The notes under the pieces were generated by a model. It was not told the DNA's origin, ran no database searches, and saw only the letters and a program-made list of their open reading frames with translations. Shown here in pieces: positions 1-64,000 of a stretch of DNA of 64,000 nt. Position 1 is the stretch's first letter. Each line of letters begins with the position of its first letter. A program made the position numbers and the translations under genes. Location: the IMG/VR virus record IMGVR_UViG_3300025867_000005, one strand, 5' to 3'. This stretch comes from a virus. Taxonomy: Duplodnaviria > Caudoviricetes.

Positions 1-876
1 TTTAAGCTTTCAACTCTATGTGGCTTTGGTAAGGGAGGAATTCGTAAAATAAACGTTACCCCTAATCATATTATTTTCGTTCCTCATGGAGAAAAGATGG
101 CTAGTGAAATTAAACCAGGAGAATCAGTATTGATTCCAGAATGGAGTTATTATTCTAAAGACCAGCATGAAATTATTCTTGGAAGTATGTTTGGAGACGG
201 AAACCTTAGATATGACAAGGGTTCTCCTCGTGGAACGTTAAGGTTTATTCATTGTCAAGAACAGACCGATTATTGTTCTTGGAAAGCGGAATCTTTCGGC
301 GAAGAAGTGCGTTTTGATATAAGAGGCCGTCCTCAATTTGAGACAAAATCATCTTCGGAGTTTGACCAGTATAAAGATTTCGGGAAGAAGCAGTTTCCGC
401 GAGAAATTAGTCAAGAACACATAGACAATCTTTCTCCTAAATCTTTTGCGATTTGGTATATGGATGATGGCAACTTTAGCGGAAGTCATGAAAAAATAGG
501 TTTTGGGAAGTGTAGAATCGGTTCTTCCTCAATTATTGGTAGAGACTTGGAAAAAATTGCCAGAAAATCAGAGGAACTTGGTCTTGGACTTCCAATGTTT
601 AAAGAAGGTGTTGGTCTTGTTTGGTATGGAGAACAAAGCGGGATGTTCCAGCGTGGAATTTCAAAATATGTCCATCCGAACATGAGATATAAAATAAAGA
701 AAGGGATGCCTGATTTTGATTGGACCGTAGAACGGAAAGAGAAAGAACTTGTCCCTGTCGCTAGGACCGTTCAGTCAGTTTCTGTTTATGTCCCTCCCAA
801 AAGACAAAGGAACAAATTCGATATAGAGGTTGACGGAAACCATTCTTACATCGCTGGAGGAATGATTGTCCACAAC
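1..876 (+). mobile_element. Contiguous intein with LAGLIDADG homing endonuclease (N-terminus outside the window)
   Basis: Block B VTPNH (55-69); LAGLIDADG-like ILGSMFGDG and AIWYMDDG; block F/G FDIEVDGNHSYIAGGMIVHN followed by Ser (+1) at 877. Confidence 0.92.
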
Positions 877-1347
877 AGTTACGGAGATAAGACAACGACT
901 CCAGCAGGAAAGGCATTGCGGCACTATGCCCACATTAGAGCTAAACTTTCCCGTATCGGACAAATCAAAGTCGGGGATGACGTTGTTGGTGTGAAGGTTA
1001 AAATGAGTTGTGTCAAGAACAAGGTGGCACCTCCTTTCAGGAATGCAGAATACACCATTACTTTCGGTATCGGTATTGATGCCGTTGTAGGAAGTGTAGA
1101 AAAGGCTATCGCCCTTGGGGTTATTGTTAAGAAGGGCGGTTGGTTCTCTTTCAACGGGAAGACTTGGCAGGGCCAACAGACGGTTGTTGATGAACTCAGA
1201 GGGAATGCTGACTTGCGTAAAGAAATCGACGCCGCTATTGATGCCAAGACGGCTGCTTCTGATAAACCTGAAGGTACTGAGATGACGGAAGAAGAAAAGA
1301 AGGAGATCGCTTCTGAAGAAGATACTGCTGAAATTTCGGTTGTCTAG
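1..1347 (+). CDS. recA: RecA-family recombinase, 5'-truncated by the window edge, containing a LAGLIDADG intein
   Basis: Frame is open from base 1. After ...IVHN the C-extein reads SYGDKTTTPAGKALRHYAHIR...KNKVAPPFR...KKGGWFS, matching RecA (TTTGGxALKFY, KNKVAPPF, GxW). Confidence 0.93.
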   Translation, partial: FKLSTLCGFGKGGIRKINVTPNHIIFVPHGEKMASEIKPGESVLIPEWSYYSKDQHEIILGSMFGDGNLRYDKGSPRGTLRFIHCQEQTDYCSWKAESFGEEVRFDIRGRPQFETKSSSEFDQYKDFGKKQFPREISQEHIDNLSPKSFAIWYMDDGNFSGSHEKIGFGKCRIGSSSIIGRDLEKIARKSEELGLGLPMFKEGVGLVWYGEQSGMFQRGISKYVHPNMRYKIKKGMPDFDWTVERKEKELVPVARTVQSVSVYVPPKRQRNKFDIEVDGNHSYIAGGMIVHNSYGDKTTTPAGKALRHYAHIRAKLSRIGQIKVGDDVVGVKVKMSCVKNKVAPPFRNAEYTITFGIGIDAVVGSVEKAIALGVIVKKGGWFSFNGKTWQGQQTVVDELRGNADLRKEIDAAIDAKTAASDKPEGTEMTEEEKKEIASEEDTAEISVV

Positions 1348-1366
1348 ATCAGATGACAGAAGTTAA

Positions 1367-1409
1367 AGAAAGAGGGTGGTATGAAAATTACCCCCTCTTT
1401 TTCTATTTT
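1367..1409 (+). terminator. Intrinsic terminator after recA
   Basis: aaagagggtggt / accccctcttt stem followed by a T-rich tract. Confidence 0.6.
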
Positions 1410-1428
1410 CAAAGAGAGGAATTCAGAC

Positions 1429-2340
1429 ATGAAAAATCTTATACTTATTGACGCTCACAACCTAGCCTACAGAATGCTTTTCGGGTTCAAGACAGGAAAA
1501 CAGGAATTATCAAGTTCGGGGAAAGAAACAAGCATTATCTACGGGTTTGTCCGTCAGATATTGTCTTTGATGAAAGATTACCAGAATTCTGATGTCATCA
1601 TATGTTGGGATTGCAAATCGAAAAGAAGAATCGCGTTGACAAACAAGGCTAAAGCGGAAGGATTAATCAAGACAGGGTACAAAGAAGAACGTCAATCTCT
1701 TTCAGAAGCCGACAAAGAAACCCTAAGTGTACAGATGGCCTATCTTAAAACGGAAATCCTTCCTAAACTTGCGGTATGTCAAATCAGTGTTGACGGATAT
1801 GAAGCTGATGATGTCATCTTCAGTTATGTTAAGAAGTACAAAGAACATGCTTGCTATATTGTTAGCAGTGACAGGGATTTTTATCAGGCGCTATCAATGC
1901 CGAATGTCCAGGTTATAGATTGTATCAATCATCGGGTTTGGACAAAAGAAAAGTTCATGGAAGAATATGGTTTTGACCCCAATCTGTATGTGGATTACGG
2001 AGCTTTTGTGGGGGAAGGCGGCGGCGGAGACAACATACCAGGAGTCCCGAATTGCGGAGATAAGACGGCACGTAAATTTGTCAAGGAATACGGCAACGTT
2101 GAAGCGATCATAAGTGCGTTACAGAAAAAAGAAACCCGCACTTTCAGAGAAGAATCTGTTTTGAAGAATCTAACTTTACTTGGTTTGTCTTATGAATTAA
2201 AGAAAATGGACTATATCGAACTTCCGGATTATTCGATACAAGAAACAGATGTTGAAGAAACCAAAAAGATGCTTGTTTCATGGGGGTTCATAAGTTTCCT
2301 CAAAAACGCAAATGTCCTTTGCCGAATTTCTCAGGACTAA
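1429..2340 (+). CDS. 5'-3' exonuclease / flap endonuclease (PolA N-terminal or T4 RNase H-like)
   Basis: LIDAHNLAYR, YEADDVI, SSDRDFYQ, DNIPGVPNCGDKTA. Start moved to the ATG after the gagagga RBS. Confidence 0.9.
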   Translation: MKNLILIDAHNLAYRMLFGFKTGKQELSSSGKETSIIYGFVRQILSLMKDYQNSDVIICWDCKSKRRIALTNKAKAEGLIKTGYKEERQSLSEADKETLSVQMAYLKTEILPKLAVCQISVDGYEADDVIFSYVKKYKEHACYIVSSDRDFYQALSMPNVQVIDCINHRVWTKEKFMEEYGFDPNLYVDYGAFVGEGGGGDNIPGVPNCGDKTARKFVKEYGNVEAIISALQKKETRTFREESVLKNLTLLGLSYELKKMDYIELPDYSIQETDVEETKKMLVSWGFISFLKNANVLCRISQD

Positions 2341-2367
2341 AACTATACTATTCAAAAGGTGGTGAAG

Positions 2368-2937
2368 ATGAAAATAGCATTGGCAGGCCCGGCTGGAACC
2401 GGCAAATCAAAGGTAGCGGAATCCATAAGCAATGAAAAAGGAATCCTTTTTCTACGGGCGAAAGAGATTACAAATCCGATTCTGAAAAGGGACGGATATG
2501 ATTATTCCAGCGGGATGAAAGTGGAAAAATTTCTACAAACGATACCTAGACAGATGGAATTGCTGAAGAAAACCAAAGAAATGCAATCCGTTTCGATGTT
2601 TATTACAGACAGGTGTTTCGTGGATCTTGCCGCTTACGCTTTGTCAAGTTCAGAGACACTCGACACAGAAACGATAGACAAAATTGTTTCAGATTCCAAA
2701 ACCTATTGCTTGCGATATTCGCACATCTATCTTTTCAAATTGGGCAAACTTTTGGACAACCAGAAAAGAACACTTTGTCGGAATTATCAAGAGATGATCT
2801 ATATGCTGGAATTGGGATTGCTTACCGATTGGGGTATTCCTTTCACGATTATTGAGAACAATGATCTTGACCCTGTTCCTAAAGTACAAAGGATAATCAA
2901 TGACGTATGGACTGCGGTAAAACAAGATGCGCATTAA
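2368..2937 (+). CDS. P-loop nucleotide kinase-like protein (AAA_28/NadR-like)
   Basis: IALAGPAGTGKS Walker A; FITDR motif. Confidence 0.7.
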   Translation: MKIALAGPAGTGKSKVAESISNEKGILFLRAKEITNPILKRDGYDYSSGMKVEKFLQTIPRQMELLKKTKEMQSVSMFITDRCFVDLAAYALSSSETLDTETIDKIVSDSKTYCLRYSHIYLFKLGKLLDNQKRTLCRNYQEMIYMLELGLLTDWGIPFTIIENNDLDPVPKVQRIINDVWTAVKQDAH

Positions 2938-3185
2938 ACTATAATGTCTATGTCGTCAAGAACAGTAGAATCGTCGTGACATGGTGCAGAAATTGTGAAA
3001 AAGCGAAAAGATTGAAAAATGCGTTCTGTTTGCTCAGCAAAGTTGTTCAGAAAAAAGAAGACGTATTTAAGAAGTTAACTTCTAATACTAATCACAAAAC
3101 CAGATTTAACGGGAATGTCATTGATGATTCCTGCATATTTGCTGTAGGATTTACATTCAGACTATGGAATAAGAAAAATGGCTAG
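2907..3185 (+). CDS. Hypothetical protein
   Basis: Fills the gap between co-oriented genes; start uncertain. Confidence 0.35.
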   Translation: MDCGKTRCALNYNVYVVKNSRIVVTWCRNCEKAKRLKNAFCLLSKVVQKKEDVFKKLTSNTNHKTRFNGNVIDDSCIFAVGFTFRLWNKKNG

Positions 3186-4128
3186 ATTCGGATTTTACAC
3201 AGATTCACATATTACCGAAAACCGTCCGGTACACCGCACGGATGATTATGTCAATACTATCCCTGAAAAGATAGAAATGATTTATGATTTCGCCGCACAG
3301 AATGACTTTGACTTTATGACATTCGGAGGAGACCTTTGCGACAGATATCAAATCTTTTCCTATCCCGTCATTAACAGGGTCATCAAGGCAATCAATCTCA
3401 CCACATATGCCTGTATCGGAGAACATGACCTATACGGACATGCTCCAGAAACCTTCAGCGGTTCAGCGTTATCATTTATCTGTAACTATTGCCATAATTT
3501 CCGGATATTGTGGCAACCCGTACATCTGGAAAACGGAATCTCCATATATGCCAAACACGAATGGGAGACAATGGAATCAGCAGCCAAGACTGAAGTTGAC
3601 AAGTCACGGTTTAATGTCTTGCTTTGTCACGAATTGTTATACAATAAGAAGATGCCTTTCGGGATAATAGACACTAAGGATTTGGATTTGCCTTTTGATC
3701 TTGTGTGTTCAGGGGATTTGCATTGCGGATATACTACGCACAAGGTTAAAAACACATGGTATTGTAATCCTGGAAGTCTGGCTAGAAAAACTACGGCTGA
3801 TGCGAAAAGAATGCCGAAATTACTGATGATAGATGCCGTCAAGGGTAAAGAACCAGGCATTCGCGAAATTATCGTTCCGAGGTCAAGACCGGGTAATGAA
3901 GTTTTCTCTGTCGGTATTTCTGAAACGGTTAAGAAACTGATTTCAGAAATGGATATCAGCGGAGTCGTAGATTCGATTAATGAAACCACTAACCTTAGTA
4001 GAGATGAACACACTGACATCTTTGAACTCTTCCAACAGCATTCTCAACAAGTGAAGATTCCGGATAAAGTGCTTGAATACTACAAAGAAGTCTGTGAACG
4101 CATAAACAAAGAGAAGGCAAAGAAATGA
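3178..4128 (+). CDS. SbcD/Mre11-like metallophosphoesterase nuclease
   Basis: TDSHI, GGDL, GEHD, CHE, SGDLH, NPGSL motifs. Confidence 0.82.
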   Translation: MARFGFYTDSHITENRPVHRTDDYVNTIPEKIEMIYDFAAQNDFDFMTFGGDLCDRYQIFSYPVINRVIKAINLTTYACIGEHDLYGHAPETFSGSALSFICNYCHNFRILWQPVHLENGISIYAKHEWETMESAAKTEVDKSRFNVLLCHELLYNKKMPFGIIDTKDLDLPFDLVCSGDLHCGYTTHKVKNTWYCNPGSLARKTTADAKRMPKLLMIDAVKGKEPGIREIIVPRSRPGNEVFSVGISETVKKLISEMDISGVVDSINETTNLSRDEHTDIFELFQQHSQQVKIPDKVLEYYKEVCERINKEKAKK

Positions 4129-5024
4129 AGACTTATTATGATCTGTCTACTTGCTATAGCATTACAGTAGATGACGGGGAAATCATTAAGGTCAGCAATA
4201 AAAGACTTTTCAAGTACGATGTTGCCTTGACGTATACCGAAGAAGAAAAGGTCAAGTACGGAAGTTTTGGAACCGCTATGTATTCTGGTAGACAGGGAAA
4301 GCAATATGTAGAATACATCAACACGTTTTTGGTAGACAGTAGCGGAGGCAGCCAGAAGGTTGATATATTAAGCGGTAGCGCGATTTGCAGTATTACCCAG
4401 CCTGATATATCAGTTTTAAAAGAACTCGGTGTACCGGCTTTCTGGACGAACTTGACAGACTTCATGCCGATATTTGGATACGTGTGTTTTCATGAAAAGT
4501 TGGCCCCGATGCATTCTTATTTTGAATCCAAGGCACAGCCGTTAGAAGAATCCGAATACAAGAAAGTTGCAGAAGTCTTGGATTTTCTTCCTGGTGATGA
4601 TATCGGGCAACTTGCGCAATACCTTCTTCACGGCGGCATTGCCTATAACGGAATAATGGAATCTGTTCTACCCAATCCTTTCTATGGCAAGACGCTTTCT
4701 CTTTTGCCGCTTTCTAAACCGACAGGAAAACAAACGGTTCTGATTACCAGAGATATGTTTCAGAACAAAGTTACGAAAGACCATTTTGTCAATGAATTGG
4801 CAACTTATTGTCCTGTTTCTGTGACTTTAGATGAAGAACAGAAAAAGATTTTCGGTGATTTTGAAAACCTAAGCTTTTATTGTGGAACCTACCCTCAATA
4901 TCTGTCTTCTTTTTGGGGACTTATAACCAAGTTGTCAGACTCTAAGGTCGGATATGTGTTCTCTTATGACATGCCTTATGCCGTTGTCGCTGGCACTAAT
5001 ATGATCGGACAAAAACAAATCTAA
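4125..5024 (+). CDS. Hypothetical protein
   Basis: 299 aa ORF, ATGA-coupled to the upstream gene; no motif recognised. Confidence 0.7.
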   Translation: MKTYYDLSTCYSITVDDGEIIKVSNKRLFKYDVALTYTEEEKVKYGSFGTAMYSGRQGKQYVEYINTFLVDSSGGSQKVDILSGSAICSITQPDISVLKELGVPAFWTNLTDFMPIFGYVCFHEKLAPMHSYFESKAQPLEESEYKKVAEVLDFLPGDDIGQLAQYLLHGGIAYNGIMESVLPNPFYGKTLSLLPLSKPTGKQTVLITRDMFQNKVTKDHFVNELATYCPVSVTLDEEQKKIFGDFENLSFYCGTYPQYLSSFWGLITKLSDSKVGYVFSYDMPYAVVAGTNMIGQKQI

Positions 5025-5070
5025 GTTCAATCTATTATCTTGAACCTTATCTGAAAAGAAAGAAAATGCT

Positions 5071-6834
5071 ATGAATAATGAAATATACCCCGAATCCTGC
5101 GTCGACAGGCTGGAAAATTGCAAGAAAATCCTTATCGTCAAGCCGAATAAAGAATACGACGGTTCAAAAGAACTGAAAGAAATGTGCATTGACAAAAGGG
5201 AAGTCAGTTTCACCTATCCTAAACCCGATGTCGATTTAGTTTCAGAAGCATATGCCAGTGGCGCTGATCTCGTGATACAAATCGGAAGCAGACAGACAAG
5301 GAAACTGCGGTATTATGAAGGCATGGATGACACTCTTAGGAAAGACATTTTCAACTGTGTAGAAGATAAATTCTTCAATTACCACCACCATGATGAATAC
5401 AGTTGGCGGGATGCTCTTGAAACAGTCGGGCGTTATGACAAAGAAACGAAGAAATGGAAGGGACTGGCAGGTCTTCTATTGGCGCAAAACCGCAAGTTTA
5501 TGTCAGTCACGAATCACGGCGGCATCGCCGGATGGATCAAACAGAGTCAGGTCTGTGATGAAACAGGAATCAAACCTATCTATGGGCTAGAGGCATACTA
5601 TAGCAATTACAGAGGTGAAGACCCGGAACAGAAGAAGTTAAACAGAAGTGCAAACCATCTTATTCTTCTAGCTAAAAACATCGAAGGCTATTACAACATC
5701 ATCAAGATACACAATGACGCTCAACTCAATGGATTCTACTACAGCCCGAGAACTTGTGATGAGGCTTTAAAGAAATACGGGAAAGGAATTGTAGCGACTT
5801 CAGCATGTTTTGCTGGAGAATTAGCCCAGTTGGTGATGGCAGACAAATGGGAAGAGGCGAAAGAAAGATACCGGTTCTATGAATCTTGTTTCGACAAGTT
5901 CTTTATCGAAATCCAATTGATCGAGATGAAGGAACAAAAAGAAGTAAACAGAAGGCTGATCAAGCTTGCCGGAGAAGTCGGGGCAGAACTGACAATCGGC
6001 ATTGACAGTCATTATCTCTATCCTGAACATAGTGAAACCCATGAATTGATGATGTGTATCCGTCAAGGAAGGACTATTCAAGACCTTCAGAAAGAAGATG
6101 ATGATACTTGGAAATTCACGGTAAAGAATCTGTTCTACAGGAACTATGAACAAATCCTTGACTTGTTCACAACCGGATTTATAGACAATGAAGGCGAGCA
6201 TGTGGAACCATACGAAGACGATGTTTTTACAATGGAGGTCTTTGAAAAGGCTTGTCAAAACACCAGATGGATAGCCGTCAACTGTGAAGATTATAAAATC
6301 GACAAGTCAATCAAGCTCCCGAAGCTGTATGATAACAGTGAAGAAGTTTTGTCTAAAATGGCATGGGAAGGTTTCAAAAGAAAAGGGTTCGATATCCAAC
6401 CAGATCCTAAAACCTATTCTGAACGTTTAGAATATGAATTGGATGTCATCTGTTTGGCGGGTTGGGCAGACTATTTCCTTATCACGAAAATGATAGTGGA
6501 TAAGGCTATCGAATTGAGAGGTGAATGGGGAACCGGAATAGGGCGCGGGTGTTTTGTTCCTTGGAACAGGGTAATTACAGAGAACAAAATACCAGTATTT
6601 ATATCTGATGTTAAAATCGGTGAATTTGTGTATTCGCATGACGGAACACTTAATGAAGTAATTGACAAATTTATTTATGATGTAAAAGAAGAATTAATAG
6701 AAATTGAAACTGAAGATGGAAGAAAAATCAATTGTACTTTAAACCATAGAATTCTTGTAACAAGGAACCAAAAAGAAGAATGGGTAGAAGCTCAAAACCT
6801 ACTAGAAGGAGATGATATCGTAGATCTTTTTTGA
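5071..6834 (+). CDS. dnaE: DnaE piece 1: PHP domain and start of palm, fused to N-terminal split-intein half
   Basis: YHHHDEYS, VTNHG, IKPIYGLEAY, HLILLAKN, TSACFAGE, DSHY, YSERLEYELDVI...DYFLI, GIGRG|CFVP. Confidence 0.92.
   Translation: MNNEIYPESCVDRLENCKKILIVKPNKEYDGSKELKEMCIDKREVSFTYPKPDVDLVSEAYASGADLVIQIGSRQTRKLRYYEGMDDTLRKDIFNCVEDKFFNYHHHDEYSWRDALETVGRYDKETKKWKGLAGLLLAQNRKFMSVTNHGGIAGWIKQSQVCDETGIKPIYGLEAYYSNYRGEDPEQKKLNRSANHLILLAKNIEGYYNIIKIHNDAQLNGFYYSPRTCDEALKKYGKGIVATSACFAGELAQLVMADKWEEAKERYRFYESCFDKFFIEIQLIEMKEQKEVNRRLIKLAGEVGAELTIGIDSHYLYPEHSETHELMMCIRQGRTIQDLQKEDDDTWKFTVKNLFYRNYEQILDLFTTGFIDNEGEHVEPYEDDVFTMEVFEKACQNTRWIAVNCEDYKIDKSIKLPKLYDNSEEVLSKMAWEGFKRKGFDIQPDPKTYSERLEYELDVICLAGWADYFLITKMIVDKAIELRGEWGTGIGRGCFVPWNRVITENKIPVFISDVKIGEFVYSHDGTLNEVIDKFIYDVKEELIEIETEDGRKINCTLNHRILVTRNQKEEWVEAQNLLEGDDIVDLF
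6550..6831 (+). mobile_element. Split intein N-half (94 aa) of dnaE
   Basis: Begins with Cys (CFVPWNRV) directly after GRG; block B CTLNH; ends WVEAQNLLEGDDIVDLF then stop. Confidence 0.9.
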
Positions 6835-6883
6835 TTTTGGCCTCTATGCTTAGATAGTGGTAGTATTTAAAAGGAAGCTTTAC

Positions 6884-8410
6884 ATGGGGAACGTTTATCA
6901 CAGAATAGAAGATGTGCCAGAATGGATTCGTCCTTTCATTGAAGAACGTACAATAAAAAGCATAGATGTCAGAACGAACAAGAATGTAGAATACAAATAT
7001 TTCGGGAAACTACCGATTCCTATAAACGAAATGCTAATTCATGAAAATGAATTGAATAAACATTTGAAGTGGGATGTGTCTGGTACGTGTTATAGTTGTG
7101 GAAATCATTTTGTTACGACTTGGAATTCACTTTTAGCAAGAAAGAAACATGCAAAAGAAGAATTCTGTGGTAAATGTCTTCGAAAGGAACAATTTACTGA
7201 AGAATGGCGGCGGCATAATTCAGAAGCTCAGAAAAAAGTGCAAGGCACACCAGAAGCTAGACGTAAAATGTCTGAAATTTTGAAAGAAGTACATCGAAAA
7301 GACCCAGAAATAAGAAAAAGGATTGGAGAATCTTTACGTCGTGGATACAAAGAACATCCAGAAAGAAGAGAAAAAGTTTCTGAAGACTTAAGAAAACGCT
7401 GGAAGGATGCCGAAGGTCAGCAGAAGTTTATGGGACGTGGATTTTATTATGGATGGGTATTTACAAGGTGTGGAAGAATCTTTTTTGCTAGTTCTTGGGA
7501 ATTGATGTTTCTTTTATGGTGTGACAATAACACGGAAGTTTGTTCTTTCAAAAGGTGTACGGATCATGTTCCTTACAAAACGACATTAGGGAAACCCTCA
7601 AACTATTATCCAGATTTCGAAATGGAAATTGGTGGAACTCAATATGTCGTGGAAATCAAAGGAAATCTTTCTGAATTTGAAACAGTTCAACGTAAAAAAG
7701 AGGCAGCAGAATCTTTTTATTTTGGCAATAAAAGATATATTATTCTTTACAAGGCTGACTTGGAAAGAATGGGAATTCTAAAGTATAACAAAAAAGTAGA
7801 ACTTTGGATTTCTGAACTTTGTGATTCTAATAAAATCGAATGTTGTGGTTTCGGCAAGTTTAAGAACACCAAAAGCTTCGAAAATTATCTCGCGAATAAA
7901 TTATCCGAAAGGAAAGAAAAGCAGCGGATAAAAGAAGAGAAAAAACACAAAATGCGTCTTGATGTTAAGTGCCCTGAGTTACTCTTACAGTGGAACTACA
8001 ACAAGAATGATAAAGGTCCAGACTTTTATCCATATTGGTCTTCGGAAAAGGCATGGTGGATTTGTTCAGACTGCGGGAATGAATGGAAACAAACAATTTC
8101 TAGCAGGACATGCACGCCCATAAGAAATTCTTGTCCAGTTTGTGCCAAAAAGAGGTTACGGAAGGAAATGTCAGAAAGATCCAAAAGGATGTCTTTAATA
8201 CGTTTCGGTCAGAAAAATCTTGAAGAAGAAAGACTAAAGTACATTAACGAAATTAAGCGTCAAATTTCTGAGACAGGAATCGTTCCGACAAGGGAAGAAT
8301 TTTTAATGAAATCAAAAATGTCGTTTGTTTATTTGTATAAAATTTTCGGGGCTTATAACTTATTAGTAGAAGAATCAGGATTTACTCCAAGAAAAAGAAA
8401 GAGAGAATAG
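6884..8410 (+). mobile_element. Free-standing putative homing endonuclease between the dnaE split-intein halves
   Basis: NUMOD3-like repeats (PEARRKMSE, PEIRKRIGES, PERREKVSE); TnsA-N-like SSWE...YYPDF...VEIKG nuclease core; Zn ribbon (WWICSDCGNEW...CPVC). Confidence 0.78.
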
Positions 8411-8650
8411 ATGTCTAAAATTAAATCGTTAAAAAAGATGGAATATAATGGGAAAGTATATGATTTGTGTGTTAGGAATACGCACACATACAATATAGAA
8501 GGATTAGCGGTACATAATTCAGCCGGTGGGTCATTAGTTTCGTTTTGTACGGGTATTACAGATATTGACCCGATCAAGTACGATCTTCTGTTCGAACGTT
8601 TTCTTGATTTTAGCCGAAGTGAAATCAAGGTCAATGGATTTGAAGCCTAA
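8411..8650 (+). CDS. dnaE: DnaE piece 2: 36 aa C-terminal split-intein half plus 43 aa DnaE C-extein
   Basis: MSKIKSLKK...VYDLCV...[10 protein letters not shown]|[33 protein letters not shown]. Confidence 0.92.
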
Positions 8651-8653
8651 TAC

Positions 8654-8682
8654 TTGACAGTCGTGTTCTTAAATGCTAAAGT
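8654..8682 (+). promoter_or_regulatory. sigma70-type promoter with extended -10
   Basis: TTGACA-17 bp-TAAAGT preceded by TGc. Confidence 0.65.
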
Positions 8683-8709
8683 GTTTGTCAACTTGAAAGG
8701 TGTAAAAGA

Positions 8710-9576
8710 ATGAATGTTTTGTCCTTGTGCGATGGAATTAGTTGCGGTAGGCTTGCTCTGCAACGGGCAGGTCTAAATGTCGAAAGATATTTTAGTTCTG
8801 AAATTGACAACAATGCGATTGCAATTTCCGAAAAGAACTGGACTGATCAAATCAGGTTGGGTGATCTTAATCTGATTACTCATGAACTAATTGATTCTAT
8901 GCCACAAATAAACCTTGTGATGTTCGGAAGTCCATGTCAGAGTTTTTCACGTCTTGGGAAACAAGAAGGCTTTGATGGGAAATCTGGGCTATTTCATATC
9001 TGTCAAAGAATACTTTCCTATATCCAATCGAAGAATACAGACGTGAAGTTTCTCGTGGAAAACGTAGATATGAAAGAAGAATGGAAGGACATAATCTCTT
9101 CCAAGCTTGGTGTTAGCCCTATTAAAATAGACAGTCGTCTACTTTCTCCTGCTAAACGCAAACGCATTTACTGGACGAATATCAAAACCGATATTCCACA
9201 AGAACTAGGTTTGACATTCGATGACATTAATGATGGTTCTCAAAACTGGATTGACGATAATATTATTCGTAAAATTGAGGCATGGAAAGCACAACAAAAA
9301 CCCCTTAAAAATGCTGTTGTTATCGGCGCTAAACAAAAGCTTCCTTGTTTAACCGCAAGAGGATATAATCAGTACCATTCTGGTATGATTCTTATTACTG
9401 ATGGAAACGGAAGGTATCGGTATTTAACGAACCTTGAAGGTGAACGGGCAATGACACTTCCGGACGGATACACAGATGCTTTTACCGGAAAGCAATCAGA
9501 CAAATTTCGTAGTCATGCTATCGGAAACGGCTGGACTGTAGACGTGATCGCCCATATCCTAAAAGGAATCAAGTAA
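8710..9576 (+). CDS. DNA (cytosine-5) methyltransferase
   Basis: LSLCDGISCG, GSPCQ, ENV, RKRIYW, IGNGWTV. Confidence 0.9.
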   Translation: MNVLSLCDGISCGRLALQRAGLNVERYFSSEIDNNAIAISEKNWTDQIRLGDLNLITHELIDSMPQINLVMFGSPCQSFSRLGKQEGFDGKSGLFHICQRILSYIQSKNTDVKFLVENVDMKEEWKDIISSKLGVSPIKIDSRLLSPAKRKRIYWTNIKTDIPQELGLTFDDINDGSQNWIDDNIIRKIEAWKAQQKPLKNAVVIGAKQKLPCLTARGYNQYHSGMILITDGNGRYRYLTNLEGERAMTLPDGYTDAFTGKQSDKFRSHAIGNGWTVDVIAHILKGIK

Positions 9577-10481
9577 TGAATTCATTTGAAGGGATTAACG
9601 TCCTAAGCTTATTTGACGGAATGAGTTGCGGACAGTTGGCACTTAAACGTATCGGAATCATTCCTGACAACTATTTTGCAAGTGAAATCAAGACTGATGG
9701 AATTTCGGTCACTATGTCTAACTTCCCGAATACTAAACAAGTAGGAGATGTCACCAAGCTTGACGGTAAGAGTCTTGGTAAGATTGACCTTCTTATCGGT
9801 GGGAGCCCTTGTCAGGATCTGTCAATTGCGACGCATGACAGAACGGGTCTGTCAGGAATTAAGTCGAAGCTTTTCTACGAATATGTCAGGCTTCTTAAAG
9901 AGACGAATCCGACCTATTTCCTTCTTGAAAACGTCGTGATGAAGCCACAGTGGGTTAAAACTATCAGCCTTTACCTGAAGACAGTGGAACCCCACAGGAT
10001 CAATTCTGATTTGGTAAGCGCTCAAAATAGGCCAAGACTTTATTGGACGAATCTTATCGCCACTGAAATTCAAGACAAGAGGATTGCTCTCAAAGACATC
10101 CTTACTGACTTTCCTAAACGTTGCTACCGTTGGCTAAGCAAGGTACAATTACAGAAGCTAGAGAACAAAGGATACCGTTATCAAAGCATGTACCGGGTTC
10201 TAAGCCCTGAAGAAAAGGCTGGATGTGTAAGCGCAAGCGGGTTCTGTAATAGCCAAGACAACAAAGTCAGGATCGGAGATGGAATCAGATATCTTACCAA
10301 TGAAGAAAACGAAAGGCTTCAGACTCTGCCATATGGCTATACTAGCGGCATTCCAGAATCAAAAAGGAAACACTGTATCGGCAATGGATGGACGGTGGAT
10401 GTCATCGCCGAATTCTTTAAGAAAATCGGGATGGAAGTCTATAAACAAGAAGAAATGTTCAGACTTGAAGAACTGAACTAA
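9576..10481 (+). CDS. DNA (cytosine-5) methyltransferase, tandem paralogue
   Basis: LSLFDGMSCG, GGSPCQ, ENV, QNRPRLYW, IGNGWTV. Confidence 0.9.
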   Translation: MNSFEGINVLSLFDGMSCGQLALKRIGIIPDNYFASEIKTDGISVTMSNFPNTKQVGDVTKLDGKSLGKIDLLIGGSPCQDLSIATHDRTGLSGIKSKLFYEYVRLLKETNPTYFLLENVVMKPQWVKTISLYLKTVEPHRINSDLVSAQNRPRLYWTNLIATEIQDKRIALKDILTDFPKRCYRWLSKVQLQKLENKGYRYQSMYRVLSPEEKAGCVSASGFCNSQDNKVRIGDGIRYLTNEENERLQTLPYGYTSGIPESKRKHCIGNGWTVDVIAEFFKKIGMEVYKQEEMFRLEELN

Positions 10482-10493
10482 ACGAGGAATAAA

Positions 10494-11537
10494 ATGATCA
10501 AAACTACACCTCTATATTCTTTTTCAGATATCGTGATGTTACCAGCGGATGTGTCTCGTGTTTTAAGCAGAAGCCAGTGTAACGTATATCTGCCGAACGG
10601 GAAGTTGCCATTGATTACGGCCCCCATGTTCAGCGTAATCAACGAAAACAATGCGTCGCTGTTTGTCAGCAATGCCATTCATGCTTGTTTGCCAAGGACA
10701 AGCAGGGATAAGTGGCTTGGAAAAACAGAAGAATGGATGATTCAAAGCTACGGGATGGATGAGTTTTTGTCCGTCATTCAGGAATGGAAGGATGACAAGG
10801 AAAAGCATTATGCCCTTATTGACATCGCCAACGGCCACATGCGAAAACTTATGGATGCCGTTAGGGAAGCAAAAACCAAGCTAGGCGACAGGTTATGGCT
10901 AATGGTTGGAAATGTTGCTCTACCTGAAACTTACGTGATTCTCTCGCAAGACGGAGCGGATGCCGTACGTTTGGGTATCGGGACTGGGAACGCATGCATC
11001 ACAAGCTGCAATTCTAGTATTCACTATCCATTAGTTTCTCTAATCGAAAGTTGTTACCGTGAAAAGATCCGTTTGGGATTGAATTCAGAAATCATCGCTG
11101 ATGGAGGCTTTAGCAATTTCGACCAGATTATCAAGGCAATCGGATTGGGAGCCGATAAGGTAATGTGTGGAAATCTTTTCAACAGGGCACTACAAAGCGC
11201 AGGGAAAACTACCGTTAAGGGAACCGATTGCGTAGTTGACCAGTATTCAGAGGAAATCAAACAGGCTTTCAAGAACGGTCTGGAACTCGAAAAAGAGTAT
11301 TACGGAATGTCCACGAAGAGGGCTCAGCGGGAAATGGGACATGAAACCCTTAAGACGAGTGAAGGCATTGTCAAGATTAATCGCGTAGAATACACATTAG
11401 GACAGTGGACGGAAAACTTTAAGCACTACCTTTCGACAGCTATGTCTTATACAGGAAAAACAAATTTGAATGATTTCCGTGGTAGGGTTGATTTTAATGT
11501 CGTTACACCACAGGCATTTCAGGCGTTTATAAAGTAA
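10494..11537 (+). CDS. guaC: GMP reductase / IMPDH-family protein
   Basis: ITAPM, IDIANGH, GIGTGNACIT (catalytic Cys), IIADGG, YYGMST, SEG; no CBS domains. Confidence 0.8.
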   Translation: MIKTTPLYSFSDIVMLPADVSRVLSRSQCNVYLPNGKLPLITAPMFSVINENNASLFVSNAIHACLPRTSRDKWLGKTEEWMIQSYGMDEFLSVIQEWKDDKEKHYALIDIANGHMRKLMDAVREAKTKLGDRLWLMVGNVALPETYVILSQDGADAVRLGIGTGNACITSCNSSIHYPLVSLIESCYREKIRLGLNSEIIADGGFSNFDQIIKAIGLGADKVMCGNLFNRALQSAGKTTVKGTDCVVDQYSEEIKQAFKNGLELEKEYYGMSTKRAQREMGHETLKTSEGIVKINRVEYTLGQWTENFKHYLSTAMSYTGKTNLNDFRGRVDFNVVTPQAFQAFIK

Positions 11538-11547
11538 GGAAAAATCT

Positions 11548-11874
11548 ATGCAGGTGATAATTCGTGAACAGAAGAACATCTTTGAATACATGGAAAAGTA
11601 TTTGAAAGAAGCGAAACTTTTAGTCGGACGGAAGAGAATTGATTTTGTCTTTCTGGAACTGAGTCTTCCTAATACCTGCACTTTAGTTATTGATGGAGAA
11701 GAATTCGAAACCACTAGAAGATTCTATTACAGAGAGGGAAAGTGTTTTTATGACATCTTTTGTTGGTTGGCGGATGAACTCCATTCGGAAATAAGAGCTT
11801 TCCCGAATGATTTTACAATTGAAGAAATGAATGCGTTTATCCTGTTACACGGGATGAAGGAGAAAGATTTATGA
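11548..11874 (+). CDS. Hypothetical protein
   Basis: RBS; part of an overlapping gene chain. Confidence 0.6.
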   Translation: MQVIIREQKNIFEYMEKYLKEAKLLVGRKRIDFVFLELSLPNTCTLVIDGEEFETTRRFYYREGKCFYDIFCWLADELHSEIRAFPNDFTIEEMNAFILLHGMKEKDL

Positions 11875-12080
11875 CATGCAGCGAGTGTAATTCCGAAATC
11901 CCCAATGAGAAAGAGACGCATATGGAAAACGGAGATGTCCTGTGTCCAAAATGTCTTCTATCAGAAAGCGAAGACGAAGTTAAAAAGATTACCTCTTCAA
12001 TTTGTTCCGGACAGTGCCGTGAAGAAGAAGAATTCCGTGAAATAGAATTTATCATTCAAAGGAACGTAAGAGTTTTATGA
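11871..12080 (+). CDS. Small Zn-finger-like protein
   Basis: CSEC...CPKC; ATGA overlap. Confidence 0.55.
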   Translation: MTCSECNSEIPNEKETHMENGDVLCPKCLLSESEDEVKKITSSICSGQCREEEEFREIEFIIQRNVRVL

Positions 12081-12322
12081 CTGACACAATGACACCGAAA
12101 CAGTTTGCGTTGAATAGGCTTTATCGGCTGTTGTCTTATTCGGGGATTAAAAAAGAAGTTTTCTTGAAAGAAAACAGGATAGAGTCTATAGAACAGCAAA
12201 CAGGTCTTGACTTCGCGGAAACAATGTGTTTGGTATCAGACAGGCTAGATATCGACGTAGATTATTTCTTCGACAGATTCAGACTTGAAAAAGGAGAAGC
12301 GAAATGGACATTCAAAGCGTAA
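12077..12322 (+). CDS. Hypothetical protein (possibly HTH-like)
   Basis: ATGA overlap; C-terminal LDIDVDYFF resembles the end of an XRE HTH. Confidence 0.5.
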   Translation: MTDTMTPKQFALNRLYRLLSYSGIKKEVFLKENRIESIEQQTGLDFAETMCLVSDRLDIDVDYFFDRFRLEKGEAKWTFKA

Positions 12323-12600
12323 GCTGGGAAAGATTCAACGAAATCGTTAAATCAGCAGATCAAATTCTTGTTACCTCAAACTTGTTTGCATGTGGTGAAG
12401 AAGAATACCGTTTTTGGACTTTCTTAGACAATTTCAGCGATAATGTTGAACTTCAATTCATGGCGACGGACAATGATGAATTTTTCATCATCGGAAAACA
12501 GGAAGTTTCTTATGACGGGGATTACTATTCCTGTAAATGTGATGATTCAGTATTCAAGATGAAGTTCAACAAAGTTACGACAACCCCGATTCTCCCTTAA
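12304..12600 (+). CDS. Hypothetical protein
   Basis: aggag RBS. Confidence 0.6.
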   Translation: MDIQSVSWERFNEIVKSADQILVTSNLFACGEEEYRFWTFLDNFSDNVELQFMATDNDEFFIIGKQEVSYDGDYYSCKCDDSVFKMKFNKVTTTPILP

Positions 12601-12604
12601 AAAA

Positions 12605-12820
12605 ATGGAAAACCAAATAACTATAGCGGACTTGATCAAACATCTTCAGACCTTCCCTCAAGATGTACCCATATTCTGGTATCATGATGAAAGCGGAACT
12701 TACGGTCAAAGAATAGAAATGCCAGGCAAATTTGAAGATGTCAAGTGGAATGAAAAATGGAATTGCTGGCGGGATGCTTTTGAAGAGAGTTCCAGCACGA
12801 AAAAGGTTTTTGTAATATGA
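12605..12820 (+). CDS. Hypothetical phage protein
   Basis: TIADLIKHLQTFPQD start, typical of small phage proteins. Confidence 0.6.
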   Translation: MENQITIADLIKHLQTFPQDVPIFWYHDESGTYGQRIEMPGKFEDVKWNEKWNCWRDAFEESSSTKKVFVI

Positions 12821-13368
12821 GACCCAAGTGGACGGCGCAGCAAGTTGAAATCGCCGTTATCAATCATTTTAATCCAAGAAGAAACCTTATAGTCTCAAAT
12901 GTCAGTTGGGGCTTGTTCGCTTATCATGAGGCCGATCTAGTTATCCTTTCTCCATATAACTGTGGAACAGAAGTTGAAATCAAGGTAACTGCGGCTGATA
13001 TCAAAGCAGACCTTAAGAAAAGACACGGGCATAAGGAAGAAATAATCAGAGATGTCTGGTTCGCCGTACCAGAAGAATTGGCCGATGATCCTAACATCCC
13101 TTCTTATGCAGGCATCATAGCCGTCAAGAAGTGGAAAACTAGAAGTGGTAAACAAAGGTATTCTTGTGTCAGGAAAAGGTTGCCGGTAAAGAACAAAGAT
13201 TTTCGCAAGTTTACAGAAGCAGAAAGGCAGAAGCTTCTCAGACTCGGTTGTCTAAGGATTGTCGGACTGAAAGAAAAGCTGGATGACAAGTCTAACAAAA
13301 TTGATGAACTTAAACAGCGTATCCGGGAGCTTGAACTAAAGAAGGAGACAAAATATTTTGAAGACTGA
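12817..13368 (+). CDS. MmcB-like PD-(D/E)XK nuclease-fold protein
   Basis: EADLVIL...EVEIKVTAADIKAD..K.H; WFAVP. Confidence 0.6.
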   Translation: MRPKWTAQQVEIAVINHFNPRRNLIVSNVSWGLFAYHEADLVILSPYNCGTEVEIKVTAADIKADLKKRHGHKEEIIRDVWFAVPEELADDPNIPSYAGIIAVKKWKTRSGKQRYSCVRKRLPVKNKDFRKFTEAERQKLLRLGCLRIVGLKEKLDDKSNKIDELKQRIRELELKKETKYFED

Positions 13369-13684
13369 AAGAGACAGGATGTTCCAGGTTGATTCTAAAA
13401 TCAGACAGAACAAACTGGATGATAAGACACGTAGGGAAAACAGAAACCGTAAAGTAAGTTATCTATTGACAGACAAGGTTGAATGTAGGATTGAAGTCTT
13501 AGACGGAATTTGTGAAGAAGGAAAAGAAGAAACAAGAATCTGGGGAAGTCAAATTGTTTTGGAAACGGATGAAGGAACGATTACAACAGTTGTCCGTGGA
13601 AAGACAAAGAATAGCGCAGAAGTTCTGACCCGTACTTTCTTAGACAAAATGGGCGTAAGGTACAAAATCACGAGAGGAAGTTAG
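13358..13684 (+). CDS. Hypothetical protein
   Basis: TTG start with aggag RBS. Confidence 0.5.
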   Translation: MKTERDRMFQVDSKIRQNKLDDKTRRENRNRKVSYLLTDKVECRIEVLDGICEEGKEETRIWGSQIVLETDEGTITTVVRGKTKNSAEVLTRTFLDKMGVRYKITRGS

Positions 13685-13687
13685 AAT

Positions 13688-14341
13688 ATGTCAAACGGTT
13701 TATTCATTTCATTCGAAGGGCCGGAAGGCGGCGGTAAATCCACCATGCTGAAGAGAACAGCAGAATGGCTAATTGGACAGGGTAAGGAAGTTCTTTGCAC
13801 TAGAGAACCTGGAGGGACGAAACTCGGGGATTATATCCGCGACATGCTGAAACATGACAGCTGCGGTGAAAGTCCTACAAATGCTACTGAAGTTCTTCTT
13901 TTCCTTGCGAGTAGGGCGCAGCATGTAGACACCGTGATTGAACCTGCTTTGCTGACAGGGAAGATTGTCCTGTGTGACAGATTTGAAGATAGCACATTCG
14001 CCTATCAGAGTTACGCGAGAGGGTATGATTTGGGGGTGTTGCAAAATCTTAATTCTTTCGCCACGTCTGGGTTCTCACCAAGCATCGTTCTGATCTTTGA
14101 TATCGGTTTGGAAGATTCTCTAAAAAGGATGAAAAAGCGTCAAGCCATTACAGAAACGACAGCAGACAGAATCGAAATGGCCGGAAATGATTTTCACCAG
14201 AAGGTCAGAAACGGTTTTCTAAGCCTTCAGAAGGAAGATCCAGAACATAAATTCTTGATTGATGCAAGCCTTGAAGAAGAATTGGTTTGGGAACAAGTCA
14301 AAAAAGTCCTTACGGATAAAATACAACACAGGAGTCACTGA
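13688..14341 (+). CDS. tmk: Thymidylate kinase
   Basis: FISFEGPEGGGKST, TREPGGT, LLFLASRAQ, CDRFEDSTFAYQ, DRIE. Confidence 0.95.
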   Translation: MSNGLFISFEGPEGGGKSTMLKRTAEWLIGQGKEVLCTREPGGTKLGDYIRDMLKHDSCGESPTNATEVLLFLASRAQHVDTVIEPALLTGKIVLCDRFEDSTFAYQSYARGYDLGVLQNLNSFATSGFSPSIVLIFDIGLEDSLKRMKKRQAITETTADRIEMAGNDFHQKVRNGFLSLQKEDPEHKFLIDASLEEELVWEQVKKVLTDKIQHRSH

Positions 14342-14716
14342 AATGAGTGAAGATAATGAAGGTTTCTTAAAGATGTCCCATAGTTTGACTATCACTGTGG
14401 ATGGAAGAGTTGTCTTACATTCATCTATCGGAAGCAATCCTGATACCGAAAGCCAGCTTTGCGAAGTTCTTGAAGAACTGATTGCTTTCATGAAAGCGCC
14501 AAAAACGGAAATAACTAACCTTTAACGCGCCTTCGTCGATTCGTTATTATTTTTAGAAAAGGAGAACAAGAATGAAAACTAGAAACATGAAAGTGCTGGA
14601 ATTAACTGATGAAGATGTCGTGCCTAAACGGAATAACATTCAGGTTTCAGAATCAGGGAAACAGGAATCAGAAGCGGAAGTTATTCTTTTCAAAGGATAC
14701 GTACTGAAGAACGTAT

Positions 14717-14986
14717 ATGGACCTAGAAGCGTTTACCCGGCGATGGCATAATCTATTAAACAAGGGAACAGACATGGAAATTACAACAAAAAACGGATGG
14801 AAGCTTGAAATCAATGATAGCCAAGAAGCTAAAGACGAAGTTTTCCAGATCATTATTGATTGGATTAAAAAGTATGATGCTTTCAGTTGGGAAACGATTG
14901 GGCAAGACGATGACTGTCAAATATATGCCATAGACTGTCTCGGGCCTATTGTAGACAAGATTGTCAAAATGAAAGAATCAGACTAG
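14717..14986 (+). CDS. Hypothetical protein
   Basis: ORF track; start uncertain. Confidence 0.5.
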   Translation: MDLEAFTRRWHNLLNKGTDMEITTKNGWKLEINDSQEAKDEVFQIIIDWIKKYDAFSWETIGQDDDCQIYAIDCLGPIVDKIVKMKESD

Positions 14987-15003
14987 TCTTGGATAATTGA
15001 ATG

Positions 15004-15045
15004 AAAAGTGGGATCGGTGTAAAAGCTGGTCCCACTTTCTATTTT
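15004..15045 (+). terminator. Intrinsic terminator upstream of the dnaE catalytic gene
   Basis: aaagtgggatcgg / ctggtcccacttt stem plus T tract. Confidence 0.6.
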
Positions 15046-15065
15046 CAGAGAGACAAGGAAACATT

Positions 15066-17549
15066 ATGAAATACCCAAACATCGAGACGATTAAGCAGAT
15101 TTGCGATCCGTTGGTTTCAGGACTAGGTAATGACTATCAGCAAAGATACAATGATGAACTTAAGGATTTGAAAAAGTGGGTTTTGTTTGTTCAGACAGAC
15201 AAGGCTAAAGAAATCCTTGAAATGAGAAACAATCCACCTAGCGAAACCAACAAGTCTGGAAGTCTGATCCTTTGGCTTTTGGGGATAAGCAGTGTTGACC
15301 CTATAAAAAACGGGATTCCTACCGCAATGAAGAAATTCGGCAAGGCGGACCCTCCTGATATCGACATGGATTTGATGCCGGATGTCAGAAATGAAGTCAA
15401 AGCTTTCCTTGTGGAAAAATTCGGGCAGTCTCGCGTCTGTAGCGTCGGCACCGTAGGCACCTACAAGACGAAGAACGTTATCCTGGACGTTGCTAGGGCG
15501 CTTGGATTGGACGTTAAAGAAGCGATGGAAGTTACGAAGAATCTTGATGCGGAAATCGGTGGAGAAGAAGATGGTGACGAAGACACAAAGCTTGACAAAG
15601 CAGGGTTTGATGAAATCTGCAAGGCACAGTCGGAACTTGCCAATTACTTTGAAAAATATCCTGAAGTGAGGGAACATGCTGAAATATTGAGGAATCAGGC
15701 TAAGAATTTCGGGACACATGCCGGAGGCGTAATCATTTCAAATCTTGATTTGACGGAGAAAATCCCTGTATATCGGGACAAAGAAGGTCGTGTCGTCAGC
15801 TCTTGGTCGGAAAGCGGAGAAAAACAGGAATTGTCCAGCCAGGGCTATATAAAATTTGACGTTTTAGGCCTTTCTAACTTGCCGATTATTAATGATACTA
15901 TACGTTTGATTAAGGAAAACCGTGGGATTGATATCCACAGGAAAGACATTCCGATTGATGATCATGAATCTATCAAGATGGGAACCCGTGGGGAGCTTCT
16001 AGGAATCTTCCAATTTGAGAACCCGTATACTAAAAAGATCGCCGACAAGGTAGGATGTGATAGTTTGGGAGATATTGCCGCTATTACGTCATTGATTCGC
16101 CCTGGACCTAAAGATGTCGGTCTAGATGTCGAATATGCTGAGCGTAAGAGCGGGAAAGAATATGATAAGAACGTCATCCTTGATAAAGTGATGGGAAACA
16201 CATACGGGGTTTTAACTTATCAGGAACAGCTACAATTGCTTGCAATCCATATGGCGGGAATGACTCCATTGGAAGCCAACAGACTCAGGAAGGGCGCGTC
16301 TAAGAAGAAAAAAGACATCATGGATGAACTAAAGCCGAAGTTCATTCAGGGATCTATCGAAAAGTGTGTCAAAACCGGAATCATGACGGAAGAACAGGTC
16401 AACAAAATTTGGGACATGATCGAATCAACAGCGTCTTATAGCTTCAACAAAAGTCACGCTTACGCATATTCCGCCATTACTACAACAGAAATATGGTTAA
16501 GATATCATTACTTCTATGAGTATATGACAGCTTTGCTTCAGAACAGTGATCCGAAGAAGGAAAAATTCGGGACCACGATCTTTGACAAGTATGTTAAATT
16601 CGCGATAGACAAGGGGATGGTTGTCCACAAGCCAAGCATTAATGAATCCCGTGTTGAATTCCGTCTTGAAGGTAATGACCTTTGGTATGCCCTTGGACAT
16701 GTAAAGAATGTCAGCAACAGCGCCCGCGCGATTGTCAAACACCAACCTTATGCAAGTCTGGAGGACTTCTATAATCGCTGTACGGTTGAAGTCGGGACGG
16801 AAGGTAAAACAAGAAGACCGAATACCAGAGTCGTAGAAAGTCTAATCTACGCAGGAGCCTTTGATTGTTTCGGAGACAGAGAAACGGTTTTCAAGAATTT
16901 CTATGAATTAACTGACAGGGTGGAGAAATGGAAACTACCGAAAGCTCATCCTTGTCTAAAAGCAGGTATCGGACATGTTGAGATTCTACCTGAAGGTGTG
17001 GAGATCAGTGCCTCTAATCTTTCGAAAAATCTTTGCAAGATCCGTAAGACGAAATCCGTTGTTGTCGATCAAGAGATAGAAAGCCGTAGGGTGTTGAATT
17101 ATGACAGCACACTGAAATACATTGATCTTCCGGCATTGGATCAAAAGACCTTAGATGAGATGGAGAAGGAAATGCTAAGCGTCAGGCTTTCGGACAACAT
17201 CTATTCGAAATACAGGAAACAGACAAGGGAAGTCAAGGGGCTTTGCAGCTATACGACAGCAAAGCTGGAAACAGAGAAAACCAGAATTAAAGTTCTGGGT
17301 GAAATCATGGGGATCAAAGAAGTCAATTTCAAATCAGGAAGTCAGGGGTTGAGGGTCTATATCAGTGACGGAAACAAAGAAATGAATTTCCTTGTGTTTT
17401 CAAGTGCCGTCATGCTTTTCAAAGACCATTTCCAAGAAGGAGATATTGCCGTCATTCCGTTGCGTAATTTCGGGCAGGATTCTGAAGACAAAACATTCAG
17501 ATTCTATGATGATAGAGAAACGGGATTCGTTTTGAAAAGGGAAGACTGA
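15066..17549 (+). CDS. dnaE: DnaE piece 3: catalytic palm/thumb/fingers, HhH and OB-like C-terminus; no PHP domain
   Basis: PPDIDMD, GTHAGGVII, KFDVLGL, GIFQFE, RPGP, TYGVLTYQEQL, YSFNKSHAYAY, PSINES, LIYAGAFD. ATG at 15066 after aagga RBS. Confidence 0.94.
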   Translation: MKYPNIETIKQICDPLVSGLGNDYQQRYNDELKDLKKWVLFVQTDKAKEILEMRNNPPSETNKSGSLILWLLGISSVDPIKNGIPTAMKKFGKADPPDIDMDLMPDVRNEVKAFLVEKFGQSRVCSVGTVGTYKTKNVILDVARALGLDVKEAMEVTKNLDAEIGGEEDGDEDTKLDKAGFDEICKAQSELANYFEKYPEVREHAEILRNQAKNFGTHAGGVIISNLDLTEKIPVYRDKEGRVVSSWSESGEKQELSSQGYIKFDVLGLSNLPIINDTIRLIKENRGIDIHRKDIPIDDHESIKMGTRGELLGIFQFENPYTKKIADKVGCDSLGDIAAITSLIRPGPKDVGLDVEYAERKSGKEYDKNVILDKVMGNTYGVLTYQEQLQLLAIHMAGMTPLEANRLRKGASKKKKDIMDELKPKFIQGSIEKCVKTGIMTEEQVNKIWDMIESTASYSFNKSHAYAYSAITTTEIWLRYHYFYEYMTALLQNSDPKKEKFGTTIFDKYVKFAIDKGMVVHKPSINESRVEFRLEGNDLWYALGHVKNVSNSARAIVKHQPYASLEDFYNRCTVEVGTEGKTRRPNTRVVESLIYAGAFDCFGDRETVFKNFYELTDRVEKWKLPKAHPCLKAGIGHVEILPEGVEISASNLSKNLCKIRKTKSVVVDQEIESRRVLNYDSTLKYIDLPALDQKTLDEMEKEMLSVRLSDNIYSKYRKQTREVKGLCSYTTAKLETEKTRIKVLGEIMGIKEVNFKSGSQGLRVYISDGNKEMNFLVFSSAVMLFKDHFQEGDIAVIPLRNFGQDSEDKTFRFYDDRETGFVLKRED

Positions 17550-18991
17550 TGCCGAAACAAAGAATTTACATAGAAGAAATTGAACTTGAGAATTTTGAGA
17601 GCCACGAATACACGGTTTTTAAGAATTTCAGTCAGGGTTTCAACTGTATCGCCGGATTGTCTGATGTCGGGAAAACAAGTGTAATCCGTGCGATCAAGCT
17701 TTGTGCCTATAATTGCTTTGACCAAAAGATGGTAAGGGTCGGTGCTGAGTTTTGTAGGGTTAAAATAACTACTAATATCGGAAGCGTGGAAGTTAAAAAA
17801 GGTCCTGGTTGTAATTTGTGGGTGATCAAGAGAAAAGACACCGTTGGGGAAATCAAACTGGACAAGGTGGGCAAAGCAGAAGTCAAACAGGCATGTGATG
17901 TTCTCGGAATGAAAATAATCACGCTTGGGGAGACAGAAGTGCCGATCAATATTATGGATCAGTTGGAACGGCATTTCTTTATTGACGGAATCGGAGATAA
18001 GAAGACGACTGGTTCCAGCAGGGCAGAAATCATCGATGAAATCTGCGGGCTTAACGGAGCCGAAGAATTGATAAGGGCAATCAGCCTAGACCAATATCGT
18101 TTGACAAGGGAAATCACTGAAGCCGAAAACAGGATGAAAGAACTTGAAGGGAAGATATATAGCGAGACTGACATTTTGCGGGATCAGATGCTTCTTGCCA
18201 AAGTGGAAAAGCTTGAAGAAGAAATCGGTTCTTGCGAATCGAATATTTCCTTCATGAATCAGTTATTTTCTTCATATGAAGAAAAGACAAATGAAATTTC
18301 TTCTCTTTTCTCCAAGATTGATGGAATCCAGATAATTTGTCGTGCTGAAGCATTATTGACGGAACTCATAGAAAACTTGTCTGTATACCGTAAAATAGAA
18401 GCTTTATGGAATACATATTCTCAATCATTGCAGAAGATTGAAGAACTGAAAAAATCTGTTTCCGACATGCCGGATATAGATGAAACACTTCTTGCTGATG
18501 TTAGGGATTCGACTTCAAAAAGGATACGGGTTTCTTCTTTGTTCGAAAAGTATACAGCGGATAATGAGAAGATTCAGGAAATTTCCTTTAAGTTGTCAGG
18601 GATGCCGGATATTGAAAGTCTGACAGATTGGACAATCAAAGATGATATTTTGTCTTCCCGGAAACTAGGTGAAGCCTTTAGGAAATATGAAGACTTGTTG
18701 TTGAAACTAGCTGACGTGAATACAAGACTACTTTCTGTAGATGTTGTGGAAGCCGCCGAAAACCATATCCGTGGTTTGGGTTTGGTTTCTGACAGGCAAA
18801 AGCTTTCTGGCTATTTGGATTCATACGGCATGATGTGCGGCAAGCTAAAATCCCTTCTTGGAGACTTGTCAAAAACAGAAGAAAACCTTTGTAATGCGGA
18901 AAACAAACTTAAGGAAATCTATCGTGATATTACGATATGCCCGGTGACAAAACTTCCTATAGGGAACACATGCAGCTTAGTCGGTAAATGA
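17549..18991 (+). CDS. SbcC/Rad50-like ATPase, N-terminal half only
   Basis: LENFESH, Walker A GLSDVGKTS, Q-loop (MDQ), long coiled coil ending at CPVT; no signature or Walker B. Confidence 0.8.
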   Translation: MPKQRIYIEEIELENFESHEYTVFKNFSQGFNCIAGLSDVGKTSVIRAIKLCAYNCFDQKMVRVGAEFCRVKITTNIGSVEVKKGPGCNLWVIKRKDTVGEIKLDKVGKAEVKQACDVLGMKIITLGETEVPINIMDQLERHFFIDGIGDKKTTGSSRAEIIDEICGLNGAEELIRAISLDQYRLTREITEAENRMKELEGKIYSETDILRDQMLLAKVEKLEEEIGSCESNISFMNQLFSSYEEKTNEISSLFSKIDGIQIICRAEALLTELIENLSVYRKIEALWNTYSQSLQKIEELKKSVSDMPDIDETLLADVRDSTSKRIRVSSLFEKYTADNEKIQEISFKLSGMPDIESLTDWTIKDDILSSRKLGEAFRKYEDLLLKLADVNTRLLSVDVVEAAENHIRGLGLVSDRQKLSGYLDSYGMMCGKLKSLLGDLSKTEENLCNAENKLKEIYRDITICPVTKLPIGNTCSLVGK

Positions 18992-19009
18992 AAAATAAGG
19001 AATTAACAA

Positions 19010-19252
19010 ATGGACGCACAAGCCACACTTAAAGAAATCGAAGCCTTTCAGAAGCAAGTTGATTCTCTGAAACAACTTAAAAGCAGGATGGAAGGAGAAA
19101 AAGAAAGTCTTCTCAAGCAACAGCAGGATTTGGAGAAGCAGGCTATAGATGAAACCGGAAGTCCGATAACTGATTTTCCTAAGATGATAAAAGAGTACGA
19201 TGAAAAGATTCAGGAACGTCTGGAAGCCTTAAGGAAACTGTTGAACAAATGA
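19010..19252 (+). CDS. Small coiled-coil protein
   Basis: Heptad-rich 80 aa ORF with RBS. Confidence 0.65.
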   Translation: MDAQATLKEIEAFQKQVDSLKQLKSRMEGEKESLLKQQQDLEKQAIDETGSPITDFPKMIKEYDEKIQERLEALRKLLNK

Positions 19253-20100
19253 AAATTTCTAAGATATCGGCATCTTGTATCAAGACTTACGAAACTTGTC
19301 CTAAGAAGTGCTATACCGAATATGTCTTGAAAATCAAGCCTCCTACGCATCCTTCTGCTTTAATGGGTAAAGCATTCCATTCGATGTTCGAACTTGCCTG
19401 TAAGGCCAAAACACAAGGCAAGGAATTGAAGGAACAAGACCCGTTCTATTACAGAGAACAGGCTATCGCCGAAAACAAAGTGCTGGAAGAAGACTTTCCT
19501 ATTCTGGATCAACTGACAAAGAATTGTTTGGAATGGGGATATATGGATCTTTCGAATGCCGCAGGTTTTGAAAAAGAAATTAAATTCAACCTACCTTGCG
19601 GGATTCCTGTTATCGGCTATATCGACAGACTTGATATAGACAGGGACTGGAAAGCCAACATCATCGATTTGAAGACACAGAAGAACGTCTTTACGAAAGA
19701 AGAACTGGCAGACAATTGGCAAGCCAAGATATATTTTCTCGGTGCCGTGAATGACAATCCGTTTATCAATGGAGACGTGAATATCAATTTCTGGGTTGTC
19801 AGGCATAAGATACAGAACACCAAAATCAATGTCATGGCGTTTGATTCCGTCTTGGATTCTTTAGACAAGAAGACCGTGGAGATTCTGAATAGCGATGGTC
19901 AGGAATGCCGTCCTAGCGGCTTATGCAGGTTTTGTGCTTCACCAGATTGTAAGAATCATTCAGCTATAAAGGTTAACAGTTTTCAGAAGAAACAAGAATC
20001 TTCTTCAGTAAAGGATATCAAGGCTATGCTGAATAGGATCAAAGGTAAACCAGAAGCAGATAAAAAACAAGAAGATGTTGAAGACATTTCTATGTTCTAA
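19249..20100 (+). CDS. RecB/Cas4-like PD-(D/E)XK exonuclease
   Basis: SASCIKTYETCPKK, GKAFH, GYIDRLD, IIDLKT, QAKIY, CRFC..C. Confidence 0.85.
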   Translation: MKISKISASCIKTYETCPKKCYTEYVLKIKPPTHPSALMGKAFHSMFELACKAKTQGKELKEQDPFYYREQAIAENKVLEEDFPILDQLTKNCLEWGYMDLSNAAGFEKEIKFNLPCGIPVIGYIDRLDIDRDWKANIIDLKTQKNVFTKEELADNWQAKIYFLGAVNDNPFINGDVNINFWVVRHKIQNTKINVMAFDSVLDSLDKKTVEILNSDGQECRPSGLCRFCASPDCKNHSAIKVNSFQKKQESSSVKDIKAMLNRIKGKPEADKKQEDVEDISMF

Positions 20101-20116
20101 CGATGGGGGATGAAAC

Positions 20117-20356
20117 ATGAAGGAATTCAGATGCAGTTGTGGTAACAGAGTTTTTTGGGGTAGCGGAGAGTCTCCAAAACCGTGTATCGTTTGTAAGGAT
20201 TGCGGGACAACGCTGCTTAAGCGTTTAGACGGAAGCTATGTGGATTCAGAACCGCATAAATGGACGACAGAAGAAACATATCTTGATGGTGAATTAGTTC
20301 ATTCTCGCACCTATTGTAAAAGGTGTTATGAAACGAAACCAGAGGAGAAGAAATGA
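20117..20356 (+). CDS. Small Cys-rich (Zn-binding) protein
   Basis: CSC, CxxCxxC, CKRC. Confidence 0.6.
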   Translation: MKEFRCSCGNRVFWGSGESPKPCIVCKDCGTTLLKRLDGSYVDSEPHKWTTEETYLDGELVHSRTYCKRCYETKPEEKK

Positions 20357-20952
20357 AGACGATTACGATAAGAACCAATGCTGATGGACAGAAGAAGTTT
20401 TATGACTTCATGAAAGATATGAAGCTTAACATGACGGGACTCCCTGAATTAAAGATTGACGGAGATTTTTTGACGATAGGAAACGTAGGAATAAAGGTTT
20501 ATACCGACTTTAATTCTGAAGAAATCTTTGTCGATTCAGAAAAAGACCTGCTAAAAATAAAACAGCTTTTCGATGGTCTGCTTAAAAAGCCAGAAGACTG
20601 TGAATGTTACGTCGTCCCGTATGATGACATTTTGGAAGGTAAAAAAGGGTGTTTCATGTGGTATGAAGATAAAACTGAAAAAAAGGAACACAATCTTCAA
20701 TTTTCATTTCAGAAACACAACAGGATTCAAAACTTAAAGAATTCGGTAGACCTTTCGGAATTCCTGGAATGTCTGACGGATAAGTCTTGGCACAATCTCT
20801 GTGACAATCCTATGACAAGGCAAGTCGGTTTTGCCAACTATATAAAGAGTGAAGCCCGTATGTTCAGGCTGACCTTTATCCGTGGGATAGAAAATCAAGA
20901 GACGCGAGAACTATTTAAACGTATTCACAACGAACTGGCAGGGGAAGTATAA
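20353..20952 (+). CDS. Hypothetical protein
   Basis: ATGA overlap, RBS. Confidence 0.65.
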   Translation: MKTITIRTNADGQKKFYDFMKDMKLNMTGLPELKIDGDFLTIGNVGIKVYTDFNSEEIFVDSEKDLLKIKQLFDGLLKKPEDCECYVVPYDDILEGKKGCFMWYEDKTEKKEHNLQFSFQKHNRIQNLKNSVDLSEFLECLTDKSWHNLCDNPMTRQVGFANYIKSEARMFRLTFIRGIENQETRELFKRIHNELAGEV

Positions 20953-20954
20953 CA

Positions 20955-21572
20955 ATGGAAACACCGAATCTAATACCCAATTTAAACAGAGTGTTCCCTG
21001 AAGGTGAAGAAGGAAAGACATATTTTCCTGAAGTCTTTGAAGATGGTAAAGACCCGATGGTTAAATATCAGATCGCGATAGACCCTGGAAATTTAGAAAC
21101 GGCAATCGTAGTTGTTGACTTCCAGAAGAAAACGATTTTAGAAACCGCCAAGCTTCCTAATGAACAGGTCGTAGAAAAGATTCAGGAATACAAGCAGAAA
21201 TACGGATGGTGCCAACAAACCGGTTTCGCTATAGAAATGATCGCCTCATATGGAATGCCAGTCGGCAAAAGCGTTTTTGACACCTGCCTGTGGATAGGTA
21301 GGTATGCTCAAATTTGGGGCAAACATACCAGATTGATTACAAGAAGCATGGTCAAAAACCATATCTGTAAATCTCCTAAAGCCAACGATGCCAATATCCG
21401 TCAAGCATTGATGGATCGCTATGGAAGCACAAGAGAAGCGGCAATCGGTACAAAGAAGAATCCTGGGCCGCTATTCGGGGTTGGTAATGATGAACGTGCG
21501 GCATTGGCCGTTGCTTTGACAGCGATAGAAACAGATCTTAAGTATATTACTTCTGGAGAAGAAGATGCATAA
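20955..21572 (+). CDS. RuvC-like Holliday junction resolvase
   Basis: IAIDPG, FAIEMIASYG, C-terminal DERAALAVA. Confidence 0.7.
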   Translation: METPNLIPNLNRVFPEGEEGKTYFPEVFEDGKDPMVKYQIAIDPGNLETAIVVVDFQKKTILETAKLPNEQVVEKIQEYKQKYGWCQQTGFAIEMIASYGMPVGKSVFDTCLWIGRYAQIWGKHTRLITRSMVKNHICKSPKANDANIRQALMDRYGSTREAAIGTKKNPGPLFGVGNDERAALAVALTAIETDLKYITSGEEDA

Positions 21573-21780
21573 AGAAATTTTAGATATCCGTAGGTTCGGG
21601 AATACGATACTTCTTGAAAAGCATATGAATTGTACTTGTAGCTATTGTGGTGGATTCAAAGGATGGTACGGTTATGAATCTCCTGAAATTAAAGAATGGA
21701 ACTCATGGCGTGTTCTTTGGATACAGATATTCGGAACCAGATTCTATTTGCGCTGGACTTTAAGAGAACCAAAAGGATAA
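21565..21780 (+). CDS. Hypothetical protein
   Basis: Overlapping gene chain. Confidence 0.5.
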   Translation: MHKEILDIRRFGNTILLEKHMNCTCSYCGGFKGWYGYESPEIKEWNSWRVLWIQIFGTRFYLRWTLREPKG

Positions 21781-21783
21781 AAG

Positions 21784-22065
21784 ATGTGGTATTTAGCAGA
21801 ACCAAGAGAAGTTAGCTATTTAGGCAATAGTATTGAAGTGTTTCGTGACGGACGTTACAGCGTAAAGAAACAGGGTAGACATTTTCTTATCGCCGATGAC
21901 AAATATGTCCTTGCAGAAAAAGGGTTCTCCGTAATCTCTAATGACGAAATCTTAAAATGGATTGACGCTGTAAAAAGAAAAGACATGAAGAAGGTTGCGA
22001 AAATAAGGGAGATGATTAAGGATGCAGAATCATCCTGCCAATTTATAGAAGGGATTTGGAAATAA
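21784..22065 (+). CDS. Hypothetical protein
   Basis: RBS; gene chain. Confidence 0.55.
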   Translation: MWYLAEPREVSYLGNSIEVFRDGRYSVKKQGRHFLIADDKYVLAEKGFSVISNDEILKWIDAVKRKDMKKVAKIREMIKDAESSCQFIEGIWK

Positions 22066-22125
22066 TGAAGATGAATATTTCCAGATAGCGAAGGCTAGAA
22101 TAGAATCTCTAACAAAAGGAAAAGA

Positions 22126-23388
22126 ATGAACAAAGTCACAATCGCAGAAGCGTTCAAAATGTTTCAGGACATTCAGGAAAAGGAAGAATTGATTCAACAG
22201 ATTGTCGGTGAAACTGGAGCCACAAGAAAAGCGGTTGTCCGCAAGCTCGGTCAACTGATGTCAGACGGGATCATAGAGGAAAAAGAAGAAGAGGAAGATA
22301 AGCAGGATGATTCCGATTGGACTGAAAAGATGTATGAAGTTACTCGCCCAGAAACTGATGATAGTTTCGAAGACGAAGATGAAGATCCTGTTAAACAGGC
22401 TTTGATTTCTGAAAACTCCAAACTGAAAAGACAGTTGAAGAAAATTCTACAGAATCGCGGAAGTGAAGAACTGAATCTTGAACGTCTTACTTCTGATATC
22501 CAGACGATTAAACCTTTCCCGATCATCTATAAGCCCCAGAAGCAAGGGGATAAGAAGGAAGCTACACTTGTTAGCCTTTTGGCAGACTTCCACATAGGGG
22601 CAAAGGAATACATTCCTGGCTTCAACAAATTTGACTATAGCATCGCTTGTCGTAGAGTAAACACTTATCTGAAGAAGGTTTTGGATTGGTGCGAACTTCA
22701 TAGGAATAGCTATATCGTAGATGAAATCTGTATTTGTTGTCTCGGTGACATGATCAGTGGTGACATCCATGACGAACTGATAAGAACCAACGAATTCAGT
22801 TGTCCTGAACAGGTCAAGAAGGCTTCAGAACTTTTATCAAGTCTGTTTGCAAGTCTGGCTCCGCACTTCAAGAAAGTCAGAATTGAATTTGTCGTACCGG
22901 ATAATCATAGCCGTGTAACTCAAAAGATAGAATTCGCTGACGGCACCAACAGTTACAACTACTTGGTTGGACATCTTACGAAAGCCTTGGTTTCAGGACA
23001 CAAGAATATTGAATTCAACATCTATCCTCAAATCCAGCAGATCATTAAAGTGCACGACAGGCGTTATCTTATCATGCACGGCAATTGTGTAAGGGGTGGT
23101 GGCGGTGCTTTGTTCCCGATGACAGGCATTACCAGAAAGCTTTGGAGAGAAAGCCATCTGAGAATGAATATGTCAGAAGATATGCACTTTGACAAGATTC
23201 TAATGGGCCATTACCACGCGCCTTGCAATACTCCTGATCTAGGAATTTCGGGTTGCTTGGTTTCAAGCACGGGATTCGATATGTCAGCGGCACGGCATAC
23301 ACCGGCTTGCATCACTTCATTCTTTGTCTGCGGAAAGTATGAGTTTGACTATACGGAATTCTGGTTGAACGAAGGTGAGACATACTAA
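22126..23388 (+). CDS. Calcineurin-like metallophosphoesterase with acidic/coiled-coil N-terminus
   Basis: LADFHIG, LGDMISGDIH, PDNH, MHG, MGHYH. Confidence 0.8.
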   Translation: MNKVTIAEAFKMFQDIQEKEELIQQIVGETGATRKAVVRKLGQLMSDGIIEEKEEEEDKQDDSDWTEKMYEVTRPETDDSFEDEDEDPVKQALISENSKLKRQLKKILQNRGSEELNLERLTSDIQTIKPFPIIYKPQKQGDKKEATLVSLLADFHIGAKEYIPGFNKFDYSIACRRVNTYLKKVLDWCELHRNSYIVDEICICCLGDMISGDIHDELIRTNEFSCPEQVKKASELLSSLFASLAPHFKKVRIEFVVPDNHSRVTQKIEFADGTNSYNYLVGHLTKALVSGHKNIEFNIYPQIQQIIKVHDRRYLIMHGNCVRGGGGALFPMTGITRKLWRESHLRMNMSEDMHFDKILMGHYHAPCNTPDLGISGCLVSSTGFDMSAARHTPACITSFFVCGKYEFDYTEFWLNEGETY

Positions 23389-23417
23389 ACCAAAATAGTA
23401 GAATATCGAAAGAAACA

Positions 23418-23455
23418 AAGGGGACTGGATTTTATTCCTTCCCCTTCTTCTTTTT
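23418..23455 (+). terminator. Intrinsic terminator
   Basis: aagggga / tcccctt stem plus T tract. Confidence 0.5.
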
Positions 23456-23474
23456 GATATGGAGAATGATAGGT

Positions 23475-23651
23475 ATGAAAGACAAACTGAAAGCAATCGC
23501 CAAGATTATAATCGAGGCAGACGGATGGAAACAACCTCTGCGGAATCAGCCGGATTACGGCGTAGGCGAATCTGTGTTGGATAAATTGGCAGAAAACGCA
23601 GGAACGGACTTAGAAACCCTATACAGGGATCACAAACCGTTTCCGGGATAA
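23475..23651 (+). CDS. Small protein with an LxxIAKIII-ADGW motif
   Basis: ATG at 23475 after ggag; motif shared with the 31592 ORF. Confidence 0.6.
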   Translation: MKDKLKAIAKIIIEADGWKQPLRNQPDYGVGESVLDKLAENAGTDLETLYRDHKPFPG

Positions 23652-23703
23652 TCATGATTGCGAAATCTATTTTCTTGAAGAATGGTCTAATGGGATTCAG
23701 CAT

Positions 23704-23883
23704 ATGGGAAGAATAGAATGTTGTCACAAAGACTGTATGCATTATCAGCATGACAGTTATTTCAAAAGGTTTTGCTGCGGCGGTAAGCATCTCGTCGAAG
23801 AATACGAAATTATACTTTGCCGTGGGATTAAACGCGATTGTCGGATGTGTAAGGGCTGCTGGTATTATGAAAAAGGAGAATAA
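23704..23883 (+). CDS. 59 aa Cys-rich protein (not in the ORF track)
   Basis: MGRIECCHKDC...CC...C...CRMCKGCWYYEKGE; its TAA abuts the next ATG. Confidence 0.5.
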   Translation: MGRIECCHKDCMHYQHDSYFKRFCCGGKHLVEEYEIILCRGIKRDCRMCKGCWYYEKGE

Positions 23884-24156
23884 ATGAACATTTTGGTACT
23901 TGAAAACGGTTGTTTGGACTGTTCGGTCATAAAAGTCAATCTGGATTTAAGGAAAGTCGGGGATGATGCCTTTGAAGGCAATGGCGGAGAAAAAATTTGT
24001 GTTTTTTCTACTCTCTCCAGTCTTGGAACCAAGGAATTGACGCAAAGGCTTGGAATAGAAAACATTGCACCGGTATTGATCACTTCTGACGGAACGGTAA
24101 TAAAAGAAGTGAACGAAATTATCAAGAAAATAGGGCTTCTCGGATACAGAAAGTAA
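23884..24156 (+). CDS. Glutaredoxin/thioredoxin-like protein
   Basis: CLDC near the N-terminus; IAPVLI cis-Pro-like motif; upstream of nrdG/nrdD. Confidence 0.55.
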   Translation: MNILVLENGCLDCSVIKVNLDLRKVGDDAFEGNGGEKICVFSTLSSLGTKELTQRLGIENIAPVLITSDGTVIKEVNEIIKKIGLLGYRK

Positions 24157-24248
24157 GATGTTTTTTTGATACAGAAAACATCTGTACAAAACGGGAAAAC
24201 GATGTCCGCGTGAAGTCAAAACTTCAGCGGATTTTGTGTCTAATTATT

Positions 24249-24659
24249 ATGCCGACTTACGATTATCAATGTTTAAAATGTGCTTCTGTTTTTGAAGTTT
24301 TCCACAGGATCGGGGAACAGCCTTCTGTTGATTGTCCTGTTTGTGGAGGAAGCCATATAAAGAAAACCGTATCCGGGTTTTATCTCGGGAACCAAGACTG
24401 TTCTGGGGCTTCTTCTAAGGCAGATATGATGTCAGACCTTAAAGAAAACTACGGCATAGAATCTGTGAAAATGCAAAACGGGAAATTCAATGATTGGTAT
24501 CGCGGCATTAAGAAAGACGGATCTAAAGTAAAGGAACAAATGTTGTCTGGAGAAGAGAAACAGAATGCCAAAATCGCAAAGAAGAACCGTGAATTCCTTT
24601 CTCGTCCCGCGACTGATTTAAAAGCAATCAAACATCAAAAGACTGTCATCAAAAAATGA
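24249..24659 (+). CDS. FmdB-family zinc-ribbon protein
   Basis: MPTYDYQCLKC..FEVF...CPVCGG. Confidence 0.8.
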   Translation: MPTYDYQCLKCASVFEVFHRIGEQPSVDCPVCGGSHIKKTVSGFYLGNQDCSGASSKADMMSDLKENYGIESVKMQNGKFNDWYRGIKKDGSKVKEQMLSGEEKQNAKIAKKNREFLSRPATDLKAIKHQKTVIKK

Positions 24660-24689
24660 TGGTCTTCGTTTTTTTAGGAGAATTTTAAA

Positions 24690-25154
24690 ATGGAAGTGTT
24701 CAAGCCGGTTATCAGTGTTGTATTAAGTGAATGTCCAGGAGAAATAAGTTTAGGGATCATGGTAGCCAATTGTCCTTACGGTTGTCGTGGATGCAGCTAT
24801 AAAAGTCTGGAAAAATACGGAAGAGTTGAATTAACATTGCCGATGTTTGAAACAGAACTCAAGAAGTATCAGGGTCAAGCTACTTGTGTGGTTTTTATGG
24901 GTGGTTGTTGGCTTAAAGATGAATTGACCGTTTATCTTGAACGTGCAAGAAGTTATGGATATAAGACTTGTCTATATACAGGACTCAAAAACATAGGAGA
25001 AATCGAACCTTCTATCGTCAAGAATCTAGACTTTTGCAAATACGGCAGATGGGAAGGGATTCCTCTTACAGACAAGAATTGCAACCAACGGTTTTGGGAT
25101 GTTAAAAACGACCAAGATATTACCTATAAGTTTCAAATCAATAAAGGAGAATGA
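24690..25154 (+). CDS. nrdG: Anaerobic RNR activating enzyme (radical SAM)
   Basis: ECPGEISL, CPYGCRGC (CxxxCxxC), FMGG, LYTG, KYGRW, NQRF. Confidence 0.88.
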   Translation: MEVFKPVISVVLSECPGEISLGIMVANCPYGCRGCSYKSLEKYGRVELTLPMFETELKKYQGQATCVVFMGGCWLKDELTVYLERARSYGYKTCLYTGLKNIGEIEPSIVKNLDFCKYGRWEGIPLTDKNCNQRFWDVKNDQDITYKFQINKGE

Positions 25155-25158
25155 ACAG

Positions 25159-27057
25159 ATGTTTGTTAAATTGACGGATAAGCAGATTCAGGAGAAAATC
25201 GATTTCATCGGAAGTTATATTAAGGCAGAAAACGCGGCAACGGCTTCAGCGGTAGATTCAAATGCCAACGTAAGCAGCAAGAACATATGTACCTTAATGG
25301 GAGAACTTCATAAAGACTTTAACATCCAGATTAAACGCAAACTTGTTACAGACAATATCACAAAGTTGTTCGGTAAAGAACTCAGCGAAGAATATCTTAG
25401 ACAGCTCAAAGAGCATGAAATTTACGCACACGATGAATCATCGCTCTCGCCCTATTGCTGTAGCACAAGCCTCTATCCTTTTCTGTTGAACGGAATGAAT
25501 GGCCTCGGAGGAGAAGCTGGAGCTCCTAAGCACCTTTCAAGTTTCTGCGGCAATTATGTGAATCTGATGTTCGCCCTGTCTTCACAGCTTGCTGGGGCGG
25601 TGGGCGCACCAGAAACCCTGATGTGTTTCGATTACTTCGCAAGAAAAGATTACGGAGAGAACTATGCCGACTGGTTTATCGATCCGCAAACGGAACAAGA
25701 AAAGAATGACGCGAAGGAAATTGAAAATTATCTTCAGAGCGTAGTCTATGCCATCAATCAACCAGCTGCGGCAAGGGGATTTCAAAGCATATTCTGTAAC
25801 TGGTCAGTATTTGACAAGTATTACTTTGATGCGATTTTCAGTGATTTCATGTTCCCGGATTGCACCCCTACCAACTGGAAGAGTCTAGATAAGTTGCAGC
25901 GGTTCTTTTTGACATGGATTAACAAAGAACGCACAAAAGCCCTTCTTACTTTCCCTGTTATCACGGCCAGCGTATTGACATCTGATGGTAAACCGAAGGA
26001 TGAAGAATTCGCCAGGTTCCTTGCGAAAGAACTTAGTGAAGGGAACTCCTTCTTCATGTTTATGTCAAAGAATCCACAAGCGATCTCCTCATGCTGTCGG
26101 CTTTCAAATGAAATGACAGACACGACTTTCTCAAACAGTAGCGGGGCAGGCGGTGTCAGTACTGGATCTATGAATGTCATTACTATCAATATCAACCGCT
26201 TGGTTCAGAATGCCGTTAAAGACAATCCGGGTTGCCTTGCTGACAAGCTGAATGCCATTAAGAAGGTTCTCGGTGAACAGGTTCTTAAACTTCACAAATA
26301 TCAAGTCGCTACAAAGACCATCTTTGATGATTTGAAAACAGCAAAAATGCTTCCCCTTTATGACGCTGGTTTCGTGACAATGAAGAAACAGTATCTGACT
26401 GTCGGTGTCAATGGTGTTTTGGAAGGCGCAGAAAGTCTAGGCATTGAACCTAGCTATAACGAAGATTACAAGAAGTATCTCAAAGCGATTTTTGAAACCA
26501 TTTCTTCACTTAACAAACAGGCGAAGGAAACGTGGAAAGACCGTGAATTGATGTTCAATCTCGAAATGGTTCCGGCTGAAAATCTCGGGGTTAAATTCGC
26601 AGGTTGGGATAAAAAGGACGGATATATTGTTAAGCGTGATGCTTATAATTCCTATCTCTATCGGGTTGAGGATCAGGATATAAACATTATCGACAAGTTC
26701 AAACTTTACGAAGAAGATATATCTAAAACAATGGACGGTGGCTCTGCTGTACATCTCAATCTGTTGGAGTATCCGGATCAGGAAGCTTACTACAAGCTGA
26801 TGTGCTTGGCCGCTAGTCTCGGTGTTCCATATTGGTGCACGAATATCGCCATTACCTGTTGCGAAGAGGATGATTGCAAGTATATCAACAAGAACACCTC
26901 CAATCATTGCGTCAAGTGTGGAAGTCATAACGTAAGCCACGCGACAAGAATAATCGGCTATTTGCGTAAGAATACCAGTTTCTCAAAAGCCCGCCAAAAT
27001 GAAAATATCCTACGATTCTACCACAAGGTTTTTAAGAGTGGAGAATCTATTTCTTGA
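25159..27057 (+). CDS. nrdD: Class III (anaerobic) ribonucleotide reductase
   Basis: IYAHDES, PYCC, TFPVIT, SSCCRL, VPAENLG, GGSAVH, glycyl-radical loop RIIGYL. Confidence 0.93.
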   Translation: MFVKLTDKQIQEKIDFIGSYIKAENAATASAVDSNANVSSKNICTLMGELHKDFNIQIKRKLVTDNITKLFGKELSEEYLRQLKEHEIYAHDESSLSPYCCSTSLYPFLLNGMNGLGGEAGAPKHLSSFCGNYVNLMFALSSQLAGAVGAPETLMCFDYFARKDYGENYADWFIDPQTEQEKNDAKEIENYLQSVVYAINQPAAARGFQSIFCNWSVFDKYYFDAIFSDFMFPDCTPTNWKSLDKLQRFFLTWINKERTKALLTFPVITASVLTSDGKPKDEEFARFLAKELSEGNSFFMFMSKNPQAISSCCRLSNEMTDTTFSNSSGAGGVSTGSMNVITININRLVQNAVKDNPGCLADKLNAIKKVLGEQVLKLHKYQVATKTIFDDLKTAKMLPLYDAGFVTMKKQYLTVGVNGVLEGAESLGIEPSYNEDYKKYLKAIFETISSLNKQAKETWKDRELMFNLEMVPAENLGVKFAGWDKKDGYIVKRDAYNSYLYRVEDQDINIIDKFKLYEEDISKTMDGGSAVHLNLLEYPDQEAYYKLMCLAASLGVPYWCTNIAITCCEEDDCKYINKNTSNHCVKCGSHNVSHATRIIGYLRKNTSFSKARQNENILRFYHKVFKSGESIS

Positions 27058-27119
27058 AAGATTCTTGATATAGTTACTATCTATTAGTGTACGAAATTCA
27101 TACGCTAATAGAGGTAATT

Positions 27120-28862
27120 ATGAATAAAGAAGAATTCGTTTCAAATGCAAAAAGAAAATACCCTGAATATGATTATTCTCTATCTATTTCATCGTTTTCT
27201 GATGAGATGGTTATCGGTTGTCCTATTCATGGATGTTTTACGAAGACAATCAGGAATAAGAACTATAGATGTCCAAAATGTTCTGGAGGACTGATTTCAA
27301 GAACCAAAACCATCGACACGAATACGTTTTGGGCCAAGGCCAATCTCGTACACGGCAATACATATGACTATTCGAAGGTAAACTACGTTAGATTCAACTC
27401 ACCAGTTATCATAATCTGCCGGAAACACGGAGAATTTTTACAACGGCCAGATAAACATTTACAGGGATGCGGATGCCAAAAATGTGGAAAAGACAGGATT
27501 GCCAATGCGAATCATGATGATACTGAAAGTTTTATCAAGAAAGCCCAAGAAGTTCATGGAAACAGGTATGATTATTCGGGATCAGAGTACCATTCATCTA
27601 AGGAAAACATTAGAATTGTCTGCCGTCAACACGGACCATTTTGGCAAAATCCAAACAACCACCTACAAGGCAAAGGTTGTCCTATCTGTTTGGGTCATCC
27701 TGAAAGGAATGATGATTTCATAAAAGAAGCTAAAGAAAAGTTTGGGGATCGCTACAATTACGACCAGACTGTCTACAGAAATAGAAAACGTAAAATATTT
27801 ATCGGATGCAAGGTTCACGGAGTCTTCGAAATGCTTCCAGATTTTCATTTGAAATACGGATGCCCAGAATGCAAGAAAGGTTCAGAAGATGAAAAATTTG
27901 AACTTAAAATGAAAGAATTAATCGAATTGGCAGACAAAGTACATAAAGGGAAATATGACTATAGCAAAACGACGTTTAATTCTATTATGGACAAAGCTGA
28001 AATTATATGCCCGAAACACGGGTCTTTCAATCAACGTTTTTATAACCACATAAAAGGGTCTGGTTGCCGCAAGTGTGGGTATGAAGATAAAGTACGAAGC
28101 TATACAAACTGTGGTAGAGAATGTTGTCCGCAAGATGAATTTATCAGGAAATGCAAACTGACACATGGCGAAAAATATGATTACAGCCTGGTGGAATATG
28201 TGAAAAGCAAACATAGGGTTAAGATCATGTGTCCTGAACATGGAACTTTTGAACAAATTGCCGCCAATCATTTACAAGGCGGGGATTGTCCTAAATGTGC
28301 AGTACTGCGACGCAGTAGACAAAAGGCAGAAAAGGCAGCATCTGAATTCGTTAAGAAAGCAATAAAGAAACATGGAAACCTTTATGACTATTCCAAAACT
28401 GTTTATAAGCATGCAAGACAGCCGGTAACGATTATCTGCCGCCGACACGGGGAATTCCTTCAGACACCCAACAAACACCTTACGGGTCAAGGATGCCCAC
28501 ATTGTAAGGAAAGCAATGGGGAACGGGAAACGGCGGAATTGCTGAAAGACAACGGCTTTGTTTTTGAAGCACAGAAACGTTTTCCTTGGTTGCATTTGCA
28601 AAGTCTGGATTTCTATATTCCCGCATTTAGACTTGCAATCGAAGTGCAGGGAATTCAGCATTTTGAACCTACGGATTTCAACGGGAAAGGAGATTTCAGT
28701 GCGGAAGTCGCTTTCATCAAAGCGCAGCTAAATGATATCAAAAAGTTCACCCTATGCCAGGAACACGGAATAATGATGGTTTATGTTTCAGAAGAAAAGA
28801 TGCAAGACGGACTCACATTCAAAGATTCAGCGGACCTGATTCGATATTTGAAGACATGTTGA
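27120..28862 (+). mobile_element. Putative homing endonuclease: 7 Zn-finger repeats plus C-terminal Vsr/DUF559-like nuclease
   Basis: 7x YDYS...CxxHG.F.Q...H..G.GCxxC, then SNGE...LDFYIP...IEVQGIQHF. Confidence 0.8.
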
Positions 28863-28921
28863 ACTCTTTTTGATATTCCCAATCGGTTTGAGACCAATAT
28901 CTATTTTACGGGGAGAAATTT

Positions 28922-29569
28922 ATGCCGGTACATTCAGAAAAAGAGGGTGGGAAGTGGAGAGTCGTAGAATCTGACGGAAGCATTGCGAAGAACAAAGCTG
29001 GAACCGCAATCGACGGCGGAGGGCATGACACTAGAGAAGATTCTGTTGCACAGGTTCAGGCAGTTAATATCAGCATGATGAAGAAGTCAAGTTTGAATAT
29101 GGTAGCCGCCGTAGAAAAGCTCGCCAAATTCATTCAGGCCGCAAGTCTAAGAGACGCGGAACGCATGATGCGTCCTGTTATGCAGAAGGCGATAGCAAGC
29201 CTTCAGAAAAGGTTTCAGCATGACGGTATCGACAGTCTTAAGCTTATCAAGGAACTACCGGCACAACAGGCCGTCAATTCCAATAGCTATTACCAGATCG
29301 CCTGGTACGGGCTTATGACAAGGCTGAATCCGTACGGAAGGTGTGGAACCATTCAGATCACCACTACTTTCAACAACGAAAGCGACGAGCAAGACATTAC
29401 GGTAAGTCTTAGGGTCAAGCTTGGAGAAGACAAATCTGTTGTATTTCCTTCAGCTAGCCCGATCGGTGTTATCACGAAAGTCTTGAATCATGTTACAAGA
29501 CTTGAACAGATGGGGAAAGACTTCGAATACTGGGTGAAGACCTATAAGCCAAGCAATCCGAAAGAATAA
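28922..29569 (+). CDS. Hypothetical protein, possibly late/virion
   Basis: gggag RBS; TTTTTGATAT upstream; internal VEKLAKFIQAA motif. Confidence 0.7.
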   Translation: MPVHSEKEGGKWRVVESDGSIAKNKAGTAIDGGGHDTREDSVAQVQAVNISMMKKSSLNMVAAVEKLAKFIQAASLRDAERMMRPVMQKAIASLQKRFQHDGIDSLKLIKELPAQQAVNSNSYYQIAWYGLMTRLNPYGRCGTIQITTTFNNESDEQDITVSLRVKLGEDKSVVFPSASPIGVITKVLNHVTRLEQMGKDFEYWVKTYKPSNPKE

Positions 29570-29589
29570 TGACATGGTTTAAAGCACAG

Positions 29590-29622
29590 AAGAAGGGGAC
29601 TGAATAAATCCCCTTCTTTTTT
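29590..29622. terminator. Probably bidirectional intrinsic terminator
   Basis: agaagggga / tccccttct stem plus T tract. Confidence 0.6.
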
Positions 29623-29636
29623 GTCTTTAAAAGTTT

Positions 29637-29873
29637 TCATACTCCCTTTAAGACTGACATCAGGGCTTTGGGATCTATCCTGTAGACTTCGAATCTGTTC
29701 TGTCCTGGGCGGTCTTCTTTCATCCACTTGGTTTCAGATCTCCCGTTTTACACCAAAGTCAGGCTTTGGCAATATTTCGGATTGGACATGATTATTGACT
29801 TGATGTTTTTGGGCATATCATCCCACATTGTTTTCGCGTTGTTATGCAATTCATCAATTTGTTTTTGTGTCAT
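29637..29873 (-). pseudogene. Minus-strand ORF interrupted by one in-frame TAA
   Basis: ggag RBS; MTQKQIDELH...LTLV*NGRSETKW...LRGV*; converges on the terminator. Confidence 0.3.
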
Positions 29874-29973
29874 CTATTTTCTCCATGCCAGATATAGATT
29901 CATTTCTCTGATTATCTATTTTAAATGTGAAACAGTTTTTGATATCTTCATGAAAGTAAAGGAGTTAAACAGT

Positions 29974-30591
29974 ATGGATTTTTGTGTAAATGTAGAAAGA
30001 ATGAAGCTGAGCCTATTGAAACCTGCGATGTACAATCCCCGCACAATTTCTGAAGACGCATTTTCAGGACTTGGTAAGAGTTTGGAAAGATTCGGAATAC
30101 TTGCCAATATCGTTTGGAACCGCAGAACAGGGAATATTGTCGGCGGACACCAACGTTACAAACAGTTGATTGAAAAGGGGATCAAAGAAACGGATGTGAT
30201 TGTTGTTGACTTGGATGACACGGAAGAAGTGACGTTGAATATCGCCTTGAACAGCGGTGCGATTAAAGGGGATTTTACACAGGGAGCTATCGCCGCATTG
30301 CGTATGACTGAAGCGAAAATCGGTGAGGCCTTTCAGGAGATAAAACTTGACGGGTTGCTTGAAAAACTCGAAAAGAAGAACAAGAAAAAGGAAAAGAAAC
30401 CAAAGAAAGATGGTGACGGATATCAAGACGCAGACCCGATGAACATGCAGATAGAACTTACCGAACCGATTATCAATTGCCCACACTGTGGAAGCAAATG
30501 GGAAATGGATTCTAAGAAAGTCATATTTGACAACAGTTCTTCTGTAGTAGATGCGAAAGAAGAAAAAGATGGAGAGGACAAGTCGATTTAA
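29974..30591 (+). CDS. ParB/Srx-domain protein with C-terminal CPxCG ribbon
   Basis: LKPAMYNPR, SLERFG, IVGGHQR, NIALN, CPHCG. Start moved to the ATG after aaggag. Confidence 0.82.
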   Translation: MDFCVNVERMKLSLLKPAMYNPRTISEDAFSGLGKSLERFGILANIVWNRRTGNIVGGHQRYKQLIEKGIKETDVIVVDLDDTEEVTLNIALNSGAIKGDFTQGAIAALRMTEAKIGEAFQEIKLDGLLEKLEKKNKKKEKKPKKDGDGYQDADPMNMQIELTEPIINCPHCGSKWEMDSKKVIFDNSSSVVDAKEEKDGEDKSI

Positions 30592-30611
30592 AATTCAAGG
30601 AGATTGACGGT

Positions 30612-30992
30612 ATGAATGAAAACGTTTTCAAAGAAGAATATGACAGTAAAGTAGCCGGTTTCAGAAGGCAGGCGAATCAAGACCTTTCTGTTTTCAAGAA
30701 GGTTATCCTAAAATGTCTACAATCTGGTGTCGTTGAAGGCAAGGAAGCACAGATTCTTAAACGGGTCAATCAGAATCTTTCGTCCTATCCTTCAAACAGA
30801 TCTTCCGTTCTAAAAGATATCTCAGATGTTCTCAAAGCACTGGATATCAAAACCGGACAAGGATTGTCGGAAACAAATTCTAGACTTCAGGGTGTCATTT
30901 TGGATTTGTCTGAACTCTATGACAGGCTAAGTGGAATCCGCACGAAGATCGCGGAAGTCGCAAGGATGCTTTCAGAGAAGACAATAGTATAA
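30612..30992 (+). CDS. Hypothetical helical protein
   Basis: aggag RBS; C-terminal KIAEVARML. Confidence 0.65.
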   Translation: MNENVFKEEYDSKVAGFRRQANQDLSVFKKVILKCLQSGVVEGKEAQILKRVNQNLSSYPSNRSSVLKDISDVLKALDIKTGQGLSETNSRLQGVILDLSELYDRLSGIRTKIAEVARMLSEKTIV

Positions 30993-31008
30993 TGAAAGGA
31001 AACTAACG

Positions 31009-31599
31009 ATGAGTAAAGAAATCAAAGAGTGGAATGTTTTGCCTGTGGCGGTAGATGATGTTATCCCGATGCCTAATAATGAGCGCTTCATTGAACAGCG
31101 TAACATGGAAGGTCTGAAGCACAGCATAAGAAGATTCGGTTTGGTTGAATTGCCGATTTACAACCAACGGACAAAACATCTTATCGGAGGACATCAGCGT
31201 TTCTATTCGATGAAGGAAATGGGGGCTGAAATCATCGACATGCTTGTTGTCGACATGGACGAGGAAGAAGAACTCGCCGCTAATCTGACGATGAACAATC
31301 CCGAAATACAGGGAGACTTTACGGCGGGAACCGTAGACCTTTTGAACGAATTGGAACTCAAAGATAAGGACATGTTCCAAAGTCTTAACATGGATGTACT
31401 GAAAAAAGAAGTCGAGAAGCTTGTTCCTAAAGTACCGGCCTTGCCGAACAAAGATATAAGTCTTCCAAATCCTGATTTTGACAGTGTTTGCCCTTGCTGC
31501 GGCCACAAATGGACGGTGGGGATGAAAGACATTTCTGTTGAGAATATACCACAAATCAATGGAACCGGAGATGAAGAAAAAGAGGGTAAAGGTGAGTGA
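31009..31599 (+). CDS. ParB/Srx-domain protein (paralogue) with CPCCG
   Basis: SIRRFG, LIGGHQR, ANLTMN, CPCCG. Confidence 0.8.
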   Translation: MSKEIKEWNVLPVAVDDVIPMPNNERFIEQRNMEGLKHSIRRFGLVELPIYNQRTKHLIGGHQRFYSMKEMGAEIIDMLVVDMDEEEELAANLTMNNPEIQGDFTAGTVDLLNELELKDKDMFQSLNMDVLKKEVEKLVPKVPALPNKDISLPNPDFDSVCPCCGHKWTVGMKDISVENIPQINGTGDEEKEGKGE

Positions 31600-32284
31600 A
31601 ATAAGGAATAGCCTTATACGTATTTCTAAGCTCTTACTTTCAGCAGACGGATGGGAAAGCCCGACAGGTAAACGTCATAGCTGGAGAAGGAAGCTAAATG
31701 ACGGCAATTACGAATATCGCTATAAAGATCCTTCTAATAAAGACGCGAAGAATCAGCCTCAGGAAACATCTTCTTATCCGACTAGAGTCCCACCGAAGTT
31801 GGCATCTGTCCTCAGTGTAAAGGAAGATTTGATCAGATATAACAGTTTTGAAACACTGGTTTGTTTTGATGAAAACGGAAATAAGATTTTTGATTTGACA
31901 GGGAACGAAGATTCAGTAGTATTTTCAGGTAAAGAATCTTTAGTCGTTGGGAATTGGCTTACCCATAATCATCCAAGATCAACTTCTTTCTCGCGAGAAG
32001 ACATTCAAGCCTTGAAGAAGCACAAAGGAAAAGGAATACGGGTAGTAAGCGAAAAATACGACTATGAATTTTGTTTCTTAGATGACTACGTATTGAATGA
32101 TGAACAGACGGCGGAAGAACTTGCGAAATTAAACATGCAAGTCCGCAATAACTTCGAAGACCTGATTTTAAAAGGGAAATTGTCTATAGAAGATGCGAAT
32201 GCCAATCACCAACACACTTTAATTGAACTTTTCGCAAAGACAATTCCAGGAGTTTTTTATGCAAGAAAACCACATATTAGATGA
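31592..32284 (+). CDS. Protein with JAB/MPN-like metallopeptidase motif and N-terminal tag
   Basis: FETLVCFDENG...THNHP..SFS.EDI (E...HxH...S..D); GTG start. Confidence 0.55.
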   Translation: MSEIRNSLIRISKLLLSADGWESPTGKRHSWRRKLNDGNYEYRYKDPSNKDAKNQPQETSSYPTRVPPKLASVLSVKEDLIRYNSFETLVCFDENGNKIFDLTGNEDSVVFSGKESLVVGNWLTHNHPRSTSFSREDIQALKKHKGKGIRVVSEKYDYEFCFLDDYVLNDEQTAEELAKLNMQVRNNFEDLILKGKLSIEDANANHQHTLIELFAKTIPGVFYARKPHIR

Positions 32285-33044
32285 TTTCTCAGATCGATTC
32301 CCTCCTTATGGAAACGAAACTGATTATCAGAAGCTTAAAGCTGAATTCGAAAAACGTTTCGGTAAACAAGATTTCACTGTTTGGGGTCTTGAAAACTACA
32401 GCCTACACAATTACGGCAGACTTTATGACGCCATCATTAAGAATCAGACAACTAAACCTTCTGTGACAAGAAGAGAACATGTGCTGGATGCTGGTCTAAC
32501 TGAAAGGCTACAGAAACGTATTGCAATGATGACAAAACAGGATTCATCCAGATTGGCTTCTGACTTCCAAGATGTCAGCGATCTTCAGTTCAAATTCCGC
32601 AAGCAGCTGTTTGATCTTTATTCCGAGAACAGGGACGACAAAACAGATGAATATTTCAAGGAATTGAAGAAGCTGGAAAAAGAACAGAAACGTGAAGTCC
32701 AGCAAGTAGCCAAATCAATCTATGACGAAGTGAAAGAAACTCTCGGCCATAGTCAGAAGGTCGGTACAAAGGAAGTTGAAAACAAATACAACTTTTGGCT
32801 CTACAAGGGAAATACAGGCATGAAGATAACCGTACTTAAAGACGGCAAAAAGATCATGACTCTTAAATGCGGACGCGACATTGATCATGAAACCAGCGGC
32901 GCAAGGGAAAAAGTATTGACGATTCTTGGAAATGAAGATGAATTGAACAAGAAGAGAGACAAAGAAAAATTCGTCATTTCTTATGCAGATACGGCAAAAG
33001 ACATTCTTAGGATTTATGCCGATACTTTGAAGAAAGTTATCTGA
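32259..33044 (+). CDS. Hypothetical protein
   Basis: aggag RBS before the ATG at 32259. Confidence 0.65.
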   Translation: MQENHILDDFSDRFPPYGNETDYQKLKAEFEKRFGKQDFTVWGLENYSLHNYGRLYDAIIKNQTTKPSVTRREHVLDAGLTERLQKRIAMMTKQDSSRLASDFQDVSDLQFKFRKQLFDLYSENRDDKTDEYFKELKKLEKEQKREVQQVAKSIYDEVKETLGHSQKVGTKEVENKYNFWLYKGNTGMKITVLKDGKKIMTLKCGRDIDHETSGAREKVLTILGNEDELNKKRDKEKFVISYADTAKDILRIYADTLKKVI

Positions 33045-33115
33045 AAATACCTATATGTTTCATAATCAAAATTGATAAGTCTTTTTATAGGTATGTAACA
33101 AAGGATTTATCAGAT

Positions 33116-34015
33116 ATGAAAATACTATCTTTAGACGGTGGCGGAGTGTTCGGGGTAGGACAAGCACTTATTCTATCGCAACTAGATAACAGCAAGTGGG
33201 ATCTTGTCTGTGGAACAAGCATCGGTTCAGCCGTAGCGGCATTTGTAGCTACAGGAAAGGAAATCAATGTAGACTTTTTCAGAGAACACATGCCTGAAAT
33301 TTTCAATCCTTCTGCCTTCCGAAACCCTCTTTGGGTGTCAAGATACAGTGACAAGTATATCAACAAATTGCTTTCCAAAACCTTTAAGGGGGAAATGCTT
33401 AAGGACACCCAGATTCCGATATATATCACGGCTTCTTCGATCAGCGGACATTCTCCTAAAGTGTTTTCAAGCCTAAGCGTGGAAGACGGAACCATGCTTA
33501 TCAGCGATTGCGTAAGGGCGAGCTGTGCAGCTCAGACGTATTTCAGACCCTGGCAGGGTTATGGAGACGGGGGTATTTTTACCAACAACCCAAGTATGGT
33601 TGCGGTTACATGGGCAATGCGTGAATTCGGGATAGGCATGGACGAAATCGAACTTTGCAGTATCGGAACCGGTGCATTTTCAAGAAGCGGATATGAAAAC
33701 GGAGACAACCTCGTCTATTGGGGAAATTGGATGGTACGAGCCTTATTCGAAGGTGGCGCTGATAAACTGTTTGATGAAATGGCATCTTCGTTGCCACTTA
33801 AGAGATATGACAGGTATCAATTCGTTAAACGTCCTTATTGGAAAATCGACAACATTGAACATATGAGGGAAGCTATTGAAGATTGGATGCACCCTGCCCT
33901 CGATATGAGTTTAGAAATCAAACACGGAATTCTATCATCAGATGAATACGAAGGTGAAATGATCACCCTCAATACTGAAGAAGAAGACAATTTTAACAAA
34001 GCGATGAAAATTTAG
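33116..34015 (+). CDS. Patatin-like phospholipase
   Basis: ILSLDGGG, GTSIG (GxSxG), ASCAAQTYF, DGG. Confidence 0.88.
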   Translation: MKILSLDGGGVFGVGQALILSQLDNSKWDLVCGTSIGSAVAAFVATGKEINVDFFREHMPEIFNPSAFRNPLWVSRYSDKYINKLLSKTFKGEMLKDTQIPIYITASSISGHSPKVFSSLSVEDGTMLISDCVRASCAAQTYFRPWQGYGDGGIFTNNPSMVAVTWAMREFGIGMDEIELCSIGTGAFSRSGYENGDNLVYWGNWMVRALFEGGADKLFDEMASSLPLKRYDRYQFVKRPYWKIDNIEHMREAIEDWMHPALDMSLEIKHGILSSDEYEGEMITLNTEEEDNFNKAMKI

Positions 34016-34023
34016 GAAAAAAT

Positions 34024-34431
34024 ATGACAATGAATTATGGAGAGGCGATAGCTTACTTTAAGTCGGTTAAACAGATAGACAAGGTAATTGCCTTGTTCGG
34101 AAATCAACCATTGATTGAAGCTTTGCTGGCTTGGAAATCCATACAGATACGCTTTAAGGAATCGGGTTTGACATATGAAGGGCTTTCAGATACAGAACTC
34201 TGGGATAAGCTTTGGGAGAATGTCGAATTCTCTAAGGAACGCTGGGCGGTTATCGCGGGAATCAAGCCACAATTGGCTAACAATATTTTTGAAAGACTAA
34301 GAGGATACCGTTTAATCTTTCCTGACGGCACAATTGATGTCATTGCGAACCAATACGTCAATTCAATCATTATTGATAAACTGGGCTTGAACACACCTAA
34401 AGAAAGCCACGATAAAAAAACCAAAGAATAA
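34024..34431 (+). CDS. Hypothetical protein
   Basis: RBS; ORF track. Confidence 0.65.
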   Translation: MTMNYGEAIAYFKSVKQIDKVIALFGNQPLIEALLAWKSIQIRFKESGLTYEGLSDTELWDKLWENVEFSKERWAVIAGIKPQLANNIFERLRGYRLIFPDGTIDVIANQYVNSIIIDKLGLNTPKESHDKKTKE

Positions 34432-34475
34432 ACCTATTGTGTTTTGCAACAACGTAACACAAAGGAAAAAAAGAA

Positions 34476-34769
34476 ATGTCAAAAGAATTGTTCGATGTTA
34501 AGTTTACAGGCAAGAATGACAACCGTAAGTTTCAGATGGTGCGTAACCTTTGGACAGCGGTTTCTGACAACAAGAACCGTTATTCCAGGGTTCAGTTTGT
34601 ATCTATGCGCAGTCATAAGGACAGCGTTAGTTTCGGTCTGAAGTATATCACATCAGACGGGAAGCGTTCTGGTATGGTGAGAATCAGCGAAGCTCTTCCT
34701 TTTGAAATCGGTGTTATGACGACTCCGGCCGTGATTCAGACGTTGAAGGTTTTCGACAGTTATCGTTAA
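34476..34769 (+). CDS. Hypothetical protein
   Basis: RBS; ORF track. Confidence 0.6.
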   Translation: MSKELFDVKFTGKNDNRKFQMVRNLWTAVSDNKNRYSRVQFVSMRSHKDSVSFGLKYITSDGKRSGMVRISEALPFEIGVMTTPAVIQTLKVFDSYR

Positions 34770-35054
34770 ATGAAACTAGAAGAACTTCCTGACATCCCTG
34801 GTCATCTTTTTAAAGATGTCTGTTGGCAAAACGACAGCAAAACTTTAATCGGGAAATACAGTCCTTTTATTTGCCCTCACGGCAAGATGGTAGTCAAGTG
34901 GATCAGCTATGACAAAGAAAAACAAGAAGCTACTCTGTTTGTCCATTCAGGTTCTGACAAATACAAAGGGAAAACGGCGGTTTCCAAAGTGATACCGGCG
35001 CTCAAATTCACAGCGGGGACAGAGAATCTTTTGCCATTCTTTTTGTCACTGTAA
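34770..35054 (+). CDS. Hypothetical protein
   Basis: Its ATG abuts the upstream TAA. Confidence 0.6.
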   Translation: MKLEELPDIPGHLFKDVCWQNDSKTLIGKYSPFICPHGKMVVKWISYDKEKQEATLFVHSGSDKYKGKTAVSKVIPALKFTAGTENLLPFFLSL

Positions 35055-35062
35055 GGAATGAA

Positions 35063-35093
35063 GAAAGAAGACTTTCGGGTCTTCTTTTTTTTT
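35063..35093 (+). terminator. Intrinsic terminator (TTCG loop)
   Basis: aaagaagact-ttcg-ggtcttcttt plus long T run. Confidence 0.8.
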
Positions 35094-35121
35094 ATAGACT
35101 TTACACCTTATGAGGTAAAAA

Positions 35122-36258
35122 ATGTCATATTTAGGAAATCTTGAAAACTTTGACGCGGCGGCGACAACCCCTTGTGATGAAAGGGTTTTGAAAAAGATAA
35201 TCCCGTATTTCGTAGATCAATTTACCAATGCTGATTCTTCCAACAGTAAAGCGAGAATGATCCGTTATCTCATTTCTAAAGCGGCCGGAAGTATTTCTAT
35301 GTCTTCTTCTTTACAATGCAAACCAGAAGAAGTGGTTTTTACATCTGGCGGCACGGAATCAAATAATACCGTTATTCTCGGTTTCCCATATGCAGAAGGT
35401 AAAACGGTAGCGGTTTCAGCGACAGAACACAAGTCGGTCTTGAAAACAGCGGAAAAGATACAAGGACATCAGATTATTCCTGTTTTAGAAAACGGGATCG
35501 TTGACCTTGTGGCGTTAGAAGATTTGCTAAAGACAGGGAAAATTGGCTTAGTCAGTATTCATGCTGTAAACAATGAAACAGGAGCCATACAGCCGGTTTC
35601 AGACATTAAAAAGCTTTGTTCTGATTATGGGGCATGTTTTCACACCGATGCCAGCCAATATTGGGGGAAAGTACCAGAAAGGCTTGATGCAGATTACATT
35701 ACAATCTCTGGACACAAGGCACATGCTCCCAAGGGCGTAGGCGCGTTAATCATGAAAGATACGGCACCTTCAATCCGTCCTTTGCTTGTAGGCGGCAATC
35801 ATCAGAATGGCAGAAGGGCCGGAACCCTTGCTGTCCCTCTTATTGTCGGTATGGGGATGGTGACTGAATATTTCAAAGAGAACTATGACTTTTGTAACAG
35901 GATCAAGCTTCTAAGAGATAACATGCTTGATGATTTGACAATGTACGGCAATGTCGTTCTTAACACAGATAAGAATTGTCAAGCTCTATTCCTTAATTTT
36001 TCATTGACGGACATTGAAGCTTCCGACGTTATCGCCTATCTTGAGAAGCAACACGGAATAATTGTCAGCAGAGGAAGCGCTTGTATGGAGGGTAGAACTA
36101 GCCATGTCATAGCTAGCATGCGTGGGAAGACGAAAGAAATGGCATCTAACAGCATCAGGATATCTTGGTCGAAGTTCAACAAGACAAGCAATTTTATGTC
36201 TTTGCCGCACATCATAGAAAATTCTATCGAAGAAATGAAAAAGCAAACGATAATTTGA
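35122..36258 (+). CDS. Cysteine desulfurase (IscS/NifS/DndA family, PLP-dependent)
   Basis: DAAATTP, FTSGGTESNN, EHKSV, NNETG, HTDASQ, SGHK..PKGVG, RAGT, SRGSAC. Confidence 0.9.
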   Translation: MSYLGNLENFDAAATTPCDERVLKKIIPYFVDQFTNADSSNSKARMIRYLISKAAGSISMSSSLQCKPEEVVFTSGGTESNNTVILGFPYAEGKTVAVSATEHKSVLKTAEKIQGHQIIPVLENGIVDLVALEDLLKTGKIGLVSIHAVNNETGAIQPVSDIKKLCSDYGACFHTDASQYWGKVPERLDADYITISGHKAHAPKGVGALIMKDTAPSIRPLLVGGNHQNGRRAGTLAVPLIVGMGMVTEYFKENYDFCNRIKLLRDNMLDDLTMYGNVVLNTDKNCQALFLNFSLTDIEASDVIAYLEKQHGIIVSRGSACMEGRTSHVIASMRGKTKEMASNSIRISWSKFNKTSNFMSLPHIIENSIEEMKKQTII

Positions 36259-36275
36259 TATTCTCCACCATATTT

Positions 36276-39152
36276 ATGAAAATGCCGAGATATGCTTTAG
36301 ACAAACCAAATACACAGAAGCCTGTGCAGAATCCCACTGTACCCAAAACCCTCCCCAAGAACATAGAAGAACCCGATTATGTTTGGGACCCAGATCACAA
36401 GAACAAACCGGAAGGTGGTGATTGGAAAGAGACAGACAAGGGTTGGTCTAAGGCTAAGAAACCACAGAAGCAGAAACAACCTTCTAAGTCGAAGAAGACT
36501 GTCAAAAAAGATGTCCGTCAGGAAGTAGAAGACAAAACTAAAGCCGCAGCCAAAACCGTAGAAGAATATTACGGTAAAATTGACGACGGTGAAAAGGAGA
36601 AAATCAACAAGGAAACGCAAGCCCTGTTGCGCGACTATATCGAAAAAGCGGCTAAGGGAGAACCAGCCATTCTTCCAGAACTCAGTCATGAAGCCAAGAA
36701 AAAATTCCTACAGGCTCTTTTTATTACCGTCAGGGCTAAACAGATAGAATCTATTCCTGTTCAGGACAAGACTCTTAAAGAAAACCAGACTAAGATTGTC
36801 AATGATTTGTACGGTCATGCCAATAAGGCTTTGGAAGAAGTGGTAGAAGACATCAATACCAGGTCTATCACTCAAAAAAACATCAGGCCGAATACAGCCA
36901 AGGGATTCATTCCTAAACCATCAGACAAAGACGTTTCGAAACAGTCTGAAACGGAATTCTCTGACACTTTGGCGCTTTCAGATGAAAAGGACTATATTCA
37001 GGCGTTCCGCAAGAAACCTTCTATGCGAGGTATGGAATTTTCTTCTTTGCCACAAAACGAACAGGAACAGGCAGACCGGCTTGCTTATAACAACAAGCTT
37101 TATGGGGAAAACTTTTCAAGGCTTAATTGGAGCATCAAGGATATCGTCAAGTACCATCCTACCAAAAACAGGAATTCTTTCATTGTCGACGGATATGTGA
37201 AAAATCCTAATTCCGTAGTTTCTGACATTTCTATCCCCGTGAACGAGGCCGACCCTGCAAAGATGGCTAAGGCGATGAACAGTTTGATGAAAAAGCTTGT
37301 CGGATTAGGATTTAAAGGAATTGTCGAAACAGGGAAGAACGCCGAAGATATCGCAATGAATAAAGGCATGTTGACAGTCAGCACCGACAATCCCAAACAT
37401 GCGTTGGCGGTAAACGATATCATCAAGGAAACCTTTGCCGAAAACGGCATCCATGCCGATTCCTCTGTACACAAAAAACAATTCGGAATGGATGAAGAAA
37501 ACCTTTTTGACTATGGAACGAGGTTGAAAAAGATTGTTCCGAAGGATGGTTCAGGATTTGAATTGCCGCTAAAGGATTTGCCCAAATATATGGCCGCTGC
37601 CCGTTATAACGGCGTGGATTTGATCGTAGAAAAGGGTGGCAAGTTTAATCTTGTCCCTCATGACGCCAACAGTGAAGTCGGCAAACTAGGCATAGACGGG
37701 ATGACGGACAGGCATCCGAAAGAACTGATTGCAGAACTCTACTTTGCTAACAAGAAAGACAAGCAGCCGAAACCAGAACTTTCTGCCATTGAATTAGAAG
37801 ACCCGTTCGCGGATATCCGTAAAAATCTTCCAGAAGAAGAGAAAGAACCTGACTTTTCAATATTGGATACTGAAAAAGAGGAACTGGTTCAAGAAGAAAA
37901 ACAGGAACCTAAGCCGGAACCCGTGCCTTCTTTTGATGGAGAAAAGATAGAAGAAAACGTAAAATCCATCTCTGACAAGGCGGTAATGAAAGACTTGTCA
38001 GTCTTTAATGATATCAAAGCAACCCTACAGGGGATGATTGGTGACATTTCGGCGTCACGTAATGTAAGACTGTATCCGCAATACAAAAAGGCGATCGGAA
38101 AGATAGCACTAGGACTTCTCAAAGGAGAAATAAATGACAAGACTCCTCCTGAAGTAACGGAACTTTTCAAGAAGGTCGAAGATTCGATAAAAGATTATCA
38201 GGCTCCAGTTATGCCGAAGACAACAAAAGCATTTAATTTCGAAGCTATGCCGAACTACAAGAAGCTAGCCGATGTCGGAACTACGGAAGACATTTCAGAC
38301 GTTTCCAGTAGGGATACCGGTTGGAAATATACGGAACAATCGGGTAAGCCGATGATCATTTCAAAAACTTCCAACGGCATACACGGTCTTGAATTCGGCA
38401 CAAAAGAAGAAGCAAAAGCATGGGCTAGAAAGAATCCGTACGTCGGGGATAAGTTCAAAGTTGACAGCGTGGAAGACTACGGCTATGAATTTGAGAAAGA
38501 TGCGGATTTGAATTCGGGTAAAAGACTTAGCAAAGCCTTGAAACCAGACACGTCTAAGGTTGGCGCAATTCTTGATCATTACAAGATCGGAGAGGGAGAC
38601 GACAGGCTTAAATACATCCTTGGATACAAAAGGTATCTATTGAACCAAGCTTCAGATGAAGATAAGAACGAAATCTATTCCAACGGTTTGAAGAATTGGC
38701 TAGGCAAAAAATCATCAACTGATTTAAAATCAGACTTTTTGGATCGAATGGCGGCATCAGACCCTGAAAACAGCGACGGTCTTAAAAACGCCATGAATGA
38801 AATCAGCCCGGAAGACTTCGTTAAGCTTATTAATGGAATCGGAGTTGTTACTCCTGGAACCAGACAATCAAGCCTTCAGGAACGGCGAACACGTATGGCT
38901 GACATCGTTTTCAACACGTATGAGGCTCCAGACGGATTAAAACCCATCCAGAAGCTTCCTGTTGTTGTGGAAGGGATGAAAGTAAATGAACCTTTCAGGG
39001 TTAAGAGTCTTGAAGGGGATTATGCCCAAGGCAAACCTGGAGATTATCTAATTCATGGTATAGAAGGAGAAAACTATATCTGTGATGCTGATATCTTCCA
39101 CAAGACATATAAAGGAATTACCGAATCCATAAAGAAGGCAAGAAGGGCATAA
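36276..39152 (+). CDS. Large mosaic protein with N-terminal YVWDPDH tag and C-terminal PGDYG-like domain
   Basis: YVWDPDHKNKPEGGDWKETDKGWSK; GKPGDYLIHGIEGENYICDADIFHKTY; K/E-rich linkers. Confidence 0.7.
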   Translation: MKMPRYALDKPNTQKPVQNPTVPKTLPKNIEEPDYVWDPDHKNKPEGGDWKETDKGWSKAKKPQKQKQPSKSKKTVKKDVRQEVEDKTKAAAKTVEEYYGKIDDGEKEKINKETQALLRDYIEKAAKGEPAILPELSHEAKKKFLQALFITVRAKQIESIPVQDKTLKENQTKIVNDLYGHANKALEEVVEDINTRSITQKNIRPNTAKGFIPKPSDKDVSKQSETEFSDTLALSDEKDYIQAFRKKPSMRGMEFSSLPQNEQEQADRLAYNNKLYGENFSRLNWSIKDIVKYHPTKNRNSFIVDGYVKNPNSVVSDISIPVNEADPAKMAKAMNSLMKKLVGLGFKGIVETGKNAEDIAMNKGMLTVSTDNPKHALAVNDIIKETFAENGIHADSSVHKKQFGMDEENLFDYGTRLKKIVPKDGSGFELPLKDLPKYMAAARYNGVDLIVEKGGKFNLVPHDANSEVGKLGIDGMTDRHPKELIAELYFANKKDKQPKPELSAIELEDPFADIRKNLPEEEKEPDFSILDTEKEELVQEEKQEPKPEPVPSFDGEKIEENVKSISDKAVMKDLSVFNDIKATLQGMIGDISASRNVRLYPQYKKAIGKIALGLLKGEINDKTPPEVTELFKKVEDSIKDYQAPVMPKTTKAFNFEAMPNYKKLADVGTTEDISDVSSRDTGWKYTEQSGKPMIISKTSNGIHGLEFGTKEEAKAWARKNPYVGDKFKVDSVEDYGYEFEKDADLNSGKRLSKALKPDTSKVGAILDHYKIGEGDDRLKYILGYKRYLLNQASDEDKNEIYSNGLKNWLGKKSSTDLKSDFLDRMAASDPENSDGLKNAMNEISPEDFVKLINGIGVVTPGTRQSSLQERRTRMADIVFNTYEAPDGLKPIQKLPVVVEGMKVNEPFRVKSLEGDYAQGKPGDYLIHGIEGENYICDADIFHKTYKGITESIKKARRA

Positions 39153-39206
39153 TTTTTTATACTCCATTCCTATAATGAATGATATTAGGAAGGAGTCTCG
39201 TGAATA

Positions 39207-39524
39207 ATGCTTTTGAAAAAAATCTCGCCTGCGTGTTTGACGCAAATAAGGAAAAAATACAGCCTTACGCATATCGTCATGTGGGCCAAATCAGAAGAAG
39301 GTCAATACGTTATTTCCAACGGAGACAACCCTGATACCTGTGTACAGGCGGCATTGCTTGCAAGCAGATTTAGGAAATTCCTTGGTTGGCCTAATATCAG
39401 CTTCGAAGTCGCACCGAAACTAGCTGAAGTTTTGGTGGAAAATGAAAAGCTCAAAAACGAAAATAAAGCACTGAAAGAAAAACTAAAGGCGGCTGGATAT
39501 GAAGAAAAGCGGAATGAGGAATAA
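39207..39524 (+). CDS. Hypothetical protein
   Basis: aggag RBS. Confidence 0.6.
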   Translation: MLLKKISPACLTQIRKKYSLTHIVMWAKSEEGQYVISNGDNPDTCVQAALLASRFRKFLGWPNISFEVAPKLAEVLVENEKLKNENKALKEKLKAAGYEEKRNEE

Positions 39525-39891
39525 GGCAAGTCCTGCCAAAAGGGCATTCGCCAAGTATCTCAGAAGGAATCAGACCCATCCTGAATTGGAACTTGGCAAA
39601 GCCTTGAAAGAGTACTTCCCGAATGTGCCGATATACAGTCAAAGCTTGAGCTACGGCTATATCCTTGACTTCTATGTCGCTTCAAACAAAGAAGGAGCGC
39701 CCTATAAGGGAATCGCGATAGAAGTAGACGGTCCTTGCCATCTTGCAAGGAAGGAATATGATAAACATCGTGATGCCGTGTTATGGAGTAAAGGAATCCG
39801 TACTTTAAGGTTTGATATTAAGGCAATAAAGAATAATCTGAAAGTAGTTTTGTCTATCATCTATTGCGAGTTGACAAAAATCAGAAAATAA
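39499..39891 (+). CDS. DUF559/Vsr-like endonuclease
   Basis: AKYLRRNQTHPE, YILDFY, IEVDGPCH, D..RD..L...GIRTLRF. Confidence 0.82.
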   Translation: MKKSGMRNKASPAKRAFAKYLRRNQTHPELELGKALKEYFPNVPIYSQSLSYGYILDFYVASNKEGAPYKGIAIEVDGPCHLARKEYDKHRDAVLWSKGIRTLRFDIKAIKNNLKVVLSIIYCELTKIRK

Positions 39892-39899
39892 GATACTAT
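39871..39899 (+). promoter_or_regulatory. sigma70-type promoter
   Basis: TTGACA-17 bp-TACTAT. Confidence 0.65.
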
Positions 39900-39927
39900 A
39901 TGTATTGAAGAAAGGTTTATCAGAATT

Positions 39928-40503
39928 ATGCCTTACATGCTTAACAAAAATTGGCAGGTTATCAAGAAGATCACCGTTCAAAAAGCCATTAAAAAAGTTA
40001 TCAACGGACGCGCTTTGTTCCTCGAAGCGGAAACAGGGCAATTCTTTGATTTTGAACAATGGAAGAATCGTGGAAATTCTCATAAGTCCATCAGATTCGG
40101 AAACGGACAGATTGCCAAGCCGGAGTTCATTGTCCTTACCTGTTATAGCGGTATCGGAATGCGCCCTATCCCTGAAGATCCTAGAATCAGCAGATACAAC
40201 ATCTTTGTCAGAGACGGAGGCTGTTGCATGTATTGCGGATGTAAGTTGAATTGGGGTAAAGGTAGTTTTACCTATGACCACGTTCATCCCCGTTCCAGAG
40301 GTGGCAGAACGGATTGGGATAACATTGTCTTGTGTTGCCACAAGTGCAACCACCATAAAGGCAATAAATATCTTCAAGATTCAGGAATGTCATTGATCAA
40401 TCTCCCGCACAAGCCAAGTGCTAAAGAACTTCGGGAGAAATCTATCAAGATGCGTCAACAAATTTGGAAACAAGAAGATAAGGGGATCGAGAGATTCCTT
40501 TAA
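39928..40503 (+). CDS. HNH endonuclease
   Basis: NIFVRDGGCCMYCG, TYDHVHPRSRGG..W.NIVLCCHKCNHHKG. Confidence 0.9.
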   Translation: MPYMLNKNWQVIKKITVQKAIKKVINGRALFLEAETGQFFDFEQWKNRGNSHKSIRFGNGQIAKPEFIVLTCYSGIGMRPIPEDPRISRYNIFVRDGGCCMYCGCKLNWGKGSFTYDHVHPRSRGGRTDWDNIVLCCHKCNHHKGNKYLQDSGMSLINLPHKPSAKELREKSIKMRQQIWKQEDKGIERFL

Positions 40504-40518
40504 ACAGAAAGGCACAAG

Positions 40519-40761
40519 ATGATTCACGAATTGAATACCTATCAGGATGATGAAGGAAGAATTGTCGTTAAACATACCTGCATATCTGACAGCTCAATGT
40601 TATTCACAGGGAAACAGCGTGTGAAAACTGCGGATATGAAGGAATGGGATTGGGAATTCGCTTTCCCTACGGATGTCCAGACCCTTGAATCCGCCTTTGA
40701 ACGTTTCGACGAAGTCTGTAAACGCAGGCTCGACGAACACAATGAAAAATTCAAGAAATAG
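40519..40761 (+). CDS. Hypothetical protein
   Basis: ORF track, RBS. Confidence 0.55.
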   Translation: MIHELNTYQDDEGRIVVKHTCISDSSMLFTGKQRVKTADMKEWDWEFAFPTDVQTLESAFERFDEVCKRRLDEHNEKFKK

Positions 40762-40770
40762 AATCGGCAC

Positions 40771-41025
40771 ATGAATATCTACGATCTAGCTAATTCAGAA
40801 ATTCCTGAAACAGGGTATCCCTTTTGCTTCTTTGACGGTAGAAAAATGAAGCCTAAGCATCTTTGGTTTAGTCTAAAGATGGAAACCGTGTCTTTCCTTT
40901 GGGAGAACAAGTTTTATTCATTGAAGATTGATGACCCGCTGACAATCGGGGAAGAAGGATATATATTTTCTGAATTGCCTATTGAAACCAAAAGGCCATG
41001 TAAACAAGAAAGGATTTTAACATGA
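40771..41025 (+). CDS. Hypothetical protein
   Basis: ORF track. Confidence 0.5.
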   Translation: MNIYDLANSEIPETGYPFCFFDGRKMKPKHLWFSLKMETVSFLWENKFYSLKIDDPLTIGEEGYIFSELPIETKRPCKQERILT

Positions 41026-41288
41026 ATTCCATGTCGATACAAACTCTCGAAAACGGGAATATCAAAGTCAGATTCAATTATCCGGTTTCAGACACGATTC
41101 AAATCGAAAATCAACAAACCGAACAGATGAAACAGAATATCCACAAGATGTTCCCTCCAAATGTCTATATCCGTTTTGAATATGAAAATAACGGAAGCAA
41201 ACTGACAGGCATTTTTACAGATACAACGGTCGAAGAAATCAAGACGGCGCTTGTGAAATACTTCCCGTTTGTGCTTATCAAAGGTTAA
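41022..41288 (+). CDS. Hypothetical protein
   Basis: ATGA overlap, RBS. Confidence 0.55.
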   Translation: MNSMSIQTLENGNIKVRFNYPVSDTIQIENQQTEQMKQNIHKMFPPNVYIRFEYENNGSKLTGIFTDTTVEEIKTALVKYFPFVLIKG

Positions 41289-41296
41289 AAAAGAAT

Positions 41297-42022
41297 ATGG
41301 AATTGAAATTTATCGGTGCTGGAAGTTGTTTTAACACCGCATTAGGAAATACGTCAGCATGTCTTCCCGTAGGAAATTCTGCCTTCCTATTGGATTGCGG
41401 GGAATCCGTCTTTCATCAAATTCAAGAAGGCGGCCTTCTGAACGGATTCAAGAATGTAAACGTTTTCATCACGCATAGCCATAGCGACCATTGCGGAAGC
41501 CTTTCAAGTCTTCTCTTCTATTGCTATTATGTCTTGAAAGCCAAGCCAAGAGTCTTTGCTCCACAAGCTGTTTTCCAAATCCTTGACCTTCAGGGAAGTT
41601 TTCCCGAAGCATATGAAAAGAACGTATTGGAATACGGTAAGAAAGAAACGTTCCAAACCGACCTCCTAAGCCCTTCAGGACTTGTGAACATCACCGTTTA
41701 CCCGATGAAAGAAAGTCATGCTGACCTTGAATCTTTCGGGTTCCTATTTGCTGACAGCATCGGAGACTGTTTTTATTACAGCGGGGATTCGAAAGAACTC
41801 CGTCCGAATATCCTTTCTCTTTTCAGAAAAAACCAAATCAAGAGAATCTATCATGATTGCAGTTGGGTTGACTATCCTGACAGCGTACATCTTTCATACA
41901 ATAAACTTTGTCAAATCATAACAGACCCGAAGGAAAGGGAACGGGTTGTTTTGATGCATTTTGATAAAGGTTTTAATTTCGAACAGGCCAAACATGATGG
42001 ATGGTCTTTCCCGACAGCATAG
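41297..42022 (+). CDS. Metallo-beta-lactamase-fold hydrolase (RNase Z-like)
   Basis: LLDCGE, ITHSHSDH, YYSGD, VHL, LMHFD. Confidence 0.85.
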   Translation: MELKFIGAGSCFNTALGNTSACLPVGNSAFLLDCGESVFHQIQEGGLLNGFKNVNVFITHSHSDHCGSLSSLLFYCYYVLKAKPRVFAPQAVFQILDLQGSFPEAYEKNVLEYGKKETFQTDLLSPSGLVNITVYPMKESHADLESFGFLFADSIGDCFYYSGDSKELRPNILSLFRKNQIKRIYHDCSWVDYPDSVHLSYNKLCQIITDPKERERVVLMHFDKGFNFEQAKHDGWSFPTA

Positions 42023-42057
42023 AACCTTCTTTAACACCGATAAAGGATTTATAAACA

Positions 42058-42387
42058 ATGGCGAAAAGAAAGAACACAAAGAAAGAACAGGCAGTGACAA
42101 GAAACAAGAAACCGGTAGGACAGGACTTGTTTAAACTGATAACTGAAAAACTTGGACGTGAATTGACTGACGAAGAAACTGAAATCATTACGGAATCCGC
42201 AAAGCTTTTCGTGGCAGATACCTTTCTCCCGAATATTGTATTTGACAAGGAACTCCTTAAAGAAGTCGTCTTGTCAAACGAAATCGTCACAAAAGATGAT
42301 TTTGAAGACTTTGATGAGGAAGATGATTTTGAAGACAAGCCTTATAGCAGCTTTGACATTTTCAAAACGGGAGATGAATATGAATAG
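42058..42387 (+). CDS. Hypothetical acidic-tail protein
   Basis: RBS; DE-rich C-terminus. Confidence 0.6.
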   Translation: MAKRKNTKKEQAVTRNKKPVGQDLFKLITEKLGRELTDEETEIITESAKLFVADTFLPNIVFDKELLKEVVLSNEIVTKDDFEDFDEEDDFEDKPYSSFDIFKTGDEYE

Positions 42388-42874
42388 CCAAAAGAGCCTT
42401 CACAACGTCTTGACAATGCTTTTCTATTACCTTCCTGAAAACATCGCTTTCAACAGTTTGGAAAAGATGGCTAACTTGATGAAAGCTGAAGTATTTAAGT
42501 CGAAATACAACAAGATCATTTCCCCTGATGAAATCAGCGCCACAGCGATTCTTGAGGTTATCAAAGACCTTGGAAAGAATTTCGTCACTTTGAAAACGTC
42601 AAAAGACAGGGTTTTACTAAAGACCACTCCTGAATTCAAAGCGATCGTAAGTGGGCTTATCATTAAAGCAAGCCCTACATATGTCAATCGGATTAAAGAC
42701 TTGTCAAGAATTTTGTTCCGAAACGCTGATTTTTCTTCGAATCAAATCGTTAAGAAAGAAGCCAAGGAAAGCGACAGGGTACTTGAAGTCATGAATTCAT
42801 TGGCTGATAAGACGGGAGAAATCTATTCCTTGATAAACAGGCTCTACGGTATTCTGAAAGACAACGGACTATGA
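42380..42874 (+). CDS. Hypothetical protein
   Basis: gggag RBS before the ATG. Confidence 0.55.
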   Translation: MNSQKSLHNVLTMLFYYLPENIAFNSLEKMANLMKAEVFKSKYNKIISPDEISATAILEVIKDLGKNFVTLKTSKDRVLLKTTPEFKAIVSGLIIKASPTYVNRIKDLSRILFRNADFSSNQIVKKEAKESDRVLEVMNSLADKTGEIYSLINRLYGILKDNGL

Positions 42875-43218
42875 GGGAAGTGAAAGATATCATCTATTGG
42901 TTTCTGACCCGTTCGATATTCATCTTCCTGATGTTTTCATACCTCAGATCAGAGAATAAGGTTTCAGGATGCTTTTTCATCCCGATTCTATTATATTGCG
43001 GAATCTGCATGCTAACAAGAATGGCTTGCCTCAGAAACATAAGAATGCGCTTCGCAGATCTTGCCATGTTTGTCCTTGACCTAATTCCTTCAATCGCGCT
43101 GATGACGCTTGTAGAACCGTGTTTTAAGGTCGTTACGGAAGTGTTCATCTCTTCCTACTATTTCACGATGTATCTTAAACTTCTTTTCAGAAAGATGTCA
43201 GTAGGGGATTGGAAATGA
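42871..43218 (+). CDS. Putative membrane protein
   Basis: 3-4 hydrophobic segments. Confidence 0.55.
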   Translation: MREVKDIIYWFLTRSIFIFLMFSYLRSENKVSGCFFIPILLYCGICMLTRMACLRNIRMRFADLAMFVLDLIPSIALMTLVEPCFKVVTEVFISSYYFTMYLKLLFRKMSVGDWK

Positions 43219-43769
43219 AGACCCACGTAATAGGAGATAACCATTTCTACCATGCGAATATCATCCGCTATTGTGACAGACATCCGGAAAACCGGAAAGA
43301 CAGATTCTTTGACGTTGAAGAAATGAACGAATATATGATATCGGCTTGGAACCAGACGGTAGACAGGAATGATGAAGTCATACATGCCGGTGACTTCGCC
43401 CTATGTCGCTATTATGATCAGCTTGAAGCCGTCTTCAAACGCCTAAACGGAAGAATTTCCCTGATATTGGGGAATCACGATTGCCATTCCAAATTGACGA
43501 AAGAAAGACTTTATCGGGTGGGATTCCAAAGGATAGAAGAAAAGGAAATCATTCTACGGGATCAGAAAATCATCATCACGCACCAACCGATTCGAAACCC
43601 AGATCCTGATTGGTTCAATATCCACGGTCATATCCATGACAAGAAATCCTTACTCCCTAACCAGTTCAATGTAAGTGTGGAACAAAATAATTACCGTCCG
43701 TTTCTATTACAGGATATCATTGACAATTTCGCTAAACCGTATTTTATGAAAGGAACCACAAATGCCTAG
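43209..43769 (+). CDS. Calcineurin-like phosphoesterase
   Basis: GDNHFYHANII, HAGDF, GNHD, THQP, NIHGHIH. Confidence 0.88.
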   Translation: MEMKTHVIGDNHFYHANIIRYCDRHPENRKDRFFDVEEMNEYMISAWNQTVDRNDEVIHAGDFALCRYYDQLEAVFKRLNGRISLILGNHDCHSKLTKERLYRVGFQRIEEKEIILRDQKIIITHQPIRNPDPDWFNIHGHIHDKKSLLPNQFNVSVEQNNYRPFLLQDIIDNFAKPYFMKGTTNA

Positions 43770-44433
43770 ACAAGAAGAAGAGGAAGAAATCGTTATGCCG
43801 CAGTTCGTTCTGCCCCAATCCGATTACCTGACAAGATCCAGAATCATCTATTTCAACACAGAATTCAACCAAATCAGCGCAAGATCCTGTATCGAAAGAC
43901 TTTTGATTATGGACGCCGAAAGCATTCATGACGATATCACCTTGCTTATCGACAGCAACGGGGGCGATGTCTATTCTTTCTTTGCCATTTATGACACCAT
44001 CACCAAGCTTATCCACTGCGATGTCGCTACCGTCTGTTTGGGACGCGCTATGTCTTGCGGCCAAATGCTCCTGATGTCGGGAACCAAAGGCAAACGTTTC
44101 ATCACTGAAAATTCAAATGTCATGATGCACCAGATCAGTTCAGGAACCATAGGCAAAATTTCAGAAATGGAAAACCATGTCCAAATGGTACAGAATCTGA
44201 TGAAAACATTTGAGAAAATCATCCTCAAACACTCTAAGATAAAGAAGACAGAACTTTCAAGATTGATGTCCAGAGATGCCTATATGTCCCCTGAAGAAGT
44301 CATAGAATACGGAATCTGTGACCATATCATCAAAAAACCATCCGACCTTTATTCCCATCTCGTTACCAAAAACATCAAAACACGCAACGTCATCGATAAA
44401 ATGGTAGACGAATCAAAAGTAGAAAGAACATAA
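43762..44433 (+). CDS. clpP: ClpP-family protease
   Basis: IDSNGG, AIYDT, AMSCG (Ser), MMHQ (His), RDAYMS (Asp), YGICD. Confidence 0.9.
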   Translation: MPRQEEEEEIVMPQFVLPQSDYLTRSRIIYFNTEFNQISARSCIERLLIMDAESIHDDITLLIDSNGGDVYSFFAIYDTITKLIHCDVATVCLGRAMSCGQMLLMSGTKGKRFITENSNVMMHQISSGTIGKISEMENHVQMVQNLMKTFEKIILKHSKIKKTELSRLMSRDAYMSPEEVIEYGICDHIIKKPSDLYSHLVTKNIKTRNVIDKMVDESKVERT

Positions 44434-44436
44434 GCA

Positions 44437-45318
44437 ATGGATACAATGGATACAACCTATATCTTTTACCACAAGGCCGACCACGACGGCTGTTTAAGCG
44501 CTTTCCTTGTAAAGGATTGGCTTGATAAACAAAACAGGAAATACTGCCTGATGCCTTGCGACTACGGCTGTGAACCGTATGACAGACTTGAAGAAATCAA
44601 AGGAAATCAGGTTTTCCTCCTTGACTTTTGTTTTGAAAAAGAAGGTGTCATGCAAAGAATTAAAGACGATTCTAAGTCCTTCATATGGATAGACCACCAC
44701 CAAAAAGCAATCCAAATGTTTCAGGACTTGAATATACAGGGATTACAGACAAAAGAAGAAAGCGCTTGCATGTTGACTTTCCGATATCTGTATCCCGATA
44801 CAAGGATGCCTGAAGCCGTTGAAAGAATAGGCTTGTTCGATTGTTGGAAACACGAAGACAGGAAGGAAATCATCGGGTTTGAATACTATCTGCAAAGCAG
44901 AGAATTGCCTCCTGACGGCATGGAATGGCAATTTATCCTTACCCTTAATTCTGAAGATTGTGACGAATACTCTAATTTCGGTTGGGTATCTTATCGCAAG
45001 GACCAAATTCTGAATAAAAAAATCCTTGAAGACTTTAGCTTCGAAACAGTTTTACACGGATATAAAATCCTCGCCGTCAATACCCAAACCAAGGGAAGCC
45101 TTGGCTTCGGAACCCGATTGAAAGAATATGACTTCTGTATCTCTTTTGTCTTTACAGGGAAGTTGTGGAAATACTCAGTCTACAGCAGTTCTAACGATTG
45201 CGCCGAATTCAGCCATAGGTTTTACGGCGGCGGCGGACATAAGGGAGCCGCAGGTTTTCAAACATCTGTACTTGTATTGAACCCGTTAACAATGAAAGAA
45301 GGTAACGATGGGAAATAA
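44437..45318 (+). CDS. DHH-family phosphoesterase
   Basis: YHKADHDG, LLDF, IDHH, GGGHKGAAGF. Confidence 0.88.
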   Translation: MDTMDTTYIFYHKADHDGCLSAFLVKDWLDKQNRKYCLMPCDYGCEPYDRLEEIKGNQVFLLDFCFEKEGVMQRIKDDSKSFIWIDHHQKAIQMFQDLNIQGLQTKEESACMLTFRYLYPDTRMPEAVERIGLFDCWKHEDRKEIIGFEYYLQSRELPPDGMEWQFILTLNSEDCDEYSNFGWVSYRKDQILNKKILEDFSFETVLHGYKILAVNTQTKGSLGFGTRLKEYDFCISFVFTGKLWKYSVYSSSNDCAEFSHRFYGGGGHKGAAGFQTSVLVLNPLTMKEGNDGK

Positions 45319-46111
45319 AATCTTCCTTCCCGATGGCTCACCCCTGATCCTGACAACAGGAAGCGCAAAAGATGTAGGGGATGGCAATCATACATTCGGT
45401 GAATTGTACGAACACCGTATACTCCTGTATATGGCTTGGCTTAAATCCCTCCCCAAAGATATGGCTTGGAAAAGCCTTAGACATCATTCCTCCAACGGCA
45501 ATGAAGAACCGATGTTTAAAGATTCCTTTATCTCAGGATTGAATATCCCAGGCCTCCAAGGAATAGATCAACAAATCAGTTACCATATCCCCCTTAGATA
45601 TTTCGACATCTGCCCTGGTAAAGAATTGAAACAGGCACCGGTTTGGGATCAGCATTCCAGCTTCGATGTCTTAGACCGACTACTCGAATATGTAGCAAAT
45701 CCAAAAACAAATTTTGATGCAGATTTCATTCCCGACGGCAACCCCAGGACTTGGATCGGTTTTGACCTCGACGGAACACTAGCAAGATATGACAAAGAAC
45801 AGGCAGTCAATCCCTTGACAGGCAGATACGACGGGCTTTGGATCGGCCAACCGATACCCGAAACCGTAAAACTTGCAAGGTATTGGATCAATAAGGGCGT
45901 GGAAATCCGAATCCTTACCGCTAGAGTATCGGCACTCCCTTTCTTGGAAAAACCGATACAGGAACAACAGGTCGTCTCTAAAATACAGGATTGGTGCCTA
46001 CTGCACTTGGGTAAAATAATCCCCATTACTTGTAAGAAAGACAAAAACATGTTCTGTCTCTATGACGATAGAACCATTCAGCTTATCAAGAATACAGGGA
46101 TACGGAAATAG
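45308..46111 (+). CDS. Fusion: WDGH-like N-terminal domain plus HAD phosphatase (PNK 3'-phosphatase-like)
   Basis: DGNHTFGELYEHR...ISYHIP...WDQH, then GFDLDGTLA...ILTAR...LYDDR. Confidence 0.7.
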   Translation: MGNKIFLPDGSPLILTTGSAKDVGDGNHTFGELYEHRILLYMAWLKSLPKDMAWKSLRHHSSNGNEEPMFKDSFISGLNIPGLQGIDQQISYHIPLRYFDICPGKELKQAPVWDQHSSFDVLDRLLEYVANPKTNFDADFIPDGNPRTWIGFDLDGTLARYDKEQAVNPLTGRYDGLWIGQPIPETVKLARYWINKGVEIRILTARVSALPFLEKPIQEQQVVSKIQDWCLLHLGKIIPITCKKDKNMFCLYDDRTIQLIKNTGIRK

Positions 46112-46136
46112 TCCATAAGAATATAACTACCAAGTT

Positions 46137-46193
46137 GGGGTCATTAGACCCCCCAGGGTCTAACAACAGGGTCTAACAACAGGGTCTAACAAC
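46137..46193 (+). repeat. 3x 13 bp tandem repeat CAGGGTCTAACAA with an adjacent inverted copy
   Basis: Copies at 46154, 46167, 46180; TTAGACCC (46144) pairs with GGGTCTAA. Confidence 0.95.
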
Positions 46194-46336
46194 TATTTTT
46201 GTCTAGCCTAAGCCCATTGAAACATAACCTTCTGTGTCAAAGACTACCAATAGGTCTAACATCAACCTATAGTGATTCCAAACTTCAATTATACCATATA
46301 TCCACAAACCCTAAACCCCATAAACCCCCACGAAAA

Positions 46337-46410
46337 CCCCCTTGAAAACCCCCAAATCCATAGAACCCATAGAACCCATAGAACCCCCCTTGAATACCCC
46401 CTTGAATACC
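46337..46410 (+). repeat. C-rich tandem repeats: 3x CCATAGAAC and 3x CCCCCTTGAA(T/A)A
   Basis: CCATAGAAC at 46358, 46367, 46376; CCCCCTTGAA at 46337, 46385, 46397. Confidence 0.9.
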
Positions 46411-46453
46411 CCACTAATCAGCCCTTTGTCAAGCAAAATATTTCGTTTTTTAA

Positions 46454-46500
46454 CTGTTGACAGATTTTCTGTTGACAGATATCTTAATCTGTTGACAGAT
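46454..46500 (+). repeat. 3x CTGTTGACAGAT
   Basis: Copies at 46454, 46469, 46489. Confidence 0.95.
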
Positions 46501-46876
46501 TTTCTATTTTGTCAAGTCTTTTTTACCTTACAGACACTAGATTTTTAAGTAATAGTCGTTAGTGTCTATACATAAAGGTTAATTATTCTTTTCTCCATTG
46601 TTGTCAAGATGAAAATAATCCCTTGTGTCAATATACATAAAGATGTATATTCAGTTATCAAGCCTAGATTTTTCTTTTCTAGAGAAGAATAGAGTCCGTA
46701 AATGAAAAGCTTCTTTTGCTTGACAAAAGAATAGGATACCTGGAATCCTATTGTCAAACAGATTCCTTTTCTGAAAGAGAAGAAATAGGACGGCTAATTT
46801 AAAATTTACTTGACAAAAGTAAAAAAGGGTCTGTTATACGTAACTGAAAATTCCAGAATTTGGAATTTCGATTAGT

Positions 46877-46937
46877 CAGTGGATACATCTATCCAGTGGA
46901 TACATCTGTTCAGAGAATACATCTATCCAGTGGGTAC
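46877..46937 (+). repeat. Iteron-like 17 bp tandem repeat CAGTGGATACATCTATC, about 3.5 copies
   Basis: Copies at 46877, 46894, 46911; partial copy at 46928. Confidence 0.9.
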
Positions 46938-46966
46938 TTGACAGGTTCCGGGGTATATGGTATTTT
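46938..46966 (+). promoter_or_regulatory. sigma70-type promoter directly after the 17 bp repeats
   Basis: TTGACA-17 bp-TATTTT with TGg extension. Confidence 0.55.
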
Positions 46967-47024
46967 GTTGTCAAATCTTAAAGGGAAGATTTCTTTTAAG
47001 GAAACCAGATTATCTGAAAGGAAG

Positions 47025-47216
47025 ATGTTATGTCTTACGCTGCTTGCCTACTGGGTTAAGAAAAACGGCGGGCTTGGAGACTACATTTGTCGGGAGAAGA
47101 TGACGGATGAGGAGAATGGTATGCGCTGGCTTAGAATTCAATGTGAACCGCACAGTGTCAAGATGTTTTTGGAAGGTTGTCAGAAATTCGGGTATGCCGT
47201 GCTCAATTGCTGGTAA
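47025..47216 (+). CDS. Hypothetical protein
   Basis: aagga RBS before the ATG at 47025. Confidence 0.45.
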   Translation: MLCLTLLAYWVKKNGGLGDYICREKMTDEENGMRWLRIQCEPHSVKMFLEGCQKFGYAVLNCW

Positions 47217-47406
47217 CGTTATAAAGTAGGTAGGGTAGGAGAGATAAGACAAACGAAATCAATACGGCGATGGCGAATCTGTTAATCGAGGCTTTTAGCT
47301 GTTGCAGGTGTCACTTCGTTTTATTTAAGAATGTTCCTGCGAATGTGCGGAAAGCGGGAGATCAAATCATCACTGACGGTCAGGAAGACATTGGAAGGTA
47401 TTGTGA

Positions 47407-48021
47407 ATGATTAAGAATCTGGGGATATTAGGCGGTAGTTTCAATCCCGTACATCTAGGACACCTTGGGATTGCAACTTCGGTTTTAGGTCAAGGTATCG
47501 ACAAGGTTTTGTTTCTTCCCGACAATGTTTCTCCTTTCAAGGTTTCAGGTGTTAAGCCTTTAGAAGATATGTCAAGGCATCGGTTAGAAATGCTTAAGCT
47601 TTGTTGTGTCGGCAATCCGTTATTCGGGATCGAGACGATGGAAATCCATACAGATGTTGTCAGTTATACCTATGTCACTTTACAGAAACTAAAGGAGAAA
47701 TACGGAGAACACATTTCCTTTATTTTAGGTTTAGATTCTCTGTTGTCTTTGCATCTTTGGTACAGGAGCCAGGAATTGGTCCGGGAATGTGATTTCATTA
47801 CGGTTTTACGGCCTGGGGTCGAGCGTCCCGTTGGATTGCCGGGTTTTCCCAAGGATATTGAAGACCGGTTGTTATCCCGGATTATCGAACCGAAAGGAAG
47901 ATATGACATCAGTTCCACGATTATCAGGGAGAAGATAAGGAAACAGGAATCCCTGCGGGGTTTGGTTCCTTTAGCCGTAGAAGAGTATATCAAGGCCAAT
48001 CATTTATATCTTGACCCTTGA
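47407..48021 (+). CDS. nadD: Nicotinate/nicotinamide mononucleotide adenylyltransferase
   Basis: GGSFNPVHLGH, SPFK, SYT, LGLDSL...W, ISSTIIR. Confidence 0.93.
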   Translation: MIKNLGILGGSFNPVHLGHLGIATSVLGQGIDKVLFLPDNVSPFKVSGVKPLEDMSRHRLEMLKLCCVGNPLFGIETMEIHTDVVSYTYVTLQKLKEKYGEHISFILGLDSLLSLHLWYRSQELVRECDFITVLRPGVERPVGLPGFPKDIEDRLLSRIIEPKGRYDISSTIIREKIRKQESLRGLVPLAVEEYIKANHLYLDP

Positions 48022-48115
48022 CAACTTCAGGTGTTTTTGCTGTATTGCCAAGTATCAAAAGGAAAACTTGGGTTTCCGAATGAGAACCACAAGTTTGTAA
48101 AGAAAGGAAGGTATT

Positions 48116-48433
48116 ATGTTATATCCGTGTTTCGTCGCGAGGTTTATTCTTCGTTATCAAAAGTGGAAACAGCCATACGCGGAGTTAAAGCACAGGCGTC
48201 GTTATAACCAAGGTGTTTATGTCGATGTTGTTAAAAAGATCAAGATGTCGGTAAGGGACGGGAAAACCTTTTGTTACGAAATCGGTCTTTCAGAACATAC
48301 GGTAAAATATCTTCGGAAGAAGCTTATGCGCAGGGGTTACGATGTCGGGATTTACGATATCAATGGCAAGTATCTTGTCGAAGGTGAAATCAAAAACACA
48401 GAAACATATTCTATTTGTGTCAATTGGGAGTAA
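48116..48433 (+). CDS. Hypothetical protein
   Basis: RBS; lies between nadD and nadE. Confidence 0.55.
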   Translation: MLYPCFVARFILRYQKWKQPYAELKHRRRYNQGVYVDVVKKIKMSVRDGKTFCYEIGLSEHTVKYLRKKLMRRGYDVGIYDINGKYLVEGEIKNTETYSICVNWE

Positions 48434-48450
48434 GGAAAGAGGTAGAGATA

Positions 48451-49236
48451 ATGGAAACAGATTTGAAGAATCAGATTGTTACGTGGATCAAGGATTGGTT
48501 TAAGACCAACGGAGACGGATGTCATGCTGTTATCGGGATCAGCGGAGGGAAAGATAGTAGTGTTGTAGCCGCTCTCTGTGTGGAAGCCTTGGGTAAGGAC
48601 AGGGTACTCGGTGTCTTGATGCCTAACCGCAGGCAGGATGATATTGATTGCAGTTATAAGCTGGTAGAACATTTGGGAATCCAACATCTGCTGGTGGATA
48701 TCGGGAATGCTTATGAAGCTTTGACGAACAGCATTGACAAGGCAATGATTGATGTCAATTACAGCAATGCGGTTCAAAACAATCCTTCCGCGAAACCGTA
48801 TGATTTCAATTCCGTGTATTGGAACAACACACCGGCTAGATTGCGCATGACCACTCTTTACGGTATTGCCGCCTGTGTCAACGGACGTGTTGCGAATACC
48901 TGTAATTTGAGTGAAAACTTCATTTCATATAGCACTAAATTTGGAGATGCGGCCGGTGATTTCAGTCCCCTTAGCGATTTGACTGTTACCGAAGTCAAGG
49001 CTTTGGGATATCAGTTGGGATTGCCCAAGGATTTGATTGAGAAGGTTCCTGCGGATGGAATGTGTGGGCAGACGGACGAAGACAGGCTTGGTTTTACATA
49101 TGCCGTTTTGGACAAGTATATCCGGACGGGAGAAATTGAAGACTTGGAAGTCAAGGTTAGGATTGACAACATGCACGTTGCTGGTTTGCACAAACTCAGG
49201 TATATGGACGGCTTTAAGAAGCCTGAAAGAATTTGA
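48451..49236 (+). CDS. nadE: NH3-dependent NAD+ synthetase
   Basis: GISGGKDSS, NTPARLRM, TCNLSE, TKFGD, QTDEDRLGFTY. Confidence 0.93.
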   Translation: METDLKNQIVTWIKDWFKTNGDGCHAVIGISGGKDSSVVAALCVEALGKDRVLGVLMPNRRQDDIDCSYKLVEHLGIQHLLVDIGNAYEALTNSIDKAMIDVNYSNAVQNNPSAKPYDFNSVYWNNTPARLRMTTLYGIAACVNGRVANTCNLSENFISYSTKFGDAAGDFSPLSDLTVTEVKALGYQLGLPKDLIEKVPADGMCGQTDEDRLGFTYAVLDKYIRTGEIEDLEVKVRIDNMHVAGLHKLRYMDGFKKPERI

Positions 49237-49256
49237 AAGCTTTTCGGACGAGTCTA

Positions 49257-49285
49257 TTGACACCGTGTATCGCTTTTGATATGGT
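49257..49285 (+). promoter_or_regulatory. sigma70-type promoter
   Basis: TTGACA-17 bp-TATGGT with TGa extension. Confidence 0.6.
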
Positions 49286-49310
49286 GTTGGCATTGAAAGG
49301 ATTTTTCGTT

Positions 49311-50204
49311 ATGGGATATATGCACATAAACCAGCTTTACAAGGACCAAACAATTCTTGAATTCAAGGAAGCCTTTGCAATGGAAAAGGTTCATGGGACT
49401 TCCTCGAACATTTCTTGGAATGGGACAGAGGTCAGCTTTTTCGCCGGTGGAGAAAGTCATGTAAATTTCGTCAATCTTTTTGACAAAGAAGCCCTGAAAT
49501 CGGCTTTCCAGAAGGTTTTCGGTGACACTCCTGCTATTATCTACGGAGAAGCCCACGGAGGCAGCCAACAGAAGATGTCGAAGACGTATGGAGACCGTTT
49601 GCGCTTTATTGCCTTTGATGTCTTTTCTTCTGACAGGTTCTGGGATGTCGAGGATGCCTACCGTCTTGTTACAGAAGATTTTGGTTTGCTGTTCGTTCCA
49701 TTCCAAAGGATTCCAGCGACAGTAGAGGCATTTGAAATTAAAAAAAACGCGCCTTCTGAGGTTGCGGCAATTTACGGTTGTCAAGGGAATACCGACAGGT
49801 TCGGCTTCTGTCCTCCTATCAGGGAGGGAATTGTCATCCGCCCCATTCACGAGTTTACCGACAAGTGGGGAAAACGAGTGATTTGCAAACACAAACGCCC
49901 TGAATTTCAGGAACGTCAAAATACCCCGGATGTCAAGGATTTCGATCCTGAGAAGATAAAACAGATGGAAGAGGCAGATGCTGTTGCTGAAGAATGGGTT
50001 GTTGTGGAAAGGCTTAATCATGTTTTGGACAAGCTAGGTAATCCTAAAGAATTGTCCATGACGGGGAAGGTTATAAGCGCTATGGTTGAAGATGTTCTTC
50101 GGGAAGCAGAAGGTGAAATCAATCTTGATGACAAATCAAGAATCGCCAAAGCAATCGGGAACAAGACGGTGAAGATGTACAAGGAATTTTGCAGAAAGGT
50201 TTGA
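49311..50204 (+). CDS. Rnl2-family RNA ligase
   Basis: EKVHGTS, IYGE, FIAFDV, REGIVIRP, ICKHK. Confidence 0.82.
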   Translation: MGYMHINQLYKDQTILEFKEAFAMEKVHGTSSNISWNGTEVSFFAGGESHVNFVNLFDKEALKSAFQKVFGDTPAIIYGEAHGGSQQKMSKTYGDRLRFIAFDVFSSDRFWDVEDAYRLVTEDFGLLFVPFQRIPATVEAFEIKKNAPSEVAAIYGCQGNTDRFGFCPPIREGIVIRPIHEFTDKWGKRVICKHKRPEFQERQNTPDVKDFDPEKIKQMEEADAVAEEWVVVERLNHVLDKLGNPKELSMTGKVISAMVEDVLREAEGEINLDDKSRIAKAIGNKTVKMYKEFCRKV

Positions 50205-50205
50205 T

Positions 50206-50430
50206 ATGAAATACTGCTATCATGTATACGGGGAAGTGAAAACGTTTTTTCAAACAGTTGATTACAGTGGTATCGTTACTTCAGATACCAAAATTTGCAG
50301 CGATGTGGATTTTAAACATCTTGAAGAGCAAATTGTCTCCACTTGTATTGAAGTAAAAGGCCTTAGCCAAGACACAAACGCAAGATGTTTGATTAAGTCT
50401 ATGACCTTCTTGCATGAAATCGAGGACTGA
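50206..50430 (+). CDS. Hypothetical protein
   Basis: ORF track. Confidence 0.55.
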   Translation: MKYCYHVYGEVKTFFQTVDYSGIVTSDTKICSDVDFKHLEEQIVSTCIEVKGLSQDTNARCLIKSMTFLHEIED

Positions 50431-50764
50431 CATGAAAATTATCAAATGGATTAAAGACTTGTTTTCGGAACCTGAATTCAGTGCGCAGAGCGCATATGAA
50501 TTGGCGAATGAACGCAAGAAACAAAAAGATGAAGATGAAGCCAAATATCTCATTAAAATGATTAAACGGAAGATTAGCGATGCGGCCTGGCTTCAGAATT
50601 TCCGTTTTGAATATGATTTCTATCGAGAAGGGGGAATTCCTCCGAATGACGAAACCGCTAAGATTATCTGTGATTACTTTAATGACAAAGGATTTTACGT
50701 TTATCTCAAGAATGATATGTTGCTTATAAGCTGGTATCAGCCAAACAAGGAAAAACGTGTTTAA
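50414..50764 (+). CDS. Hypothetical protein
   Basis: ORF track; ends LLISW. Confidence 0.55.
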   Translation: MKSRTDMKIIKWIKDLFSEPEFSAQSAYELANERKKQKDEDEAKYLIKMIKRKISDAAWLQNFRFEYDFYREGGIPPNDETAKIICDYFNDKGFYVYLKNDMLLISWYQPNKEKRV

Positions 50765-50929
50765 AAGGTAAATTTTATGATGACTGAAAAAGACAAACAA
50801 GAAATCGAAGAGATGATTAAGAAACAGTTATCAGAGAATTCATCTGATGATTCTGGATGTTTGACGATTCTGCTCATGTTTTTGTTTTTATCGGTTTTTA
50901 TGGGTTGCTGATATCAAGGATGTAAAATT

Positions 50930-51151
50930 ATGGCTACAGATAGAAAAACAATGTCTATTGAAGACTACGAAATGCTCTTGAAATCTCAGGAGCGCACAAA
51001 TCTTTACAAGTTGATGGAACTTGCTCAGGCCGGTCTTGATAATTGCGGAATCTGTATATTCTGTCAGGATTGCCCGAGACTAGGGAATTGCATTATCAAA
51101 AAGACGTGCGATGAAGTAGAAGCCAGGATTAAAAGCGGAGAACTTTCTTAG
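50930..51151 (+). CDS. Small Cys-containing protein
   Basis: CGICIFCQDC..C; RBS. Confidence 0.55.
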   Translation: MATDRKTMSIEDYEMLLKSQERTNLYKLMELAQAGLDNCGICIFCQDCPRLGNCIIKKTCDEVEARIKSGELS

Positions 51152-51173
51152 AACTATAAATTTCAGCAGGCTA

Positions 51174-51203
51174 TTGACAAAGCAAGAAGAAATATGCTAT
51201 AGT
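51174..51203 (+). promoter_or_regulatory. sigma70-type promoter
   Basis: TTGACA-18 bp-TATAGT with TGc extension. Confidence 0.65.
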
Positions 51204-51253
51204 TCCACCATCAAAAGAAACAATAGGGACAATCCCTAGAAAGGTAAGGAACT

Positions 51254-52108
51254 ATGAACGAGCTGGGTCTGTTGAACGTTTGGTGGATGGTTCGTGAGGA
51301 TATTTCGATCGGCATCGTGCAGATGCATGACATCTTGCAAAAGTATGGCCTTGATCCTGATATGATGCGGGTCCCTAGTGACCGTGAGTGTGTGCGTCGC
51401 GGCATCGACAGTTTCCATAACCGTAGGGGTTATAAGCGCCGTGTCGTCGAGAAGATCAGTGAGACTCAGAACAAGGCGGTTTTCGGTATCCTCGGAATCA
51501 GTCTTGACAAAGAGCACGAGAATTCCAGTTACATCCAGAACACAAAAGTCATTCTTGACAAGAATTCCGGAACTATCAGTGCGGAAGGCGCTTTGTCGGA
51601 CGAGGTTCTTAACAAGGTTGACAATTGCCGTGGCACCTATAACAGCGAAGATCTTCGTACGCTTTGCAAGAATGTCGTGCGGAAGTGCTTCGGGGTCAGC
51701 AAGCGGCCTACTGGCGGTGTTTACATGGTTCCGTTCACTTTCAAGAGTAAGATCGATGCCTTGAATGCCGTTCTTGGTGAAGTCGCTGGCAAACGTGAAG
51801 CGTGTGTCTATGTCGAGCGTATTTTCGGCGGAGAAGAGGAGAAAGATACTGCCGCCGTCAGCGTCTTCGATGATCTGAACAAGCGGTTGTCGTTCCTGAT
51901 GAACAGCGTCAAGAATGTCACGAAACAGGTTTGCCGACTGAAGGGCAAGAATGTTCAGATGGAAGAGATCAAGTATATCGCTGAAGTCTATCAGAACATC
52001 CTTGGAAAGCGGGAAGCGATTGCGGAATTCAGTGATGTCTTTAAAACCGCATCTGAGAAGATTGAGGAAGCCATTTCCAATCTTACCATCGTTCCTGAGA
52101 AGGCATAA
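51254..52108 (+). CDS. Conserved-looking hypothetical protein (DUF6744/DUF3150-like)
   Basis: RPTGGVYMVP motif; own promoter and terminator; higher GC. Confidence 0.55.
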   Translation: MNELGLLNVWWMVREDISIGIVQMHDILQKYGLDPDMMRVPSDRECVRRGIDSFHNRRGYKRRVVEKISETQNKAVFGILGISLDKEHENSSYIQNTKVILDKNSGTISAEGALSDEVLNKVDNCRGTYNSEDLRTLCKNVVRKCFGVSKRPTGGVYMVPFTFKSKIDALNAVLGEVAGKREACVYVERIFGGEEEKDTAAVSVFDDLNKRLSFLMNSVKNVTKQVCRLKGKNVQMEEIKYIAEVYQNILGKREAIAEFSDVFKTASEKIEEAISNLTIVPEKA

Positions 52109-52130
52109 CGGCAATCGGTGACATACAACA

Positions 52131-52160
52131 GAAGGGGATTGGAATTCCAATCCCCTTTTT
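52131..52160. terminator. Bidirectional terminator between convergent genes
   Basis: aaggggattgga / tccaatcccctt plus T tract. Confidence 0.8.
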
Positions 52161-52163
52161 CCT

Positions 52164-53144
52164 TTATAGAAGCACTTCTTTTATCGCTGTAGCCAGCTCA
52201 TACATAAGCGGTGGACAAACGCTGTTTCCGATTATCTGTCTGGCATGGTTTCTGCTTTTAAATTTGAACCCCTGTGGAAATCCTTGAATCGCCATCAATT
52301 CATTCTGACTTAAAACGCGTGGCTGATATGGGCTAAAGTGATCGCTGTTGCAAAGAATAGGACAGGACGGTTTTGAAGGGTCTATTTTCTTCGCGCTTTT
52401 TTGCCGTCCGACAGATTTTCCAGGAAGAGCTTGTTCCCAATACCCGACATACCTTTCTGTCAAAGGACGAAATTTCCCTTCTTCCAATATTTCTAGAACT
52501 TGCTGAGCTTGTACTTCTTGGTATTCAGGACATGGGAATGTGAATTCCTTATTCAAATCCTTACGTATTCCTACGATGAAAATTCTTTTTCTGACTGTCG
52601 GGATTCCGAAATCTTTAGCTGAAATCACCTTGTATTTGATGACATAACCTGCGTTTTCAAATCCTGCTTTTACTTCTTCAAAAATGTGTGAAAATCTCGC
52701 ATTGGCCATTTGCGGAACGTTTTCCATTACAAAAGCACGAGGTTGTAAACCTTCAAGAATCCTTACCGCTGCTTTGAAAAGGAAATTTCTTTCATCTTCT
52801 GGATTCATTTTACCAGCAGGGCTGAATCCGCAGCATACCGGACTCATATCCAAGACATCGAGCATTCTTTCTTTCAAACCGGCGACAGACAGGATTTCAC
52901 TTGAATCTACTGTCCTTATGTCTTTTGTTATCACAGGAAAACCGAAATTTTCATACAGGCATTCATATGCCGGTTTCCAGAATTCAACGGCACACAGTTC
53001 TCGGTATCCCGCCATAGAATATCCAAGACTGGAACCACCGCCGCCAGCGAAAAGGGAAACTACAGTCGGTGAATTTTCTGATTTCTGTTCTTGGTGTTTC
53101 TGCCAAAGGTAAGATAGGCGTTCGTAATAAGTTAAGTTTTTCAT
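52164..53144 (-). CDS. DNA (cytosine-5) methyltransferase in inverted orientation
   Basis: SLFAGGGG, SPVCCGFS, MENV, RKRIF, QIIGNSVCP. Confidence 0.88.
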   Translation of the reverse strand: MKNLTYYERLSYLWQKHQEQKSENSPTVVSLFAGGGGSSLGYSMAGYRELCAVEFWKPAYECLYENFGFPVITKDIRTVDSSEILSVAGLKERMLDVLDMSPVCCGFSPAGKMNPEDERNFLFKAAVRILEGLQPRAFVMENVPQMANARFSHIFEEVKAGFENAGYVIKYKVISAKDFGIPTVRKRIFIVGIRKDLNKEFTFPCPEYQEVQAQQVLEILEEGKFRPLTERYVGYWEQALPGKSVGRQKSAKKIDPSKPSCPILCNSDHFSPYQPRVLSQNELMAIQGFPQGFKFKSRNHARQIIGNSVCPPLMYELATAIKEVLL

Positions 53145-53164
53145 GTTTTAGAATAGAAATGCTA

Positions 53165-53193
53165 TTGACAGATTTCAACATTTTTGGTAAATT
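53165..53193 (+). promoter_or_regulatory. sigma70-type promoter
   Basis: TTGACA-17 bp-TAAATT with TGg extension. Confidence 0.65.
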
Positions 53194-53255
53194 ACACGCA
53201 TCTAAAGAACAAAAGGCTTGTAAGCCTTAAAGAACAAATAAAAGGAAAAACAGAT

Positions 53256-54479
53256 ATGGGTAAGACTCTCGGAATCAAGATGAGCAAGGCGGAACGTGAA
53301 CAGGCTATTTCAAAGTTCATGGTTAAACTTCTAAAGGAAAAGGAAAAGGCGGTTGTCTTTAAGACCCCCCATGAGGTAGTGAAGTCAGACATTACTGTCA
53401 AAGCATTGCTTGACAAGACGGCGACAAGCATGTGCGGACTGCCGGAAATCAATCTGAACCCGATTTTCCAGCGGGGATTCGTTTGGGGTCAGGACAAAGA
53501 AGACGCTTTGTTGAACACGATCCTTGAAGGCGGGCAGATCCCTAGCCTTACATTCGGTAAAGTGCGGGACAAGAACCCCAGCAGTTTTAATCGAATCTGT
53601 TGTGTCGATGGAGGTAATCGGATTCAGACTCTTTTGCGTTTCATCAATAACAAACGCGCGATTGCCGGTCTGTTCTGTCGAGACGAAGACGACGGAAGTG
53701 TTTCTGTTGATTCTACCAAGACCGTGAATCTGTATATCGGAAAGAAGTTTAAGGATCTTCCCGTTGACGTTCAAAACAAGATTCTGAACTATAAGTTTTC
53801 TTTTATCATTGAAGAGGTTGAGAAGGAAAATGATTTGACCAATATTTTCTTGCGGTTGAATTGCGGCGGTGTGGATATGGATTTCGGGCAGATTCTTATT
53901 GCCAAGTATCGGGAAACGGAATTCGGAAAGGCAATCTTGAATTTTATCGAAACAGAAACAGGGCGTGTTCTTCTTGGTCGCAAACGTGTCGGCAAAGTCA
54001 GCATTCCGAGTCTTTTCCTCCGGTGTTCTGGAATCGTCGCGACGGCAAGTGACTTTATGCGGTTTGTCGGGCGTGGCGGTGCCGATCAGTTTCTTGGAGA
54101 AAGTTCTGCTACTTCTTCTAAGGAAGCCGACAACAGCATGCTTCATTTCAAGAAGGCGGTGGAAGTGTTCAACAAGTATTTCTCAGATTTCGAGTTTTAT
54201 CAGCACGTCTTTGAAAAGAATGGCGCTAAGAAACTTGTTACCTGTACTTTCTCAAAACAAGAGAAGGTTAAGACGGCCATTATTTCCGTTCTTTGCGGAA
54301 TCGATGATCTTGATTTTGTTATCAAGAATCACATGGCCATCGGAGAAAATCTTGTTCAAAAGCTTCTTCCGTCTACGGTGGCAGATTCAATTCTGTTGAA
54401 CCTCCTTACCGTTCAAACGACCATGCGCGGTCGCCGTGAACAGGCAATGATGCAAATCCGTGAATGCTTTGGAATTTAA
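53256..54479 (+). CDS. DUF262 (GmrS/SspE-like ParB-fold) protein without an HNH domain
   Basis: NPIFQRGFVW, IPSL, VDGGNRIQTL, IFLRLNCGG. Confidence 0.78.
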   Translation: MGKTLGIKMSKAEREQAISKFMVKLLKEKEKAVVFKTPHEVVKSDITVKALLDKTATSMCGLPEINLNPIFQRGFVWGQDKEDALLNTILEGGQIPSLTFGKVRDKNPSSFNRICCVDGGNRIQTLLRFINNKRAIAGLFCRDEDDGSVSVDSTKTVNLYIGKKFKDLPVDVQNKILNYKFSFIIEEVEKENDLTNIFLRLNCGGVDMDFGQILIAKYRETEFGKAILNFIETETGRVLLGRKRVGKVSIPSLFLRCSGIVATASDFMRFVGRGGADQFLGESSATSSKEADNSMLHFKKAVEVFNKYFSDFEFYQHVFEKNGAKKLVTCTFSKQEKVKTAIISVLCGIDDLDFVIKNHMAIGENLVQKLLPSTVADSILLNLLTVQTTMRGRREQAMMQIRECFGI

Positions 54480-54489
54480 GACATAACGG

Positions 54490-54519
54490 AAAAGGGTATA
54501 TGTATTAGATATACCCTTT
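54490..54519 (+). terminator. Probable terminator
   Basis: aaagggtat / ataccctttg stem. Confidence 0.5.
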
Positions 54520-54543
54520 GTCCGATTTCCATAAGGTGCTAAG

Positions 54544-54792
54544 ATGAAAAGAATAAGCTTCAAAGGAATTCCTGTAAAGTGTTTTGAAACCCCGAAGCCA
54601 ATGAATGAAACCGTTAATCGGAGTCTCTGGATTTTGGAACAGTTCAAGGCAAAACACGGGAGACTTCCCAGACCCGAAGACAAAGCGTTTACAAAGCTTA
54701 CAGAAGTCCAGCAGGTATTTGCCAATGGCTTACGCAAGACCGTAACTGAAGGGCTCTATAAGCGTTTCTTGGAGATTTCTAAACATGGCTAA
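54544..54792 (+). CDS. Hypothetical protein
   Basis: ORF track, RBS. Confidence 0.55.
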   Translation: MKRISFKGIPVKCFETPKPMNETVNRSLWILEQFKAKHGRLPRPEDKAFTKLTEVQQVFANGLRKTVTEGLYKRFLEISKHG

Positions 54793-55459
54793 GAAAGACT
54801 TTAATTATTGTCCGAAGAAAGCTGCATTTAGAAAAGAATGTATCTCCAAACCCATCCTTGAAATCTTCAGTGGACCTTTGCCAGAAGACAAAATCATTGT
54901 GGATACAGCGGGGGAATACTCAAAGAACGTCAAGGCGACAGCATGTTATCAGCTTCTTAAAGCAGGGGCGATCACTTCGACTACCCAATTCATGGGCGTT
55001 GACAACGAATCGAAATCCGGAAGTGATGGCGTTGTCAAGACAAATACTTTACGGTATGGACAGGGTTGCCGCTGGCATATTCCTTGTGTCTGTGATGAGA
55101 TTCAAAATTTCTGTTTGAGTAACAGAGACAGAATCGGGTTTATCAGTCTTGACCTTCAGGCATTGGCCCCGAATTGTTTCTTTGTGTTCGAAAGAACATT
55201 ACAAGCGATGCAGGGAGCCAGTCATAAATTCGGAATTTGTTTCAACTCCATTTTCAGCTTGCCTTGGAATATGCAAGAGAACCTTGTCAAAAACGGGCTT
55301 GTGGAAGAGGCGATGGAAACGGAATTTCAACGCTATCAAGAAGCTAATCCTTTTTTCGTCGATCTTCTTCAAAGCTACATTCCGATGTCTTGGTTCTGGT
55401 ATGAAGGATGTGGAAAATCTCAAACTATTTTGGGAAGTTTTGTTTTTGTAAAGGAGTAA
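54785..55459 (+). CDS. Hypothetical protein (weak SAM-methyltransferase-like pattern)
   Basis: IVDTAG...FMGVD...FISLDL strand pattern; weak. Confidence 0.4.
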   Translation: MAKKDFNYCPKKAAFRKECISKPILEIFSGPLPEDKIIVDTAGEYSKNVKATACYQLLKAGAITSTTQFMGVDNESKSGSDGVVKTNTLRYGQGCRWHIPCVCDEIQNFCLSNRDRIGFISLDLQALAPNCFFVFERTLQAMQGASHKFGICFNSIFSLPWNMQENLVKNGLVEEAMETEFQRYQEANPFFVDLLQSYIPMSWFWYEGCGKSQTILGSFVFVKE

Positions 55460-55489
55460 AATTATGTCTCTTTTCGCCACTGTGTTTTC

Positions 55490-55759
55490 ATGGTCTTTTT
55501 CGTATTGTTTGTAAGCCTAATGATTAAATCGGCTACACTTGACAGGAAAAGGAAAATTGCTGTAGTCAAACCTGGAAGCATTTTTGTCCAAAGCAATGAA
55601 GAACAGAATCCTTTCGCAAAAGACTATCATGAATATGTTATCCTTGAAGTGAAAAACGGTTATGTTTTATATCAAGACACAAAATCTTTGATAATTTATA
55701 CTACAGATATCAACACCTTCATTTATCTGTATCGCCTTCAACAGGGAGTAAAATCATGA
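55490..55759 (+). CDS. Hypothetical protein with hydrophobic N-terminus
   Basis: ORF track. Confidence 0.5.
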   Translation: MVFFVLFVSLMIKSATLDRKRKIAVVKPGSIFVQSNEEQNPFAKDYHEYVILEVKNGYVLYQDTKSLIIYTTDINTFIYLYRLQQGVKS

Positions 55760-55900
55760 AAAAGTTTCTCAAGTATCTGTTCACTCATGTAAGCCTTAAA
55801 CCAAGTCATCCGGAAGAATCAGATCCGGGTTGGGAAGTCCGTTGGATTTTCTTCAAAATTCCGTTCCTGAAAAGAAATGTAAAAAAAGAAGACGACCCTG

Positions 55901-55929
55901 TTGACAAGAACGGCAACATTTGATAATGT
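55901..55929 (+). promoter_or_regulatory. sigma70-type promoter
   Basis: TTGACA-17 bp-TAATGT with TGa extension. Confidence 0.6.
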
Positions 55930-55962
55930 ATTGTCATTGAAAGCAAACAAAGGAATTGAATT

Positions 55963-56163
55963 ATGAATGAAGTTCAGGACAAGACATTGCCGAAGATCAA
56001 GAAACCTTCTGGTTGGAAACAAAAAGGAAGTTTCTGGGTTAAAAGTAGTAAGTATGGTTTGCGCTACATGTGTCCGGTTTGCGGGAAAAAGGCACTTGGC
56101 ACGAATTTCAAAAGCGACATGCATCATCATTTAAAAACTTGTCCGTGTTTTACGGACAAGTAA
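55963..56163 (+). CDS. Small Zn-finger protein
   Basis: CPVCG...HHH..C. Confidence 0.55.
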   Translation: MNEVQDKTLPKIKKPSGWKQKGSFWVKSSKYGLRYMCPVCGKKALGTNFKSDMHHHLKTCPCFTDK

Positions 56164-56208
56164 TCTCAAATCAGACAAAAGAAAAAACCAAGAAAGGTAA
56201 AAGAAACA

Positions 56209-56655
56209 ATGAATGTTGATCCGAAGAATCGTTACATCATGCAGTACATTAAGGTTAAGGACGAGACCGGCCGAATGGCCCCTATCGGCGTCCTTACGTC
56301 AGGACTCGATAAGGACGGCAAGATCATCTATGCCTATTCCCTAACCAACACGAAGCCTACCAAGGCGCAGAAGGCCGCAGGTGTTAAGCCTGATAAGTTC
56401 GACATGGAGTTTGCAGTTAATCTCGCAATGAAGCGTCTTGATGATGGCGGGATGGATATTTCCAAGCTTCCTTCCCTTGTTTCGGGAATGATGAAGCCCA
56501 AGAATCTGCAAGTCAAGATTAACCAAGTCAAGACGCGCAAGGACGGGAACCTTCCTGAGAATTTCATCGGGTATCCCGGAACCAACCGTGGCTACATCAA
56601 GATTCGCGGTTTTAAGGAGCGTTCTGAAGCCTATTTCAAGGATGCCACCAAGTAA
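56209..56655 (+). CDS. Hypothetical phage protein
   Basis: RBS; DKFDMEFAVNLAMKR motif. Confidence 0.65.
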   Translation: MNVDPKNRYIMQYIKVKDETGRMAPIGVLTSGLDKDGKIIYAYSLTNTKPTKAQKAAGVKPDKFDMEFAVNLAMKRLDDGGMDISKLPSLVSGMMKPKNLQVKINQVKTRKDGNLPENFIGYPGTNRGYIKIRGFKERSEAYFKDATK

Positions 56656-56780
56656 GGCATTGAAAATCTAGAACAGCGAATCTATTAAGAAACATCTTCC
56701 TTTGGCAGAAGGAAAAACAGAAAAAGAAACAGAAGAAGGTAACTGCTATTCCCTTCTTCAAAAAAAGAAAGACAAAAACA

Positions 56781-56993
56781 ATGAAGAATACCAAGACTCA
56801 GATCACCAGTTCCACCATCGTCGGCTTTGCAGAGGCGCGCAAGATCGTCCGCAAGGCTGGTTTCAAGAGCCATCAGGCTTACTCATGGGCGAAGATCGAG
56901 GGCCGCCTTCCCGCTGGCCTTCCCGAGACCCCGAAGACCGTGTATGCCCGTTATTGGAAGGGCTGGGATCAGTTTCTTAGCGTCACCAAGTAA
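56781..56993 (+). CDS. Stand-alone 'integrase repeat unit'-like protein
   Basis: FAEARKIVRKAGFKS...LPETPKTVY..W.GW..FL. Confidence 0.65.
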   Translation: MKNTKTQITSSTIVGFAEARKIVRKAGFKSHQAYSWAKIEGRLPAGLPETPKTVYARYWKGWDQFLSVTK

Positions 56994-57020
56994 TCTTGGA
57001 TAGACGTTTGTGAAGAAAAA

Positions 57021-57051
57021 GAAAGAGAGGGTGAAAACCCTCTCTTTTTTT
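57021..57051. terminator. Bidirectional intrinsic terminator
   Basis: aaagagagggt-gaaa-accctctcttt plus T run; A run on the 5' side. Confidence 0.85.
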
Positions 57052-57286
57052 ATTCCTTAAAATCAAATCCGATGCAATGAAAAGGTAGTCGTTCAGATTC
57101 AAAGATTTCTATTGACTGTTCTCTGAAGTTCGGGCATGAAAGCGGGTCAATCATTATTCTGCTATAAAGACATCCTAGACAGGAGTGGAAGACTAATTTT
57201 TGATTATTTGCATCATCCGCTTCAGAAATGGAAAGAACACAACTGTTATGTTTACAATTGCCAAGTTTTGTCACAAATTGTTTCAT
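57050..57286 (-). CDS. Hypothetical Cys-containing protein
   Basis: ggagg upstream on the minus strand; ends at the bidirectional terminator. Confidence 0.45.
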   Translation of the reverse strand: MKQFVTKLGNCKHNSCVLSISEADDANNQKLVFHSCLGCLYSRIMIDPLSCPNFREQSIEIFESERLPFHCIGFDFKE

Positions 57287-57340
57287 TTTGTTCGATAATC
57301 CTCCGTAATGTCAAAGAATAGATTGCAAGGAGGAATTCTT

Positions 57341-57667
57341 ATGGGTCGCAAAAGAAAGTTCAATTCGATTCTCGTTCAGGATTCCAAAACAGATAACCTT
57401 CTGTTGATTTCTTTCGAAAACGGAAAAATTGCAAACGAGGGCTTAAATCTAGATATCGATAAGGGTTTTCTCTCAGACAGACTGGTAAACGGAAGGTTGC
57501 CACCGAACAAGATTTTGTTGACAGATGTGATTAAAGACGGAGAAAATTCAAGCTTCGCCATAAAGGCTTGTGTCGATTTGATTCTTGAAGGGAAATCCGT
57601 AAATTTTTGGGATATTGTAGAAAATCCCGATTATGTTTCCTACTTCTTACAAAAAGTTAAGATTTAG
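57341..57667 (+). CDS. Hypothetical protein
   Basis: aggagg RBS. Confidence 0.6.
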   Translation: MGRKRKFNSILVQDSKTDNLLLISFENGKIANEGLNLDIDKGFLSDRLVNGRLPPNKILLTDVIKDGENSSFAIKACVDLILEGKSVNFWDIVENPDYVSYFLQKVKI

Positions 57668-57680
57668 TTTCCAAAATGTA

Positions 57681-57709
57681 TTGACAACCTGGAACTAAAA
57701 TGTTATCTT
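57681..57709 (+). promoter_or_regulatory. sigma70-type promoter
   Basis: TTGACA-17 bp-TATCTT with TGt extension. Confidence 0.65.
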
Positions 57710-57738
57710 TCTTTTATCAAATGGGGAAGGAAGACTTT

Positions 57739-57996
57739 ATGTTCAAAGCGATTGTCAGAATCACCGAAGGAACAGGGGCGGGTTACGGCATGCCTGCACA
57801 TCTCTATGTCAGTGGAGAAGGCATTGCTATGTCCAAGTCTCCGAAGAAAGCACTTACAGAAGCCAACAGGCTTGCAGAAGTAAGCCGTTCAGAAGATTGT
57901 GTCAAGCAAGGATTACCTAAAGGTGTAGGGCTGATTCCTGTCTACGGAGAAACGATCCTTTTCAAGGATGAAAAGATTGTGATGGTGAAGGCATGA
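57739..57996 (+). CDS. Hypothetical protein
   Basis: RBS; downstream of the promoter. Confidence 0.55.
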   Translation: MFKAIVRITEGTGAGYGMPAHLYVSGEGIAMSKSPKKALTEANRLAEVSRSEDCVKQGLPKGVGLIPVYGETILFKDEKIVMVKA

Positions 57997-58358
57997 AAAA
58001 AGAAAAATTCCATCCATTCTTCAGTTACAATAAAAATTGCCGCAAGACGGCATGGGATACACCGGAATATCTGACAGAAGAAGATTGGAGATTCCTCGCG
58101 GGTTTGATTCCTTTCCTTGAATCAGATGATATCGGTGGGGCTAGAAATTATTTGTTTCCTTTAGGGGAAAAGTGGAATCTTGCTGATGATTTCTTTAATC
58201 GGACAATCGGTTGGCCAGAAGGATATTCATATTGCCCGAATATTGAAATCTGGTGCAAAGACATTGAAAAAACCTATTTCTATCAGTTAGGATTCCTAGC
58301 AATTAAGAAATACTGTTGTAAGATGAAAGAAGCTCTTAAAAAGCATCTGGATACTTGA
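57993..58358 (+). CDS. Hypothetical protein
   Basis: ATGA overlap. Confidence 0.55.
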   Translation: MKKEKFHPFFSYNKNCRKTAWDTPEYLTEEDWRFLAGLIPFLESDDIGGARNYLFPLGEKWNLADDFFNRTIGWPEGYSYCPNIEIWCKDIEKTYFYQLGFLAIKKYCCKMKEALKKHLDT

Positions 58359-58384
58359 CAACCGAGATTAGTCTATGATATATT
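58355..58384 (+). promoter_or_regulatory. sigma70-type promoter
   Basis: TTGACA-18 bp-TATATT with TGa extension. Confidence 0.6.
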
Positions 58385-58415
58385 GACGGCATTCCAACAG
58401 GAAAGGACTTACAAC

Positions 58416-58988
58416 ATGAAAATTGACAGATTTCCGACAGCAGAAGAAGGTTTTAAATTGACTCCGTGCGTTATCGCCGGTGTTGATTGTTTTCTCATTG
58501 GACCCTTGGACATCAAAACAAAATTCAATGAGAGTAACAAGATTTTCCGTTCCAGCATTTGGACGGCTGACGGCTATCCCGTAAGTCTGGGTTTCCGCAA
58601 GTTTACGAATTACGGCGAAGCCCCTGCCTTCGAACCGTTTGATGTCAACAAAGATGACATGACATTCGTCACGAAGAAAGACGGAACATGTTGTGATGGC
58701 AACACCAGAATTGAAACAGAAGATGGTATAAAAACCATTCAAGAAATCTGCGAAGGTCGGTATTTGGGTCGGGTTTTAGGATATGATCATTCCAATAACC
58801 AGATTAAGTTTACGAAGGTTGTTGCACATTCCGTTAAGTCGAACAAAAACGACTGGTTCCTTTTAACCTTAGAGGATGGGACAGAAGTAAAACTAACTGG
58901 CTCACACTTGGTTTGGCTTCCTGAGTTATCTTGTTATCGTCGGGTTGATCAGCTTAAAGGCGATGAAGAAATTCTGATGTCAAAATAG
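58416..58988 (+). CDS. Rnl1-type RNA ligase N-part fused to split-intein N-half (99 aa, 58689-58985)
   Basis: SLGFRKFTNYGE...TKKDGT|CCDGNTRIETEDG...LTGSH...RRVDQLKGDEEILMSK*. Confidence 0.85.
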   Translation: MKIDRFPTAEEGFKLTPCVIAGVDCFLIGPLDIKTKFNESNKIFRSSIWTADGYPVSLGFRKFTNYGEAPAFEPFDVNKDDMTFVTKKDGTCCDGNTRIETEDGIKTIQEICEGRYLGRVLGYDHSNNQIKFTKVVAHSVKSNKNDWFLLTLEDGTEVKLTGSHLVWLPELSCYRRVDQLKGDEEILMSK

Positions 58989-59038
58989 ACTTCATCTATT
59001 TTTGTTGATATTTCCCTTACATAAAGGAGGATATCAAC

Positions 59039-59941
59039 ATGTTAGAAAAAACTGTAATGAATGCGCTTGCTACTCATAATATCGCCAAAGAGGATTTGTT
59101 CAAGATGTATTGTGAGCAAGAAATGAGCTTAACTAAAATAAAGGAAGTCACTGGACTTCAATTCCATCAAACTCTGGGAATTCTAAGGTTCTTTGGAATC
59201 CGCACCAGAGGAATAAGTGAATCACAAAAAACGAAAACTTACCGTAAAGAATTCGAAGAAACCATTGAAAAAAGATTCGGTCAAGGAATCAAAAACCCGT
59301 CACAAGCAGAATGTGTAAAAGAAAAGAAACGCCAAACTTTTCTTAAAAATTATGGGGTTGATAACATCTGGAAAAGTCCAAGCTTTAAGGAGTTCCTTGA
59401 CGGAAGAATGTTGGAACTTTATGGACAGAAAAGAGTTTCTGAAAATTACGCAGAGATGGGAGAAGAAGAACAAAGAAAGGCCTCTGAACGAAGAAGTCTT
59501 TCGGCTCGGACTGCTTGGGAAAATAAAAGTGAGGAATCTAAATCTCAACAAATAAAAAGAATCCACAAAGGAGGGTCTTCGGAGATTGAAAAGGCTTTCG
59601 GGAAACATCTTGATTTTCTAGGGATTGAATATGAAACCTCTTTCTATCTCGGAGTGAATCAGTTTGATTATCGACTATCTGGGACTAACATTCTGATCGA
59701 AATAAATGGAGACTTCTGGCATGGGAATCCATCCTTATATGTCAGCGGAGACGTTATCCGCTTCCCAGTAAAGAGCGTGTTGGTTGATAAGTTGTGGGAG
59801 AAAGATGAAAAGAAGCGGCAAAAAGCAATAGGAAAAGGGTTTGTTGTCATCACTTTTTGGGAAAGGTTCCTAAAAAAAGCAACAGAAGAAGAAATTAGGA
59901 AGAAGGTATATGATGAAATTAAAGTCCATTCAAAGGATTGA
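59039..59941 (+). mobile_element. Free-standing Vsr/DUF559-like homing endonuclease between the ligase intein halves
   Basis: KEKKRQTFLKNYGVDN-type repeats; SEIEK...FDY...IEINGDFWHGNP...WEKD..K...GF.VITFWE. Confidence 0.8.
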
Positions 59942-60836
59942 AAACAATTCTAAGCGTTATGATATCCAAACTGAAACTGGGAATTTCTTTGCTAATGGAA
60001 TTTTAGTACACAACTGTTTGATTGTCAGCAAGTTCAACGGTCAGCTTATCGTCAGGACTCGCGGCACCATTGATGCCCGAGGGATGCCTAACGGCCAAGA
60101 AATTGACGAATTGATTGCCAAGTATCCAAAGGCTTTTGATAATGACTGGTTGGACAAAGGATTCAGCATTTGTTATGAGTGGACTACCCCTAGTAACATC
60201 ATTGTTCTGGCCGAATCCACAGAACCGGAACTTTGGCTTACGGGGATTATTGATCACAAAGATTATTCCTATGCCCCGCAGAAAATCCTTGATGCTGCCG
60301 TTACCTTCCTTGGTGGCGTCAAGCGTCCGAAGACGTATAAATTCAACAGCTTTGAAGAAATGGTTGCGGCGGTTGAAGCTTTCCGTGGCATTGAAGGAGT
60401 AGTCGTTTATGCCTGTAACGGTCAAATTTTGAAGAAGGTTAAGAGTGTCGCTTATTTGGCGTTGCACCGTATGAAAAGCCATCTTGGGAGCACTGAGAAC
60501 GTTGTTGATTATTTTCTTGCCAACGGTTGCAAAACGTCCGAAGACCTGATTGCGAAAGTGACGGCTGACAGCGATTTCGAAATCGCGAAAGTCATCAGTC
60601 TTTCTGCTCCGATGGTTGCGGAAGCCTATCGCCGCACGGTGGAACAGCTAGATACGGCTTATTCGTTTGTTGAACAAAACGTCAAGGTTCTTGTAAACCG
60701 TAAAGACATGGCGACGGCGATCCTTGGTCACAATAAGGAATTGTCGGGCTTTATGTTTCAAATGCTTGACGGGAAAATCAAACAGCCTTGGAATGATGTT
60801 GTTTTGAAGAAAATCATGATGGCCTATGTTAAGTAG
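59910..60836 (+). CDS. Split-intein C-half (35 aa) plus RNA ligase C-part
   Basis: MMKLKSI...RYDIQTETGNFFANGILVHN|CLIVSK...RTRG...CYEW...N.IV...EGVVV...KKVKSVAY. Confidence 0.87.
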   Translation: MMKLKSIQRIENNSKRYDIQTETGNFFANGILVHNCLIVSKFNGQLIVRTRGTIDARGMPNGQEIDELIAKYPKAFDNDWLDKGFSICYEWTTPSNIIVLAESTEPELWLTGIIDHKDYSYAPQKILDAAVTFLGGVKRPKTYKFNSFEEMVAAVEAFRGIEGVVVYACNGQILKKVKSVAYLALHRMKSHLGSTENVVDYFLANGCKTSEDLIAKVTADSDFEIAKVISLSAPMVAEAYRRTVEQLDTAYSFVEQNVKVLVNRKDMATAILGHNKELSGFMFQMLDGKIKQPWNDVVLKKIMMAYVK

Positions 60837-60876
60837 AATTTTTTGATATTCAATTACAAGGTAGGAGAACTAAACG

Positions 60877-61380
60877 ATGAATGATGGGTTTTGGATTAAT
60901 TACGCCAACGGTAAAACTGTACGGATTCACGAGCATGAGACGGATATCAGGAATCCCAGTGTCTTTAAGAAGTTAGGCTTCAATGTCAAAGAAATGGAAG
61001 CCTTCAAACCGTTTAAGCTTGGCGTGGATCGTGAAAAGTTCATGTTGTGGTTGATGCACAAATATCCACTTATGCGGGTACGCGGGCATGGTATTTCCAC
61101 GACTTTTGAATTTGATTCCAGGTCACGTCAATCCCCTTTGGATGCTGTTTTTGAGTTTGCTGAAAACAACTTGGGTCAATTTTCCATGTTGACTATCAAC
61201 AACTTTGCAACCAAAGAATCTGTTGACATTTCTTTCGGTGCGTTTAAAGATTTGATGGACTCCGATGGGGCAGAAGGAGTTTTGCGTTACGGTTCGACGA
61301 TTAGAATAAATTCGAACGTTCTAAAAGAGCTTCGTAAAATCTCCCGTGTGCTAAAAACCACTGACATGTTGAAAAAGTAA
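60877..61380 (+). CDS. Hypothetical protein
   Basis: aggag RBS; TTTTTGATAT upstream; C-terminal ELRKISRVL. Confidence 0.65.
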   Translation: MNDGFWINYANGKTVRIHEHETDIRNPSVFKKLGFNVKEMEAFKPFKLGVDREKFMLWLMHKYPLMRVRGHGISTTFEFDSRSRQSPLDAVFEFAENNLGQFSMLTINNFATKESVDISFGAFKDLMDSDGAEGVLRYGSTIRINSNVLKELRKISRVLKTTDMLKK

Positions 61381-61520
61381 AGGATGGTGAAAAATGAATT
61401 GGATTTTAAAAATGCTTAAACGGTACAATGCTTGGCTGACGACCGACCCGATTATTTGGAAGGCAATGAAAACCGCCAAAAAGAACGGGAATAAATGCAA
61501 CTTAGTCGCAAGGTGGAAAA

Positions 61521-62519
61521 ATGGAATCTGATTATAGCTATGTTTATGATCCGGAACATAAGAAGAACCCAGGAAGCGGATTTTCTAAAACAGAAAAGGG
61601 CTGGTCTAAAACAGACTATCAAGAAGACATACAAAAGCCAGAAGTGCAGGATAAGTTTGTTTTTGAACACAATGCCGTCTTTAAGTTCGGTAGCAAACTA
61701 AATGTAAATTTTCACGGAACGACGGAAGCATCAAAATCATTTCCTTCAAGATTTCGTGATGCTTTAAAAAGATTTATCGGTAAGAAAAACCAATACAAAG
61801 AATTTCAGCAGAAGTATTCGGAATTACTTGATTCAGTCGTTGAAAAAACCAAAGGTTCTGAAAACCCTTTGGTTATTTACGGTTGGTCTGTCAGAAGCGG
61901 GCAGGATAATGGTCAATTTGATGTTGAAATGCTTGGTGTTGACCCCGTACATACAGCAATGATAGGCGAAGAAATCGCCAAAGAATTCGGAAGAGTAGAA
62001 ATTGCAACTGATACCCCGACACAAGAAACGAAATCCATCATCATTGATAAAAATGGGAATGCTTCTTCTTTTCTTGGTTTACCGGCTGTACACCAGGGTA
62101 AAACAAGGTTTACGTTTTCCACGAATGTAACTGTAGACATTGATAATACGGAACCGAAAGATTTTATAGACGGACTTAAGAAGGCCTTTCGGAACAAACT
62201 CGTTTCTATTAGAAATGACGTGATGACAAGAAACAATGAAAAGAATTTCATCAAGAAGGTAAAGGCGGCGTTTGAAGAGTCTGGGGCAACGTTTACTCCG
62301 CAACAAATATCCATATCTCCCGTTTTCGGAGGTTATCGCGATCAAAAAACACATGAAGTAGGAACGGAAATTTCATATGACATCCATTTTAAACAAATAG
62401 ATCCAGAACAAGCCGTTCTTATTTCGAAAGCATTGAATAAACAATTTCACCAACAATCCACTCTTCTAACAGGGTACGGAAATAACAAGAGAGCGGCATT
62501 TTATATTTCAGGAATCTGA
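61521..62519 (+). CDS. Hypothetical protein with N-terminal YVYDPEH tag
   Basis: YVYDPEHKKNPGSGFSKTEKGWSK, shared with the 36276 ORF. Confidence 0.7.
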   Translation: MESDYSYVYDPEHKKNPGSGFSKTEKGWSKTDYQEDIQKPEVQDKFVFEHNAVFKFGSKLNVNFHGTTEASKSFPSRFRDALKRFIGKKNQYKEFQQKYSELLDSVVEKTKGSENPLVIYGWSVRSGQDNGQFDVEMLGVDPVHTAMIGEEIAKEFGRVEIATDTPTQETKSIIIDKNGNASSFLGLPAVHQGKTRFTFSTNVTVDIDNTEPKDFIDGLKKAFRNKLVSIRNDVMTRNNEKNFIKKVKAAFEESGATFTPQQISISPVFGGYRDQKTHEVGTEISYDIHFKQIDPEQAVLISKALNKQFHQQSTLLTGYGNNKRAAFYISGI

Positions 62520-62540
62520 CAAATCTTTTTATGGAAGCCA

Positions 62541-62569
62541 TTGACAAGCCCGAATGGTTTTGATATTGT
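62541..62569 (+). promoter_or_regulatory. sigma70-type promoter
   Basis: TTGACA-17 bp-TATTGT with TGa extension. Confidence 0.65.
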
Positions 62570-62626
62570 ATCTATATCGAAGCCACTTTAGGATTTATTG
62601 AAGAGAATTGAAGAAAGGGTTTAGAC

Positions 62627-63193
62627 ATGAAAACTCAAAAGTTGAAACAGTTGGTTCAGGAATGTGGTAAGGTTACAGTCCGATTGACGGATGAACTTTG
62701 GGATGAATCTTGTGGACAGAAAGGAATGCTTGCGGATGTCATCCAATATATTGATGAGGATGATGGTTGCAGATTCGTTTTCGATTACCAACGCTATTTG
62801 GCGAATGATCTTCCGCTGCAAACTCGAAACTACTACATCGATACCGGTCTCGGAACGGCATTCGAAGCGGGTCTGATGTCGATGAATCGGGTTCAGGAAG
62901 ATATCTATGCGGAGAAAGAGGGAGAAATCTCTTGTGAAATCGTGGATGAACTTCTTAACAAATATCTTTCAAGCGGTAGCCAGCTTTCTTATGTGGAATG
63001 GATGGAAGCCCGCCTGAAGGCTACAACTTCGGAAGACTTAGCCGTTGCGGAAATCAAAGCGTTGGACGGCATGAAGATTGATGAAGTTCACCAAAAGGCA
63101 GATGAAGTCCTTTTGAAGGTTCTGAAATCCGCTGGTTTTTCTAAGCTTGTCGCCGCATATCGCGAAGCAAGTGTTGATTTCTATTACATCTAA
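62627..63193 (+). CDS. Hypothetical protein
   Basis: ORF track; downstream of the promoter. Confidence 0.65.
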   Translation: MKTQKLKQLVQECGKVTVRLTDELWDESCGQKGMLADVIQYIDEDDGCRFVFDYQRYLANDLPLQTRNYYIDTGLGTAFEAGLMSMNRVQEDIYAEKEGEISCEIVDELLNKYLSSGSQLSYVEWMEARLKATTSEDLAVAEIKALDGMKIDEVHQKADEVLLKVLKSAGFSKLVAAYREASVDFYYI

Positions 63194-63235
63194 TGAAGAA
63201 ATATGTCGAATTCTAGGAATCGAAGGGATTAGATT

Positions 63236-63466
63236 ATGGTAAGCAGTGGAATGAAAAATCCGATTTATATTGAATACTATTCCCATTCGGGAGAAGGTTT
63301 CTATAAGATCGATATTCCTTGGAGTCGGTTTCATAAATATACGGTGGTTCTTTGTCCCGTAAATGAAGGAATTGAAAAAGCAAAGCTGGTCGCTGAAAAG
63401 GCGATTAAAGAGGCGCTGGCTTTAGCACTTGAAAACCCAATTGAGAAGGAGCAAAACGATGAATGA
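63236..63466 (+). CDS. Hypothetical protein
   Basis: ORF track. Confidence 0.5.
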   Translation: MVSSGMKNPIYIEYYSHSGEGFYKIDIPWSRFHKYTVVLCPVNEGIEKAKLVAEKAIKEALALALENPIEKEQNDE

Positions 63467-63980
63467 ACGTGTGTATGATGGATACTTGAAGGTTGATCGT
63501 GTTGATGTTGATTTGGGAGACGGCAAACTTGTCAAGCGGGAAGTGGTCAGGGTCAGGGATGCCGTTGCGGTTCTCTGTTACTGTCCTGGAACTGACAAAT
63601 TCTTGTTCACTAAGCAATTCCGTATTGGGGCCAATGCAGAAACTTTTGAGGTCCCTGCCGGTTGCATTGACAAGGGCGAAAATCCAGTCGATGCCGCTAT
63701 TCGTGAAACGAAAGAAGAGACAGGCCGTGAAGTCTTGTACATCCGTAAAGCCGGGGAATTTTTCCTGAGTCCGGGATATACGACAGAGAAGATGTATCTG
63801 TATATCGCCTGTGTGGGAGAAGACAATCTCGGTCAGCATCTTGATGGTGATGAATTCCTTACGATTGTTGAAATGAGCCCTCGTGATCTGGTCAAGTATA
63901 CATTTAAAGACATCAAGACGCAATACCTTGTCAATAGTTTTGCTTTAAAACAGACACCTTTGATCTCTGAAGAAAATTGA
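63459..63980 (+). CDS. Nudix hydrolase, ADP-ribose pyrophosphatase (NudF)-like
   Basis: KQFR, EVPAG, Nudix box GCIDKGENPVDAAIRETKEETG, SPG. Confidence 0.85.
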   Translation: MNERVYDGYLKVDRVDVDLGDGKLVKREVVRVRDAVAVLCYCPGTDKFLFTKQFRIGANAETFEVPAGCIDKGENPVDAAIRETKEETGREVLYIRKAGEFFLSPGYTTEKMYLYIACVGEDNLGQHLDGDEFLTIVEMSPRDLVKYTFKDIKTQYLVNSFALKQTPLISEEN

Positions 63981-64000
63981 TTTCACCCTATTGACATCAT

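What the first reader, a model, noticed from the sequence alone, without database searches (positions are those of the whole stretch)
5071..17549. Three-gene DnaE whose active site must be built by trans-splicing plus subunit association
Seen: piece 1 (5071-6834) ends GRG|IntN. Piece 2 (8411-8650) is IntC|[33 protein letters not shown]...stop. Piece 3 (15066-17549, 6.4 kb away, behind a terminator) carries PDIDMD and KFDVLGL. Knowledge: in DnaE, GRGS...FERF..R supplies the Ser and two Arg that bind the dNTP triphosphate (E. coli S364, R390, R396), immediately before the catalytic PDxDxD. Here those residues, with the R/R+6 spacing intact, exist only in the trans-spliced piece 1+2, which stops just short of PDID. 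Piece 3 has the aspartates but no GRGS or FERF. Inference: the replicase is a heterodimer cut through the palm. Its activity would depend on splicing a 43 aa extein onto a PHP subunit, which could gate replication.
Basis: partly seen in the sequence, partly recalled or inferred. Interest (0 to 1): 0.9.

Follow-up and report, generated by a model that had tools for sequence, protein, structure and literature searches.

The report
Three-piece replicative polymerase of jumbo phage
A 304-kb phage encodes its only recognisable DNA polymerase in three genes: a recently acquired selfish split intein rejoins two of them, and the product must then pair without splicing with the third to complete the catalytic centre, a two-protein layout shared by dozens of huge phages.

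Summary
Piece 1 (5071-6834) is PHP plus the N-terminal palm, ending GRG|IntN. Piece 2 (8411-8650) is IntC|S plus a 43-aa extein. Piece 3 (15066-17549) carries PDIDMD, KFDVLG, fingers, HhH and OB.

The reading is partly supported.
- **Two-protein split.** It does not depend on the intein. At least 32 intein-less N subunits end exactly like spliced piece 1+2. At least 30 PHP-less C subunits begin with a decayed ~96-aa copy of the same palm segment. Pairs share contigs.
- **Active-site residues.** GRGS, FERF and R+6 are invariant in N subunits and absent from all C leaders. A complex model (0.83, best control 0.00) pairs the N-subunit strand before GRGS with the C-subunit DxD strand.
- **Discrete, scattered cassette.** The break is a discrete insertion (tail, stop, genes, leader) scattered over the dnaE tree. 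It resembles the Aeh1 nrdA/mobE case.
- **Recently mobile intein.** The intein-endonuclease element is 98-100% identical to a relative's copy, while the flanks are saturated at synonymous sites. A wastewater contig lacks exactly its 1969 bp.

Gating of replication is unsupported. Earlier notes of this scan describe the intein-free split on other DNA. I rate this a new variant of known kinds.

The parts
5071..6549 (+). N-extein of the N subunit (493 aa). It holds an N-terminal extension, a PHP domain with all nine metal ligands (H105 H107 D114 H149 E174 H196 C246 D312 H314), and palm-N helices up to ..GIGRG.
   Evidence: dN/dS against the relative is 0.056.
6550..6834 (+). IntN (94 aa plus stop): Cys1, block B TLNH, acidic (20 D+E against 10 K+R).
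   Evidence: 2 nt differences in 282 against the relative.
6884..8410 (+). Free-standing endonuclease-like gene between the intein halves (508 aa from ATG 6884, or GTG 6857). It has Zn ribbons, a PD-(D/E)xK-like ..PDF..EIKG core, a DUF4379 treble clef and an HNH_repeat. Its TAG abuts the IntC ATG.
   Evidence: The nuclease family is not settled.
8411..8518 (+). IntC (36 aa, ends ..VHN; net basic).
   Evidence: 0 nt differences in 108 against the relative.
8519..8617 (+). C-extein core (33 aa). The +1 Ser is the Ser of GRGS. It also holds the GSL..DPI helix-hairpin and [11 protein letters not shown] (R520 and R526 of the spliced protein).
8618..8650 (+). 10-aa C-terminal tail [10 protein letters not shown] plus stop. 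It is the left end of the splitting cassette and is conserved as ..V.C[TS]F[ED][VL]* in stand-alone N subunits.
   Evidence: The tail touches the leader helix in the model.
8651..15065 (+). Gene filler between the two subunit genes: two C5 DNA methylases (8710-9576, 9576-10481), an IMPDH/GMP-reductase-like gene (10494-11537), small ORFs, thymidylate kinase (13688-14341), and a hairpin plus T-run at 15005-15048.
   Evidence: In relatives this gap is 2 nt to more than 10 kb.
15066..15353 (+). Leader of the C subunit (96 aa). It is a decayed copy of the palm-N segment (Y24..R27..E31..W38, TNKSGSL..LGISSVDPI) and lacks GRGS, FERF and both Arg. It is the right end of the cassette.
   Evidence: dN/dS 0.13.
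15354..17549 (+). Polymerase body: PDIDMD (D98, D100), KFDVLG (D265), thumb, fingers (..SFNKSHAYAYS), HhH and a C-terminal OB fold.

Best explanation
This is the phage's replicative DnaE-type polymerase, made from three genes by two different repairs of two different selfish insertions.

(1) A split intein with a free-standing endonuclease gene (6550-8518) sits inside the codons for GRG|S. The halves associate and trans-splice. This yields a 536-aa N subunit whose +1 Ser is the Ser of the Pol-beta-type hG[GS] loop.

(2) About 35 codons further on, between ..FERFLDFSR and PDID, an older inserted cassette cuts the gene for good. The cassette consists of a 10-aa tail, a stop, room for other genes, and a 96-aa leader that is a decayed copy of the preceding palm segment.

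The N subunit is the PHP proofreader plus strand beta1, the GS loop and the FERF..R helix. The C subunit holds the DxD strand, the third Asp, thumb, fingers, HhH and OB. The two then assemble non-covalently into one catalytic centre, with tail and leader as extra clasp.

Shown here: the genes, motifs and homologies; conservation and selection across the family; presence/absence of both insertions in relatives.

Inferred: that splicing occurs, that the two proteins bind, and that the N-subunit copy (not the leader) serves at the active site.
For: **Only polymerase.** These are the only C-family hits in the 304-kb record, and no PolA or PolB Pfam hit was found.

**Intein.** It has Cys1, TxxH, HN and +1 Ser.
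- The tract ~6511-8550 is 98-100% identical to a relative, while the flanks are ~75% identical with dS 2.2.
- A wastewater contig joins 6549 directly to 8519, skipping exactly 1969 nt, and runs on into the downstream gene.

**Split family.**
- 32 or more intein-less N subunits of 517-549 aa end at FERFLDxSR plus a 9-10 aa tail.
- 30 PHP-less C subunits carry the leader.
- N and C genes lie on one contig in seven fetched relatives. They are adjacent in L011 and L013, and up to more than 10 kb apart elsewhere.

**Constraint.**
- G, R, G, S, F, E, R, F and R+6 are invariant in all N subunits and all unsplit forms.
- C leaders have Asn 30/30 at the Ser position, a gap 30/30 at F391, and no conserved Arg.
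- N-extein dN/dS is 0.056 and leader dN/dS is 0.13.

**Cassette.** Split L015 and unsplit L016 are collinear (~80% nt identity) apart from a 1.33-kb insert exactly at this point. The split state needs at least 13 changes on the body tree. C bodies are up to 96% identical to unsplit forms, while their leaders are ~31% identical to the corresponding segment.

**Models.**
- Alone, the N subunit's FERF helix and tail reach only pLDDT 30-43.
- Complex of P0126 residues 290-534 with the window's C subunit residues 1-620: ipSAE 0.83, best of three controls 0.00. That mark was reached by 58 of 80 solved complexes and 2 of 110 mismatched pairs. Runs agree in at least 94% of contacts, and partner pLDDT is at least 84.
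- N residues 477/485 pair with C residues 103/104. N 512-514 touch C fingers 462-466. N tail residue 530 touches leader residue 34.
Against: - There is no experiment. Splicing, binding and activity are all inferred.
- The complex used the nearest intein-less N subunit (P0126, 74% identical to the window's over residues 290-534), not the window's own spliced product.
- A pass for halves of a protein whose whole form has been solved may come from likeness to those structures.
- The leader is confidently folded (pLDDT ~85-94) and under purifying selection. It has invariant N62, S64 and S66, whose role is unknown. Some catalytic or structural role for the leader's own loop is therefore not excluded.
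- No homing endonuclease was found inside this cassette in the window or in five relatives. Its mobility rests on the tree scatter and one indel comparison.
- The specific triphosphate-binding roles of E. coli S364, R390 and R396 are recalled knowledge. I could not retrieve the structural papers.
Confidence: 0.7

Rival explanations
1. The C subunit is a self-sufficient polymerase. Its leader has taken over the structural role of the palm-N segment. The N subunit is then only a PHP exonuclease or pyrophosphatase accessory, and its GRGS/FERF part is kept as a docking module.
For: The leader is homologous to the missing segment. It folds with high confidence in the stand-alone model. It is under purifying selection with invariant N62 and S66.
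Against: The leader has prolines where strand beta1 should be. It has no G[GS] at the aligned place, a gap at the FERF helix and no conserved Arg. In N subunits every one of these residues is invariant at 45-70% overall identity. The model builds the catalytic sheet from N-subunit beta1 and the C-subunit DxD strand.
Confidence: 0.15
2. Trans-splicing of the 43-aa extein is a regulatory gate: replication starts only when splicing is permitted.
For: Polymerase function should indeed depend on splicing, because the intein interrupts the GS loop. Piece 2 is translationally abutted to the endonuclease gene.
Against: The element is nearly identical between two phages whose flanks are saturated at synonymous sites. 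That points to recent homing rather than an old regulatory device. A close relative has the exact empty site. Most N subunits of the family have no intein. The same intein allele also sits in unsplit-type dnaE genes (class B). No redox or other conditional feature was seen.
Confidence: 0.07
3. Pieces 1 and 2 are decaying remnants of a second dnaE copy, and the phage relies on piece 3 plus host enzymes.
For: The gene is fragmented and invaded by selfish elements.
Against: The N-extein is under strong purifying selection (dN/dS 0.056). The PHP ligands and palm motifs are intact. The reading frames and intein motifs are intact in the window and in the relative. N and C genes co-occur in every relative fetched.
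Confidence: 0.03

Closest known systems
Fractured genes: split intein halves flanking a free-standing homing endonuclease gene (Dassa et al. 2009, PMC2677866), including three metagenomic DnaE loci
   Same: IntN of 88-105 aa and IntC of 33-54 aa. An endonuclease gene lies between the halves. The host is a phage-like replication gene. The charge pattern is the same: acidic IntN and net-basic IntC.
   Different: The paper's text does not give the insertion points of its DnaE inteins, so I could not tell whether GRG|S is one of them. The endonuclease here shows no Vsr or GIY-YIG Pfam hit. The spliced product here is not a whole polymerase but one of two subunits.
Aeromonas phage Aeh1 nrdA split by mobE, with insertion-derived tails essential for assembly (Friedrich 2007; Crona et al. 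2011, PMC3045599)
   Same: An essential gene is cut by an inserted cassette without intron or intein. Both halves carry unique C- and N-terminal peptides that arose with the insertion, and the fragmented active site is reassembled from two proteins. Here the tail and leader are cassette-borne and touch each other in the model.
   Different: The host is a polymerase, not ribonucleotide reductase. The N-terminal peptide is about 96 aa long and is a decayed duplicate of the target's own preceding segment. No endonuclease gene was found in the cassette in the window or in five relatives. The role of the tails is untested here.
Split minimal DNA polymerase III alpha of group 2.2 jumbo phages (Iyer et al. 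2021, PMC7824862)
   Same: A Pol III alpha catalytic module is divided into an N-terminal NTP-binding protein and a C-terminal Mg- and template-binding protein, encoded by distant genes in jumbo phages. That case is likewise predicted, not tested.
   Different: Those are stripped-down modules that accompany a family B polymerase. Here the enzyme is full-size with PHP, thumb, fingers, HhH and OB, and no PolA or PolB was found. The break lies in a mobile cassette with an overlap duplicate.
Cyanobacterial split DnaE intein (Wu et al. 1998; Caspi et al. 2003, as cited in PMC2677866)
   Same: dnaE is encoded in two genes that are rejoined by a naturally split intein.
   Different: The insertion site is different. 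There is no endonuclease gene between the halves, the loci are unlinked, the break is ancient and fixed, and splicing restores the whole polymerase.
Unsplit phage and bacterial DnaE with an active PHP proofreader (e.g. M. tuberculosis DnaE1, PDB 5lew/7pu7)
   Same: Same domain order and motifs. Foldseek gives E 1e-39 to 2hpi, 7pu7 and 3e0d. All nine PHP ligands are present.
   Different: One chain there. Here two chains are needed after splicing of a third.

Membership tests
C-family (DnaE-type) replicative polymerase | PHP domain with metal ligands | tested here: met
   Pfam PHP E 2e-27. The nine ligands are invariant in the N-subunit family and present in the window.
C-family (DnaE-type) replicative polymerase | Pol-beta-type palm: hG[GS] loop, DxD strand and a third Asp | tested here: met
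   All are present, but on different genes. GRG is in piece 1, the Ser in piece 2, and D98/D100/D265 in piece 3.
C-family (DnaE-type) replicative polymerase | Fingers, HhH and OB modules; overall fold | tested here: met
   Pfam finger E 7e-40 and HHH_6 E 6e-16. Model pLDDT 85. Foldseek to 2hpi, 7pu7 and 3e0d at E ~1e-39.
C-family (DnaE-type) replicative polymerase | Polymerase activity of the assembled enzyme | not testable with these tools
   Only a complex model is available.
Class 1 split intein | Cys1, block B TxxH, C-terminal HN, +1 nucleophile | tested here: met
   CFVPW....CTLNH....AVHN|S. Pfam Intein_splicing and Hint hits are below or near cut-off. There are weak PDB hits to inteins, including gp41-1.
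Class 1 split intein | Precise removal leaves a contiguous host protein | tested here: met
   At DNA level, a natural allele lacks exactly 6550-8518, and 32 or more intein-less homologues read GRGS. Protein splicing itself was not tested.
Fractured gene (Dassa 2009) | Free-standing homing endonuclease gene between the intein halves | tested here: inconclusive
   A 508-aa ORF is present, with an HNH_repeat (homing-endonuclease-associated), DUF4379 and a PD-(D/E)xK-like motif. No curated nuclease family reaches its cut-off. It moved together with the intein.
Vsr-like (EDxHD) homing endonucleases | Vsr-like catalytic core | tested here: not met
   No Vsr hit. The best is RE_endonuc at E 0.15. The second fractured gene of the window (59039-59941) does carry a ..GDFWHGNP motif.
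Genes-in-pieces by endonuclease cassette (Aeh1 nrdA/mobE type) | Discrete insertion relative to unsplit relatives, with new tails on both halves | tested here: met
   L015 against L016 shows a 1.33-kb insert exactly between ..FERFLDESR and PDID. The tail and leader are absent from the unsplit form.
Genes-in-pieces by endonuclease cassette (Aeh1 nrdA/mobE type) | Endonuclease gene inside the insertion | tested here: not met
   None is recognisable between piece 2 and piece 3 or in L008, L010, L011, L012 and L015. Earlier scan notes report such genes in other relatives, which I did not check.
Split minimal Pol III alpha (Iyer 2021) | Minimal module lacking PHP and other domains, accompanied by a family B polymerase | tested here: not met
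   Full-size domains are present and no PolB hit was found. Only the break point is shared.

The most novel reading that the evidence does not exclude
The tail-plus-leader insertion may be a self-contained gene-splitting element. On this reading it spreads among dnaE genes of huge phages and carries, as its own repair kit, a decayed copy of the target's palm-N segment. That copy would act as a clasp, or as a placeholder that the N subunit displaces. The replicase's active site would then be assembled by complementation between two chains. In this phage a third layer is added: the catalytic-loop Ser is itself the splice nucleophile of a recently arrived split intein.
Probability: 0.3. Interest if true: 0.75.

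Novelty: new variant of a known kind. Interest (0 to 1): 0.6.

Why it matters
A replicative polymerase whose catalytic sheet is built from two polypeptides, one of which must first be ligated by protein trans-splicing through an active-site residue, would be an extreme natural case of an essential enzyme tolerating selfish-element damage.

It offers four things:
- A natural test of how the Pol-beta-type palm can be complemented in trans.
- A family of at least 30 two-piece DnaEs with built-in interaction peptides. These could be useful for split-enzyme design and for understanding how insertion-derived tails evolve.
- A split intein with +1 Ser that appears to be currently mobile, with the filled and empty alleles both in hand.
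- A practical warning for annotation. PHP-only and PHP-less "DnaE fragments" in huge-phage genomes are subunits, not pseudogenes or assembly errors.

Tried and rejected
- Megablast of the 12.5-kb region against GenBank phages gave no match. tblastn gave only 26-33% identical DnaEs.
- A pattern scan of IMG/VR with piece 3 gave nothing.
- Rfam on the whole window gave no hit at gathering scores, so no group I or II intron was detected that could rejoin the pieces at RNA level.
- I looked for an endonuclease gene in the N-C gap of the window and of L008, L010, L011, L012 and L015. None was recognisable.
- The nuclease family of the ORF between the intein halves is not settled. There was no Vsr, GIY-YIG or HNH catalytic-domain hit.
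- The structural papers for the roles of S364, R390 and R396 are not held. Two other papers did not state those roles.
- Sequencing runs: no RNA holder is listed, so nothing can be said on expression.
- Slip of mine: I joined piece 1 at residue 491 instead of 493. The single "I" among N rows at the Arg column comes from that slip, not from the window. The correct junction is G493|S.
- Recent in-situ duplication as the origin of the leader is rejected. C bodies up to 96% identical to unsplit genes have leaders only ~31% identical to the corresponding segment.

Full report
**Context.** The window is bases 116571-180570 of a 304-kb virus record that CheckV rates as complete. All genes of the region lie on the + strand. 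The three DNA_pol3_alpha matches and the single PHP match discussed here are the only ones in the genome. No family A or family B polymerase domain was found. This DnaE is therefore the only recognisable DNA polymerase.

**Observation.**
- Piece 1 (5071-6834) encodes a PHP domain and the first 65 positions of the Pfam palm model. Its extein ends ..GIGRG at residue 493. It continues with a 94-aa intein N half (Cys1, block B TLNH).
- A 508-aa ORF (ATG 6884-8410) follows. It has zinc ribbons, a PD-(D/E)xK-like core, a DUF4379 treble clef and a homing-endonuclease-associated repeat. Its stop codon abuts the ATG of piece 2.
- Piece 2 (8411-8650) is a 36-aa intein C half ending HN. It is followed by Ser and 42 further residues that match Pfam palm positions 65-100 (..[17 protein letters not shown]) and end in a 10-aa tail.
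- Piece 3 starts at ATG 15066, just after a 14-bp hairpin with a T-run. It carries PDIDMD, KFDVLG, the finger domain, HhH and an OB fold.
The first 96 residues of piece 3 are a degenerate homologue of the very segment that pieces 1+2 carry in good form (profile-profile E 1.7e-7).

**The two-protein split is a family trait and does not depend on the intein.** Searches with piece 3 and with the piece 1 extein found three kinds of relatives:
- unsplit DnaEs of 1170-1320 aa reading ..GRGSAAGSL..[20 protein letters not shown];
- forms with only the split intein at GRG|S, whose IntC piece runs on through PDID to the end of the polymerase;
- two-gene forms like the window's.

In the two-gene class, at least 32 intein-less stand-alone N subunits (517-549 aa) end exactly like spliced piece 1+2. 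They run to FERFLDxSR, then a 9-10-aa tail of the type ..V.C[TS]F[ED][VL], then a stop. At least 30 PHP-less C subunits start with a ~96-aa leader (Y..R..E..DL..W, [ST]N[KR]SxS[LV].L..G.S..DP). A profile of the leaders finds 86 cluster representatives among 1.84 billion. Of these, 42 carry the match at their own N terminus. The rest have it internally at ~270-480, which is the canonical palm segment of unsplit DnaEs.

Both genes lie on one contig in every relative I fetched:

| Locus | Gap between N and C genes |
|---|---|
| L011 | 2 nt |
| L013 | 15 nt |
| L010 | 350 nt |
| L015 | 1.0 kb |
| L012 | 2.2 kb |
| L008 (a 477-kb phage) | 4.4 kb |
| this window and its 208-kb relative | 6.4 kb |

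The neighbouring genes are also conserved: a metallophosphoesterase lies two or three genes upstream of the N gene.

**Which copy works?**
- In 35 aligned N subunits (45-69% identical to the first) the nine PHP metal ligands are invariant. So are G, R, G, S, the second Ser, L, F, E, R, F and R+6 of the palm segment. The window's spliced product has all of them: H105, H107, D114, H149, E174, H196, C246, D312, H314, G491, R492, G493, S494, R520 and R526.
- In 30 C-subunit leaders the aligned positions are different. The Ser position is Asn in 30/30. The Gly is Thr or Ser. The first Arg is variable. F391 is a gap in 30/30. The R+6 position is Lys in only 8. Prolines occupy the place of strand beta1.
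- By established knowledge the hG[GS] loop is a defining catalytic element of Pol-beta-type nucleotidyltransferases. Iyer et al. (PMC7824862) likewise call the part before the DxD strand the NTP-binding subdomain. The specific roles of E. coli S364, R390 and R396 are recalled and not checked here.
- Between the window and its nearest relative, dN/dS is 0.056 for the N-extein and 0.13 for the leader. Both are therefore maintained.

**Models.**
- The C subunit folds as a DnaE (pLDDT 85; Foldseek E ~1e-39 to Thermus aquaticus, M. tuberculosis and E. coli alpha). Its leader is confident, consisting of three helices and then coil up to the PDID strand.
- The N subunit alone is confident except for its last 25 residues, the FERF helix and tail, which reach only pLDDT 30-43.
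- I modelled the nearest intein-less N subunit (P0126 residues 290-534, 74% identical to the window's) with the window's C subunit (residues 1-620). The score was ipSAE 0.83 against 0.00 for the best of three controls. That mark was reached by 58 of 80 solved complexes and 2 of 110 mismatched pairs. The runs agree in at least 94% of contacts, and partner pLDDT is at least 84.
- In that model the N-subunit strand before GRGS (477, 485) pairs with the C-subunit strand after D102 (103, 104). N 409-411 and 469-473 touch the KFDVLG strand. The FERF helix (512-514) touches the fingers motif (462-466). The tail (530) touches leader helix residue 34.
- This is the canonical palm sheet built from two chains, with tail and leader as an added contact. 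The caveat is that whole DnaEs have been solved, so the pass may reflect likeness to them. It supports binding and does not show it.

**The break is a discrete cassette.**
- A split gene pair (L015) and an unsplit gene (L016) are collinear at ~80% nucleotide identity, apart from a 1.33-kb insert in the split form. The insert lies exactly between ..FERFLDESR and PDID. It comprises the tail, a stop, three small ORFs and the leader. The unsplit gene has only three codons there.
- On a tree of the polymerase body, the unsplit, intein-only and cassette-split forms are intermingled. At least 13 changes of the split state are forced by well-supported branches.
- Split bodies can be 89-96% identical to unsplit ones, while their leaders are ~31-36% identical to the corresponding segment of those same unsplit proteins. 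The leader is therefore an old module that travels with the break (or is lost with it), not a fresh local duplicate.
- The window sits in an all-split clade of seven with a long stem, so here the split is old and fixed.
- I found no endonuclease gene in this cassette, either in the window or in five relatives. Endonuclease-driven homing of the cassette therefore remains an inference.
- The closest tested analogue is phage Aeh1 nrdA. There, tails created by the mobE insertion are essential to assemble the two halves (PMC3045599).

**The intein element is a recent arrival.**
- Against the 208-kb relative, the N-extein is 81% identical in protein with saturated synonymous divergence (dS 2.2). In contrast, IntN differs at 2 of 282 nt and IntC at 0 of 108.
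- The whole tract ~6511-8550 (IntN, endonuclease gene, IntC) is 98-100% identical. Identity falls off over ~150 nt on the 3' side, as a co-conversion tract would.
- A contig from a wastewater metagenome (run X10, 90-97% identical in the flanks) joins 6549 directly to 8519. It lacks exactly the 1969 nt of the element and continues into the downstream methylase gene.
- This is the empty site. It coincides with the predicted protein splice junction.
- The same intein type also sits at GRG|S in dnaE genes without the cassette. It occurs in contiguous form in some N subunits (P0128 and P0138).
- The arrangement itself is the "fractured gene" of Dassa et al. 2009, who listed three DnaE loci (PMC2677866).

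**Verdict.** Polymerase function should indeed require splicing, because the intein interrupts the GS loop and its +1 nucleophile is the loop's Ser. Nothing points to splicing as a control point. The element behaves as a selfish insert that arrived recently, and close relatives do without it.

Each ingredient has a published precedent: fractured genes, insertion-derived tails, and split Pol III alpha modules in jumbo phages. I did not find in the literature searched either of the following:
- a full-size DnaE split at this point by a cassette that carries a decayed copy of the target segment;
- its combination with a split intein 35 codons away.

Earlier notes of this scan describe the intein-free split on other DNA (e1-5340034, e1-3308615). 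Here I tested the cassette and duplicate parts of those notes, but not their endonuclease claim.

Noticed in passing
window 58383-60836: A second fractured gene. An ORF ends ..KKDGT|C.. with an intein N half (58383-58988). A 300-aa free-standing ORF with a Vsr-like ..GDFWHGNP motif follows (59039-59941). Then comes an ORF beginning with an intein C half, ..ILVHN|CLIVSK (59910-60836). Its intein uses +1 Cys, unlike the +1 Ser of the dnaE intein.
   Followed up: partly
L006:10001-12913 (relative's C subunit, P0006): The closest relative carries an extra 144-aa mini-intein (C..SN) inserted after the residue aligned to K462 of the window's C subunit, inside the fingers motif FNK|SHAY. The window lacks it.
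   Followed up: partly
L006:4052-6564 against window 10494-11537: In the relative the IMPDH-like gene is in three ORFs (272 aa, a 334-aa ORF without a Pfam hit, and 222 aa). This looks like another fractured gene. The window's copy is one 347-aa ORF.
   Followed up: no
L014:5814-7339 against window 6884-8410: A 1-nt indel (window 7111-7170) splits the relative's endonuclease gene into 132-aa and 376-aa ORFs, although the DNA is otherwise ~100% identical. One copy may be inactivated, or one assembly may carry an error.
   Followed up: no
L013:2925-6573: In this relative the C subunit is cut again. A 558-aa ORF (palm and fingers) is followed by a 303-aa ORF of unknown family and then a 335-aa ORF with the HhH domain.
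   Followed up: no
Replication and recombination genes of this phage group are unusually rich in inteins.
   Followed up: no
window 3178-5024 and 17549-18991; L008, L011, L015, L016: Gene order around the split dnaE is conserved. A metallophosphoesterase (Mre11/SbcD-like) and one or two unknown genes lie before the N gene. In the window and its closest relative an SMC/AAA_23 (SbcC/Rad50-like) gene follows the C gene.
   Followed up: no
whole record: Habitat and host hints. The stretch is held in full by activated-sludge runs that may be its source. Landfill, wastewater and groundwater runs hold parts of it, where laid mainly the intein-endonuclease tract. NCBI labels the closest relative's proteins as from a Paludibacteraceae MAG, which may point to a Bacteroidota host.
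   Followed up: no
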